From positions 22,692,001 through 22,756,000 of the forward strand of contig CM114271.1 in NCBI GenBank assembly GCA_050084515.1: a DNA stretch of 64,000 bases, given 5' to 3'. Every line of letters starts with the position of its first letter. The stretch's first letter is position 1. Both the position numbers and the translations under genes were made by a program. Below the pieces are notes generated by a model. That model ran no database searches. It saw only the letters and a list, made by a program, of their open reading frames with translations, and had not been told where the DNA came from. This document shows, in pieces, positions 1-64,000 of the stretch. The DNA comes from Blasia pusilla (lineage: Eukaryota).

Positions 1-164
1 GACTATGGTTAATGATAGGGTTAGGGTTTCTTGTACATACCCTATATAATTGAAAAGAGGACCAACCTCCACTCATTCTCTCATTGCAAATTTTGTTCTC
101 CATGGTGGTGTGTGTGTGTGAGAGCCGTTTTCTACCAATTATGCTTGTTTAGATGTTTTCCACA
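1..164 (+). repeat. Partial 5' LTR of Copia copy 1
   Basis: Near-identical to ~4978-5355 apart from the GT tract. Contains TATATAA (43-49) and ends in CA directly before the PBS. Confidence 0.93.
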
Positions 165-176
165 TGGTATCAGAGC
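165..176 (+). promoter_or_regulatory. Primer-binding site (initiator tRNA-Met type)
   Basis: TGGTATCAGAGC immediately after the LTR, the standard plant Copia PBS. Confidence 0.93.
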
Positions 177-679
177 GGGAGGAGAACATCACTTGAAATA
201 CTTTGTGTTTGAAGAGAGAAGAGAGGCAAGAGAAGGCAAAATTTCATTTTGGGAGAAGGAAATTTTACTCTGAGTTCAGTGGGTGCAAATTTCAAGTGGA
301 GCTTTGATGGTGATAAAACTTTGGTGGCGTTTTTAAGGGCTTTTCGGTCGATTCAGCCGTCAGCGTCCACGTCGGCTACTACGATGCCCAAGTTTGGTTC
401 TAGCCGTCTTGTAGAGCTCATTGAGAGCTTTGCGATGCATCCAAAATGCTCGATTCTGGCACTCTAAGCTCCTGCAGCAGCAATTTCAGTGTAGGAAAGT
501 ACAATTAGTGAAGAAAAGTTGTGAAGTTTGCTCTCTACAAGCCAATTTCGACTAGTTCTTTCATACATTTGATCAATTTTGGCAAATTTCACGTCGATTT
601 TTGTGTAGGAGTGGTCTATGCTTCAATTGGAGCAGTAGAAAGCCTGAAATTACATTTTTTGTGAGTGAAATCGTTTATC

Positions 680-3600
680 ATGGAATATTCCTCAATAGCA
701 ATCACATGCGCGAAGCTAGACAAGCAGAATTACAATGTCTGGAAGTTTCGCATGAAACAATTTTTCATGGATCAAGAACTATGGGAGCTTGTTACAGGTG
801 ATGAGGCCAAGCCACAAGGTGACTCAACAGACTTCAATGTTCGCGCTTGGAACAAACGCACAAGGCAAGTAATCCACTATATTTCAATAACGATCAGTTC
901 ATCAATGATAGTTCACATCCAAGATATTGATATTCCGAAGGAGACGTGGGATGTTTTGGAAAAGCTATTCCAAATATCTACAAAGGCCATAAAGCTTCAA
1001 TTGAAACAGCAATTGAATGAAGTGAGGAAAGGATCGTAGAGCATCAATGATTATATTTTGAGTATCAAACATATTATTCATCAGTTGAATAACATTGGAG
1101 TGACAGCAGAAGATGATGATCTGATCTTATTCACTCTTCAAGGCCTTCCAAAGGATTACAAGTCCTTTGAGACCTCTATCTCTGTGAGAGAGAAGTATCC
1201 AACCTTTCAAGAGTTAGTTCCTCTGTTGATCAATGCAGAGATGCGTCTAGTAGGTAGCGGTAACTCGTCTAGTCTGCAAGAGAATGCGCTATTTGCAGGT
1301 TATGGATCAAACAGAGGCAAGGGTCGTGGCAAAAACTTCCGTGGTCGTGGTGGATATCAAGCATAAGGAGGAAGAGGCACTCAATATAACGTCACTCAAT
1401 CGACTACGAACCAGTACCAGACACAATCACATGGTGATGATGTGGGAAACCGTTGGGATCGAGGTCAGCAGCAGAGGGTTCTTGGATCTTGCAATTATTA
1501 TGGGATAAAGGGTCACTATGCAAAGTTCTGCTTCAAGAAGAAGGTAGATATGAGAATAGGAGCCTTATAGCAACAACACCAAGAGCAGTACCAAGAACAA
1601 CAACATTCACAAACGGAGCATCTCTTGGTCATGACTCATCATATTGGAGCAATGTTCAAGAAAGACTCGACAACAGATTGGTATATTGACTCCGGTGCAT
1701 CAAATCACATGACCTCATAAGCAAAATGATTTAGTAGTTTGGAGCCGGTGAAAGATCTTGCAATTGTGCTCACATGAGATGACACTCAACATCATATCAC
1801 GCATACCGGTAAAGTTCCAATAACATCATATGGTCTTTGTGCTCTTGGAAATGTTCTCTATGTTCCTACCATTGCAAGAAATCTAATATGTATATGAAAG
1901 ATAGAAGAACAGGGTTATCAAGTGAAGTTTAACGCATATAGTTGTTTCATTGAAATAATGGATGACCAGACTACGATAGCCAAAGGAACTAGATATGGCA
2001 GACTGTTCAAATTAGATGTTTCTATGCCAAAGATTCAAACATCAATTTATGGTCAAACCGGCCAACAAGTCACAGATCTAAATGTGTGGCATAAAAGAAT
2101 TGGACATATGAATCTTCAAAGATTATAGAGTCTTTCATCATCTAATATAGTAATAGGACTCCCTAAATTAGCGAGTCCTGCTACGTTAGAGGTATGTCCT
2201 GCTTGCCAATTTGGAAAACAAGCTAGGTTTCCTTTTCCAAAGCAAGGTAGAAGAGCATCCAAGATATTGGAGTTGATCCAAAATGATGTGTGGACAGCAT
2301 CACAAGAGAGCCTTAGTGGTTGCCAGTACTTTGTTTCATTTATTGATGAATTCTCTAGGTATATATGGATATACTTTTTGAAAGCCAAGTCAGAGGTATT
2401 CTCGGTGTTCCAAATATTCAGAGTTCTAGTAGAGAAGCAGACTGGACAACACATTCTGAAATTGCGTCGTGATGGAGGAGGAGAGTATCTTTCAACAGAG
2501 TTTGATGACTATTTACGTCAGAATGGCATCCAACGTCAAGTGACTTGCCGCTACACTCCACAACAAAATGGAGTGGCTGAGAGGAAAAATTGACATATTG
2601 CTGAAGCGGCACGAGCTATGTTGAATGAGAAGAACATGCCTAAGGTGTATTGGGCAGAGGCTGTAGCATGTGCAGTCTTCTTAATCAACCGAACTCCAAC
2701 AGCGCGAGTTCATGATAAAACTCCATTCGAAGTCTTCACAGGAAGTAAACCTGATTTTTCCTTCTTGAAATTATTTGGCTGTATCTATTATGCTCATGTT
2801 CCTTCTGAAAGACGTAAAAAATTAGACCCCAAGTCTGAAAGATGTATCTTCATTGGCTATGATGATGGAACTAAGGGATATAAGTGCTACATTCCATCCT
2901 CTAGGCAGCTTATTATTAGTCGGGATATTGTCTTTGATGAGCTAAAGTCATGGTATGCTCCATTTGAGCCTATTCCACCTCTAAACTTGTCTGTTGAGGG
3001 GGAGCATATGACTATAAACCAACAGACATTGTCTTCAACTTCCCTAAGTACTAGTGCAAGATTAGAAGAAGTCCTAGATTCATCCATTAAATCTGTGAGT
3101 CTATGGACGGGAAGAGTGCATATTCAGTCTGTTAACACTAGTCAGAGCTCGAGTCAGGTCTCAGAGGCATCTACCTCTGAACAACAACTTCGTAGATCAA
3201 GTAGAGTTACACATCCAGTTCATAGATTCATAAATGAAGGTTTCCTTGCGACACATCATGCATATATGATGACTACCCTTCAAGAGCAGGAGCCGAGTTA
3301 TTTTGAAGAAGCTGCGAGTAAAGCCGAATGGATTGAAGCTATGGAGGAAGAGCTTGCAGCATTAAGACATCAACAAACATGGGAGTTGGTTGATATATCT
3401 TCCGGTAATGAAGCTATTGGTTGCAAATGGGTTTACAAAATCAAGTGCAATCAAGATGGTACAATTAACAGATTCAAAGCGAGATTGGTGGCTAAGGGCT
3501 ATGCACAATAATATGGTATCAATCATGAGGAAACATTTAGCCCTGTTGCAAAGATGGCGACTACGAGAACAGTGGTTGCAGTTGTAGTAAGTAAGAAGTG

Positions 3601-4830
3601 GAGATTACATCACATGGACGTCAAGAATGCCTTCTTGAATGGAGATCTATACGAGGAGGTGTATATGACTCAACCACTTGGATACCACCATCCCAAGTTT
3701 CCATTTCACGTATGCAGGTTGAAGAAAGCTCTATACGGGCTCAAACAAGCTCCAAGAGCTTGGTATGGCAAGATTACATACGTCTTACAAGAGTTGGGTT
3801 TTAGGGTATGTGATTCTGACTCCTCGTTATATGTCGTAAGAGGACAATATCATATAGTTCTCATTGTGTTGTATGTTGACAATCTCTTGATTACTGGGAG
3901 TACTGAAGAAATGGTACAACAAGTCAAGCTTAAGTTACAAGCAGAATTTGATATGAAGGACTTGAGAGAACTCAAGTACTTCCTTGGTATTGAGTTTATC
4001 AAAGTTGGAGAGAGTATGTGGTCACTACAACGACAATATGCTCTTCATATACTTTCAAAATATGGTATGACGGCTTGTAAGCCAATCTCTACACCGTTTG
4101 ACCATAGCGTGAAGCTAAGAGTGGATGAAGGAGAGCTGCTTGCAGATTCTAATATCTACTTGCGCATGGTTGGAAGTTTGATCTATCTAACTATAACCAG
4201 ATCAGATTTGAGCTATGTTGTTGGCCTAGTGAGCCAGTTTATGCAAGCACCTCGAAAACCTCACCTTGATGTTGTGAGGAGGATTATGCGGTATGTGAAA
4301 TTCTCTATTCAATTCGGGCTTCAATTTGAACATTCTCCAAGTTTTCAATTACAAGGATTCACAGATGATGATTGGGCATGAAGCGTTTCTGATCGACACT
4401 CCACATCTGCTTATTCATTTACTTTCGGAAGCGCAACTATAATTTGGGCTTCAAAGAAGCAACCTACAGTTGCTTTATCTTTAACAGAGGCTGAGTACAG
4501 AGGAGCAACCAATGCAGCATGTGAGGCGGTGTGGCTTCATCAATTACTTGTTGAGATTGGTGTTAGTAATTTAGGACCTAGTGTAATATATGCAAAAAAT
4601 ATTAGTAGCATCAAGCTTGCTAATAACTATGCGTTTCATGCTCGTACAAAGCATGTTAAGGTGCACTATCATTTTATCAGAAGAAAGTGCTTGCAGGAGA
4701 AATTGATCTTGTATATATAGGTTCAGATCAGCAAATTGCTCACATCTTTACAAAGGAATTGTCTAGATATAAGTTTGAGATGTTTAGAAAGGATTTACGC
4801 GTTAGAGATATCGATATGAGCTTGAGGGGG
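680..4830 (+). pseudogene. Copia gag-pol polyprotein with premature stops and frameshifts
   Basis: Gag (NYNVWKFRMK), decayed zinc knuckle, protease WYIDSGASNHM (~1680), GAG-pre-integrase WHKRIGH, integrase FIDEFSR...TPQQNGVAERKN, RT KARLVAKG...DVKNAFLNG...LYVDN, RNase H remnant. Stops at 1037, 1364, 2126, 2591, 3509 and 4379. Confidence 0.95.
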
Positions 4831-5355
<525 letters not shown>

Positions 5356-5825
5356 GCCCTTAACCTCCTACATCAGGTCAAGAGCCAAGGAGGTAACTTG
5401 AGAGCATAGGTTACCATGGAGAGAGCTTGGGAGAGGGGAGGGGTATACCTCAAGGAGAGAGAGCTTGAGAGCTCATTCTCTCTTTGTTGAACCTCTTGGC
5501 TTGAGATGGCGGAGCTATGGTATTGCTTGCCTTGTGTGTGTAACCCAAGCCTCTCATTAGGAGGGTGGGTTTGATTTGACATTGAGAGAGACATGTGAGA
5601 GTGCACACATGTGAGAACTATGGTGTTGTGAGAGAGATTGGATCTTACTTTAATTGGAGATATTTTGGTACTTCTTGTCTCGTTGTTTGGATGCCATGAG
5701 TAAGCATGGGATCGTGCGGGTTTGTGTGTGTGTTTGGTGACAGCGATGTATGTTGTGTAGCGATGTGTATGCGCACGACACATGGTTTGACCAGTTTGAT
5801 CCTCAACAATTGCATGTCTGTGACA

Positions 5826-6248
5826 TTATGTAGCGGTAGGATGAATGCATGGTGTCGATGCATTTTTGTATAGATCTATCCTTTTGCTAGGTGGATTTGA
5901 ATCAATGTAGTGGACAACCCTAGATCTATAAATCATAGGTATTTGCATGGATGTTAAGGCAGCCTCAGTTGAAGAAACTGATATGTTAAGAACAACACCT
6001 GATACTAGTCTGAGTTTAACTTCATCTAGACCTTCTAGACCTTCTAGACCAAGACACTTGGCCGTCTCTGTATCTATATCTAAAGAGCCAGTCGGTTCAA
6101 ATTTGAGAGCATATTTTAGTAAGTAGAATGACCAATACGCATTAGTAACTCTCTGAATGTTCATGTGGGCTCCCCATAAAACTAAGAGTAGTGGATGATA
6201 TGGAATTACATTGCGATGTTCAAGTGATGGTCTATAGTAGGTCCAATA
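5826..6248 (-). pseudogene. Helitron Rep (HUH/Y2 endonuclease) fragment
   Basis: In-frame extension of ORF 5826..6164 reads YWTYYRPSLEHRNVIPYHPLLLVLWGAHMNIQRVTNAYWSFYLLKYALKFEP. This matches the Helitron Rep signature NVVPYNPxLL...AHxNIQ...YLxKYxxK. Confidence 0.75.
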
Positions 6249-7138
6249 CCTATATTCCTTGTAGGTTTTAGGAAAGTTAGCATATTTGGCTTCTAGACCA
6301 TGATTCGAGACAATCTACTACAAGGAATTGAGAACCTCCATATATACTCGAGTACGGAAAAATGTTTTCCTTGTGGATATGCCATGAGGGTGGACCTAGC
6401 ATGAGAGTCAATCCACAAATCAATGTTCCATCTACTTTAACATATATGGATTGGTTAGTCAAGGAGGATCATGTGTGCAGGTGTGAGCATTGTTGCACAA
6501 AAACGGACAATTATGTCCCTATGATAGATATGGACGGACAAGTTTGGACATGTCCACAGACATGCATTGCAAGAGGTGGGACCCACATTGTACTTCATGA
6601 TGGAAGGTAGCAAGGCAAGGGCGCATGGGGCAATAAGAAGGGAGGGGGGGAGGTGGAGGGAGGAAGAAATGGAGAATATGGAACACGAAGGCAAGTGGGA
6701 GGAATGAGAAAGAATGAGAAGGTGAAGCCCACATGGACAAGTCCTTCCATAAGAAGAACATAGATCCATGGATATGGACATGTCCGCATATATAGACATA
6801 TAGGTTTTGGTACTAAGCAAGAGTCACGCCTCAACATATTACCTTATTAGATTATGTATATATTCCATTACTTTGATACTTGGAAATTTTTAGGCATATG
6901 ATAATTTAAAATTTTTCCAAGGAGTTGATGTTCTTCTCACATAAGCTTATGGTTTGTTAGCCACCCATTTAGGGCCTCTTGATCCAACACATGGAGGATC
7001 CTATGACGTGCTTGTTGATGAATTATTTTACTAGAAAAACATGGAATCTCATAGATGAGTGTGTGAGGAGATATATATGCATCTAGAGGTAATTCGTTGC
7101 TCGATCAGTTGAGGAGGAAGATGGTCGTGTGCGTGGGC

Positions 7139-7380
7139 CAAGGTTGCACGGAAAGGGTCAAGTTTGGACATATTTATGAACATGCCCAACGTGTCCCCCA
7201 CCCCCAACCGAGCCCTCACCCATTTTGTAGCCCGCACGTGGCCCGTAGGGCAAGCTAGGCTGCGCCTACCGTGGGCTTTGTGTAGGGTGCAAAATGGGTG
7301 CGGGTTGACCGAGCCAAGGTCTATGTTATGGGCTCAGGCGTGGGTCCGCACATCATGTCCATCCTTAGCACAGGCTACTT
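7139..7380 (+). mobile_element. Fragment of hAT-like MITE family (terminus CAAGGTTGCACGGAAA)
   Basis: Same terminal sequence as 49971 and 50839, with GC-rich GCCC/GGGC subterminal motifs. Related pieces at ~6470-6820 and ~10650-10977. Confidence 0.55.
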
Positions 7381-9199
7381 GTGCCATTGGATTTGAGTAA
7401 TATGGAATGAAAACTATCGTGTGAATGACTTGCCTCTACACGGATGCCCATAGGATATGGTATATAATTATAAACAGCCTTTTGAGATGATGATGCAAAT
7501 AGTTAGGATAAGGAATTGAAGATTCACAACCTTCATTGAATGACCTACTACCCATATCAATGCACAGGGTAGCATTGACATAGGTTAGCATCGCCACATT
7601 TTAGGGAGGTCATATACATGTAGTATTGTTATCACATAAAAATTAAATATTTCTTGTTCCACTTTGCCTAAACCAATCTATATATGTCTCTTTTCTCGTA
7701 TCATCAATAAGGTTGTTAAGGATTCTAAACTTATCTAATCCTTTTTTTATTGGTTCTAATGGGACTCGAGTGATAATGGCCATTTTTTGTTTTCTATTTT
7801 ATTATTTATTTTTTGATATTATGCCAAGGTTTGAATAGGTATGACTCTTCATCTTATCTTGTAAAAGAAAAATTTAACAATATTTTTTTTTGTAAAATCT
7901 ATCCCCCAAGTGAAATATTTAAGTTCCTCTATCAACTTTCCTACTTATGTTGAATATATTGAGTGAAAAAGTTGCAAGTTTACTAAGAGATACATGGGTT
8001 ATTTAAACAAGGATACAAAGTTTCAAAAGCAAGAATGTAATAGATCTTAATTTTAAAATCAAAGTAGTGAAATTGTGAATTATGAATCTTAAATTTTTGA
8101 ATTTCACGTGTGTTATAGTAATCCAAATCTAAGTCATTCAATCAATCTCCAAAAATATTTTTTGCTACTTAATCAACTTGTAATATGATTCAATGGTGGA
8201 ATAAATTGATTTAATTATAAATAGGAATGAATACTATAGAATGCAATATGAACTTCCTCCCTACATATTCAAACTACATATCGTGTATATTAGATTTCAC
8301 ATAATATACTTTCTCTATTTTATTCAATAAAATTATGATGTGTGGTAGTAAAAGTACATGCTTACAACGGGGGATGAAAGGTGGATAATATCCCCAAGAA
8401 TGACATCAACATCTTGAAAGATAATTATATCTTGACACCATCAAAGAGAAATATTATTGTCATATCTCAATTTTGTGGATATATATTATTCTTAATTTGT
8501 GTGGCTCTTATTGCTAATAAGAACCAAAATGGTTATTCATTTTATCATATTTCTCTATCCTAACACTACACAAACATTAAATTTTCCCGATGAGGATTTG
8601 AGTAATTTATATTTGATTGAAGTTTTAAACATATATTTTCTTTGCTTGTTAAAGGGATAAGGGGTAGAGGATTAGAAGTGCCATTTTTTTGGGATGGAAG
8701 ATGGGTAAGTATTAATTAATTATGTTTTAAATAAAAATATGTCTGTGGGATCTTTGAATGAAACAGTGGAAAAGGGGAATTTAAAAGAAAAAAAAATTCA
8801 AAGAAAGAGGGTTGAAAAAAATGTATGCATTGTATTTTATGCTAACTAGTTACATACATTATATTGGATGTCTTTAGTTTTTTATTGGCTCTTTATTAAC
8901 ATAAATATCAATTTCTCATTCCATAGATGTTTTTCATGACTATTAATAAGAGTTAAAATCAAACCCTTCAATGAATTGGCCTAAATTATACATATCAGAT
9001 TTTTTCTTTTGGCCAATTGTAGGTAGTATTATCATGAGCACATGATAAGATTTTGGTTTTCATTATGGTTGGATCATGAAAAAGTCCAAACAAATAAAGT
9101 TTGTATACACATTACCTTAATATGCTCATACAAGACTTGCCTTTTCTCCAATCGCAATGAACCCATTCTCCATGGTTCCTTGCGATTGGGATTATTTTG

Positions 9200-12100
9200 G
9201 GATTACGTTCTACCTTGTGATTCACGTCTCTCCAAGTCGGGAATCCACTTGAAGACATTGATAGGTTAAGACATTGATACCTAAAACCTTCACAAATTTA
9301 ATTCTTGCGCTCAAGGCATGAGATTCCCATATTAGTTGCTCCATTGGTGGTACTTCATCTGATTTAGAATTCACCATTTTTAGCGTGACTTCCCAATATT
9401 GGAAACCCCACTTGAGATACCTCTTAAACTTGTTTAGCAAAAAGAGAAACTTATTTCACTTGATTAAGCCTAAAATTTTGAGGACACAAATATGTGCCTT
9501 GAATTACAAGAATCCTTGAGGCATTTCCATCTCCAAAATAAACCTCTAGTATGCCTTCAAGTGATCTATTCACTATGGCATCTCTACCAAAAAACCTCAA
9601 TGATGAAATCATGTTTATTCCGCTTAAACTACTTACTAGAAAACTTTTCTCACTAAACTTGCCTTTCTCTCTTGAAATCAGCATCGTGATATTCAACACA
9701 TGGGTCTAGATGGTTCTTGATTGTTCCTCTACATAAATCACAACTTGGGGTTGCTCCGTATACTAGCTCTCTTAACCTCTCCATTAATGCTCATATGTCA
9801 ATCAAAGCTACCACATATTTTCTTGCAATCAACACCTAAACCAAAACTTGATCATTTTAAAGCTTGTCACCTTCCCTCTAGTCATTTTCCGAAGGCTCTC
9901 GATCAATCCCATTGAATGCTAAGTCATTAGACCCTCTTACTTGGTCCACGTCCTCTCCTCGGGCTATTGAGCACACTCTTTGTGACGTCGATGCAATATT
10001 TCTTAAGTTGGACCCTTTAGCGTTGAGGTTGCTTGACGAGACCAAGATCTCTGTGCATGTAATAAACACCCTTTGAATTTAGGTTTGCTTAGGGTCTCCA
10101 CTTGCTTGGAACTCAATGTTTGTTGAGGTTTAAACATCCTTGCAAAATTTTCTCTTCGGGTTTCTTATTGTCTATCCCACAAAACGGTGCTCTTGTTTTC
10201 ATGGTTAGGACTATCCCATCTCTCTTCTTAAGACTTGGGTTGACCACCACTAGTTGGGGCGCCAATCGATCTCCACCTTTAACTTCCCAAACTTGGTTGC
10301 AATGATGCACTCTTTTCCCTCAATTTACTTTCCAATTTAGAGAGCATTGACTCCACAAAGTTGAAGACTTGATCAGTCTTTGAGACATTTTAAATTATTA
10401 CCAATGTCTCTTGAAATTAAGTAATGAAACTTGCAATCAAGCCTCCCAAATATATTTTCTGAAACTTGATATTTGGTTGAATTATTGGACCATGGGGACC
10501 AAAACATCGCCTAATTTTGGGGGTGAGCGTCTCTTTATACAGCTTGGTAATATTTTCAAGGTTGCACAAAAACAATTTTTTTATCGATGGCATGGACATG
10601 TCTCAACAAGTTTGGAAATGCCAAACAAGTCCCCCGCCTATGTTTTTTAGTACTCGGGTCACCCGCATAAGCTTCAAACATGGGAACACGTGCGGGCTTG
10701 GATTAAGGGTACGAGGTAGGGACCAAATGGGTGTGCAAGCAGCATGCCCGCATCTAGCCCATGTTTGGCCCAGATCAAGCCCGATTTGGAGGTGTGCGAG
10801 CTAGTGTTGACTTGATACGGGCTCAATATAGGCCATAAAGGCTTGGCGTGGGCTAGATACCAGCTAGCCAAGCCCAAGCCTAAAGTGCAAGCAACGAGAA
10901 TCTGGGCATGCATGAAAATGTTAGACTTGGGACGTATATAAGTCCACGGACACAAACTTTGTCTATGTGCAACCTTGAGTATTTTGATTCTTAAAAACTT
11001 ATTCACATTTTGTGATTGCATATGGCTTCAACTTCAAGGATGCCTCGACTTCCCATGGCCTTAAGAACGTGGTAAGTCTTAAACATTTGATGTACCTTAG
11101 TCACCCATTGATTAAGGTGCTTGATATCCGTTCCTGCCTTTGTAAACAAGTAACTCCTCCCTCATGTCTCCCAATTGGGACCTTGGTAATGAGATCATAG
11201 TTGAACTTCATGGTTACCCAAACTTCATAGCATATATGGATATGAAAATGGTCCCTACGTACCTCAAAGATGACACTCTAGATCTCACTATAACTCGTGG
11301 GTGGTTGGACTCTTGCGACTCCTCTTTGAGCATCCCCACTTGTCTTCTTCTTATTTAGCAATGATTATTTTGGCCCATCGAGTTGGATGTTGTGCTCCTT
11401 GAAGTTGATTTCTAAAAAAAAATTCCAAGAGTCTCAAGAGGAAACATCTTGCTAATGATATTTCGTCTCTGAATCCCTCCTCTTAATCATGTTGTTAATT
11501 GAGTCTTTCAATGTCCTAAAAACTTCATGGGAGATCTATACCTATTTTTTAATTCCCATCATCTCTCAATACTCCCCCATAGTTTGATGGTTTAGGATCT
11601 ACGACTTTCTTCTTTCTCTTGTTGGGCTTGTGGTAGTCCTTAATTAGTCATTATGATTGCCATCACCAAAGTCTCCCACTACTTATAGCCTATTGGTTGG
11701 TGTGCTATATTACTATGTTGTATAGTTCAAATCCTACTTCTCCTTGCTAACCCGCAAAGAGATCTTGACCGTTAGACTCGTAAGTGAAACTCTCAGGTTG
11801 AGTCTCAAAGACCCAACCCAAGACTTTCCCGCGTTTCGTAGGCAAGTCGGATAGCTGCTTTAGCCTAAACAGTTATGTATCCCCCAAGATGCATACCATC
11901 TTCCTAAGATTCCTATTTCCCAAGCCTCACCCAATCTTCCTAAGTTGCTTACCTAAACGAGATTGGAGCGTGACGATGAATTCCTCACATGCATCCCGAA
12001 TGGTTCCTTAGCTCAAACCTAAAACATGCCCAAGCACAAATTAAACATGGTTAATTTCTTGTTCCAAGACTTGCGTAAATAGGGAGAGAGAGGATCTCCC

Positions 12101-12700
12101 CCTATAGGTACATCATGGGTTCTTTGATACAATCCTACCTTTCCCATCCTCCATATTGAGCCCTTGGTTGTGGCCCACAATCCAAACATGCATGATTTCC
12201 GTCTTGCTGACCTACGTTTGGCGAGCTAGACCCTGAGATGACTTGGAAGAGTCCTTTGGCATATTCCACCTAACTTAAATTACCCAAACTCATCTTGGAA
12301 CCTTATTATGGATTTTGTGTGTCTCATGGCTACTGCCCGTCTCGACTATAGACTCTCGCTATTTGGCATCTTATGGTTGTCTTGCGGCCCTTAGTGTATC
12401 CTGACTAATCTCATGGTATATTGCCCTAACTTCTTGACTACTCTAATCTTCCTTACTACTCACCATTGACTCAATACTTGACTCAAGGGCCTTTAATATT
12501 TGTTTCCTAGTCTTCATCTGGGTAAGTGACTATGCCCATTTATTCCTAAGATTACTTGTAATTGGTTGTGCCACAATTTCTAGTTTTGTGACTAGTTTGT
12601 GTAGGTTTCAACTTTGGTAGGTCATAGAAATGTCTCTCTACCTTTGATCCACGATCATGACTTGCTTTGCAGATCCTCGCTAGTGTGGGCGCCATAGACT
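9200..12700 (-). mobile_element. Highly decayed retroelement relic, possibly Ty3/Gypsy gag-protease region
   Basis: Fragmented minus-strand coding-like sequence. LVSSLSGINMIS (~9600-9640) resembles a decayed LVDSGSxxNxIS aspartic protease motif. Boundaries are approximate. Confidence 0.3.
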
Positions 12701-15700
12701 TAGCTATTCATGACATGATCCCATTCTCGACTATCCATTTTAAAAAAATGTTTCACTCTTCCCCATAGCCTCAAAAAAAATATTAATGTCTACAAATTTC
12801 ACCAACCTTGAAGATTCTTAGAAGTATGTTTGCATTTTCCCTTAACAGTAATAATCTAGATAAGAATGGAAAGAATCTCCCACTCCTCTTAATCTAAATT
12901 CCACATCTCCACACCTTTTCTATACATTCCCCCTTTTTTGCATTTAGAAAACCACTATTTCCACCTCCTTGTTATAGAAAAAGAAAACTTCCATTCTAAA
13001 AAGGAGTCCCCATCCCTTCATCTTCGTTCTTTTGGAAAAATTATTCCTCGCTACCCTTTCCACCTTTAATCCATTGATAACCAATATTGCAAATACTTCT
13101 CTAAACGAAATCTTAGAATTGTTACCCATCCTTTCAACTTCTTATTTAGGAAAAATAAAACAAAATAAAAATCCTCACCAAAATAAAAATTCTCCAAGAT
13201 GTTCCTCTTCTCATCACTAATATTATTGCATAATGTCCCATTAATCTTCAAACTCCTTTCTTGTTGAAACCTGACCCACTTAGTCGATAGGATTGTTCAA
13301 TATGTCATCCAATAGGATCATTCAAAATTGATTTAACTCATCATTTAAAAATTTCGGGGTTATTTGATTCATAAGTCATACTTTTGTAATAAATGATGGG
13401 TAATTTAAATTACCCTTCATTAATGTGTGCATTGCATGGGCGTCCACTAGTTGCTTTTAAAGAGGAAAACCCCTCCCTCATTCATTCTTAAATCCCAGCT
13501 TATAGCTTACATGTCATTTATTTATAGTTATTTTTACTTCTAGAAATAAATTTTAAAACTTATTAATGAAGAATTTTTTGAAGTTATGGCCTCGTGATAG
13601 GATATGTATTATACCTCAAACTCATAAATGAGCATCTTTTGTTAATAATAAATATGAATCTTTAAATTTATATGTTGTCTCAACAAACTATGAATGGAAA
13701 ATGTGCTAATCATACTCATGATTTTCAAAGAACATTCCGCTTTTGCATTGCACGAACATGAAGTACTACTTGAAAATATCATTGGTCCTCTTCTAACCCA
13801 AATCCAAAATGGGAAAATATTCAAATTCCATTTGAGGGGTTAAAAATTAGATTATGTGATTGATGCTCTTCAATTTCATATTTCTTTTTCCCCGTTATTC
13901 TAAAAAAGAATGCTTTTCGTCTTGTAATAGGCCACATCATTGCTCTCTCTCCTATCTTGGGCACTTCACTTCTTTCTTTCAAATAAATTATATATATAAA
14001 AAAACTCCTATCACTTTTCCCTTTATGAATTTTCATTAATTTGAACTTCAATTCTATTATTATATGTCTTATTGATGCCATAGTAACATTTAACTTTACC
14101 TCTTAAGGTTTAAAACTTAGACATATCTTCTTGAGTATAAAGCCATCATAAGTTTTCTTGAATTTCTGGACGTGTTTTCTTTACCAATTTTTTTTGTTCA
14201 TTTTTAGAGAAAAAACTCGTTCTTTTTCTTTCGTATAATTTTTCCATGTTTCTTTCACATGAATGAAAAAAAATCCCAAGATCCTTTCTCCTATATTTTC
14301 AAATTTTTCCTAAGATTTTTTCTTTCGTTTTCCAAAATATTTTCCTTCCAAGAATATAATTGAAATTTTGTAAATTTTAAGTAATTCATATTATTTCTAT
14401 GCCTTTTGTAATGAGAATTTTAATCTAGAATTTATAAATAAATTCTATCTGAATATTTACTATTATTGTAGAGAAACTTTAAAAGAATAAACACTACCCC
14501 TTTCTTCATGTGTCCTCTTGACAATCCCCATTCCTACTTTTTTTTGTCACAAAGATTTTATATCCAAAATGATAGGCCAATTTTTTATGGTGAAAATTAT
14601 ATAAGTGCCCAACCATGATGCTTTTGTCAAAAATTTCTTACCGAAAATGGCCAACCTTTAAATTTCTCGGATATATTACCACCAAAATTACTTAATGGGA
14701 AATGCCCAACCTTAAAAGATTTCAAATAATATTTTAGTATTTGGAAATTTCTAGTTGGAAGTAACCAACCAGAAAATTTTAATCTCATATATCTTTGTGG
14801 TGAGAAATTCCCTACTAAGAATGTCTCTCCACTTCTCTTTTCAATTGTCGTAATTTCATAGTGAGTGGTTTTTTCATTATGCTTTTTCACCTCCATCCTT
14901 TGACCTAGAGCATCTCATGGGCATAGAAGTACAAGTTCCATGTTAGAAAAATGATCTGTAAGATTAAAAATTACCATATATTACCAAGTAATTGATATAG
15001 AATGAATTAGCTCTTAAATTGATTATTTTTACTAGATGAAGTGCAAGTTCAAGATATGGTTTTTGAAATAAAACTAAAAATATTAAAACTTAAAAGTATT
15101 TTTGTAAGAAAAGAAGAAAATTTGTGAGACTAAGACTTTATTTATGGTTCACTATTCAATTTGATTTATAGCAAGTTCTTTCTTTCAAATTTGATCAAGC
15201 TTGTCAAGTTAATTATCCTTAGTAGGAAACCCATTCCAATTGGTTAACATTTCATAATTTAGTGTCTTGCCTAAGAATGAATTGATCATATGAAGAAATT
15301 AGGTTCTAGTTATGCTTGAACTTAGTTATAGAAGTATGAAATAATTATAAGATATTAGAATTTGTAGTAGATCAAATTTATTGTGATCTTAATTTCAACT
15401 CTTTTATGTTGTAATATCAATTTTGATTTGACAATTTGAGTAATTCACGAGCTCATCGTAGATGGGCATTCCTTACATCATATTATTATTGGAGAGTGCC
15501 CTTTTATTTTGCAAACTCTTCTCCTTTAGAAACTTGATATTTTTGGCCAATGGGATAGCTTGCCTTTTGAGCTAATAGAATGGCTCAAAATTGATTTAAA
15601 ATTCCACTTGAAATTTGTATGTGTGATGTTAGTCAAAATGATAGTTGATCTAACATGTCATATTCTTGTAACCCCGATCCTATATTTCCCTTAACTTTGA

Positions 15701-18603
15701 TTTATAAATTGGCCACGTACTCTTAATAAATATGAGATCTAGCCATCCATTTTCTACCCTTACATTAACCTTACCCATGTATTTGACATCTGTTGCTATT
15801 GTTTACACATAAAATCCTTGTGCTTCCACGATGGGCCAACTGTTTTATATAGTTGGATAATTTCCACGAATATACTTTCATTCGATAAGTAAAAATCAAA
15901 CTCCAAATAAGATTACGTGAACTATTCCACTCAAGTAATCACAAATAACTTTTAAGATGGACACTCTTTAGCTATAAATTCTGGCTTTGTAATCCATTTC
16001 CCACGAATAAAATATAATTCATATAAGTTATAAAGTAACCTCCACTCCCAAAACATGGTTCCCCCGTTCCGGAGTTCCAACTCTCCCGTTAGGAGGAAGG
16101 ATTATAAAAGGAGAAATAGAATCCTCCATTTGAAAATCAAGGGAAGAATTTGTTTTTGAAAGTATTGGTAAGAATGAGAATGAGTGTGTGCCTTACTTAG
16201 CAACCATAAGTAACTGAGTCAACTTTCAGTGGAATACAATCCATCTATTACAATATTAGAAAAGCATTTTGTAAGGAAAACATATAAGAAAAGGTTTTCA
16301 AATAACTAATTTCAATAATAATATGAGGTTGATTATATTTTATTAGAGGGGGGAGGAACAATCTTCTATCTAAGTACAATCTAAACTTGAGACTTTGAAC
16401 AAAGATATGGTTTTATAATACATATTCGTATTCTCTCGTAGGAAAAATTTATTTTGGTATTATTATTATTTATTAAATGACTTGTTTTTTTTTCTAAATT
16501 CTTCTAATCCCTCATATTTTTTTTCTTTGTCTTGCAATAGAGGGATTATGCTCCCATTGAAAATTTTCTTGAATATTCATTTTAATCGACACCAATTTTT
16601 ATTATTGAAGAGAAATGTTTTTTATAAACTAAATTCAAAACTAAATATCAAAATATTTAGTTTTGAATTTTTTGGCAAATGAATTTGGTTTTGGTATATA
16701 GCATTGGATGTACACTACTATCGTTAAACCCATATATTCCCTTCAACTCCAAATGGGAGGGATAGAACTTTAAAACATGGCTTCCAATTTTGTAGGAAAT
16801 CTTATAATTTCTAAGAAATACTAGTTGGTATGCCCATGTTTGCATACAAAAATAATTTAAAATATGATAAAATTTCCTTTAAAAGTTTAAAATAATCTCC
16901 ATTTTCTGAAACCAAGATCTTCTAAATAATTCCAACCTTCAAAGAAAATTTAAATAATCCCCCTTCCGTAATTCCATAAAAATTTTAACAATACCTATTC
17001 TCCCCCTCCATTCCTCCCAACAAGATAACTAATTAATAAAATGATTTCCTTTCTCCATTCAAATTAATTTTCTTCTATCAAGATACCAGATGTGAGTTAA
17101 AAATAAAATTGGATTATCTTCGTAAAAGGCTTGCCTGTCGCGTAATAGAGTGATTGTGTCCCGGCGGAAGTTAGCTCGGTATCTTACCGGGGCCGCCAAG
17201 CCAAGCCCCACCAAGTTACCGAGCTAACTTCAAGCCAAGCTTACTTCAAGGCTCCCGCAAGGTGGTGACGTGCTCCCGTGTCCGAGGTGCAAGAAACCCA
17301 TAGGACGCCACGTGGTAGCGTCGTGAGTCAAACCCTAGGCGGAGAGGACCCGGTGAAAGCGACGGAGGTGACGGATGAGGAATAGCGAAGCTCGTCCGCG
17401 CACTGTACGCTTCATGTTTTTTGGAAGTTCGGAGTTCTAACACAGATGTAGGGAGACCTCTGTTCTGGTACCTTTACTCCCGCGCCATTTATGATTCGAG
17501 GTCAGGAGGCGGTGAAATTGGCAGGCCCGCGATCTGAGAGTGCATGATGGTCGTTGCATGCGCTGATCGGGTCGGGGGACACCCTCTCGAGAAGGTAGAT
17601 CAGGCTGCGCGTCCGCGATTTCGATGGGGCTTGATTGTGATTGTGAAGGAGTTGCGCAGAGTTAGGGGTCTGTTGCGTTTGGTGGATTGGTCGCTCGGGG
17701 CGGCGGCTTTGGAGCAGGAGTAATTTTCCCGGGGTGTAGGAATTGGCGGATGCCTTATGCGGAAAGAATAACCCGTTTCGATGCCGCAAAGCAATGGCAA
17801 CGCTGCGTCAACGTTCTTAACCGCGTTTTCGCTTTCGCCTCTTTCGCTTTCTCTCTCGCCGTCGCTGCTTTCTGTTGTCCTTTACTTGCTGTGCATCTCA
17901 GCGTTTGTGTCCCCGTTTTTCACTGTGTCGCTGACCCGGTGCGAGTTCCTGGCCCTCACGGCACACTTCGATCCGCGATCTCACACCCTTTTCTATCTGC
18001 TCTATCTTCTGCTCTCCGTTTGCCTGTGCCTTTCTGTTTGTCTCTCCCTCTCCTTCGTCACGTTTGCCAATTCTATCACTGCTGATTCGCATTAATTGTA
18101 TTCCTATTCCTCTCCGCATTCGAGTAACGTTGCTGTAGTGAACCTTTTCGAGAACGACGGCAAACTCGAAGGTGTATGTTATACGTTCTTTACGACCTGT
18201 TGGTTCCGGAGAGCGCCTCAGAACTCCATCGAAGGGTTATAAACTGAGATACCCCTTGATCAATCGTCGGAAACTTTCGGAGGGGAAAGGATCGGAAATT
18301 GTCAAACCAATTCTGAGGGGAGCTGACCGGAGATGGTCCAGGGTATTCTGGGATATTCGCTGGATTGGAATGCGAATTCGCGCGAATCGTAATTCTGGAC
18401 TTTCTCGTTCAATTATCCCGTCTCATCTCGACGTCGGGCAAGAGCTGTGTCACTTGCCGCCGTACTGTGAAAGAAAGTCGAGATAGAAGACCTTTGTTGT
18501 ACAAATTTCTTCTCGGTATCCCTTGTTTTCCTCTGCAATCTCATCCGATCTCAATGGAGTAAGGAGCTTTCCGTCGCCCTCCGCCCTGTGCGATTCTTCT
18601 ACG

Positions 18604-21600
18604 ATGTCTTCCTTTGAGATTAATGGTTCCGGCCAAGGCCAAGAGACCGAGCGTGAGCAGCTCAATCGGGTTGACGAAAAGCCCGTCAACTATCGCAAAA
18701 GAAACTATCCTTTGACGCAATGGGAGCTTGCGGCTGTTGTCTGCGTGTTTGCTGGTTTTGCGTTGGCGCTTTCAAGTATTTACCTGACAATGCCGACGGT
18801 GGATTATCAGGTTCTTAAGCTTCCCCGTAACGTGGATGAAGTGCGGTTGCTCACGTAAGGATGCCCTCTCTTCTTGGTCGTGTCTGTGTCCTTAAACCTA
18901 ACTCTTCCTTGGACTGAGTATAATCTCTTCTTTCATATTACAGAGGGGTTCTCTTGGCAATCCTGTCATTTCTCTACCAAAGGGGATGTGGCTCGTTGTT
19001 TTGGGGCTTTATGTCGGAGACACGCGATGGAAAGTTTTGGAACGCTAGGGTTTTCTGGTTGTAGCGAGGCAACTTGTGGACCAAAGCGTTGTCTCTGAGT
19101 TTCTTAAAATCTTGCAATTGGAAACAATATCTCACGTCCACTGTTGCGATCTGTTGTAACTTTCTTCTGATCATTAAGCCCTTTTTTTAAGTAGTGCATA
19201 CCTTTTTGTAAATTACCGTTCTATTTGCGTGCACAAAAAAGTGCGCTACTGTCCACCACTCGCGATCGAACAACCTTCACTGACATCCATTTTACTAAAC
19301 CCATTTTTGTTTGGCTGTGGAGTAGATCCTGACGTAGGCAAGACATCTAGTTTTCTTAAGGAGGAAGAGGGAGATTATCAATTTAACTGAACATGGCATC
19401 AACGAGAGCTAATTATCATTGAAGGCGTGAGAATTGAAAGATAGAGGGAGGACAACGCTGGTCACATCCTGAGAGCTCCACTTGTAAGAGCACATGTATG
19501 CTCCCAGCCACGTGAAGGTCGATAGAGGAGCATCTGCTTTCTAATAAACGAATTGTGGTCCAGCAATCCCTGTTAACACTTTACCCCACACAGTATCCCT
19601 ATCCTCTGTAGAAGAAATGTCTTGATTTAGATAAGAAGTTTATAAATGATTCCTTCTCCTACATTTGGAGCACCACAGAGAAGTTTGGGTCAGGTTCTCA
19701 TGTGTCCCACCAATCACCAACTTCCACCCCTCGTCCCCCAGAGGAGCACTCTATGATTTATTGGCTTGTGCTTGGACCACCACAATAGTGAGGAAAGGAA
19801 GGCTTTCAATTTAAAGTCATCTTCTGTGATGTCTCCAAGAATTCAAAATCCTCATAGACCTAAGCATCAGATGATCCTGGTCAAATTAACCCTGCATCAT
19901 TCCAGGAACTCTTCGATATCTAACACTCTGCTATTATGCAACCATGGTCTAGGAATCACAGTTCTAAATGATCAGCAGACTTCTGCCAAATATTTTCCCC
20001 CGTCTCTTCATCTTGTTTTCAGGGTAGTGAGTGAATCATCATCTGTCAAATCATAGTGTTGCAAGAGTTCATGATTATTCTGGGAATGGAGTGACAGTGG
20101 CTTACTCTTGGGACACAAGGAATGTAGGCAATCACTCATACTCAAAGGCTTGCCTGAAGAAATGGATTTTTCTCTTTGATGTTGTGATGAATATGAGCTT
20201 CTTTGGTTGTTTTCTTTCTTTTCTCATGGTCACTCATTGCACTTATGGATGTGCAGTGAATATATCTCCGCCTATGCAAAGGATTACACACTGCAGGTGG
20301 TACTGGGATACTTTGTAACGTATGTTTTCATGCAAACCTTCATGATCCCTGGAACTATTTTCATGTCACTAACAGCGGGGGCTTTGTTTGGAGTATCAAG
20401 AGGTCTTGTTCTGGTTGTAGTTACAGCAACAGCTGGTGCTTCCTCGTGCTTTTTCCTTTCTAAGCTGGTTGGAAGGCCAATTGCGTACTGGCTGTGGCCA
20501 GAAAAGTTGGGCTTCTTCAGTGCAGAGGTCTTTCTCTCTCTCTGTCTCTTACCACAACCATTTTGCTGTTCATCTTAAGAATTATGTTTGCATTGCATGT
20601 TTCACACCACTTCTGCTTTGTCAAGCAATCCGTGTAGGACTATACAATCTAATCTGTCATGTTTTCCCTGATAGCCCTTTCCAAACCCCCAGATTCCACA
20701 TTACATTTTGGTTTTAGAGTGCTGGCTCTATTGGTTCAGACACGTTTTTCAGTCCTTAGACCTCCAAAACTGAGATCATGTCTGCGTAGCCACTGTGTAG
20801 TGGTGTCTCTTTTGAAAGATCTCCGGTTCTGAAAGTTATTAGGGTTTAGGAATGCATGGGTGTGTCCTTGAAATCGGAGAACTGGTGTGGCACTTGAGAG
20901 CTCGTTTTTTTCTCCTCCACCCATCTCACTCAAGAGGGGTGGGTCTGTCATCCTAAGACCATGATGCTGCAAGTGTACAGATTACATTTTCACTTCTTCC
21001 CGTAGAGTTTGGGTAGAACTGAATAGGTGGCAAACTGACTGTTGCACTTTATCTTAGCTCACAAAATTGGACTCAAAGGGAAGTCATATTGGGTCAGTCC
21101 TGGGTTGATTCCATACCGTTTATGCAAATAGGAAGTTCTGTTGCGTGGACTATATCTTTGTGGGTGCAGAGCTCCTTTCAGAGATTGACCATGTTTCAGA
21201 TGCTATGATGAAAGGTTGGACTTTGATCGTAAATTTTCTCGTTTGGGTTAAGGTTGGGCTGGAATCTATGTACCAATGGGAGGATTGCTTCTTCTGGGTG
21301 TTCGTCCCAGCTCTGACATGTGTCTATTGAAAAATATATTTTTACATTGTGACCCATTTTAGTGTAATAAAGAAAGCCTCGGAGTCATTAAAAGAGGGAT
21401 TGTGCATAGCATGGACACCTTACTAGTTATCCTTGTCTGCAAAAGCAAGGAAGAAAGCTTCTAGGAATACAAAATACGGCGATCGCCAACATTCGTCCAA
21501 ACCTGAGTGTTGTGTATCTACTCTCTCCATTAGTCTCAGATTCTACTTAGAATTTTACAAACGTGGTGGCTTCTGCTTGATAATTGTCTGGATATTGTCA

Positions 21601-22913
21601 ACTCAGACCCCTACTGTACAATTCAGAGCATTAGATTGCTCCTTTTAGGTTTTTATGAGGGAAGAGAGTATGTGTTAGTGATTTGCCCAATCCAGCAGTT
21701 GTAACCAGTCAAACAGGCCTTGGAACAGTAAACCGACTAACTCTAGCCTTTCATGTTTCCTTATTGTTCTTTTCATGGATTGCAGGTTGCCAAAAGGAAG
21801 AAGTCTTTGCTAAACTATATGCTTTTTCTGAGGATTACGCCGACGCTTCCTAACACGTTCATCAATGTTGCATCCCCTATTGTTGATGTCCCCTACCAAA
21901 TATTCTTCTTGGGAACTTTCTTTGGTCTTGTTCCTGCAGCTTTTGTGACAGTTAGGGTAAGAACCCTCTCCAGTTTCCTTTTGGTTTCAAAAGTCTTTTG
22001 CGGAATTTTTCTGTGTCATCACGGCTTTTAAATAGAGATATTTCACATCTTCTGTAATATTGTCTTAAGAAATCAAATAAAGGATTGTGGAGTCCCAATT
22101 TACAGTTCCTTCCATGTCACTGAAGGCACAATTTAGGCAGAGCATGTAATTATATGAGAGTGTTATCTTCAAGGAGGCACCTATTGGTATTAGAATGCAG
22201 AGACTGCACTTCATGAGGATGGTGGTGTTCATTTTAGTCCATGGAACAAGGGGAAACTACATTTATTCTCCAAAATTGTTTGCAGTAAGGGGTCAGAGAC
22301 TGTTATGATGAAGTAGTGCCTCTCGTAACCTTTTGATCAAAGAACCCTGTAGTTAGAGACTGTACTAAGATCTGTTTTTTCCTGACAACCATGCGCAGGT
22401 AGAGTCTACTCATTATGTAGTGCCTGCCATAGCCTTGCAGCCATAGACCCAAATGTGAGCCGTCTGATCCCAGGGACAGGGACACAGATTGTAGCATAAA
22501 GCCTGAGTTTTCAAGTATTTGATTACTCTGTGCTCTCTTTGGAGGGACATAGATTCCAGATCAGCTTAGCCATGTCATGACCCTTATTCCATGTGCTTTC
22601 ACAGACACGACCAAGATCAGATTTTGTGGGGGTTGGTTCATATGTCGCAATGGATGCACAGTTTAAGTGTCCATGTGTTTTGTCCTCAGGAATGCTTTGT
22701 GCAACTCTAAATGTTTTTGGATGGTAAAGTTGATTATTTCCCATGTTTGTACAGGCTGGATTGGCTCTCAACGACTTGAACTCTGTGACTGATCTGTACG
22801 ATGCAAAGACTCTGGGAGCGCTGTTTCTAATTGGTCTGGTCTCCGTTGTGCCTACTTGGGCTGAAAAGTTAAGATCTAGACCATCTCGACAACGTGGTCT
22901 TCATACTTCATAA
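18604..22913 (+). CDS. VTT/DedA-domain (SNARE-associated Golgi, TMEM41/TVP38-like) membrane protein, 283 aa; exons 18604-18854, 20257-20527, 21786-21956, 22755-22913
   Basis: All three introns are GT-AG and the frame is kept (852 nt including TAA). Motifs: LKLPRNVDEVR, YVFMQTFMIPGTIFMSLTAGALFG, TAGASSCFFLSKLVGRP, YMLFLRITPTLPNTFINVASPIVDVPY, AGLALNDLNSVTDLYD. Confidence 0.93.
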
Positions 22914-25520
22914 CTGACATGTCGAGTTCTGATATCTCATGGCATTGAAATTGTCGCTGGCAACCCTCAAATCACCAAGCTTATTACTGAAGATGATCCA
23001 TCACTCGGGATAGCTGTTCACACAATCTCTGTGACAAAGTTGGCTGAAAAAACACTGAATTTTGTTTGCCTAGGGTTTGCAGGTAGTACACATGACAATT
23101 GTCTTGGTACTTGGTCTCGCAGATCCTTTTCAATTATTATTTCAGGGCAGTTTGAAGGTTGCCTGAGACCTGTAATGGTAACTTAGTCCCAAAACCTTGT
23201 AGGTAGAATTTTAGTTGGATATTTAGTCCAATTTCCAGTGTCTAATGGTGTAGATACACCTGAGAAATCTTGATCTTATACCTCCCTAGAAATGTGTCAC
23301 AAAGCATCGTGACAGGACATGGAGGATAGGGTGGAGAGGCCTGAATTTGAGATGCGGCTCCTGTCCTGAAAATCTGACGCAGGTCATCTCACATGCTGTA
23401 AATATTAAGGATAGAAAATGATTTGGATTAACCATTCTTTCATTCACTAATTTATCTTACACCTCAATTGGATAGCTCTCTGAATTGCAGCTAATTGGAT
23501 ATTTAGTCCAATTAGCAAGGATAAAAGATGGTTACGGAGCATAGTTTGGACGGAGGTCTGGTTATAGAGATAGATGGCGATGCACGGCATACCTACATAT
23601 TCAAGTCGTATGGTGTGGACAATGAACTTGCCCTAAAACACACACCCACAGGGAGCAGATGTCGGGTACTAAATAGGCTATTTGGGAAGCTTCATGGCCA
23701 GAAATTCCAAGTTGCGTTGGAGACGTAACGTTGCGAAGTGATACTCCACATGCCTTGTTGTTTTCGGCCCCAAGATTCCGATTCATAACAATGACCTATT
23801 CAATAAAATTGTGTTTATCCACATTCTAATCACACAACAAGAATCTCTTGATTTTTCGGATGAAGCAGGATCCTCTGTTGTGTAACATATGCCATGAAGA
23901 CGTCAATTTAGATTAATCACCATAAATATCTGCCTTCGTATTGCGCTTTGAAGTTCACAATGGCCATGAAATTTTGTGGTGTGAGAGAATTCTTGATTGT
24001 AAAATTTCAGACTCGAAAATGATCCTTGAATCGCTCTGGTCGCTATCATTTGCCGATCCCAAAACGAATGAACTTTAGGAATCTCCTCTTTCATAATCAA
24101 GGTCTATCAATGTTGATCTCTTTTGAGTGACACTCATGTCGGCGTTAGCTACCGTGACACATTGACATTTCCAAAGCAATCTTCTTCTTGAAAACCTATC
24201 ACGTGAAAATCCGATCATCTCAGCTCAGCTTATGCTAAATTCCCTTCACATGAACAAAGGTTGAGAGAGAAGATCCTCCCTCTCTGTAGGACTACCCTTC
24301 ATGAGAAGATCATCACGTTGCCATAGCCAAGAGCAATTTTCTTCCTGGAGAGCTATCTGTTGATTTGGCTCAATAGGTACTATTTCCGTTAATGGAGTGC
24401 TTTTCCTCTTGACGAAAATATCAGTGTGTCTGGTAATTTGTTGTCTATTACAGGTATCTGATTCTTTCTGCAGTGTTGCAAATGCATACGGCTTGAGTGT
24501 GCAACGAGTACAACATTACTCTCCCGTTTCCACAATGTCCTATTTCCACAACGGGATGTCTCGGGACGTTTTGCATTTTGTTATTGATCGTTTTGAAGCG
24601 GTGGTTTTTGGTTGGACGGTTGGTTGGGTCAATTCGTTAACAGACATTACTTGTGGAGTTGACAATCTTATTAGTGGCTTTTGTTCGTGGATTTGAGAGT
24701 TATAGGGTCATTGCTTTGATACCTGCAAGACATGGAAGCCCAAAATCCTGGCAAGATACTCCCTCTCAATCGTGCCTAGACCAGGTGATCGTCTTCTCCG
24801 CAGTCTCGTAGAGCAAGTTTCAATTCTTAAAATCCGTAAGCTTTCCAAAGGTCGGGCGGAAAGTATCCCTCACGCGAAGATCCCAAATCCATCTCTCATA
24901 GCCATCATCAGACCCCACATGCCTTCAATCAGCGCCATCGCGCCTACTGGGAGCCCCACATTGTAATCCTCATGTTTCACGTCCGGGATTGAGAGAACGT
25001 GCAACGATTTTTCGTTATGTTGATTCAATTGATTGCAATTTGCAGAAGCATGCACACAACACATACACAATACAACCAGGGTCAGGAATCCAGCGTGCGG
25101 ATCTCTCGATTCCAAACCTGACTCGTTCCGAATGCTATGCGTGATCGACTCGTGCTAACCTGGTGCAAAGCGCACATAGCCAGAATATTAGAGTACTTAT
25201 TTCACGCCAGTAAAAGCGGTTCACTCAATTTTTTGCTCAATCACAGATGGCACACATTTGATCTGAGTAGCACATAGCTCGTAGGAATGGTGGTTCTTGA
25301 TATTTCCTCACTTCACCGGTGGCGGCAATTTTCTTTTTGAGCTCCTCATGCTCCAAACTTAGCTCGATTGCGGCGCCTCCACACGCTCCACTTCACTTGC
25401 TCCCTTTGTCAAAATAGTAGCCGATCTGAGACCGTCTCTCCCTTCTTGACTCTTAAGCCTTTTATCGACTCTAAAGAATGATCAAAGACTACCAGGTGTA
25501 TGGCTCCCTCTGGAAGATGC

Positions 25521-25560
25521 AAATCAAATCAAATCAAATCAAATCAAATCAAATCAAATC
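25521..25560. repeat. (AAATC)8 pentanucleotide microsatellite
   Basis: Eight perfect AAATC units. Confidence 0.95.
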
Positions 25561-27928
25561 GACCACAAACATTCAACCAATGGAACCGGGGCACAAGTCA
25601 GAAAATAAACCGTATGGGATAGAATCCCCATAAAATAGCTAGATTTTAAGAAAGGCTTCACTTCTTATAGAGAATTCATTTACGGGCCACATGGCCACTT
25701 GGCCCGTAATACGGCTGGCCATTTCAAAGAGTTTCCTCTTTTATTTCTGAACTGACAAGTGTCCCATTAAAATCCCAAAAAAACTTGACTCATTCAGAAA
25801 TAAGCCGGGGGAAAACTTTCACATAGAAGTCCTAGGTTCAAATAGAAGTCCACGGAAGATTTCTCGTAGATTTGATTTTGATTTTTTTTGAACTTTTTCT
25901 GCTAAGCTACCACTATAGATGATTATTTATGGAGGGCTTCACTTCTTTGGGAAATTTTTTTTTCCAAAAGAGGTAACCCCCCCTTCCTCACATTATAGTA
26001 TAGATATGGGTTGTTGGGTGGCTCGCCTCTTTCATGCAAGCAAATACGAAGCATCCTAATGCAACATGGAGATCTTGTTGTCATATTATCATCCTTTCAT
26101 AAATGAAGCCAGTTAATCTAAGTTTTGTCGTCTGTTCCAGTGAGAATATTTGTGGCATATTCAAGGATGTTGGATATGGGTCTCATGAGGTTAAGGGTGG
26201 TCTAATGATGAGTAGGATAACTACGATGTGTAGGTCTGGATTCATGTTTTGGATTCACTTGGATTTAATTTGAAAAATTTCTTACTTAAAATAGATTTTC
26301 TATTTTGGATGAAGTTGACTCTCTGGTTGACGAAAGTGTGGCTTGATCCATTATTGTTGAAAGAGGGTACACCCAATTAGACAATTTGGGATCAGTAAAA
26401 AACAAGAATTTAGCATACGTGCACTCTCAAACATTTTTTATCACCATTCCAAACTCATATTCGAAACCTGAGATTTAGATTAAAATATGCAATAGACAAG
26501 AAAATAAGTTCAAAATTCTATGCTAGACAACTACAATGTTGACTACTTCTTGGCCGTACTTCTTGTTGTGAGTTACACTCAAACCTACTTTGTTCCTCCG
26601 ATTCTACTCTTTTTACTTTGTCTCTTTGATGGATGTTGGTTGATCCCTTAGTGTTTGACGAACGTCATCTATTAGTCGACCTTATTGCATCTAGAGGATG
26701 CTATGTATCTATTGTCTTCTATTGAAGACTGTCACTCTTTGTTTGTAACCTTAATGGCCATGGTCCATGATCAAGTGCTGTTGAAATATTATCGTCTGCT
26801 AATCATTTGTCTGTTTCTTAACCACCATTTTTTGGTCACTTTCCAAATGCTCAAGAATCAATATTTAGTGATAGATCGCCATCAACTACCATCGATGTCC
26901 GACTATTGCCCAACAATTGCCCATTATTTGACACTTGTATGTTGTTTCTTGACCGACTATTGGCAATCTCAAAACAATGTCCAAGTTATTAACCATGGAT
27001 TGATGGGATTGAGCCACACTTGTTGCTGTAGGATGTATAGTGATTGGTAGTTGTTGTAAGTTGAAGAAGAACCATGCCGTGGTGTGCCCATAATTGTACT
27101 GTGTTGCAGGTTTCTCTGCCATGCCGCTTGTGGCCTCATCGCTCTATCTCTATTCTAACCCGATATTGTAGAGTACAACCTCTACTCCTCCTTGCTTCAC
27201 CTTGAAGAAATCACGACCTTGAGCTTTGCAAGCGGAAGTCTTAGGTGGAGTCTTAAGGATTCAACCAGTTGCATGTTCCAAAGCTAGCTGAGAAGCCACA
27301 AAGTGCCAATCAAGTTTTAGTCTCCCGAAGTGTGTACCATCTCCCTAGGAAGCCTCTAAGCCTCAACCAGTCTCTCTAAGTCGCTTGGCTATACTAGAGC
27401 ACGTCAGTTATTTGCTTAAGGTGTGTCCGGTTCAAACTTGAAACATGGTGAAGCACGCACGATGATTAATCTCTTGTTTATGGACTTGAGCCGGTAGGGA
27501 GGGAGAGGGTTCCCCCCTTACAAGTACTTCCGGGGTTCTCCATGATAACTGCATCTTCCCTATTGTCCACTCAAGGGGCCCTTGATGTTGGCCCCTAATC
27601 CAAACGTGGTTTGTGACTCACCGACTCGTGTTTGACATTTCCCTCCTAAGATTTGTTCCTCTAGTTCTATTGCCATTGCTAGTCTCGTGACTCAATGGTA
27701 TAGGTTTCGACTTTGGTGGGTGACACCAAGATCTCTCATCGTTGGATCCAAGATTATGACTCATTTCCCAGTCCCCGCTAGCATGAGGGCCAAATCTTTA
27801 GTTATTCGCGATGTCGAACCAACACTCAGGAGTGAAGTACTCGAGGATCAAGGAAGGGGTGCATCTTATTTCTGCATTATGCAACGGGGGACTCTATAAC
27901 ACCATTGAGGAGTACTACCTTGTAAGGA

Positions 27929-28829
27929 TAGATGAGACATAGGACGAGATAGTATTAAGGCTTTAGAGGGGTCTTGTACTTCTCTATTTTGAGGGGTCAT
28001 ATACGGCCTGCTCTCAAGAGATGACCTACGAGTGTAGATGACCCTTCCCTATATAAGGAGTGACAACCTTGGAGAGGTCGATCGTCTCATCCTTTGTGTG
28101 GAGCCATTTGAGCCTATAGGATTCAAGGGTTCGTTGGAAATTGACTAGTAGTTGGTCTTGTAAGAGGACCATATGTATAGTTGGAAGGAAGTTAATACCT
28201 TGTGTACTCATGCAGGCTTGAGATGTATGTTGTGTGGGTCTACCACGGGATCAACCACGATGCTAGTGTGTGAACTCTCATGCAAGAGACAGCGTCAAAC
28301 ACAACATCTGCCATCCTCAATAACACTTTTAAGGACGTTGGCTTTGTCCTAAATATGCATAGGTGTAATAGATAGATTAGAAGATGACTCTTGATGTTAT
28401 GAATATAGGAAGGTGACTAATGATGGGATGACATTGCATCCAACCTCCTGATCTTAACACCAAAAATGTGCATAACCTTTATACTCGTTTTGTAGGCTAT
28501 CTAGAATTAAAGGGATCTAACCACTACCTAGGGGGAGGATTGAGGTTGTTTAGTCATTCATGTGTAGATGTGATAGGATTCATGGTTAGATTGATCTCAG
28601 AGTTGTGTGCATGATGATTGATATATGTTGGCAACGATGTCTATTCGTACGACAATTGTTATGGTAGATGAGACATAGGGTAAGATAGTATCAAGGCCTT
28701 AGACGGGTTTTGTACTTCTCTATTTGAGAGGTCATAGATGATCTGATCTCAATAGGTGACGTATTGGTGTAGGTCACCCTTCTCTTTATGAAGAGTGACA
28801 ACCTTGGAGAGGTTGACCCTCTTATCCTT
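27929..28829 (+). repeat. Diverged ~165-bp direct repeat pair (27929-28094 and 28665-28829), LTR-like
   Basis: TAGATGAGACATAGG...GAGTGACAACCTTGGAGAGGT...ATCCTT occurs twice, 736 bp apart. Each copy is preceded by TGT 8 bp upstream, and the first contains CCTATATAAGG. Confidence 0.7.
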
Positions 28830-30607
28830 ACTATTAAATTTTTTTTTTACTCTTTTGAGAATTATTCTAATATTCCAATTCCACCAAGAAAAAGAGATAT
28901 CTCATCATTCTATGACAAGGTTTCACTTAAATTTTTTTTTATTTTCTCCATAGTAAGTAATCTTCATTCTTTCTATTTTTATTTAGATGAAACAATTCAG
29001 TATTCCATTCATATGTAGTCACATGCAACTTTATGATTCATTTCCTTTCATATCCATTGGAGATGATTTTAGTAAGGATGCTTGTGGAATGTATTTATTG
29101 ATCTTCCTAGATAGTTTTCCGTTCTCAAAACAATTTAGACATTTTTATTCAAGAAGGAGATTTCATTTAAAATACTCATATCTATATAAAAGGCAAGAGG
29201 CACCTTATCATTCCATCATGAGGCTTCCCTTCTTTTAAAATATTCTTCTCGTAATCCCCTTCTTTCACTTTTAAGTAAATGCGTTTACTTAATATTCCAA
29301 TCCTACATAGCAAAATAGCCATATATAACTTTGTGATTGTGATTCTTGTTCTTTCATTTCCATAAGAGGTAGTTTGACACTTCATATTTCCCTTTAGGAA
29401 TTTTTATAGAAAAGGCTTTCTTTACATAATAACCCCTTTTTCCTATATTATAAGTATGGATGACACTTTACCTTTTCTCTTTCAAACAAGCTTCATCCCA
29501 TTTAGAAAATTTTTCCTCACTTAAAAATCCCCTTGTTCCTCAAAGAATCAGATAGATGTTATACTAACGATAAATTCAAATAAGTTAAAGATTAGTCTTT
29601 AGAGGAAAGATGGAAGTAAATTAAGTTAAATGAGCTTAACTCTATATTCTATATGGCCCATTCTTAATTTTTTATTAAGCGTGGTAGGATTTTTATTCCC
29701 TATTCATATAAATTTTGTAATAACTAATATTTTATTGTAAAAGTAGCACCCAAAATATTTTATTGCATAGAACTTGAAAATTTCTATTTTTTTTTCATAA
29801 AATCTCATGATAAAAAGAAGGGTAGGAGGAGGGTTAGTTGTAGAATATGGGACCATTTGCGGGGAAAAATTGCAACAAAAGTCTATGTATAGACAACTCA
29901 TCCATAGAATAGACTTGTCACTTGAGTGTACGGATTGGGCCTTGAAATAAAAGAAGAGCATCAAGTTAAGTTAACATCCAACATATTGTGCTAGGTTGTT
30001 GTTTTCTCAGCTCTAAGGCATTGAAAATTATGTAGCACTTACTTGGTACACATCACAGACCATAAAACTAAAAAACTCTTAGATGCCATGAGTATCATCT
30101 CCAACATAATCTCTAAACGACTTGGCATTATTTTTCAAGTGCAACATGATTGGGTAGTAGAAGCTAGTATGAAGAGGAATGAAATATAAAATATAGCAAC
30201 GTCATATTCAAATTTTTGGTGACTTACCTTGCTTCATATTTCTCTTTTACAACACTCTAAACTTAAGACAATGTGAATTGTGCCTCCCTAATTGCAGTCG
30301 TCACCTTCCAACTGAAGGAACACCAACCATTTTGCAGACCAACTGATCGAAGGGTACGCAATCCAACCGTCACAACAACTACGTACACGTTGGGTCGCTA
30401 CAATGTCAATCAACTAGGTCCTCTCAAAAAGGAGAGATATTACTAAATTATGGGAAATAAAAAAATCAGAGGCGCCCAAGGTGATCCTTACATAGTTTGA
30501 AGTTTCAGAGCCGTTGGCTCCCAACCATTGGGCCAACAACAACGGTGGTTTTTGACGATTAATAGTAATGGTGGATCGTTATGGCGCGTTCTGTGTGTGG
30601 GCCATGT

Positions 30608-31643
30608 GCAACCCATTGGATTCCAACTAGTGACCCTTAGACCTGCGTGCATCCCAAACTCTCTACCTCTGAGAACCCATCAGAATCTTATGTGTTGAGC
30701 CACCACTACTCGAGGCAAGTGTACCCTTAGCCAAGCCCCATATTCCTTTATAAGAGCTCAAAGCAACCTATTGGAATCTGATGAGTTGGCCCAACACCAC
30801 CTCTAAGCCACACTCTCCTCAAACTTGCAACCTAGAGACACTCAACTCTTGGCCAACTATAACCCATCGAAATGTGACGGGTTGACCAAACACCACCCCA
30901 CGCCATCCTACCCTTAACCATGCCCCAGATGCCCTAACACAAGGTCAATGCAACCTATCGGGTTAACAGACTCCCTGACCACTCTTCCCTCATCTATGTC
31001 TTAGAGACGTCCAACTCTTGACCAATTGCAACTTGTCACAATCTAACGAGTTGACAGATTCCCATCCTTGGCCACTCCTCCCTCAGCTATGTCCTAAAGA
31101 CGATAAACTATCGGTCAATTGCAACTTGTCGGAATCCGATGGGTTGACCAACACTACCCCAAGCCACCTTACCCTTAACTCTACCTAGATGCCCTTACAT
31201 GAGCTCAAAGCAACCCATCGGAATCCAATGAGTTGGCCCAACATCACCTCTTATCCACACTACTCTCAACTGTCCAAACCAGCGAAGCCCAACTATCAGC
31301 CAATTGTAACTTGTTAGAATCCGACGGGTTGAACCAATATTACCCTCGACCACTCTTTGCTCAGATTTTCCTCAAATGCCCTAATATGAGCTTAAAGCCA
31401 CTTGTCCGAATCGGATGGATTGCCCCCATACCACACCTAAGCCAACCTATGCTAAACCATCCAACTTGGACAAGCCCAGCTATCGGCCAAAATGCAACTT
31501 GTCAGAATCCGACGGGTTGATCCAACACCATCCCTAGCAATCCATTGGAGTCAAACGGATTGCATTTCCTCCGTGACTCGCTATCATGCTTACTTCAAAT
31601 CTCCAAGGCCCCAGAGCAATCCGTTGGATTTTGACGGGTTACA
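30608..31643. repeat. Tandem array (~90-97 bp period) built on a 27-bp palindrome, consensus GCAACCCGTCGGAATCCGACGGGTTGC
   Basis: Diverged copies start near 30608, 30673, 30763, 30859, 30950, 31028, 31121, 31210, 31306, 31397, 31494, 31537 and 31616. Confidence 0.85.
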
Positions 31644-32399
31644 TGCATGATCATGAATTTTTTGAAGGAATATTCTAGATCCCTTGGTCCAATCAATTGG
31701 CACTCTTTCAACCTCACTATCAACTATGTGTCAAACCACTTTTTTCATGATAATTAAACATGTTCATTATAAAATAAACAATGTTCACTATAAATTAAAC
31801 ATTCTCATTCTCATTCCTTTGTGGTGGAATTAGCTCTTCTGTCATATCCAGATGGAAAATTTTGTGATACTCAAATGTGGCAGTCATCTATCGGCCCTTC
31901 CTCAATCAAAGAAAATTTGATCACAACCTGGCAATGTTTATGTAGTAGTTGTAGAAAATTTCTTGTTAGTCCAATTTCTTCTCCAAATTAGAACTATCTT
32001 TATTTCCAAGAATGTGAGGATGGATGGAACGCATGAGGTTATAGGTGAAACAGTCCAGATCGAGATTGGAGAGTAAAAAATATGGAATCTCTTACCATAT
32101 TCCAATGCAAAATACAAAATCTATGGCTTGCCTCTGAAGCCCACTATGTCTAATGTTGACAATCTTCAACCTACGTGTGCTTCGAGTTCCACATTTGCCA
32201 CCCCTACTTCTGCCGATCCAGCTTTGACTCCAAACTCACAAGTTTATGCAATGTGGTTCAAGATAAAGACATTCCGTATGTGTTCGAACTCATGAGATAT
32301 GTTGCAAACCGACCTGACCCATAATCTACATACACATTTCTACTTCAAGTTTCGAGGAATAGTTTGTTTTCATCTCTCCCCTTGAAAATTTTTAAGAAA

Positions 32400-34915
32400 A
32401 TTTGTGTGGATGAGTTGGTAGCCACTTATGATGGAAACTGTATTTTCGAGTTGCCTCCACTTGTTGGTCATGCTCAAAATAAAGATGGAGGATGCTTGAA
32501 GAATATGGACAAAAAATCCAACTGTTATCGATGACAAACTATAGCATATGAATGCTTCCGTCCCAAGTGATCTTTGGATTGTGTCTCATCGCTCATGCCT
32601 TGGAGCCTTGGAGTGTAGAAGTCTTGGCTACCCTTTCCTAGAATGAAATGGGGAAGTCAATACCTTTCAATTGCAATTCCCCCCCAAAATAGAGACTCTT
32701 TCGGCGGTCGATGTGACCATACCATCAAGTGGCCATCCATGTTCTCATTTTCAAGCCTCCACTTTTTACATTGAAGCATGTCTCGCTTACATTTTTCTTA
32801 TAGTGCACGACTCCACTTCTACATCCAATAACACGCGATATGTGTTCATGTTGGGTCTCACACTTATCATGCCGATGACTGATCGATGCCATTTAGAAAC
32901 ACATTAAGGAGGATATGGCCAACAAAGTGGCAAAGATCTTTAAAAATTTTATGGGATCTAAGCCCAAAGTCATCAAATTGACGATAATATCACAAATTTG
33001 CGATCAATTTCTTGGAATACATGGCCAAGGGGAGATCACAACAGTTGAGGAGAAACAACTCTAGGAGAATCTTACATTTCTTACTGATCTTGAATATTTT
33101 AGGAATTTTCTACGGCAAATACAAATACTTGATGGGAAGATCAAAAAGATGGATGCCATCTTCAGAATCAAAGCAAACTCTAGGTTTCCATTTATTCAGA
33201 GATGGAAATTTGTGGGCAAGGAGGCGAGACATCCACAGCCAATGTCTTAAAAATATCTAGTAGAGGGTCTTCTAGTGACCTTGATGAGGAAAGGAAAAGA
33301 TCTATTTGGATCCTGGGTTAGCTTTGATATTTTCTATAGGGTTTTGAATGAATGGTTAATCGTGGGTGCACACGTTTACGACCATATGGAGAAGGGACTC
33401 AAAACCATATTTTTTTGTGAGGTCAAGATAGAAGATGTTGGCAGCTTGAAGATGTGCTCATTACTTCTACTAGAGGTGGTGAAGGAAAACAAAAGGCCAT
33501 CCCCTGAATTTTTATGGGTTCACAGTGGAAATTGCACAACAAGGATGAGTTATTCTAGGGAGGTGAAGTTTAGTCGGAAAGGAAGAGGTCTGATGCTTTC
33601 CATTGGCAACAGTCCGTGACTTGCTACACAAAATCTTGCATCAAGGAGAATAAGAGAACACAACATGTTGCTCTACTATAACGTTGCAATGAAAGCATAG
33701 GCTTGAATCAAGCTATGGAGTGCCAAGAACTTTTTAAAGTGTGGTGGAAGAAGCATGCAATTGAGGGAAATATAATGAATTGTGTTCTTGGTTAAGTTAG
33801 TGGACTCTTTGTATAAGGAAATGGGGAAACTTTGTACGGAAGGTGAGTAGAATATTTGTCTCTTTCCAGCTCATATGTATAACTGCTGGATTCCTGCTGG
33901 ATATGTATATATTTTTATTTTCAGCGAAAAAGCCAATGACTTTCTTGGAGCCTTGTCAATTTTTTCCATTTTTCGTGACATAGATTAAGGGGAAAAACCG
34001 TTGTTTCACCGAAGAAGCACCACTTATCTGTTCGTTCACCAAGTTAAGCACAAAAAAAAATCCAACAAGTTTCCATAAAAATTTGGTCAAAATATGATGT
34101 TGGTACGTGTTAAAATCTGACAGGTTGCACATATTTGAGTTTCACAACCCGTCAGAATTTGACAGGTTGCCTCTATTTTCAATCTACTGGATTCCTACCG
34201 GTTGCAAATCTTTGTGTTTTGCATCCTATCAGAATCTGACAGGTTGCCTCACTTTGCAATCTGTCTGAAATCTACGGATTGCAAGAAAATGTTGGTCAGA
34301 ATATGGTGTTGCAACTTGTTTGAATCCAAAAAATTGCAAATGTAAGCATTATACAATCCGTTGGATTTAGACTGGTTGCATGAGTTTTCAACTTGGCGGG
34401 TTTGGCAGCTTAGAAGATTTTTTTTTGGGCTTATGTTGCCACAACCCATCTGAAATGGACGAGTTGCAAATATTTTTGATCTCCAACAAGTCAGATTCAA
34501 ATTGGTTCCAACATATTTCAACTTGGTCGATTCCCATGGGTTGTAAGCCCCCTAATTTATGCATTTTTACATTATGTACTACTTCACTTATTCACTTAAA
34601 AAAATTTGCATGTGCAGGGATTCAATATTCAGGAATATGCCCTTTGCCCCAACACAAGTGGAGTTGAGAATGTCCATTCATCCTAGAGGTCATGATAATC
34701 ATGCCAAAGAATCTCCCTTATTGAGGCATACCAACAAGACTAGGCTAGAGCAATTTTGTAATCTATAACATCTCATATATTTCTCACAAAAGATATCACC
34801 AAGGGAATAGACCCTTTGATTTATGAGCTTTATGTTAGGGCCATTGTGAGATCATGCAATGAAAAAATGTGAGAAAATGTATGTGAAAACCTTCAAACGA
34901 GGCGGAGTCGGAACT
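32400..34915 (+). pseudogene. Decayed MULE-type transposase, 5' part (continues after the Copia insertion)
   Basis: CVDELVATYDGNCIFELPP (32403), HRSCLGALECR, and SWVSFDIFYRVLNEWLIVGAHVYD...FFCEVKIEDV (33275-33619). These resemble plant MULE transposases of the FDHVKRVxxWTTMACHVYD type. Many stops and frameshifts. Confidence 0.6.
34110..34545. repeat. Second, denser array of the same 27-bp palindrome (~35-55 bp spacing), probably intronic
   Basis: About 10 diverged copies, e.g. CAACCCGTCAGAATTTGACAGGTTG (~34145) and GCATCCTATCAGAATCTGACAGGTTGC (34221). A further copy lies at 40968. Confidence 0.8.
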
Positions 34916-37352
34916 CCTCTGATTGAAGATTGAGTTACAATCAAGCTTACGAGACACATGAACTGCTACCTTTTGTACTCACACAAAGTAGGGAAGCTTA
35001 ATCTTGGTTAGTCAGTTAAGCGCGATTATCTTAACTAGGGTTAGTTAATCATAATTAGTCTTACTTGAGACCATGGTTAAGATTAGGGTTAGGGTTGCTT
35101 GTACATAATCTATATAATTGAGAAGGGGACCATCCTCCACTCATTCTCTCATTGCAAAATTTGGTTCTCCATGGTGGTGCGTAAGTGTGAGCCGTTTCCC
35201 ACCAATTATGCTGCTTTAGCAATTTTCTACATGATATTAGAGTGATAGGAGAACATCACTTGAAATTATTGATGTTTGAGGAGAGAAGAGAGGCAAGAGA
35301 AGACACAATTTCAGTTTGGGAGAAGGAATTTTGTTTAGAGCTCAGTGGGTGCAAATTTCAGGTGGAGCTCTAACGGTGATAAAACTTTGGAGGCCGTTTT
35401 GATGGGTTTTCTCGGTCGATTTAGCCATTTGGATCTGCATTGATTAGATCAACGCCAAAGGCTGGTTCTAACCGTATTTTCAGCTTATTGAGAGCTTTCC
35501 AAGGCATCCAAAATTGCTTGATTATGACATTGTGAGATCTTGCAGTAGCAATTTCAGTGTAGGAAAGGGCAATTAGTGAAGAAAAGTTGTGCAATTTGCT
35601 CTCTACATGCCAATTTCAACTAGTTCTTTCATACAGTTGATCAATTTTGGCAAATTTCAAATAAATTTTTTTGCAAGAGTGGTCTATACTTCAATTGGAG
35701 CAATGGAGAGCATGAAATTTTATTTTTGTAAGTGAAATTATATGTCAAAGAGTATTTTTCAACAAAAATCACAAGTGAGAAGCTAGATAAGTAAAATTAT
35801 AATGTCTGGAAGTTTCGCATAAAATAATTTCTTATGGATCAAGAACTATGGGAGCTTGTCATAGGTGATGAGGCCAAGCCAGAAGGTGACTCAACAAACT
35901 TGAATGTTCGCGCTTGGAACATATGCGCAACACAATTAATCCACTACATTTCAATAATGATCAGTTTGCCAATGATAGGTCACATTCAAGATGTGAATAT
36001 CCCGAAGGAGGCGTGGGATGCATTGGAAAAGCTGTTTGAGACATCTATAAAGGCCAAAAAGCTTCAATTCAAAAGAAATTGAACAAAGTGAGGAAAGGAT
36101 TGCAAAGTATAAATAATTAGATTTTGAATATCGGACATATTTTTGATCAGTTGAATAGCATTGGAGTGATAGTAGAAGATGATGATATGATTTTGTTCAC
36201 TCTTTAAGGTCTTCCAAAGGATTACAAGTTCTTTGAGACCTCTATCTCAGCGAGAGAGAAATATCCAATCTTTCAAGAGGTAGTCCCACTGTTAATCGAT
36301 GAAGAGATGCGCCTAGTAGGCAGTGGTAGCTCGTCTAGTCTACAAGAGAGTACGCTATTTGCAGGTTATGGATCAAATAGAGGGAGAGGTCGTGATAGAA
36401 GCTTCCGTGGTCGTGATGGATATCAAACATATGGAGGAAGAGACACTTAATATAATGTCACTTAATATAATATCACGCAATCAACTACGAATGAGTACAA
36501 GACACAATCACAAGGTGATGATGGTGGAAACCATTGGGATCGAGGTCACCAATAGAGGGTCCCTGGATCTTGTAATTATTGTGAGATAAAGGGTCACTAT
36601 GCAAAGTTTTGCTTCAAGAAGAAGGCACATATGAGAACACAAGCCTTACAACAACAAAATTATATGGAGCAACAACACCAAGGGCACTACTAAGAACAAA
36701 AACATTCACAAATTGAGCATCTCTTGGTCATGACTCATCATATGGAAGCAATGGTAAAGAAAGACTCGACAACAGATTGGTACATTGACTCTAGTGCATC
36801 AAATCACACGACCTCACAAGCTAAATGGTTTAGTAGTATGGAGCCAGTGAAAGATCCTGCAATTGTGCCCAGAGGAGATGACACTCAACATCATATTACG
36901 CATATCGGTAAAGTTCCAATAGCATCAGATGGTCTTTGTGCTCTTGAAAATTTTCTCTATGTTCCTACCATTGCAAGAAACTTGATCTCTGTAGGACAGA
37001 TAATAGAATAAGATTATCAAGTGAAGTTTAACACGGATGGTTGTTTCATTGAAACAATGGATGATCAGACTACGATAGCCGAATGAATTAGATCTGGAAG
37101 AATGTTCAAATTAGATGTTTCTATGCCAGAGATTCAAACAACAATGTATGGTCAAACTGACCAACAAGTCACAGATCTAAATGTGTGGCATAAGAGAATT
37201 GGACATATAAATCTTCAAAGATTATAGAGTCTTTCATCATCTAATCTAGAAATAGGATTTCCTAAATTAGCGAGTTCGGCTACGTTAAAGGCATGTCCTA
37301 CTTGCCAATTTAGAAAACAAGCTAGATTTCCTTTTCCAAATCAAGATAGAAG

Positions 37353-38990
37353 CACTAGAAGGAATAGTGTTATTAAAGACTGGAATTTACAACCAATTTC
37401 AGTCGTTACGGATTGTTTATAACTCGTGACTAGAGTCTATAACTAGAGAATTTTATTGTCAAAGGACCCGGTGTATTGGATAGCTAGTTACACCTTGCCA
37501 CATGAGCAATCCTACGTGGCTTTTTTTGGTGTTGCTAACGTGGATCATTTGACACTAGGACTAAACCATGTCAGCTATGATGTGGCATATGACGTGGTAA
37601 ATAATGTCAAGCATGTGAGTTATTACACGTAGATATTTAGTTTTATATAAGTCGTAATGGAAATTTTCATGATACTTACTTTAGTGCAACCTTGGTTTAA
37701 ATTAAGAGTTTTCATGATTTTATTTGTTCATGGAGTAGTTTTATTTTTTTATGGTACTCAACCTAGTGAATATATTATTCTCTCAGTAACATACTACTAT
37801 CTTTGTTATGTTGATTTAGTCTTAAATTTGCACATGTGCTCTTAAATTTGCACATGGTGATGTAACCTTATTACGTGGCAACTTACTTGCTTTAAAGATT
37901 TGGCATAGTTGTATTATATGACACATGGATTATCCTCGAAAACATACTAACAATGTAGTATTAATATTAGTTTTTTTATAACTAGTTTTAGTGACAATGA
38001 GAGTGGGTTTAGTTGTTTCGATTCTAGTTTGAGACTAGGTTTTATTTCAATTGTAGCACTAATGGTAGTTCTCTAAAAAACTAAAAAGGTTTTTCATATG
38101 GCATCATGTGCTCGAAAAGTCATTTCTTGCACTCTCACTTGCATATTTCATTGTCAAAGTTCTACATGATGCAATTATCCCTACTTCAATTAATATAAAG
38201 TCATTGTCTAACCTACAAAGTGTGAAATCTGCAATTAATAATTTTACAGACCAAACATTGAACATTCCTCACACAATAGGGCATGTTCAGCACCAAGAGT
38301 CATAAGAGAGGCCAAAATATACTCAATTTTTAATTGGAAAGAATTCTAATTGCTCATATGATTCAAACATTGAAGAAAACTATTAGAAACTAACAACATT
38401 TCTGGTTGACAATCTCCATATAGTCTTGGAATCTATACATAATGAATGTTCAAAATAAAAATCAATTCTCATTACAAAATTGAATTATAATCAGAGTAGA
38501 GAATATCTAAAAAATTCTAACTCCATCGAGATGGTAATAAAATCCTCAAAAATCTCTATATAGAGTGTTAGACTTATATTGGAAATAACATAGCAAATGA
38601 GTGCTGACATAACAACAATCCTGAAGTAGTTAAAACCAGCATTCAAAATTATGTCGGTGCATCGTCATATGCTAATCCCGACTACAAGATTATGGTAAAG
38701 TAGGAAGAATTTTCCTTACACTTTTCTCAAGCAAGAGAACAGAAGTATTTAGAGCATGTTTCAATTTTGTTTGTGGTGGATCATCTTGAAGGTTTGGATA
38801 TGGCAAATCTGCCTCTTCATCATTCACAATCAAAATATCAACCTTGAGAAGCCCTAAAGGGATCAACTTATCGTGGAATTTATCTCGACCAAAAATCCCT
38901 GATACCTTGCCTAATCCCACATGAAACCATCCTTTTCAATGACCACATAAGAAGACCTGGTCGCCTACCTTGAACTGTACAAGAAAAAAA
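37353..38990 (-). mobile_element. Truncated CACTA (En/Spm) element nested in Copia copy 2
   Basis: Copia homology stops exactly at CACTAGAAGGAATAG (37353). Minus-strand exon ~38690-38975 reads FKVGDQVFLCGH*KGWFHVGLGKVSG...FHDKLIPLG...KVDILIVNDEEADLPYPNLQDDPPQTKL, which resembles the Tnp1/En/Spm-like (TnpA-type) C-terminal domain. No second terminus found. Confidence 0.65.
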
Positions 38991-39707
38991 AAAGAATGAT
39001 GGAAATTTCACCAAAAATCAACTATCCATATATCTACCAACTTGGAGAGCTTCTGACCTTCTTGAAGCTCCATCCATTCGAGGGAATGCTGGATGAGTAT
39101 TTTAAAATTGAAAGATCCATAGAGCTCTATAAGCCGAAGTCATGTGAAGTTTTCATTAAATTTCATATGTAGTGAAGAGAATATAGACAAGTAGAAGACT
39201 AACAAGTATTTCGATAGTGAGATCTCAAACCAGCAAAAATATAAAGTGGTAGAATTAAGGGCAGTGTGGGGATTGGCCCAAAGCAGCCTCGGAGTAAGCA
39301 TATACTCCAGGAATTCAGGACCAAGATATGAGATGCATTTGAATAGTCGCATTTGATGCAATTCTGGCCAAGATGTCGTATTCATCAGTATTCATCAGCA
39401 TTCGATGTAATTTTCTCATTAAACTAATTCCTTTAAATCCGATTTAGAATCTCTTGTTTGAGTCTCTAAAAGCCGCACAATTTTACCCATTCCTCGAATT
39501 CTGAGAAGCTGGAGTTGTACATTTGCTGACCTTTTTTTCACGGCCGTGAGGTCTGGGGCACGTGAACCAACCCATCTCGTTGATAGAATCCATATATATT
39601 GTGATGTCATAGCAAGAGCTGCCTATAAACCTGTCTAAAATTAGAGCTATAGTGTAGTCTCAGCTCCATGGGATGCACATTCTTCCTATCTCAGATATCA
39701 TGGTGAT

Positions 39708-39711
<4 letters not shown>

Positions 39712-39774
<63 letters not shown>
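39712..39774. repeat. (TC)n microsatellite, ~31 units, at the point where Copia sequence resumes
   Basis: TC run directly abutting AAGTTTGAGATGTTTAG, which matches copy 1 at ~4771. Confidence 0.95.
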
Positions 39775-39775
<1 letters not shown>

Positions 39776-40151
39776 AGTTTGAGATGTTTAGAAAAGATTT
39801 AGGCGTTACAAATATCGATATGAGTTGGTGGGAGAGTATTGAAGATTGAGTTACAGTCAAGCTCATGAGACATCTGAACTGCTACATTTGGTACTCACAC
39901 AAAGTAGGAAGCTTAATCTTGGTTAGTCAATTAAACGCGATTATCTTAACTAAGGTTAGTTAATCACGGTTAGTCTAACTTGAGACTATGGTTAAGATTA
40001 GGGTTAGGTTTGCTTGTACATATCCTATATAATTGAGAAGGGGATCATCCTCCACTCATTCTCTCATTGCAAAATTTTGTTCTCCATGATGGTGTGTGAG
40101 TGTGAGCTGTTTTCCACAAATTATGCTTCTTTAGCAATTTTCTATACCTCT

Positions 40152-40784
40152 CTCTCGAGAAGTTCACATTGGTGGGGATATTTGTGGGCGTGTTTCAAGA
40201 CGTTCCATTCAAATGATGGTAGAGCAGTCCGAGAGAGACTCTTGGAGATCAGATAAGTACCTTGATTTCAGAAAAGTCAAGTGTAAACATCGAGGAGCCA
40301 ATCCGGTGATTGATCTATATGATGGAATCACCCTACCCAGGTCTTCGGAAACACTAGATAACTCTCAAATTTGAGTTGGAGTATCTTCTTTCCAAATCTC
40401 AGAAATAGAGTGAAGAGAAATAGAATGTGTAGGCCATTGGTGTAGAGGGCAAAGAAAATCGTATTAGCTTGGGAGGCTAGCATGGAAGTTATTGCCACAA
40501 AAGATGTGCATAGTGGGAATGAAATAGGAAAAATATATTGGGTCAGGAATAACAATGTGAATTCCACTCTTTTTGGGTGTATGTTGTACACATCTGTTGC
40601 TTTCCCACATGGTTGTTTGATGACTTTGTCGAAAGAGAGACAAGTGGGAAAAAGGTACTTCCCTTGTAAGCACATGTATTATGTTTTGCTCCTAGCTTTA
40701 AGAAATTTGGAGCTAAGAGTAGGAATCTACCAAGCAATTTTTTCCTTGAAAGAAGTGCGAAGTATCCTAAACAAGCTTTTATGA
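40152..40784 (+). pseudogene. 3' part of the interrupted MULE transposase (decayed SWIM zinc finger)
   Basis: GKRYFPCKHMYYVL in ORF 40482..40784. It lies immediately right of the Copia TSD and is followed by the same palindrome motif at 40968. Confidence 0.6.
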
Positions 40785-41280
40785 GGATGCAACATCAGGT
40801 TTGAGAATGTAGTTTGGAAATGCCAAACTGTTCATTGTGAACTTGAACTTTCTTCATTGTTCTTTGGGAAAAAGTTAATTGCTCCATATTTATGCTTGCA
40901 ATGAATTTTCCAATTTTGTAACTATGTATTGAGTGATGATTGGATACATGAATGTTTCATGTATGACGCAACTTGTCGGATTTAGGTGAGTTGCCATAGT
41001 GGGGAAGAGGAACTTTTTGTGTGTGGAAGGAGTGACTAAGAAAAAAGAACATAAATATAAAATATGAAGAGAAAATTTCCTCCCTCTCTTCAACCCATAA
41101 GAAACTCTTTTCAAATCACAAGAAAGTCTAAAAAAATACTAATCTCTTTAGGTTGATAATAGTTTCCTCTCTCCTCTCTTCCTCTCCTCTTACCGCTCCT
41201 CATTCATGAATAGGAGAATGGTTATAATTATAAACGTTAGCCACATAAGAAAATCCTACATGCTAAGCTTCCAAAACCAA

Positions 41281-43290
41281 TGGGGAAGAAACTCTATCCA
41301 TGGGGTTTATCAATTTCTTTCCATTGCATGGATAATCTTGATCTCCAAATCCATATAACTTACCATTTGAAAGAATTTTGATAGATTATTTCCAACCTTC
41401 TCACCCAACTCTATACCTACGGTGAGAACCATGTTTTCCTTTGTAATCCTCTTGCATGAAATTTTTGCGACGGGCATCACCATCCCTTCCATCCCCCAAG
41501 ACAAGACTAATAGCTACTCAACAATAATCATCCCACATAACTTCATACTCTTCCCAATGCTCTTGAATCCAATTTGCAGTGAACTTATTATAGGTTGCAA
41601 TAACAAATAGTACCAATTTGGGCATATATTCATGTAAGGGATTCACAATGATTACTCTAGGATACTGCCCTTTTGTGTACTCCCCAAAATTACTTACAAT
41701 CGTTTCATATCCTTCATTACGATCCCCAACAGGTATTTCTAGTCTAAAAAAGAATTTGTGTTATTTTGGTTGCCAAAAAAAAAAACACCAATCTAAGTGT
41801 CATATTTGGCCTCGCATTTAACAATTTTTTTGTTGATATGTAGTTCCGTAATTGCGAATATGTAGTTTTTGAATTGAATATATAGTTTAGTCAAACACAC
41901 GCATAATGAAAAGGTATAGCATTCCACATTTGCACATATCGTGGCCTTTCTTGAATTTGTTTCATTCTCAGCAAACATGATTGATACATCTCCCTCGATG
42001 CCAAAGACTTGCCTTGATTTAGCTAATACTCTGGCTACTTCCTTGAATATTTCACATCTTAGTGCACCTCGAAAAGGAGGGAGTTTAGCCCAATCACCCT
42101 TAAGAGTTTTAAGGCCTGACCCAACTACAGCTCCAAGTAAAATAACGAGCCCCTTATCGACCACCAAATTGCAACATTTCTTGAGCTATGGCCTTTTTTT
42201 GCTTGTTGTAACGGGCACCCTTAGCAGATCTTTGTAAGTTATGAGCTATATCTTGGAAAAAATCCCTCCTTCCCACCAAAAGCATCATTCCTATGCCCAT
42301 TCACTATATTCCTAAGAAAGGGTTTCAAATCCTTCCTATTTGCAACTACTCCAAACACTTCTTCTAATTTTTTTCTAGTACTTAGGGCACACACTTTTTG
42401 AGCTTGTTGTGCAAGAAGCCAACACTCTTTTCTGCGTATTGTGTTCAGATTGTGGACTTGTTCTCTCAGTTTATGGTCAGTCAAATAAGCCAAACTCAAT
42501 CCAATTTGTGTCTCCCTCTTTCTTCTGTGCACTAAAGCTTCTGCTTCCTTATAGACTCGACCACAAAATTCATCCTTACGCATAATAGAATAACACTTAT
42601 TGCAAATCAAATTCTTATATCCTCCTTTATTAAGTGACAACTTAAAATAAAATTTGTGTCTAAAAAAACCTTATATACTCACCACAATATGTGTAGATGG
42701 ATTGAAAATTTGCACAACAGAGATTAGCTCATAATACCACGTATTGCCTCCACGTTGGTCATCCAAGATGCCCTTCACATTCAGATTTAATCCTCCTTTC
42801 CACCTAGCCTTTTCATCCCATAAGCCCCAACAAAGCAAGCTATTTCCAAGATCAATCTTTGCCAACCAACGTGTGCATGTACAACTCCGTACTTGGGACG
42901 TATCCTCCTTGAAGAATTTCAAAATTGAATTTTGCGATGGATGTTTATCCCTTGGATCAAGCTTCTTGGACCTTCATCTTTTACTAGACCTCACCACAAT
43001 ATCCTTAAATATCTCTTTGGTCTCCAATGCGTCCAAATGATCACGGCTGACCAAGTATGTTCTTAAATTATGCTCCGAAGTCAATTTTCTAGGACACAAC
43101 TCAGTGTGCAAATTCCTACATATTGTATATCTCACCCTAAATATGAATGACTTATTTGCATACTCATAACTATTGGGAGATGGTACCACAAAGAATACTA
43201 AGTTGTCACCACTAGACTCCACATTCAACCACTGAACTATCTCTAAAGCAAATGCAATTGCTTCACCATGATTGAATGTTGATCTCTATG
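41281..43290 (-). pseudogene. Decayed DDE transposase-like gene, possibly P-element/THAP9-like
   Basis: Chain of minus-strand fragments: MFAENET (~41970), VIATYNKFTANWIQEHW (~41570), VLGDGRDGDARRKNFMQEDY (~41480), FGDQDYPxNGKKLINP (~41330). The spacing fits D...(S)DGD...DxxH(xx)K catalytic blocks. Confidence 0.5.
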
Positions 43291-43726
43291 GAAGAGAATC
43301 TAGAGTGACCAATCCAAAGGGCAAACCCCTTTTCCTACAGTGATTCTCTTGTGTATGTCACATGTAATATGCCTTGTTTTGAAATAGAAAATAAATTTGA
43401 AATAAGTTTGGGATTATGACAAGCATTGGGTTCACCATATCTAGCCCTACACTATAGACAATCCAAATGTCCAAATAGTCCCCTAATCCAATGTTCTGAC
43501 CTTCCAATCATGATCATTGTATCCCTCCTTGTCTACATGCTTTTGAGATCTCCTCTATCTATCTTTCCTTTGTTTATCAGTTGCTTCACACATTAGAACA
43601 AAAAGAAGCCCTCTTGAGGGAAGGGGCTGGCTATCCCTAAACAAGAGTAGATTGAGTATTATCTATAGCAACAAACACAACAATAATAGTAGAGTGGGAA
43701 GACATTTGTGTCACTCTTCTAGTAGG

Positions 43727-44969
43727 CAAGGTTATACTCAAACAAAGTCCATGTCCATGGATATATCTATGTCTATGGACTTATGTCCGTCCCTAGTACA
43801 AACATGTCTATGTGGGCTCGAGTACTCACAACCGGCACCTGAGCCTGTCTTGCCCGTAAGGGCTGCCATATAGACGCAGGCTCGGCTAGCTTGCACATAG
43901 TCTAGGAATCCGTTGCCCATTCTTGCAAACTTGTCTTATAGCTCGGACCAGCCCGCCCTAAGCTTGTAGTAGGCCCGCATAAGGCATGTGGCCAAGCCCA
44001 CATAAGGCTTGTAGGGTGGATTGGGCATGCCGTGGACCAGTGCGGGCTTAGGGCAAGCTAATTCGGGCTACGTGTGGGCCGATTTGTGGCTGCCTCCCTT
44101 AATCTGAGCTTGCACATATTCCCACATTTCGAGCCCATGCCCAAGAGGGGTAATCTAGTCTCAATGGGAAAATAACAAGTCAAACCATCCACTATTTCTA
44201 GTATGACTAAACTCTCATAAGGTGACAAGTCTCTCACCTCCACACACACCATATTCTAGAATCCTTTCGAAGACTAGACCATGATCAAGTTACTCTCCCA
44301 AGAGGGGTAATCCACTCTCATTGGAAGAGCAAGCAATCTCAAAGCCATCCACTGAAGAGTGACATGAGAAACTCAAGATGTGAAGTAGAAGGTGATGAAC
44401 CCTTGAAGATCCCTCCTCTTTATATACTCACAAGGGATCCACAAGAGTACGAAATAGGCCTAATCTTATCTTGTGCCACATGGCTTCTGCTCAAGGCTTA
44501 GCCAATCACATTTTGACACAAGTAGATTTCCTCTTATCTCTTCCAAAATATCTTCATTTATTCACTTCATATCTTCCAAACTACCCCAACTACCCTAGCC
44601 ACCAACCAAGACTACTTTTGTTTTTCTTTGATTAAAGCACCAACTCCGCTACTTTAGTTTTATAATCCCATCTTTTATTTATTACCTCTTTTCCTAAAGT
44701 TGGGCTTGCAGAAAAGAGGAACTATAAAAAGGTTTAAACATGGGAATTTCCTTTTCCTAAGATAATTTACTTAATACTAATAAAACTCTCTCTAACACTT
44801 AATGAGAGAGAAGTTTAAACATTGGGTGATTTTACTATATGACATCGGGTCTATGCTACAGGCTTGGTTGACTCATGGGCGGGCTCAGGTATCTGGGCCT
44901 GCATGAACACGTTCGTCCTAGGGATAGAAATAAGTCCGCAGACTTGGACTTTGTCCATATACAACCCTG
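43727..44969. mobile_element. hAT-like non-autonomous element with an internal insertion
   Basis: Left end CAAGGTTATACTCAAACAAAGTCC; right end GGACTTTGTCCATATACAACCCTG (inverted). The 8-bp flanks CTAGTAGG and CTAGCAAG match at 6/8, consistent with a decayed TSD. Confidence 0.6.
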
Positions 44970-45512
44970 CTAGCAAGACATCTATGTCATGGGATGCACG
45001 TGCATAAAAACATTTCATGCTTAGACCTTAAGGCAACCGTGATAAATCCTAGATTCTTAATCAGTTTGTGGAAATTTTGAAATTTCAAATTGCTAATAAT
45101 TGTTGTCCCTCATGTATGGAGACTCATGTGTCGACACGTGTCAAGCTTGTTTAGTCAAAATTGATATGTGTCTAGTTTTGAGGTCTTTGAAATGCAAGAT
45201 GGGTATCTCCAATAATACTAGCGATAAGAAAATAGCGTGAATGAAAGTAAAGATCCAACTTCCAACTATAAAACATTCTCAATTGATGTCTGATGAATAT
45301 AACCTCTTTTGAAAATTTTATTTTCAAGAAAATCCTTTACAATCTGTACTATTATTTGAGGGTAGCTTATTGATTTCCAAACAACTATCCACTTGACATA
45401 TTGTAGGAAAATATTTCCCATACTACCGCCAACAAGAAAATATTTCATGGGCAATAAGAAATTCAAGATATTGGTCGATCCTATATTGGGCCATGCTAGT
45501 GATGGTGATGCT

Positions 45513-48500
45513 TGTCGTAGGAAATGAATGATGTACAAGGTAGGGTGGTAATAGTGGCATTACTCTATCTCCATTCTTCTAAGAGGAGACTTAGCTTGTA
45601 TGGCTTTAGAGACCGAGACCCATCCCACAATGGCATGAAGGTTATTATGTGAGAAAACAAAAAGTGATGAAATCAGTCAAAACTTTACAAAACTTGGAGG
45701 TACAAAGTGGCCTAGTCCGTCCATGCGCTCAAAAAAGAGCTTTGATGGAACCGAAAATGGAGATAACTTGACATACGAGAATGTGCTATTGCTGCGGCTC
45801 CCGACTATTTCACTACTCGGGAAATTAGGGTTTTTTACCTATTTTTCTAAGTTTCCATTAATAGAATTTTTTTTCACTATCCACACCCTCTATTGCATCA
45901 GGGTGCCCCGCACCCTGATGCAATATAGGGTTAGATAATCCTAGTAACGCTACTCCATAAACCACCTAGGTCATATTACTATGACTCCTTCGAAGTCCAA
46001 GTCGGAACCATCAATCTAGGCTTGTCCTCATACAAGGGGGCCGATCAGATTAATGATGCTCAGAGAAGTGGATGTTGAGAATCCAACATCCCCCTCAATA
46101 TCCACTCTCATGTGGACTATTGTCTTGGACCAATGCCAAGACCCTTCAGATGTCGGTGAAGCTAATCTCTGCTCAAAGCTTTCGTGAAGATGTCACCACG
46201 GTTATCCTCTATCGGAAAATAGACTAACTTCAAAAGCTCTCTCTTGATCAACTCACAAAGAAAATGAAACTGGATCTCTATGTGTTTCGTACGAGCATGA
46301 AACACATGATTATGTGCTATGGAAATGCAACTTTGATTGTCACACCACATTACAGTAGCACTTTCTGGTGCTTTTCCTATGTCCATCTCAATCATACTGC
46401 TTCACAAAAAGCATAACAAGCCGCCTTGTACTCTGCCTTGGTAGAAGAAAGAGCCACCGTAGGTTGCTTCTTTCTAACCCATGACACCATACCTGATCTT
46501 GCCAAGAAGCAATAACCCGAAACTCATCTCCGAGAATCTGAATCTCCTACATAATCCGAGTCACAAAAGGCTATCATTTCCGTCCTTGCTCCATAGGTGA
46601 TGCCGTACTTGATAGTGCCTTTGATGTACTTCAACACATGTATCCCTGCCTTCCAATGGTTCTCACAAGGCTTAATTGAGAACCTACTCAACACTCCCAC
46701 AGCGAAGCTCATGTCTGGTCTAGTGTTGCACAAAAATATCAAACTGCCTACAAGCTTTCTGTACAACTTTTCATCTACCAATGGTGAAACATCCTCCATT
46801 GAGAGTTTCAACTCTACCTCCATTGACGAGACCACTACCTTACACTCGATCATTCCGAACGCTTTCAAGACTTCTCTAGCATACTTTTGCTGAGAGAGAA
46901 AAACATAATCTAATTGTTGCCAAATTTCTAGCCCTATAAAGTAGTGCAAAAGACCTAAATCTGACTTTTCAAACTCAGATTTCAACACTCCCTTTATTTC
47001 CTCTATTTTCTTACTGTGACCTCCTGTGATGATCAGATCATCCACATACAGGATTATCAATATTAACATCCCATCTTTGCAAAACACATACGAATTTGCT
47101 TCTTACGGACTCTTGATGAGACCCTTCTCTCGGAAGAATGTATCTATTCGTTGATACCATACCCTTGGGGCTTGCTTCAACCCATACAATGCTCGATGAA
47201 GCAAACACACTTTCTCTTCTGATCTGGGCGTCTCAAAACTTGGTGGTTGAGATACATACACCTCCTCCTTGAGACTCCCGTTCAAAAAGGCAGACTTCAC
47301 ATCATATTGGTATACATGCCAACGTCTTGTTCCTGCCACGGCTAGAACAATTCGAATGGTTGTCATCCTTGCAGTAGGAGCAAAAGTCTCATAGTAGTCA
47401 AAACCTTCAATATGTGGACATCCTTGTGCAACCAACCTTGTTTTGAATTTATCCAATGTACCGTCCGACTTGTACTTGGTCTTGTACACCGACTTGGTGC
47501 GTATTATCTTCTTGTCCTTTGGCTTCTCAACCAAAGTCCAAGTTTCATTTCTTTGAATAACATCCATCTCCATATGCATGGCCTCTCTCCATTGAGGATG
47601 AGAAAGGGCCTCATCCAAGCATGATGGCTCTTCCACCTTCAAGACCTCTGTCATCAAGGCGATGTTGACAAGATGTGCGAAAGCTCTATTCTCCTCCTCT
47701 AGTCTCTTAGATCTCCTTGGATGTGTAATAACTTCATTAATTGGTGGTAGATCCTAACCATCCTAGAGCTACTTTATCCACTTAGGATATAACGACCGTA
47801 ATGGAAGAGCATGTTCATCTTTGTAATCATCACCAAATTCTTCTTCTTGATGATTTGGTGTAAACATTGGTGGTGTGCTCTGATGGGTTGTCTCTTCGTT
47901 TGATGATAATGTGGACGGACCACTGATATCTGCCACTTGACGAGATTGTTCCTGGAATACCACATCACGACTCACAAGCATCTTCTTTGCCTCAGGAGAC
48001 CATAGGCGATAAGCTTTAGACTCATCACTATATCCCATAAAGATGCACTTCCTGCTCTTGGACTCTAACTTGGTCCTGGATGGTTCAGGAATATGTACAA
48101 AGCATTCACTACCAAAAGTCCTGAAATGTTGGAGTGATGGTACCTTACGTGAGTATGATTGATGAGGAGTCATGCCTTGCATTAACTTGGTAGCACTTCT
48201 ATTTAGAATGTAAACGACAGTATTAACAGCTTCAGCCCAAAATCCTTTTGTCAAACCTTTTGCTTTCATCATACATCTTGCCATCTCCATCACTGTACGG
48301 TTTTGACGCTCAACAATTCCATTTTGTTGTGGTGTATATGCTGTGGTTAACTGTTGCTTGATTCCATGCTCTCCCAAATATTTGTTGAATTTTGTTGATA
48401 AGAATCCTCCTCCTCCATGACTGCGAAGCTTCTGTACCTTCTTTCCTGTCTCATTCTCAACCAACTTGTGCCATACTTTAAATTTTCCAAAAGCACTTGC

Positions 48501-49240
48501 CTTATCATGAAGGAAATATACCCACATCTTCCTACTATAATCGTCGTCAACTAAAAAGAAGTAGGAAGAACCACCTAATGCCACTGTTCTCATTTTACCA
48601 CAGAGGTCAGCATGAATCAGCTCTAGAGGAGCCTTTGCTCTTTTGCTAGACTCTTGTGGAAATGGTTTTCGGTGTTGCTTGCCAATCATACAAGCTTCAC
48701 ATGTATCCGACACTTCATAAATTATTGGTAAATCACCAACCATGCTAGATTTCTGCATCTGACTTAGTAAGGGAAAGCTTAAGTGGCCAAATCTTTCATG
48801 CCACAACTTACTGCTACTAAGATCTGTACCTACATTTGTCGTGAAAGCATATAACTCGTAGATATTTCCATGTCGTATACCTTCACCCACTACTTTCCCA
48901 TTGACATCCTCAATAAGAGCTCCAGTTTTCTTGAAACAAACTTCTAAGTCATGATCATATAATACTGGTACTGAAAATCAAATTTTGCTTCAACTCTAGT
49001 ACGTACAATACATTTGTTAACTTATTTTCATCTCCTTTTTGTGTGACTAAAGAAATTGTGCCTTTTCCTTCTACATGGCACTTTGCATTATTCCCAACCG
49101 TAACAACGATGGGCTTTTATGGAGGCTGTAAGGAGCTATACCAATCCTTATGATTAGTCATATGCTTAGATGCTCCACTATTGAGCACTCATGCATCTTC
49201 ACTCTTTGACTTAGTGGAATGTTTTGCTCGTGTGCAAAAC
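45513..49240 (-). mobile_element. Ty1/Copia element, second family, 5'-truncated (PR-INT-RT-RH plus 3' LTR)
   Basis: Minus strand: *VLNSGASKHMT (~49170), LWHERFGH, LELIHADLCG, DDYSRKMW, TPQQNGIVERQNRT, KTRLVAQG, DVKSAFLNG, LYVDD, CDNQS...HARTKHIEI. PPT GAGGGGGA precedes LTR start TGTTGG at 46088. The distal LTR end (~45513) is uncertain, and no gag or 5' LTR was found. Confidence 0.9.
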
Positions 49241-49970
49241 TCTTCAATTGCTACCCAAGCATCAACCCTAAATGTGACAACGTCATTCAAGTGTGAGAGA
49301 AAAGAAATTTGGGAGCGTGTAGATTATAAAGGGGGTACAAGTGTAAACCTATATATAATTTCCACTGGACTCTTGAGGAAGATTGTGCTTTTTAACAAGT
49401 TCATAGTTAAGAGACAAAGTAACGTAAGATTAACTTCACAATTTTCTCATGAGTTGATGAGGACTCTTATTTTTGGGTGTGTCATAAAAAGGCTATTGCT
49501 AAAGGATATAACAAATATGCCTATTTTATAAATTCAATATTGTCATATGCACTATGTGAACTTTACGTGCATAAGGTTTGTTTAGCACAACCTAACTAGT
49601 CCCATATATTGTATGTAGTTGTGGTTCTTGACATATTGATGTTCACCCTTCATGATAGAGAAATGAACCATATTTTAGGCATTTATAGTATCTAGTCTAA
49701 ACAAGAAATGGTTACTCCAAGGACCAACTCTATTAGACCAATCCATAAGGATGGGCAAGGTCTAACATGCCCATATGTGTTTTATCCTTCAAACAAGGGT
49801 AAACTCATGGAGATTTTAGGCTCAAATATGGGAAGGTCATTAATTTTGATTTTGATTTTGGATGATAAGTTGCCATCAAGAGTGAAACCTCGTGTCGAGA
49901 AATTGATTGAGCTTTCTGAATTGGAAGGAAAGGTCGATGTGATTTTAGACCAGTCATCTATGCCTACTGG

Positions 49971-50839
49971 CAAGGTTGCACGAAAAACAGACATGCCCAA
50001 CGGGTCCCCTACCCGGGTTTTTTTCAATACTCCAATAGCAACTCCGCCAAACCCCATTCTAGAGGAGAGTATAGGATGTTTGTCAAGTATGAATAGGGAT
50101 GGAGCACGAGTTGTGCCCGATTTCCTTTCCTTAACTCGTACCACGTCAAGATTCTCTTTGTAGATGGGCACTGGTTTACTCGCTATCTAGTTTATCACTT
50201 TGGGAAAGCGTTTATGAACCAAGTCATGCAATCTCCAACTCCGGTGATTCTTCCTATAGTCACGTACGGAAGGATATGGGATTGTACTTTGTATGTCCTT
50301 ATATAGCAATCCATGGACGTCAATAGGTTTGCTCAAGTAGGGTTTTACACCAGTTGTGCTATTTTCGTTGTGTACAAACGTAAAATAGTTTATAGGGACT
50401 TCATAGTTAGGAATTTTGGAGTTCCATGTTATGAAGAAGTGATCGCCTCGGCACTACCATTCGTGATTCTTGTCGTGAGAGAATGGAGGATTTATATAAT
50501 AATTCTGTGTTGAAAAGGGAGAACTTCTTATAGAGTTTGACTTCCAGAAACCACATCTGCTGTAGCTAGAAGGTCCGTCCTTACTCGAAGAAAGATTCTC
50601 GACACGACATCGGGATGGCTAAGCCTGCACCGATTTTATGGTCCGCGCGTAGCGAAGTAGCCTGCTAGCCCGCGACACGCCCGTAGGGCATTCTGGGCTC
50701 TGAGCCCGCCCTACAGACCTAGTTGTGAGCCTGCAGCGGGTTGGTGCGGGCTCGGCCAGGCTGGGTCTACGCTACGGGCTCAGATGCGGGATGCGGGTCC
50801 CAAGTACTCGGGTGGCATGTCCGTTTCCGTGCAACCTTG
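49971..50839. mobile_element. hAT-like non-autonomous element (~870 bp) about 1 kb upstream of the GH71 gene
   Basis: TIRs CAAGGTTGCACGAAAAACAGACATGCC and GGCATGTCCGTTTCCGTGCAACCTTG. The 8-bp flanks CCTACTGG and CTTACAAG match at only 5/8. Confidence 0.65.
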
Positions 50840-51787
50840 CTTACAAGTATTAGATTAAATCAAGTAATGTTAAAAATATAATTTATATGAGTTGTAACAA
50901 GCTTGTAATCCTTGTTATCAATTTTTATCAATAAACTTACTCGAATCATTGAAAAAAATTATTAAATTCGACTTTCCTCTATATAGTCATTATAGAAGAA
51001 AATGAGAATGATATGACTAGCATGAGGGTAAAATTTTATGACTTGCTTTTCAAAATGTGTTTATCCAGAAAATTTCAAAAAGATAAGCTTAAATTTAGTA
51101 GTAATGAAGACTTTTAATTCAACTTTTTCCAGAAAAAAGGAGGAAAGGTCTATTTCTTAACCTAAAGCTAATGTTTATTTGGGCGCGGTAAGGACTGATC
51201 CGATCCTTCCTCCATAAAGTCATATTTGTAAGTCGGGTATCGTTTTGTGGCCAATGACGTTGAGATATTTTTTATTATATCAGAAAAGTATGAAACTATT
51301 ATGCTTTTCATTTTCTCGCGTCTTGTAGATTCATTAAAGATAGAATGAAATATTTTAAAATTAAATAGAATTGAATCAGAAATGAAGGGTCAAGAGCAAA
51401 GATGCACTTCGATAAAAACGAGTGATGGAAAACCCATCGGAAGTACAAAAGAGGGGGACTCAAAAAGTCAAAACCTGAAGGCCACAACACGACCAGAAAA
51501 GAAGGGTCAAGCATAACACAGTCGACTCGCTGTAAACGGGGCTTACTTGGAGTGCCATCGCACGGTCAGTATTTCTCCGGATACCTACGATCTTCCGCGA
51601 TCCTCTACGTTCCGCGGACGGCGCGGGCATAGTTCGTTACAGTGACGTGGTTCGAACTCAATACTTTTGAAAGTGTCGTCTTCACCACACAGTATGTCAG
51701 TGAGGGTCACTATCCGCTGCGCTTTCTCTATCCGATGGATCTTTTCTTCATGTTCTGCCCCGGTCGGGCCGAGGGTCGGGAACGCCC

Positions 51788-51795
51788 TATATATA
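51788..51795 (+). promoter_or_regulatory. Putative TATA box of the GH71 gene
   Basis: CCCTATATATAG about 100 bp upstream of ATG 51896, followed by a GA-rich leader. Confidence 0.6.
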
Positions 51796-51895
51796 GACCT
51801 ATGCTAGTCTCATTGTCTTCTCAAGACCTGAGGGAGTTTCACTGTCGTAGTGGGAGAGTACTCGCGGGAGGAGAGAAAGAGGAGGAGACGCAGTC

Positions 51896-53353
51896 ATGAA
51901 GGTCTTGTTCTTTGCAGCCGTGTGGCTGTGCGCCGCGATACTCAGTCACGAAGTATTATTCGCAGCTGCTCAGACCCCGAAGTTGGTGTTCGCTCACTAC
52001 CTCATCTATGCGCAAGATTCGATCGACACTTACAAGCAGGAAATTCAGCTTGCCCAAAGCAAGGGTATCGATGCATTCGCACTCAACACGAACGTGTGGA
52101 GACAGTCGCTGGCAGACAATATGTATGAGGCTGCCAGCGAGCTGGGCACCGGATTCAAGCTGTTCTTCTCGGCTGATATTCACGTGGAGGATAGCACGGG
52201 TCTTAGGCTTTCGCCAACTGATATCGTGACCATGCTTACGAGGTACAGAACGCACCCGAATCAGCTGACTTACCAAGGCAAGTCGTTCTTCACTTCGTGG
52301 CTCGGCAATGACAATGGCTACTGGCAGTACTACAACTACGCGAGCGCAGTTGCGGCTTGGCAAGATATTTTCAACCAAGCCGGTGGCAAGAGCCTGTACT
52401 TCTTCATTCCATTCTTCCCCACCGACGGATCCTACTACGGAGTGAAGGGCATCGTGTATGATACGTTTCAGTCCACCGTCGATGGATACTTTGGATGGGA
52501 CAGCACTGCATGGAACTACTTGAACGGTAATTTTAGCGTTCCTGGGATCTCGCCCGGGGATCAGGACTCTCTTCAAGTCTCCAAAGACTTGGGTAAGACT
52601 TATATGGCCGGTGTCAGTCCGTGGTTCTTCAAGAACCTTGGAGGCCAATCTTGCTGCGATTCCTCTTGCTTCGCAACGACCAGGGACGGCCAGAGTGCAT
52701 GTCCGTGCCAAGTGAAGGGGGACTACCAAGGCTCTGGCCTGTGGCTCCAGAAATGGGGTCAAATAATTAGCAACCCTCCCCCGTTGGTGGAGATTATCAC
52801 CTGGAATGACTGGATCGAGGGCCACTACGTCGCACCGGGGTATAGCGTGGGCGCTAGCCAGGCTTCCTCCAGTGGCGCGATAGTCGATGTTGCCAGTTTC
52901 CCTCATCAGGCATTCCTGGAGCTGGGCAAGTACTATATCGATTGGTACAAGAATGGTCAGGAGCCAATCGTGTCCCAGGATTGCTTGTTCCTATTCTACT
53001 ACCCACAGAGCCATAACGTCACGATCAGTAGCGTGCCTTGCGACATACTGCATCGCCCGCAGTTGGTCGATGATGCCGTTTATGCAGCGGTAATTCTCTC
53101 TCCGGGCCCTTCGGCCTCAATTACAATCAACACAGGTGGGCCTGGTGGCACGTCTCAGACCTTCACAGCCGTGCAGGGTGTCTCGGTGTTCGGCATCGGA
53201 TTTCAGGAAGGTGTTCAGTCCGTAACATATAGCCGAAACTCGCAGACTGTGACGCTTACAGGCGCAAAACTAGTCAGTAATACCGCCCTCACTGAATACG
53301 ACTTCAACGTTTACTCCACCTTCTGCTCTAATGTCGCTAATGGGTGCAGCTAG
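51896..53353 (+). CDS. Secreted glycoside hydrolase family 71 (alpha-1,3-glucanase/mutanase-like), 485 aa, intronless
   Basis: Signal-peptide-like N-terminus ending AAA-Q. GH71 motifs: VFAHY, EIQLAQSKGIDAFALN, FKLFFSAD, FFIPFF, VDGYFGWD, KTYMAGVSPWFF, VEIITWNDWIEGHY, YYIDWYKNG. C-terminal beta-rich domain ends YDFNVY. Confidence 0.92.
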   Translation: MKVLFFAAVWLCAAILSHEVLFAAAQTPKLVFAHYLIYAQDSIDTYKQEIQLAQSKGIDAFALNTNVWRQSLADNMYEAASELGTGFKLFFSADIHVEDSTGLRLSPTDIVTMLTRYRTHPNQLTYQGKSFFTSWLGNDNGYWQYYNYASAVAAWQDIFNQAGGKSLYFFIPFFPTDGSYYGVKGIVYDTFQSTVDGYFGWDSTAWNYLNGNFSVPGISPGDQDSLQVSKDLGKTYMAGVSPWFFKNLGGQSCCDSSCFATTRDGQSACPCQVKGDYQGSGLWLQKWGQIISNPPPLVEIITWNDWIEGHYVAPGYSVGASQASSSGAIVDVASFPHQAFLELGKYYIDWYKNGQEPIVSQDCLFLFYYPQSHNVTISSVPCDILHRPQLVDDAVYAAVILSPGPSASITINTGGPGGTSQTFTAVQGVSVFGIGFQEGVQSVTYSRNSQTVTLTGAKLVSNTALTEYDFNVYSTFCSNVANGCS

Positions 53354-55860
53354 TTATCTATGTCAGTCCACATTCTGCTCCAATTACTAAGGAGCGCTGA
53401 AATAATACCCGACTCGCGCGCAGACGCTTGGGTTTTAAGATAATCGATTCTGTTTAGCTTGCTTATCCAAAAATAAAACTTAGACGTCACTGACGAATAG
53501 TGTGAGCTTTCGCGAATAAACTCAGATGATCTGAGTCAATTTGGTTGAATACAATCCCTACTTCTCACTACACCGAGATTGTGGCTGTTCTCATTTCCGA
53601 TTCTCTACTCTGGAATTTTGCGTCGAATGTAACAGAGCCAATTCTCATCTCTCCCTCAGTTACACGTACATCGCGGACCCGGCAGTTGTTCGAATCACTT
53701 CGAAGTCATTCCATAGAACTATTCGACATGCGCATTGGACATTTTCACGGCGAACGTTCAAGTGTGTCCATATTCTTGAATAAGGATGACAAGGATTTCT
53801 ACGTTCTAATACAAATCTGCGAGTACCGAGCGCAAGTTAAAGCTTGGAATTATCAAGTCGTGGAATTCTAGTACGTAAGATATGTTTAGCAGTTTAGAAC
53901 GGATACCGGAAAGCCGATAGGAAGGTTGCAAGTACGCACGTACACTACATGAGCTCGATAATCGAAGGGTTCGGTCTTTTGGATTCATCTGATTTTTCAT
54001 CACTGGTGCAGCAAGCAGCAAGCCACTTCTAGCGACCTCCGACCTGGCCTCCAAATGCATGGCATCGGCTGATTCTCAGGGATATTCAGTTCAACTTCCT
54101 CTTATATACATGACATTGCCCTACTCTGGACTCTGGAGAAGTAGGTCGAATTGACTTGGGGAAGCTGGGACTTGTATAGCGTACACGGCGTACGGTAATC
54201 CAGTAGCTCTCCAAAAGCTTGTTTTTCAGGGCTCCTTTCCCATGCATGCACGTCTTACCGTTCATAAATCGCATAATCGCAGGCCAGAGCGTGAAGGATT
54301 CGAATGATCTGACGATGTTCCCCGATCTTGACCATCCCCCCCATCGCAATTACCTCGTGCTGAAGGCGAGGTTGCCTCACCCTCCGACCTTGAATTCAAA
54401 CGCCATGAAGAAGGCATGAATCTTCATAAATCGGGACCGTTCCTCAATATCCCGAGACTGCCGCGTTCGTTCGGCTAATTCCTGGGCAGGTTGATCCTCC
54501 AGTGAAAGATTGAAACCTTGTGCCCAATGCATACTGTGCACCTGACGCATTGCAAGGGCCTTCTCATATTACGCGTTGCCAAGCTCCAGGCGGGTCAACG
54601 TTGCACATGAGATACAACGTGCAGTTGCGTGCTCAATTGCCTCGAAGAGTTTACCTAGTCTAAATCAGGGAAACAGCCACCTGAATCATTCAAGTTCTGA
54701 ATGAGGACAGCGGACACGACTAACAGTGACCACCTCCTCATTGGCTCTTGTAGTTTACAGAGTTTCAACCATGGAGAAATCAACTCAACCACAGGCTCAG
54801 GCGCAACAAGACAAGAATTACTGCTACGTACACCCTTCCATTGATTCCCGGAGGTGCGCGATCGTGACAACATTGAGCCATGCGAAGATAAGTTGACTTT
54901 CGGCCCATCTTTAGATATCGTTTCATGAATTCAAACAATTTGGAATCCGATTGCATGGTTTAACACGAGGGAAACCGACACAGACCCGTCCGTAGACGCG
55001 ATACGATGGAACTGGATACCACTAGGATCGGTGTTGGTGATCTCCAATCGTTTGAATTTCGTGAAACAACATCTAAATCTTTTCGGGCAACGTTGAGTAG
55101 GGTCGAAGGTTGAGTCGATTCCAACCATGGCTCGTCATGATCGCGCACCTCCGGGAATCCGTGGATGGGCCTCATCTACGATCTGCAGTCCCGACATTTC
55201 ATGTCGTTTTAGATGGCAGGATTCGTGTACGAGCCCCGTGACTACTGGAAGTCTGGACACGGAGAGGACAAACAACACGAGAGTGGGAAAAGAACCAGAC
55301 GGGACCGAAGGCCCTAAACTGCCACGGGACTGCTCACTGGGGCAGCGGGATAAATGCCCCATATCTGCGCACGAAGCCCATACTTTGCCGCGGCTTCGCA
55401 ATAAAGCGAAGCCTAGGCTAGGCCCTATCGGCAGGCGCCTCGGTGAAGGCGCGCTTCGGAGCCCCGGATCGGGAAAACGGTGGGGGGCGGTGGCTGGCGG
55501 ATATCGGCTGGGCCGACGCCAGCGACCTAGGCGGACGGCTTCACCAACTCCGTGAAACATGGGACGGATTTAGGGACGGGTTTAGGCGGACGGATCTAGG
55601 GTAACGACGGACTACGACGGAATGTAGGGACGGATTTAGGCGGACGGAATTAGGGTGGGGACGGGTGTTTAGGGCGCTCTGTTGTGTTTCGCTGATGGTG
55701 GCAGTGTTTTGCGAAGGTTTTGCGTTTAGGGTGGTTTCCGAAGGTTTTGCGAAGGTTTTGCGTTTAGGGTGGCGCTCCGAAGTGTCGTTCGATGTGTGTT
55801 CGGTGTACTCGCACTTGGTTTACAGCGTTGGGCTTTTGCCTGATCGGGTTTAGGGTGTTC

Positions 55861-57130
55861 AGCGATTCGGGGTTGGGCTCTTGTGTTCGTGTGTAGAGAT
55901 TTACAGTGTTGAGCGATTCGGGGTTGGGCTCTTGCAGGATCTTGCCCTCGTGAAAGGTGTTTCGGGTGTTGAAGGCGCTCAGAGTGTTTCGCTGATGGTG
56001 GCGGTGTTTTGCGGCTCTAGGTGTTTCGCCGTGTTAGGTGTGTAGAGGTTTCTGATGTTCAGCGATTCGGGGTTGGGCTCTTGCAGGATCTTGCTCGTGA
56101 AAGGTGTTTCCGGGTGTTGAGGGGCGCTCGGAGTGTTTCACGATTGTGATGGCGGAGCTCGGTGGTTTGCCCTCGCGAAGTTCCATTCTTCCGAGGCCTT
56201 GAGTGGTTTCTTGTTTTGCATTGTCTACTGCGATTGCACGCACGAGTATGTACCGTGAAATTTGTGTCGCCATGTGTGTACTTGAAGTATTCGTGTGTTT
56301 TGTTTTCGATTCCTCATTGTTGCCGCCCTCCCCTTCGCATTCTCACGCCGTTCAACTTGATCTGCGATTGCAATGGCGAGCTCGGTGGTTTTGCGCCTCG
56401 CGAGGTTCCATTCTTCTAAGGCCTTGAGTGGTTATTTTTTTCATTGTCTACGCAAAGTGCACGATGAGTATGTACCGTATTATTTGTGTCGCCATGTGTG
56501 TACTTGAAGTATTCGAGTGTTTTGTTTCTTGATTCCTCATTGTTGCCGCCCTCCCTTCGCATTCTCACGCCAGTTCAACTTGATATGATGGATTGTGCTC
56601 TCGTGAAAGGTGTTTCGTTTACAGTGGCAGTGTTCCGCAATTCGGGAAAACGGTGCTTCCGGGTGTTTAGCGATGTGTTGTGGGTGTGGGCTTGATGGTT
56701 GCGGTGTTTAGCGATTCGGTGTTTAGGTATTGGTCTTCATTCGATTCTTGTAGGGCTTTTGGTGGATCGTGCTCTCGTGCGAACAAACAAACAGTTCGCT
56801 AGTGGGTTTAGGGTTTAGAATTGGAAACTAGCTCAAATTTTCTGGTGATCGGTTTGGTTTGGTTTAGTTAGGCCCAGTGGCAGTGCGGTCGTAGCCTGAG
56901 AGAGGAAGAAGGTAAGTTTGGGCTCCGAAGTGTCTCGCTTCGTGTTTGAAGGTGGCAGTGTTGTGGGTGTGGACTTGACGGTGGTGGCGGTGTTTAGGTG
57001 TTGGGTTTGATTGTCGTAGGGCTTTTGTTGGATCGCTTTGCGGTGTTATCGTGCACTCTTGGGAAAAGGGGTCAATTCGCTAGTGGGTTTAGGGTTAGAA
57101 TTGAAACTAGCTCGAATTGTCTCAGATCGG
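55861..57130 (+). repeat. Subterminal tandem duplications inside the MULE left arm
   Basis: AGCGATTCGGGGTTGGGCTCTTG at 55861, 55912 and 56061. A ~225-bp duplication spans ~56155-56375 and ~56378-56585. The blocks at ~56680-56860 and ~56960-57130 are also related. Confidence 0.85.
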
Positions 57131-57847
57131 TTTGGCGCCGCAACAAAGGCGGGTGAAACATGAAGTCACTTAACGGTGAGAACTGAGTTGTGTGGACGCG
57201 AGAGTAACAAGGTAAGTTTGATTCATTGTGTATCGTGACCGAGCTGGGTTTCTGTTTAAAATTTTCCGGGTTGGGTTATGGCATTTGTGTCTGCATTTGT
57301 TTATTGTTGACAGTCAGGATTTGAAGGTGGCAGCGCACTTTTTGGCAAAGTCGTGAACTAAAATTGGAACACCCATACTTTGCGGTGCCGACTGTGCGTG
57401 AGTTGATCCGACTTGATGGGGCAGGGAGGAGAGCGGAGTCAATGTGGGATCGGAGTAAATGGGATATCGTGACTTATAGTAATTTCATTCGGGGTCCTTG
57501 ATGTCTAGTTCCATCTAGTGACGCTCCATTCCTGCGTGACGATTCTCCTCGTGATCAGGTACATTAGTTGTATGTTTGGATTCCTTTCTATTGGTTATTG
57601 CTTCATTGCAAAGAATTACAAAGTAAACAAGGTTACTGACATGCTTTTTATGACCACATCACGCAGGTTCGGGCTAGCGTACGAATTGTGTAACTCCTAC
57701 CGAATTTCCATCCTCGGAGCTCTTAGGTTCTGAAAGCGAAGGAGCTCTTAGGTTCTGAATGCGAACTTGACCTTTCGGTCGGTAGTAGAGTAGGTTGGAT
57801 ATAGGGGTTTACATACATTACGGGTACTACTGTCGCCTGTTGTTATC

Positions 57848-58600
57848 ATGCCCGACATCCCCATTGCAAAGTTCTTAGATGCCTGTAGGCTACGTGAGCT
57901 TATAATCACTGTGAAAGAGCCCGAAAATGTTACACGTTTCCTTTCTGGAAATCAGGGGTCGAGTGAAACATGGGTGAGCCCCATGATTCATAGTAGCTTC
58001 ACTAGTGACTTTTTCCTCTCAAACATTGTCTGCAAGCGTTCACATCCGCTATCCAAAAATTACTTGGATGATTGGATCATCCTGGGATTTCCCCTAGAAA
58101 CGTACGAGTGTTTAGAGCAAGCTGCTAGGCATGCGGGCTACAAGGTAGCTTTGTCTCCGAAAGCACGCTTGGCGGGTGGGCACGTATGGTTTGACTCCTA
58201 CTTCCAGAAAAATGGCTTGACCAATTTTAAAGTAGTGGGACATGAGGGAGGTAAGATGAAGGTGCATACCATTCCATACATCAAAAGTATGATGGAGGCA
58301 TCAAATCAGAATTTGATAACAAAGATTGTATGCACCATCCGATTAAAAAGGAGATTATCCACCATAGAGGATATAGAAAAGAATGACCTTATCCCTTGGG
58401 TAATCGGTGTTACCCCTAAAAGCATATACCTTATTGACCAAACTGACGTGGATGACAATCTATCTGTTGAGAAGGACCAAATTCCAGATCTGTTTGTGCA
58501 AAGTATGAGCTCCTTTGCCATTCTAAGCTTAGCTCGGGGTAAGTGCTCTGCACTGATTAAGATTTATCCTATCTTGAGAAGCAAAGATTTGTGGGAGTAG
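57848..58600 (+). CDS. Intact 250-aa accessory ORF inside the MULE, function unknown
   Basis: Uninterrupted 753-nt ATG-TAG frame with globular-protein composition. Upstream are candidate 5'-UTR splice sites (AAG/GTAAGT at ~56911 and ~57211, CAG/GTAC at ~57558, acceptors at ~57313 and ~57667). It converges on the transposase. Confidence 0.7.
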   Translation: MPDIPIAKFLDACRLRELIITVKEPENVTRFLSGNQGSSETWVSPMIHSSFTSDFFLSNIVCKRSHPLSKNYLDDWIILGFPLETYECLEQAARHAGYKVALSPKARLAGGHVWFDSYFQKNGLTNFKVVGHEGGKMKVHTIPYIKSMMEASNQNLITKIVCTIRLKRRLSTIEDIEKNDLIPWVIGVTPKSIYLIDQTDVDDNLSVEKDQIPDLFVQSMSSFAILSLARGKCSALIKIYPILRSKDLWE

Positions 58601-58824
58601 TTTGGAGGAACCGATATCCCTGCCCTTCTTTTCTTTTGTGCGGTAGTGGCCAATCTTCTAGATCATAGGCACCATAGCTTATCACTTCATAGTGATAAAC
58701 ACAATCTTTGTTGCTATTGTGAAATTTTGTACGGGTGGTTTTTAATGTTTACGATATCCCTTTTTTGTCCTTCATCGGACTATGGTCCGGATGTAGTATC
58801 GGGTGTAGCTAGTTTATATACACG

Positions 58825-58825
<1 letters not shown>

Positions 58826-58872
<47 letters not shown>
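58826..58872. repeat. (TA)n microsatellite between the 3' ends of the two MULE genes
   Basis: About 23 TA units. Confidence 0.95.
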
Positions 58873-58875
<3 letters not shown>

Positions 58876-59099
58876 TTTCTATATGTATAGTTATAGTAGA
58901 GCCCGCTAAGAGAGGGTTTAGGTTTCTTAGGCAGCAAATTTGTATGGGTGTGTAGGCGGATGCCTGCATTTACTAGAATCGGGCTTATTTGGTAGGTGGG
59001 CAAAATCACATCGAAGGTGGATAGCATTTTAGTATCAATCTTCAGAGGAATATAGTTGCCCACTAGGAGAAGTGCTATGGGTTTGAAGTTAAATCCCAA

Positions 59100-61618
59100 C
59101 AGAGCAACTTGTTAGGTCCTGGGGGATGCTCTAGAATGCCATGTGAACTCTGCAGCTTATATTTGAATGCAGCTCATGTGCGACTTTTCTTGAATGCCAA
59201 CGTAACAATTCATTGCTTACATTGTTGGTTATGTTCATACATAGGCAAAATTCTACAAGGGAGAGGTGGAGAAAGAGCAGGTTGCTCTTGAGTTTAGGAA
59301 GATGTTTGCTGCATTCATGGGCAAGAGCCCACCCTTTCCTGAGAAGCAAGCCTACCAAACCTCGCTATGGCGGGCAAGTACTGTCCACCTCTAGTAAATT
59401 TAGAAACAAACATCCTCCATATCACAATTCCTGACATCCTATGCAAGAGTCCCTAGATGCGGTGTGGAATTCAGCGATCCATTTACCTATTCACGTGCAT
59501 GCTGCATCTTTTGAATCATAGTCCACCACATCATGCCATACATATGGCTTTGAGATGCTCTTCACCTGAGCACATTTCCTTGCGTTCATGGACTCGAATG
59601 TGACATAGTTGTCAGGAATATCATTTGCTCGCCTAATAGCCATTAGCATGACTTTTTGAATAGCTTGATTCCTCACCATGCCTTCCCTCTTCAAAAAGGA
59701 CAAGTACCAGAAGAAATCTTCAATTTCTCCAGTGAGTATTTGCACAAGCCATATAAGCTTCTGGTTGGCTTAGTGGGCATCTTTGGATGTGAGGTGCATC
59801 TTTAGAGTGTGATGCCACCTTTCTATGGCAGCGTTAGTATCTTGGTTGGATCGTGCATGCTTGCGATATCCTTTAGCCCAAGTAACGATCTTTGGATGCC
59901 AATAGTTGGCGTAGTATTTTAGAAAGTGACGTTCCGTTCCTATCCACTTGCGCATAAATCTATAAGAGGCATCAACCGGATCTGCGACACCAATAGCTAA
60001 TTGTTACGCATCTGGACCATAACAACATACAAGATACAAAAATTTGAAGGTTACAGATTGGAAGTACCTTCATCACTTGAATACATAACTCCGCCCAGGT
60101 CTCTATTCATGTTTGCCTTTGTGATTGGACATCGCAAACGCTGATGCAAATTCTTTAGCCAATTCTTTCAAACATACCATAGACACAGGTCTATAGGAAC
60201 ACCAGGAAATACTTCCTTTATAGCAGATTGTTCCTCTTTTGAGTCATCAACTATGAAGCATGAAGGTTTCCACTCTGTCGTGCATATGTTTTGGTCCTTT
60301 TTCAACATGTTCCTATTTGCCCAATCCTTAACATGCGATAAGGTAGCAACCAAGTCCTTGTGTTGATGTCGTTGTAGGATAGCCTTGACCAATGGCAACC
60401 CATTAAGAAACTTATCGAACCCCAACAAAGTGAATAATTGGTACTGTGAACACAAGAATTGCATGATTCAGAACTGTGAATATAAAGATTTTGACGCATG
60501 AATGGGAAGAAATATATCATTATTGTAGAGGGAAACAAAGCATAAGCACTTGCTAAGTGAAGGTCTACATCTGAAAGATTGGGCAACAAGCTAAAACAAA
60601 TTATTATTCGAAACAATATCTGATCTAAAAAAAGCAAGTGAAGAAGCAATGTCAACTAACCTCATAAGTGTTTGTGCCATGGGTGGCATCCATTGAGATA
60701 GCTCCGCCATTTCCAAGTTCCAAGAGATTTTGAAGCATCCAAGGTGTCGAAAATACTAGGGTAAAGGGTTGGCCCAACTTGGAAATAGCCTCATTGTAGT
60801 AGATGATATTTTCGGGGTGTGATTGTACCCAATGTTGGATTGCAAAGTGGCGTCGTCCGTTCCATCATAGCCCCCTTTCGCCTTCGCATGCAAAGTGCTT
60901 GATATTGAGAATATCTTGAGGCTTTAGCATTGCATCTCTAGCCCAAGCATGTTGGTGGTTGGGGTTATCACGAATATGTTCACGAACCCACCTCCTATGC
61001 TCTTTCATGATATTCAAAGGGCTCACGTTCACTGCAATAAGCGCTCAACAAAGTCCCTACAACAAGGACTTAATTTTGGGGCTACAATTGCATTTGCAAT
61101 ATTTCTTTGTCTTGTCTAGGTCACCATGGCATATTTGACCCGCCTTGTCCACATGTTTAGAGTGCAAGTGCCTCAACATGCAAAAACCAGGGACGGTCTA
61201 TCGACTTTTTATGACAAAGTGGAATTGGCATCCACGGCCTTGAGAAAGCCCAAGATTTTTACTTTGGCTTTCTGGTCTACTACCCTTACCCCACATTAGC
61301 CCGACGGTTGGGGTGAAAGACCTCTTCGGCAAAGAGGTCTAGACATCTTTCCTGAAATCTTGGGCCCCCATCGCACACCAATACCGAATGGTGATATTTG
61401 TGTGTGCAGATTTATCATTTTGCTTTTTGAAAAGTAAATGCCTGGAAATGCGGTCTATGTTCTTCACCTTGTATGAAATCCTCTAGCCTATCAGCTGGAA
61501 TCCATGCTTCTTTTCTTTGACCATACCAATTCAGGTGTTCACTTATAAAAGGGCCAGGTAGGGGATTTTGAATGGAGTCACATTCAAATGCACCATAGGA
61601 CTTGGAGTATTTGGTCAT
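59100..61618 (-). pseudogene. MULE DDE transposase (plant SWIM-zinc-finger/MULE type), intron-containing, inactivated
   Basis: IQNPLPG...AWIPADRLEDFIQGE, RGCQFHFVIK, KHVDKAGQICHG, ISMDATHGTNTYE, then a GT-AG intron at 60660-60444, then YQLFTLLGFD...GLPLV, CFIVDD, LCLWYV*, QDTNAAIERWHHTLK. D-D-E are present, but there are stops, frameshifts and CxxH changed to CxxY. The 3' end is approximate. Confidence 0.88.
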
Positions 61619-62063
61619 TCCTGCTGGGAAGTTTCTTGGGAAGCTTCAATGAATAACTACCCTAAACCTTCGATCACCTTCCCACATCCAAATTATATTC
61701 CTGTGTTCAGACGATGCACATGTACAGAGAAATTCTTCGAAATATAAGTGCTATTACCGGAGACAATCAATACAAGTTTCCTCCAACAGAGGTCATACTA
61801 TCCTTTGTACATGTCAAAGTTTTGCTTCAAAATTATGCAATACATGACATTCAGACAACGGAAACGATAGTGGGAATGATGAAGATCCCTAAACGCCCGT
61901 TGCCTCGGGTTCACGAGGGTTCAATTCGTATTACGTTTATGCAAGCCGCCAAGGGAACGAAGGGAAGGAGGAGCAAAGGAGTTATCTATGTAGTCCACAC
62001 CTACTACTATGAATCATTGGAGCCGAACTGAACCGAAATAATCAAATACAAACTTCTGCACGA

Positions 62064-62325
62064 ATCCGAACCCCCGAACACTTAATCCACGTACCACACC
62101 TCTCGTTCGGGTTAATCCTCTATCGTGAAGCGATCATAATCCTCCATTAGCAACCAAATCCTCCAATCCGAACCCCGAACACTTAATCCCTCCACACCTC
62201 TCGTTCGGGTTAATCCTCTATCGTGAAGCGATCATAATCCTCCATTAGCAACAAATCCTCCAATCGAACCCGAACACTTAATCCACGTACCACACCTCTC
62301 GTTCGGGTTAATCCTCCATTAGCGA
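62064..62325. repeat. ~100-bp tandem repeat (about 2.6 copies) in the MULE right arm, upstream of the transposase
   Basis: AATCCGAACCCCGAACACTTAATCC...CACACCTCTCGTTCGGGTTAATCCTC at ~62064, ~62165 and ~62262. Confidence 0.9.
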
Positions 62326-63227
62326 TTGTAATTCTCCATTAGCGATGATAATGAAGCAAATGTCGGGTTTCTCTGTTGCTCCACGACGTTCATTACGGCT
62401 AATCGACTGACGTTTAGGGCTAATCCACTTTTGCCGGATGGAATCCATTTTAACTCCGTCCGATGGCAGGGAACGGACGTTTTGAAGTCCGTTCCCTAAA
62501 GTCCGTCCCATGTTTCACGGAGTTGGTGAAGCCGTCCGCCTAGGTCGCTGGCGTCGGCCCAGCCGATATCCGCCAGCCAGCCACCGTTTTCCCGATCAAC
62601 AGCGCGCCTTCACCGAGGCGCCTGCAGATAGGGCCTAGCCTAGGCTTCGCTTTATTGCGAAGCCGCGGCAAAGCATGGGCTTCGGGGAGAGGGACCCCGG
62701 GCGGCGGGCCCCGGCACTCTAGGAACACCCAGAGTCTGGATCGAGATTGGTCCATGTACAGGGGTCTCTGTTTGTACATAAAGAGTTGAACTTTGCGTGT
62801 GTCCGAAACGAAAAGCTATAATCCAAATAGTCCCATGCCCCGTTGCCTCGTTCTTGTGCTGATCAGCACGTTCTTCTTACAGCCAAAAAGTAAGGAGTAG
62901 TACAGGAGTACTAGGGCGGTATCGAATCGGATCACAACGTGAATTGCGGATACCTTTGGTGACCATCTCCACAAAGTCCTCCGGACTTCCGAAAAAGGAG
63001 GCCAGGTTAATCGTACGGTGAGGAGATAGTAAAGACAGTAACCACCTCACTTGTCTAGGGACGCTACGCCCGTCGAACTTGCGAACACCCTCGACAGAAA
63101 TTCCGAATCGATCCAACATTTCAATCGACCCCGGAGTTTTATGCCCTGATTAAATTTCAGCATGCGATTCTACACACAAACTTACTTCTGAATTCCACAT
63201 GAGGAAGGCATTTGTTTGCCAAGCAGA

Positions 63228-63809
63228 TTACGGTATCCTGAAGCTGAATACGGTATCCTTCACTCCGAAGTAGGATCCATCGGTAGGGAAGAATGGAATG
63301 AAGAAGTACAAGCTCTTGCCACCGGCTTGGTTGAAAATGTCGTTCCAGGCCTCAAGTGAGCTTCTGTAATTGTAGAACTGCCAGTAGCCATCATCATTGC
63401 CGAGCCACGAGGTGAAGAATGACTTGCCTCGGTACGTGAGCTGATTCGGATGTGTTCTATACCTGGTCAGCATCGTTACGATCTCTGAAGGCGATAGTCG
63501 AAGACCCGTGCCATCCTCGACATGAATGTCGGCCGAGAAGAAAAGTTTGAAACCGGTGCCCAGCTCGCTCGCAGCCTGATAAATTTTATCTGCCAGCGTC
63601 TGTCTCCACACATTCGTGTTCAGTGCGAATGCGTCGATACCCTTGCTTTGGGCGAGCTGAATTTCCTGCTTGTAAGTATCGATTGAATCCTGCGCATAGA
63701 TGAGGTAGTGAGCGAACACCAACTTCGGGGTCTGAGCAGCTGCGAATGGCGCTACTGAGCTGAGAATTGCGGCACAAAGCCAAATGGATGAGGCGACGAA
63801 ACTCTCCAT
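63228..63809 (-). pseudogene. 3'-truncated GH71 paralog (193 aa), inverted relative to the intact copy
   Basis: Colinear with 51896.. for ~185 aa, with 16 substitutions in the mature part by my count. It then stops before the WNDxxE block, and no 3' half is visible downstream. Confidence 0.9.
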
Positions 63810-64000
63810 GACTGCTTCTCTTACTCTGCTTCTTCAGTTTCGCACAATGAGAGTTCCCAGGCTCCGTGCGCTATAAGCGTTCCTTAACCGGGTCCCACAC
63901 GCACGACAGAAGTTTCATAGGATACAGAAAGCCAACTTTATGCTTATACAGCAGACGCTTGTTGGAAGTAAACTTCGACTTCAACCGTAGTTAGTTCCGG

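Follow-up and report, generated by a model that had tools for sequence, protein, structure and literature searches.

An intronless, transcribed GH71 gene from the land-plant branch of the family in Blasia pusilla and its putative action on microbial alpha-1,3-glucan

Introduction

Where does a GH71 gene in a liverwort chromosome come from, and what could its product do there? GH71 occurs mainly in fungi and bacteria (PMC12394665). We analysed a window of 64,000 nucleotides of Blasia pusilla, by which we mean the whole stretch of DNA under study, carrying a GH71 coding sequence. The original prediction, made from the letters alone, had described this gene as encoding a fungal-type alpha-1,3-glucanase that this lineage acquired from a microbe and duplicated, and had left aside whether GH71 was already catalogued in this lineage. 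That plant GH71 has been catalogued is clear from three papers. The Torreya (PMC10006428) and Pinus massoniana (PMC12122422) genome papers present GH71 as an old transfer that angiosperms lack, the latter placing it among horizontally acquired, defence-linked genes, and a structure paper from 2025 mentions two Sitka spruce GH71 entries in CAZy and also homologues that BLAST found in Taxus and Cryptomeria and in certain mosses and liverworts (PMC12394665). The occurrence of GH71 in plants and its explanation by an old transfer have thus both been published, and the gene described here is a further member of this published plant group.

Gene structure, surroundings and transcription

The GH71 coding sequence (51896..53353, plus strand) runs from ATG to TAG over 485 codons plus the stop and has no internal stop codon. 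It is preceded by a TATA box (TATATATA, 51788..51795, plus strand) located about 40 nt 5′ of a cluster of RNA ends at 51832-51836, and followed by an AATAAA hexamer (53515..53520, plus strand) 35-45 nt before the RNA 3′ ends, which cluster at 53555-53560. RNA was mapped on positions 50000-55000 from two raw runs (X17 and X19) and one older contig set (X1), all under one species label. The depth in X17 and X19 was 120-245 across 51832 to approximately 53560 and zero in the unique flanks, and a contig of 1728 nt from a 2019 study (X1) corresponded to 51832-53559 with 2 differences. No splice joints were found over 51832-53560 in the two runs or in the contig, and we therefore regard the gene as lacking introns and its mRNA (51832..53560, plus strand) as unspliced. 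Almost all first mates in X17 and X19 mapped to the minus strand, as expected for plus-strand RNA from most types of stranded library. Altogether, the transcript was seen in runs from three studies with the same species label. Compared to the reference, X17 and X19 carry five coding differences, one synonymous and four changing amino acids (C363S, P370T, N374S and A464G); the latter all fall in the C-terminal third of the protein and hint at looser constraint there.

The G+C content of the gene is 52.9 %, that of the 52001-54000 bin is 0.493, and the upstream bins range from approximately 0.38 to 0.43. A Pfam scan of single open frames in the window recovered degenerate remains of Ty1/copia gag and pol at 665-4717 and 46165-48977, part of a MULE transposase at 60171-60467, and a VTT-domain gene in two separated exons (20180-20575 and 21747-22028). 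The original picture of an intact, intronless gene with a TATA box, lying among plant transposable elements and on the same sequence as a spliced VTT gene, thus held up. We also noticed a high-copy repeat of 104 bp at 51398-51501, just 5′ of the GH71 gene region. An Rfam scan of the whole 64-kb window, this repeat included, returned zero matches.

Protein family, fold and catalytic residues

The profile search suggested with the original prediction gave a nearly full-length match. Residues 31-452 align with positions 1-373 of the 375 positions of the Pfam family PF03659 (Glyco_hydro_71; E 6.5e-72, with 242.8 bits where the curated cut-off is 34), and the alpha-1,3-glucanase Agn1p of S. pombe (8yfh) matches residues 31-474 with E 1.5e-33. 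The AlphaFold model, based on an alignment of 45 sequences, reached a pLDDT of 90.9 and a pTM of 0.90. When this model was searched by Foldseek, ranks 1-6 were all occupied by GH71 structures, with target-normalised TM scores of 0.84-0.86 and E values from 1.7e-32 to 7.5e-30. These top structures are the D237N variant of Agn1p, Agn1p itself, and AnGH71C of A. nidulans with and without ligands (9m6l, 8yfh and 9fnf, with TM 0.85-0.86, are among them). The GH99 endo-alpha-mannosidases rank after them with E values around 1e-10. According to Pfam, AlphaFold and Foldseek, the GH71 domain (51986..53251, plus strand; residues 31-452) consists of a (beta/alpha)8 barrel and a C-terminal beta-sandwich.

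The WNDxxE motif was found where it had been predicted, as WNDWIE at 52802..52819 (plus strand; residues 303-308), and contains the predicted catalytic DxxE dyad. The role of general base for D305 and of general acid for E308 is transferred from Asp265 and Glu268 of AnGH71C, in which Trp185 adjoins the dyad, and a change to Ala at either dyad residue of AnGH71B and AnGH71C brings the activity down 200-15,000-fold (PMC12394665). At least 90 % of the sequences in the 45-sequence alignment have D305 and E308, and every one has W303 and N304. Read by eye, the profile alignment places W201 (in DGYFGW) opposite Trp185 of AnGH71C (in DGAFSW, 9fnf); GH99 has Tyr at the position of this Trp (PMC12394665). 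Among the features that define GH71 membership, the family profile, the DxxE dyad, the aromatic residue beside it and the barrel with its beta-sandwich are present in the window protein, and inverting hydrolysis of alpha-1,3-glucosidic bonds is predicted for it.

Agn1p (8yfh, 9m6l) and AnGH71C (9fnf-9fnh) share the two-domain fold, the dyad, the neighbouring Trp and the profile with the window protein, but the identity to these fungal enzymes is about 25 % and their loop of approximately 17 residues stands against a Cys-rich loop of 33 residues in the liverwort protein. Fungal GH71 enzymes also remodel the wall of their own fungus, whereas plants are not known to have such a wall polymer.

Regarding the N-terminus, a probable signal peptide covers residues 1-26 (51896..51973, plus strand), with putative cleavage after AAA, as judged from hydrophobicity and from a helix at residues 2-20 of the model. 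The only hydrophobic segment comprises residues 3-21; elsewhere the protein lacks stretches that resemble a membrane segment, and its C-terminus has no hydrophobic character. From this reading of hydrophobicity we infer a soluble, secreted product. The earlier claim of secretion therefore stands as far as a signal-peptide-like N-terminus is concerned, while secretion as such is deduced from hydrophobicity only.

The plant-specific Cys-rich insertion (52640..52726, plus strand; residues 249-277) follows the strand YMAGVSPWFF and carries C253, C254, C258, C269 and C271 in the pattern CC..C..C.C. The alignment shows it in the window protein, in the six other rows of the liverwort group, in Selaginella (P0026) and in the majority of gymnosperm rows. 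Fungal, bacterial, moss and several lycophyte-like rows lack it, and it is thus not clan-wide. It belongs to the set of loops coming after barrel strands, where it may help to line the substrate cleft and could alter specificity.

Phylogenetic position

The homology search resulted in 318 matches. The best came from Marchantia polymorpha (P0001, annotated as 'glucan endo-1,3-alpha-glucosidase / Mutanase'; 64 %), Riccia fluitans (R1flu_011565, P0002; 64 %) and M. paleacea (Mapa_001768, P0004; 61 %), which are 470-482 aa long and aligned over 99-100 % of the query. This trio shares with the window protein the signal-peptide-like N-terminus, the DxxE dyad and the Cys-rich insertion. The next relatives are those of Cryptomeria, Taxus, Ginkgo and Araucaria with about 50 % identity, then those of Selaginella, Ceratodon and Diphasiastrum with 42-45 %. 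A gap follows after the plants, as the identity to sequences of fungi, bacteria, an amoeba and a rotifer is at most 33 %. Among the best 37 of the 318 matches (E <= 2.8e-76), all 19 rows with an organism name belong to non-flowering land plants. The gymnosperm proteins (Picea sitchensis in CAZy, Torreya grandis with n=7, a Cryptomeria tandem array, Taxus and Ginkgo) fall in the same clan and carry the insertion in most rows, but conifer GH71 genes form multi-copy arrays whereas the window holds one intact copy and one fragment.

A scan of prokaryotic genomes found two GH71 loci, one in Armatimonadota (26 % identity) and one in Mucilaginibacter (25 %), which served as named bacterial rows in the tree. 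Look-ups in the protein atlas yielded nothing but large GH71 clusters of fungi and bacteria.

We constructed two trees. In the FastTree tree of 249 rows, from which sequences shorter than 330 residues were left out, 41 rows form a plant clan with a support of 99, and the window protein is sister to six liverwort-type rows with a support of 100. The IQ-TREE analysis (quick search, LG+C20 PMSF) of 79 chosen rows recovered the plant clan with 30 rows (support 100) and the same liverwort group of seven rows (support 100). The nearest neighbours of the plant clan in this tree are P0133 and its kin, which are eukaryotic sequences of transcript length, and P0129 (support 95). The bacterial clan comprises 20 rows (support 98), and the fungal side 21 rows with a core clan of 16 (support 99).

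As the window protein nests in the liverwort branch of a supported plant clan, the gene is inherited in this lineage. Judging from sequence comparison, we regard it as vertically inherited within the land-plant GH71 branch, so that any transfer would belong to a distant ancestor. The phylogeny proposed with the original prediction has in this way contradicted the idea that this lineage acquired the gene. The position of the window sequence outside the six other liverwort rows suggests a more distant liverwort-like lineage or an old paralogue. The label 'fungal-type' is not borne out either, since the bacterial, fungal and plant sides join at a single node in both trees. With three clans meeting at one node, whether a donor was fungal or bacterial depends on the root. 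A claim about the donor was considered and dropped, as the plants stand beside fungi in the FastTree tree and beside bacteria in the midpoint-rooted IQ-TREE tree, although both share the same unrooted node.

The second copy and the inverted repeat

A 5′ fragment of a second GH71 copy lies at 63228..63827 on the minus strand. It starts with an ATG at 63809 and is homologous over residues 1-188, after which unrelated sequence leads to a stop. On the nucleotide level, 63827-63257 (minus strand) matches 51878-52448 with 85 % identity, and the amino acid identity over residues 1-188 is 83.5 %. The two copies compared over 564 nt gave a dS of 0.64 and a dN/dS of 0.14. Values of this size indicate that the duplication is old and that copy 2 was under purifying selection most of that time; for the intact gene, the dN/dS against its paralogous fragment likewise indicates purifying selection. 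The predicted duplication was therefore confirmed insofar as a second copy is present in the window, but this copy is truncated.

A repeat of 206 bp at 55372..55576 (plus strand), approximately 2 kb past copy 1, has an inverted partner with 90 % identity at 62493..62684 (minus strand), approximately 570 bp past the break in copy 2. Copy 2 and the inverted repeat together suggest an inverted segmental duplication, after which copy 2 would have lost about 2.4 kb internally, although the 206-bp element may alternatively be a dispersed repeat. Reads with the 5′ sequence of copy 2 amounted to 12-13 per RNA run (loose ends at 51958), from which copy 2, or an unseen paralogue sharing its start, would be transcribed at less than one tenth of the level of copy 1.

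Recent transfer or assembly artefact

Two explanations would remove the gene from the plant inheritance described above. One is that this lineage alone received a GH71 gene from a fungus or a bacterium in recent times and then duplicated it. Such a history would fit the missing introns, a G+C content above that of the surroundings and the mainly fungal and bacterial composition of the family (PMC12394665). It is difficult to reconcile with liverwort proteins as the closest relatives at 61-64 % when no fungal or bacterial match exceeds 33 %, with the position in the liverwort group and the plant clan in two trees, and with the presence of the plant-specific Cys-rich insertion, and we consider it highly improbable. 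The other is an artefact of the assembly, in which a microbial contaminant has been joined to plant DNA. A single WGS run, sampled at approximately 1 in 100, gave thin coverage of the gene (depth 0-2.4) and of the flanks (0-4.7). A contaminant would be expected to look microbial, whereas this protein is of plant type, and a chance join does not agree with a diverged second copy 10 kb off in the same window, with a transcript recurring in three studies under one species label, or with the copia and MULE elements and the spliced VTT-domain gene on the same sequence. This explanation is scarcely credible to us.

Proposed function and its alternatives

We know of no alpha-1,3-glucan made by plants, and the likely substrate of the enzyme is for this reason microbial. 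Fungal pathogens hide their chitin beneath alpha-1,3-glucan. The interpretation that we favour and hold to be probable is that the gene encodes a plant-inherited, secreted alpha-1,3-glucanase that acts on a microbial substrate and serves defence or the control of fungal partners. The TATA promoter gives rise to the unspliced mRNA of approximately 1.73 kb, and the signal peptide would direct its product to the secretory pathway; having no anchor or retention signal, the protein would end in the apoplast or at the thallus surface. There it would act as an inverting endo-alpha-1,3-glucanase, in which D305 activates water and E308 protonates the leaving group. The substrate would be the outer alpha-1,3-glucan of ascomycete or basidiomycete walls, or oligosaccharides derived from it, and its cleavage would leave chitin and beta-glucan open to receptors and further enzymes of the plant.

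The closest functional parallel is transgenic. Rice made to secrete an alpha-1,3-glucanase of bacterial origin is resistant to three fungi, in a study which also terms alpha-1,3-glucan 'nondegradable in plants' (PMC3426526). In this AGL-rice (Fujikawa et al. 2012, PMC3426526), a plant-secreted GH87 enzyme strips the fungal mask and defence follows rapidly, and the window enzyme may work alike, but the rice enzyme is a transgene product with an unrelated beta-helix fold (PMC12394665). Unmasking of fungi is a plausible function of plant GH71. The assignment of substrate and activity is a prediction drawn from characterised enzymes at approximately 25 % identity, and stripping of walls is not guaranteed, as soluble oligosaccharides are the main substrates of the two GH71 enzymes studied from A. 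nidulans, whose action on insoluble alpha-1,3-glucan is minimal (PMC12394665). In the literature that we searched we found no assay, localisation or mutant of any plant GH71, and searches for GH71 in Marchantia or for endo-1,3-alpha-glucosidase with horizontal gene transfer found no papers.

A different substrate or role is the most serious competitor, although we judge it unlikely. The secreted enzyme could have shifted to an endogenous, algal or bacterial alpha-glucan or oligosaccharide and serve to remodel wall or mucilage or to degrade the glucan of bacterial biofilms. In favour of such a shift are the plant-specific Cys-rich loop beside the catalytic face of the barrel, the preference of AnGH71B and AnGH71C for oligosaccharides and the sister family GH99, which cuts alpha-mannosides with the same fold and acidic pair. 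High expression without a known challenge points the same way; the RNA runs do not record whether the plants were challenged with fungi, and the expression may be constitutive. Against this, D305, E308, W201 and the WND context are of the alpha-1,3-glucanase type and not of the ExxE type of GH99, and the polymer is known from no plant and has been called nondegradable there (PMC3426526). It is quite improbable, in our opinion, that the protein is a non-catalytic, lectin-like factor that binds glucan. Two plant-clan relatives fused to kinases, in which Asn replaces the catalytic Asp, provide a precedent, but the window protein retains both D305 and E308, and the Asp is kept in 39 of the 41 plant-clan rows.

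GH71 genes that appear to be active and to encode secreted enzymes occur in bryophytes, lycophytes and gymnosperms, and the gene in the window is strongly expressed. Since an intronless liverwort gene is easy to express and to knock out, it would allow a direct test of fungal unmasking by early-diverging plants, and of its loss in angiosperms.

Receptor fusions in the plant clan

One member of the plant clan, P0031, is a EukProt transcript encoding 849 aa with a signal peptide, a GH71 domain at residues 37-439, a membrane helix at 489-507 and a protein kinase domain at 557-827. P0125 has the same type of layout with its N-terminus cut. These are the only two of the 41 plant-clan rows with Asn for the catalytic Asp, which is the same change as in the crystallised Agn1p D237N. 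Our literature search for Glyco_hydro_71 combined with receptor-like kinase found no report.

We would put forward, as a tentative and rather doubtful possibility, that non-flowering land plants keep a native system directed against fungal alpha-1,3-glucan that flowering plants have lost. Secreted, active GH71 enzymes such as the one in the window would strip the stealth layer, and derived receptor kinases, with Asn for the catalytic Asp in their GH71 ectodomain, would signal on binding the glucan or fragments of it. In that case the 'nondegradable in plants' statement on alpha-1,3-glucan would be overturned, and it would be easier to explain why masking by alpha-1,3-glucan works against angiosperms.

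In the Cryptomeria gene model P0121 (SUGI_1117880), which may be a merged model, a TIR-NB-ARC region is combined with a GH71 domain whose dyad is intact. The kinase and TIR-NB-ARC fusions provide a circumstantial link between plant GH71 and the sensing of microbes.

Relatives of the plant GH71 proteins

In the IQ-TREE tree, a group consisting of P0133 and P0261-P0268 stood closest (support 95) to the plant clan, the supported group of land-plant GH71 sequences. These are eukaryotic GH71 sequences of transcript length recovered by the database searches, and the motif GNYKGPGLW is common to them and the plant clan. If P0133 and P0261-P0268 come from streptophyte algae, the plant GH71 gene would be an algal inheritance.

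Two relatives, P0031 and P0125, neither of them encoded in the window, display a receptor-kinase layout in which GH71 forms the ectodomain. P0031 consists of a signal peptide, GH71 (37-439), a membrane helix (489-507) and a kinase (557-827). The alignment shows that the catalytic Asp is replaced by Asn (WNNW) in both proteins, the only two of the 41 plant-clan rows with this replacement, which is the substitution present in Agn1p D237N (PDB 9m6l). Our literature search did not find Glyco_hydro_71 paired with a receptor-like kinase. Another architecture was seen in P0121, the Cryptomeria japonica gene model SUGI_1117880, also from outside the window, where TIR, NB-ARC and a winged-helix domain are joined to GH71 at the C-terminal end. 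The GH71 domain of this model keeps the catalytic DxxE intact, and P0121 could be an integrated domain of an immune receptor or else a merged annotation.

Coding differences in the RNA individuals

The raw RNA-seq runs X17 and X19 differ from the reference GH71 gene (51896-53353, forward strand) by four amino-acid changes and one silent change. The former, all fixed, are C363S (52983), P370T (53003), N374S (53016), with which an NVT sequon is lost, and A464G (53286), and all four fall within the linker and beta-sandwich part; the synonymous change is at 52051. The RNA contig set X1 likewise carries C363S and has an additional silent G>T at 52879.

Repeats and other features of the window

A repeat of about 104 bp (51398-51501) precedes the start of the GH71 transcript by 330-400 bp. 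Its copy number is very high: at a sampling of about 1 in 100, a DNA run gives each read direction a depth above 100, the RNA depth is about 45-63 per direction, and the flanks of the repeat are many and different. The Rfam scan of the whole window gave no match for it. Immediately downstream of the GH71 gene, at 55660-57135, there are several direct-repeat families, tandem or nearby, with units of about 110-225 bp and 74-92 % identity. A 206-bp inverted repeat pair (55372-55576 and 62493-62684, 90 % identity) flanks both the gene and the truncated second GH71 copy (63228-63827, reverse strand). As the pair sits on the 3′ sides of both copies, it suggests an inverted segmental duplication.

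Elsewhere, the window holds a VTT-domain gene of the VMP1/TMEM41/Tvp38 type (20180-22028) that is split into two or more exons. The two pieces matching positions 1-54 and 68-118 of the Pfam VTT_dom profile are separated by about 1.2 kb. There is also a long (CA/GT)n microsatellite (about 5060-5330), visible as poly-HT and poly-CV open frames.

Follow-up and report, generated by a model that had tools for sequence, protein, structure and literature searches.

A candidate accessory gene converging on the transposase gene of a Mutator-like element in the liverwort Blasia pusilla

A 250-codon open reading frame (ORF) inside a Mutator-like element (MULE) of the liverwort Blasia pusilla has, in our view, about an even chance of being a lineage-specific accessory gene of this MULE family. 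This candidate would resemble mudrB of maize and VANC of Arabidopsis in its layout and probably in its role, not in its sequence. The ORF lies in a stretch of 64,000 nt (contig CM114271.1, positions 22,692,001 to 22,756,000), which is called the window in the following and to which all positions refer. The family is multi-copy, and its ORF region is kept about as well as the transposase gene, is transcribed in sense from inside the element and is spliced at GT..AG borders. The window's copy is a decayed member of this family: its transposase gene is frameshifted, a target-site duplication (TSD) is missing and its alleles are unseen in RNA, while its ORF happens to be still open.

Besides the window, sequence data of the same species were evaluated, namely a genomic run (X12), two stranded RNA runs (X15 and X16) and contigs (X6), all mapped to positions 51800–63900. 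Reads at least 88% alike to the window were counted, and about 1% (X12), 6% (X15) and 12% (X16) of the raw reads were sampled. The element comprises the following features:

55372 to 55579, no strand: left terminal inverted repeat (TIR), 90.5% identical (with gaps) to 62489–62684 over 210 aligned nt in blastn; its edge is visible in the DNA reads
55580 to 57450, plus strand: G+T-rich subterminal non-coding region with degenerate direct repeats (D1–D20) and a GTGTTT array on one strand
57848 to 58600, plus strand: ORF of 250 amino acids, ATG at 57848 and stop at 58598–58600, candidate accessory gene without a known family
58543 to 58646, plus strand: intron of some ORF transcripts; 104 nt are skipped, which removes the last 19 codons and the stop
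58826 to 58895, no strand: (TA)n microsatellite and AT-rich palindrome between both genes, where reads are cut (58813–58899)
59134 to 61645, minus strand: decayed MULE transposase gene, six-frame pieces with in-frame stops, PF10551 and indels not divisible by three
60444 to 60660, minus strand: transposase intron, joint 60443>60661, CT..AC on the plus strand (GT..AG in the direction of the gene), supported by two reads of X15 and a contig of X6
62063 to 62343, no strand: 98-bp tandem repeats of the right subterminal region, from the repeat search (D3, D7, D13)
62489 to 62684, no strand: right TIR, from the repeat search and blastn against the left arm

The TIRs of approx. 208 bp enclose both the ORF and the transposase gene in a Mutator-like element of 7.3 kb (7313 bp), and an inverted-repeat search (I1/I2) found the arms to be 98–99% complementary. 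MULEs are recognized by a MULE (DDE) transposase domain, TIRs of about 100–500 bp and a TSD of 8–11 bp. The transposase domain, long TIRs and a multi-copy state were found here. A TSD was not found, which concerns the window's copy only: up to 6 nt from the two ends, the flanks contain no pair of 7–11 bp with at most two mismatches. The missing TSD may be due to decay or to recombination between copies. The transposase domain (PF10551, the MULE domain of Pfam) is encoded on the minus strand at 60168–60464, with an E-value of 1.7e-8 and 35.3 bits against a cut-off of 27.6. Since the ORF is on the plus strand, the two genes converge.

At the left border, 19 DNA reads from other copies carry sequence exactly before 55372 which is unlike the window and mutually different (agreement 0.43). 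This places the left end of a repeated element at 55372, and such disagreeing continuations are expected for copies in different places. The X12 depth, summed over both directions, is 26.8 and 15.3 in the ORF bins and 11.9–27.1 in the transposase bins, compared to approx. 0.7 in the left flank (mean of eight bins) and 0.7–1.05 in the right flank (three bins). Thus, the element is multi-copy, with a crude figure on the order of 15–40 copy-equivalents for the family; no second copy was found within the window. In the non-coding region 55840–57455, the depth is 4.4–6.5 in four of five bins and 11.8 in the fifth (overall about 4–12), and in the intergenic bin 58668–59071 it is 3.8. This pattern indicates that the ORF is retained among the copies like the transposase gene and better than the non-coding DNA. 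The repeat region 55580–57450 diverges among copies far more than the genes do. An Rfam scan of the whole window gave no match. Just beyond the left TIR, an inverted repeat pair of 36 nt was observed (54833–54868 and 55134–55169, 89% complementary, 265 nt apart), which may be a small foldback or a MITE-like remnant.

A first-pass annotation, made from the sequence letters alone, had reported an open frame of 250 amino acids on the plus strand at 57848–58600, and the ORF listing bears this out. It is the longest ATG-initiated ORF within the element. In 300 mononucleotide shuffles of the 7313 bp, the longest ORF had at most 181 amino acids (median 102) and thus never reached 250, so that an ORF of such length is not expected by chance. 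The same annotation described a layout like that of maize MuDR, with two genes facing each other from opposite TIRs. A second gene indeed converges on the transposase gene inside one MULE, and the RNA directions over the two genes are opposite. The ORF does not begin at a TIR, however, as its start is located 2.27 kb inward from the inner edge of the left one. The layout of an accessory gene is supported, now with expression evidence. Since this second gene has the DNA depth of the transposase gene, is transcribed in sense and is spliced, it is real at the level of the family.

The transposase gene had been described as carrying stops and frameshifts, which holds for the most part. Its reading on the minus strand is distributed over pieces in all three frames, and a comparison of the window with DNA reads of other copies revealed indels of lengths not divisible by three at seven places, in 41–92% of the reads per place:

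59760, one C inserted, 11/27 reads of other copies
60844, two nt deleted, 13/20 reads
60892, two nt deleted, 9/13 reads
61033, one C inserted, 15/35 reads
61105, one nt deleted, 10/16 reads
61417, one T inserted, 12/13 reads
61428, one C inserted, 11/12 reads

Two 2-nt differences coincide with the switches of the window's transposase frame between 60937 and 60759. One apparent frameshift turned out to be the intron at 60444–60660, which joins a piece with a DATHGTN-type motif to the piece with the Pfam MULE match. The other transposase pieces matched no Pfam family, including SWIM or DNA-binding domains, and a 99-aa piece had no match among longer proteins in a weak word-indexed search. That the ORF stays open beside the broken transposase gene could be luck in one copy, for which a rough estimate from indel and stop rates gives P of about 0.03.

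Two further observations concern the transposase side of the element. First, variants in the number of the 98-bp repeats were found in reads (joints 62064>62163 and 62160>62334). The latter joint occurs in minus-strand RNA (10 reads of X16 and a contig of X6 with a depth of 21), so the transposase 5′ region is transcribed from copies with fewer 98-bp repeats. Second, 52–75 plus-strand RNA reads per run match only an island at 59302–59333; their left side is unlike the window, and their rightward continuation matches it approx. 6 nt further on at 88%. These reads come from another, more expressed locus. The island is part of an open frame of 49 amino acids on the plus strand (59245–59391), antisense to the 3′ end of the transposase gene, which matched no Pfam family.

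The strand convention of the RNA reads was fixed by a plus-strand GH71 gene left of the element: reads with the first mate on the minus strand (first_mate_on-) reach a depth of 118–220 (X15) and 90–153 (X16) over this gene, those of the other direction 1–9. Consequently, the RNA over the ORF is sense. In bin 57860–58263, it amounts to 64.6 (X15) and 69.5 (X16), with 1.09 and 0 in the opposite direction (first_mate_on+); in bin 58264–58667, it amounts to 28.4 and 46.3, with at most 1.09 in the opposite direction. RNA-seq had been suggested as a check on the annotated gene, and by it the region is expressed, in sense, in both X15 and X16. Over the transposase bins, the RNA depth is 0–5.3, all in the direction opposite to the ORF reads and hence in the transposase's own sense, and at least 20-fold weaker than over the ORF. 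Upstream of the ORF, sense RNA depth is 0–1.5 over 55032–57051, 2.6–2.7 at 57052–57455 and 13–16 at 57456–57859. This suggests that transcription of the ORF starts far inside the element, approx. 1.5–2 kb in from the left TIR, although the expressed copies differ from the window there.

The reads also show that some transcripts are spliced. The intron joints were placed at 58537>58642 in X15 (six reads with four starts) and at 58542>58647 in X16 (four reads with three starts); as placed in X16, the intron has GT..AG ends, and a pyrimidine run is located ahead of the AG. The ORF had been called intronless, which strictly does not hold, as ten RNA reads skip the 104 nt; the open 250-aa frame as such is present in the window. 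In the sequence of the window, the frame of the spliced form would end after 238 residues.

At three positions, almost every RNA read deviates from the window, i.e., at 58087 (41/41 in X15, 60/60 in X16), 58153 (65/65, 90/91) and 58277 (56/56, 81/82), as do 25/26, 17/17 and 19/23 DNA reads, respectively. The window's letter at 58087 is present in 0/41 and 0/60 RNA reads and in one of 26 DNA reads. The window's own copy appears to be silent, its alleles being unseen in RNA. At three other positions, the RNA allele is found in a smaller part of the DNA reads: 58009 (about 51/52 RNA reads in X15 and 40/40 in X16; 8/22 DNA reads), 58348 (34/34 and 86/86; 8/19) and 58566 (18/18 and 18/18; 3/14). 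Since these alleles make up 21–42% of the DNA reads, the transcripts come from a subfamily, about a fifth to two fifths of the copies, and not from a single-copy host gene.

This result bears on the possibility that the ORF is a captured piece of an ordinary host gene, in the style of a Pack-MULE, with part of the RNA stemming from the parent gene. The capture of host fragments by MULEs is a known phenomenon (e.g., PMC9168764), and Pack-MULEs have in common with the element studied here that internal sequence other than a transposase is transcribed. Further, the main expressed form is unlike the window before 57839, where 44 and 33 RNA reads depart from it, and after 58458 (19 reads, X15), beyond which the read sequence has no match anywhere in the window. 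On the other hand, the expressed alleles are found in 21–42% of a DNA depth of about 12–27, which corresponds to several copies. No relative was found in the plant proteomes searched (including Marchantia and Riccia), nor was a parent host gene in the protein libraries. The ORF equals the transposase gene in DNA depth and copy number, and transposase remnants are present, unlike in typical Pack-MULEs. Overall, we consider a captured host fragment rather improbable.

Judged by eye, the sequence before 57839 in these reads corresponds to the upstream part of the window in a diverged form, with an exact match of only 10 nt. The loose read ends at 58052, 59333 and 59907 can be aligned to the window at a distance of a few bases, corresponding to local divergence or small indels. 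The window's copy contains a 25-bp tandem duplication upstream of the ORF (57717–57766), which expressed copies do not have, judged by reads departing from the window after 57734 (14 and 22 reads). After 57992, 17–20 RNA reads per run continue with a sequence resembling the reverse complement of about 57940–57966, and the ORF has a weak opposite-strand self-match in 57933–57992; a small inversion or a hairpin may be present there in some of the expressed copies.

The coding capacity of the ORF was assessed using the differences between the window and the reads, of which 40 were examined, with 549 more beyond those. Among the 10 differences with the best support inside the ORF, there is no new stop codon. 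Four of them are synonymous and six are non-synonymous; compared to the 21% of synonymous changes expected, this does not depart significantly from neutrality (binomial P about 0.14). A deletion of one nt at 58499 is present in 3/10 DNA, 8/13 X15 and 3/8 X16 reads and closes the frame after 219 residues (window's letters). Roughly residues 1–217 are common to all forms of the ORF, and the C-terminus is unstable. Several ATGs exist upstream of the ORF in 57440–57847.

An alternative is that the region is transcribed and not protein-coding, e.g., as a promoter-proximal or regulatory RNA, and that the frame is open by chance or because the copy is recent. Such an RNA would agree with the upstream ATGs, the non-significant synonymous excess and the variable 3′ end, where the frameshifting deletion is found in 8 of 13 X15 RNA reads, as well as with the lack of a homolog, a Pfam family or a confident fold in the searches described below. 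It is less easily reconciled with the shuffles, with an ORF region kept among copies like the transposase gene and better than non-coding parts, and with differences that introduce no stop, even the deletion form still having 219 residues. We therefore judge a non-coding transcript to be somewhat unlikely. If the ORF is an accessory gene, its product would be an orphan protein specific to the lineage, with approx. residues 1–217 as a conserved core and with a variable C-terminal tail. This protein would be translated and would serve the element as an accessory factor like MURB or VANB/VANC.

Databases were searched for relatives of the 250-aa protein. No Pfam family was found at E ≤ 0.1 or even at E ≤ 10. 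A full phmmer pass over 1.84 billion protein representatives gave no match at E ≤ 0.001, and the same holds for all 203 candidates of a word-indexed search in 5.8 billion clusters (137–438 aa). Among PDB sequences, the best E-value was 0.68, and neither the viral contigs of IMG/VR nor the metagenome contigs of JGI contained a match. The top score in the ESM Atlas (0.84, arthropod ionotropic receptors) was rejected as noise, as shuffled proteins score in the same range. AlphaFold2 in single-sequence mode predicted a structure with a mean pLDDT of 31.9 and a pTM of 0.20, i.e., with no confidence. As no homolog was found, conservation outside the MULE family cannot be shown.

The library of 1.84 billion representatives draws on public genomes and metagenomes, and the related word-indexed collection holds many fungal proteins. 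Plant proteins including those of Marchantia and Riccia were among those searched; the host species' own proteins are absent, as no match near 100% identity was obtained for the GH71 protein. Transposon genes are often omitted from plant annotations. For both reasons, relatives in MULEs of other liverworts could be missed. Fungi and viruses are densely sampled, however, and fungal or viral relatives of the ORF are thus much less likely to have been missed.

This matters for the origin proposed in the first-pass annotation, which had likened a motif of the ORF to fungal hypothetical proteins with relatives in mycoviruses. According to this proposal, a plant transposon captured a fungal or mycoviral gene, such as a small ORF of a hypovirus similar to p20 of FgHV1, as a silencing suppressor. 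In its favor, p20 is reported as an RNA-silencing suppressor (PMC9693516), and there is the quoted motif. The motif, however, consists of the ORF's own residues and of nothing else. No fungal or viral homolog was found at E ≤ 0.001 in the protein and viral databases, with zero matches in the Pfam (E ≤ 10), phmmer (HMMER, 1.84 billion representatives), word-indexed and IMG/VR searches, so that the proposed resemblance is not supported. With p20, which is encoded by a Fusarium RNA mycovirus (PMC9693516), and with small hypovirus ORFs, the protein shares its size class, and a relation in sequence was not detectable; nothing found would tie p20 to the ORF. Within the reach of sequence searches, a fungal or viral origin is refuted, and we consider it extremely unlikely. 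Cross-kingdom or viral capture is not supported by these comparisons, and an anti-silencing role of the ORF product would be a guess.

With respect to layout, the element corresponds to MuDR and, less closely, to VANDALs. In maize MuDR, mudrA (encoding the MURA transposase) and mudrB (encoding MURB) are convergent. Like MuDR, the liverwort element is a MULE with approx. 200-bp TIRs and two genes, the second of which lacks known domains and is confined to a single MULE lineage. In decayed MuDR copies, too, the second gene often remains intact beside a broken transposase gene: PMC10401008 lists 12 Mu elements with a full-length mudrb-like gene in maize B73, one with mudra and none with both. MURB is described there as needed for insertion and as specific to the MuDR subfamily (PMC10401008). 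The two systems differ in their host, which is Zea in one case and a liverwort in the other, and apparently in transcription, as the promoters of MuDR are reported to be in the TIRs (PMC10401008), whereas sense RNA is seen here only from approx. 1.5–2 kb inside the left TIR. The 1.84-billion search detected no similarity of the ORF to any protein, and hence none to MURB, provided that MURB was included.

With VANDAL21/6 of Arabidopsis (VANA transposase, VANB and VANC), the liverwort element shares that it belongs to the MULE superfamily and carries accessory genes, and that a motif is arrayed on one strand. Here, GTGTTT occurs 17 times on the plus strand and never on the minus strand of 55580–57450, beside the ORF, compared to 2 and 1 times in 57451–61950. 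A further likeness is that non-coding parts diverge faster among copies than genes. VANB/VANC of VANDALs act in sequence-specific anti-silencing, with VANC causing a loss of DNA methylation, and VANDALs are said to lack long TIRs, in contrast to the approx. 208-bp TIRs of the element described here. VANC is reported to bind short motifs that form tandem repeats of uniform orientation in non-coding regions of the element, and to carry DUF1985 and DUF287 (PMC5735166). The ORF has neither domain (no Pfam family at E ≤ 10). VANC is further reported as dicot-specific and MAIN-like in fold (PMC13547354). Judged by sequence, membership of the ORF in the MURB or VANC accessory-protein family is not supported. 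The same source, as far as its text is accessible, describes accessory proteins of transposable elements as often lineage-specific and fast-evolving, with dN/dS above that of core enzymes (PMC13547354); thus, an orphan is what would be expected.

Concerning the function of the putative accessory protein, our preferred guess is that it would bind the oriented repeat arrays of its own element next to its gene and thereby promote expression or transposition of the element. A more specific version is that a VANC-like system evolved independently in liverwort MULEs, in which the protein would recognize the GTGTTT-rich array at 55580–57450 and shield cognate copies from silencing or activate them against it. 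The protein would then diverge between subfamilies together with the fast-evolving repeats, which would fit the expression of only one subfamily. What makes this idea attractive is that GTGTTT is densely arrayed on one strand and that the non-coding parts diverge quickly. Nevertheless, arrays on one strand are also known as ordinary transposase-binding subterminal repeats, and we give the VANC-like mechanism only a slim chance.

To our knowledge, accessory genes of DNA transposons are few (MURB, VANB/VANC and TnpA), all of them discovered in flowering plants, and they illustrate the ways in which an element controls its insertion or escapes silencing. In the accessible portions of the literature on Mutator-like elements in liverworts or Marchantia, no such accessory gene is described in a bryophyte. 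Should the orphan gene be translated and under selection, it would add an independent case from a land-plant lineage that diverged early and would be suited for functional tests; otherwise, the ORF would be an ordinary transcribed remnant.

The GH71 (alpha-1,3-glucanase) gene next to the element (51896–53353, plus strand) is intact, intronless and strongly expressed, and its protein has a signal-peptide-like start. A truncated inverted paralogue, covering residues 1–188 with 83.5% identity, is located on the other side of the MULE (63246–63809, minus strand). GH71 is usually regarded as fungal. Protein identity is 64% to Marchantia polymorpha, 64% to Riccia fluitans and 61% to M. paleacea, 39–52% to conifers, Selaginella and mosses, and 26–34% to named fungal and bacterial matches; judged by these values, the relatives form a land-plant group well apart from fungi and bacteria. 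The GH71 genes, together with ESM Atlas neighbours in Basidiomycota and Ascomycota, had at first pointed to a fungal host, which was rejected in view of these identities; they indicate a plant, most likely a liverwort that is not close to Marchantia. Elsewhere in the window, stop-interrupted pieces of Ty1/copia-type polyproteins are present at 2594–4381 (plus strand) and 46524–48977 (minus strand), in which integrase and reverse-transcriptase motifs were recognized by eye.
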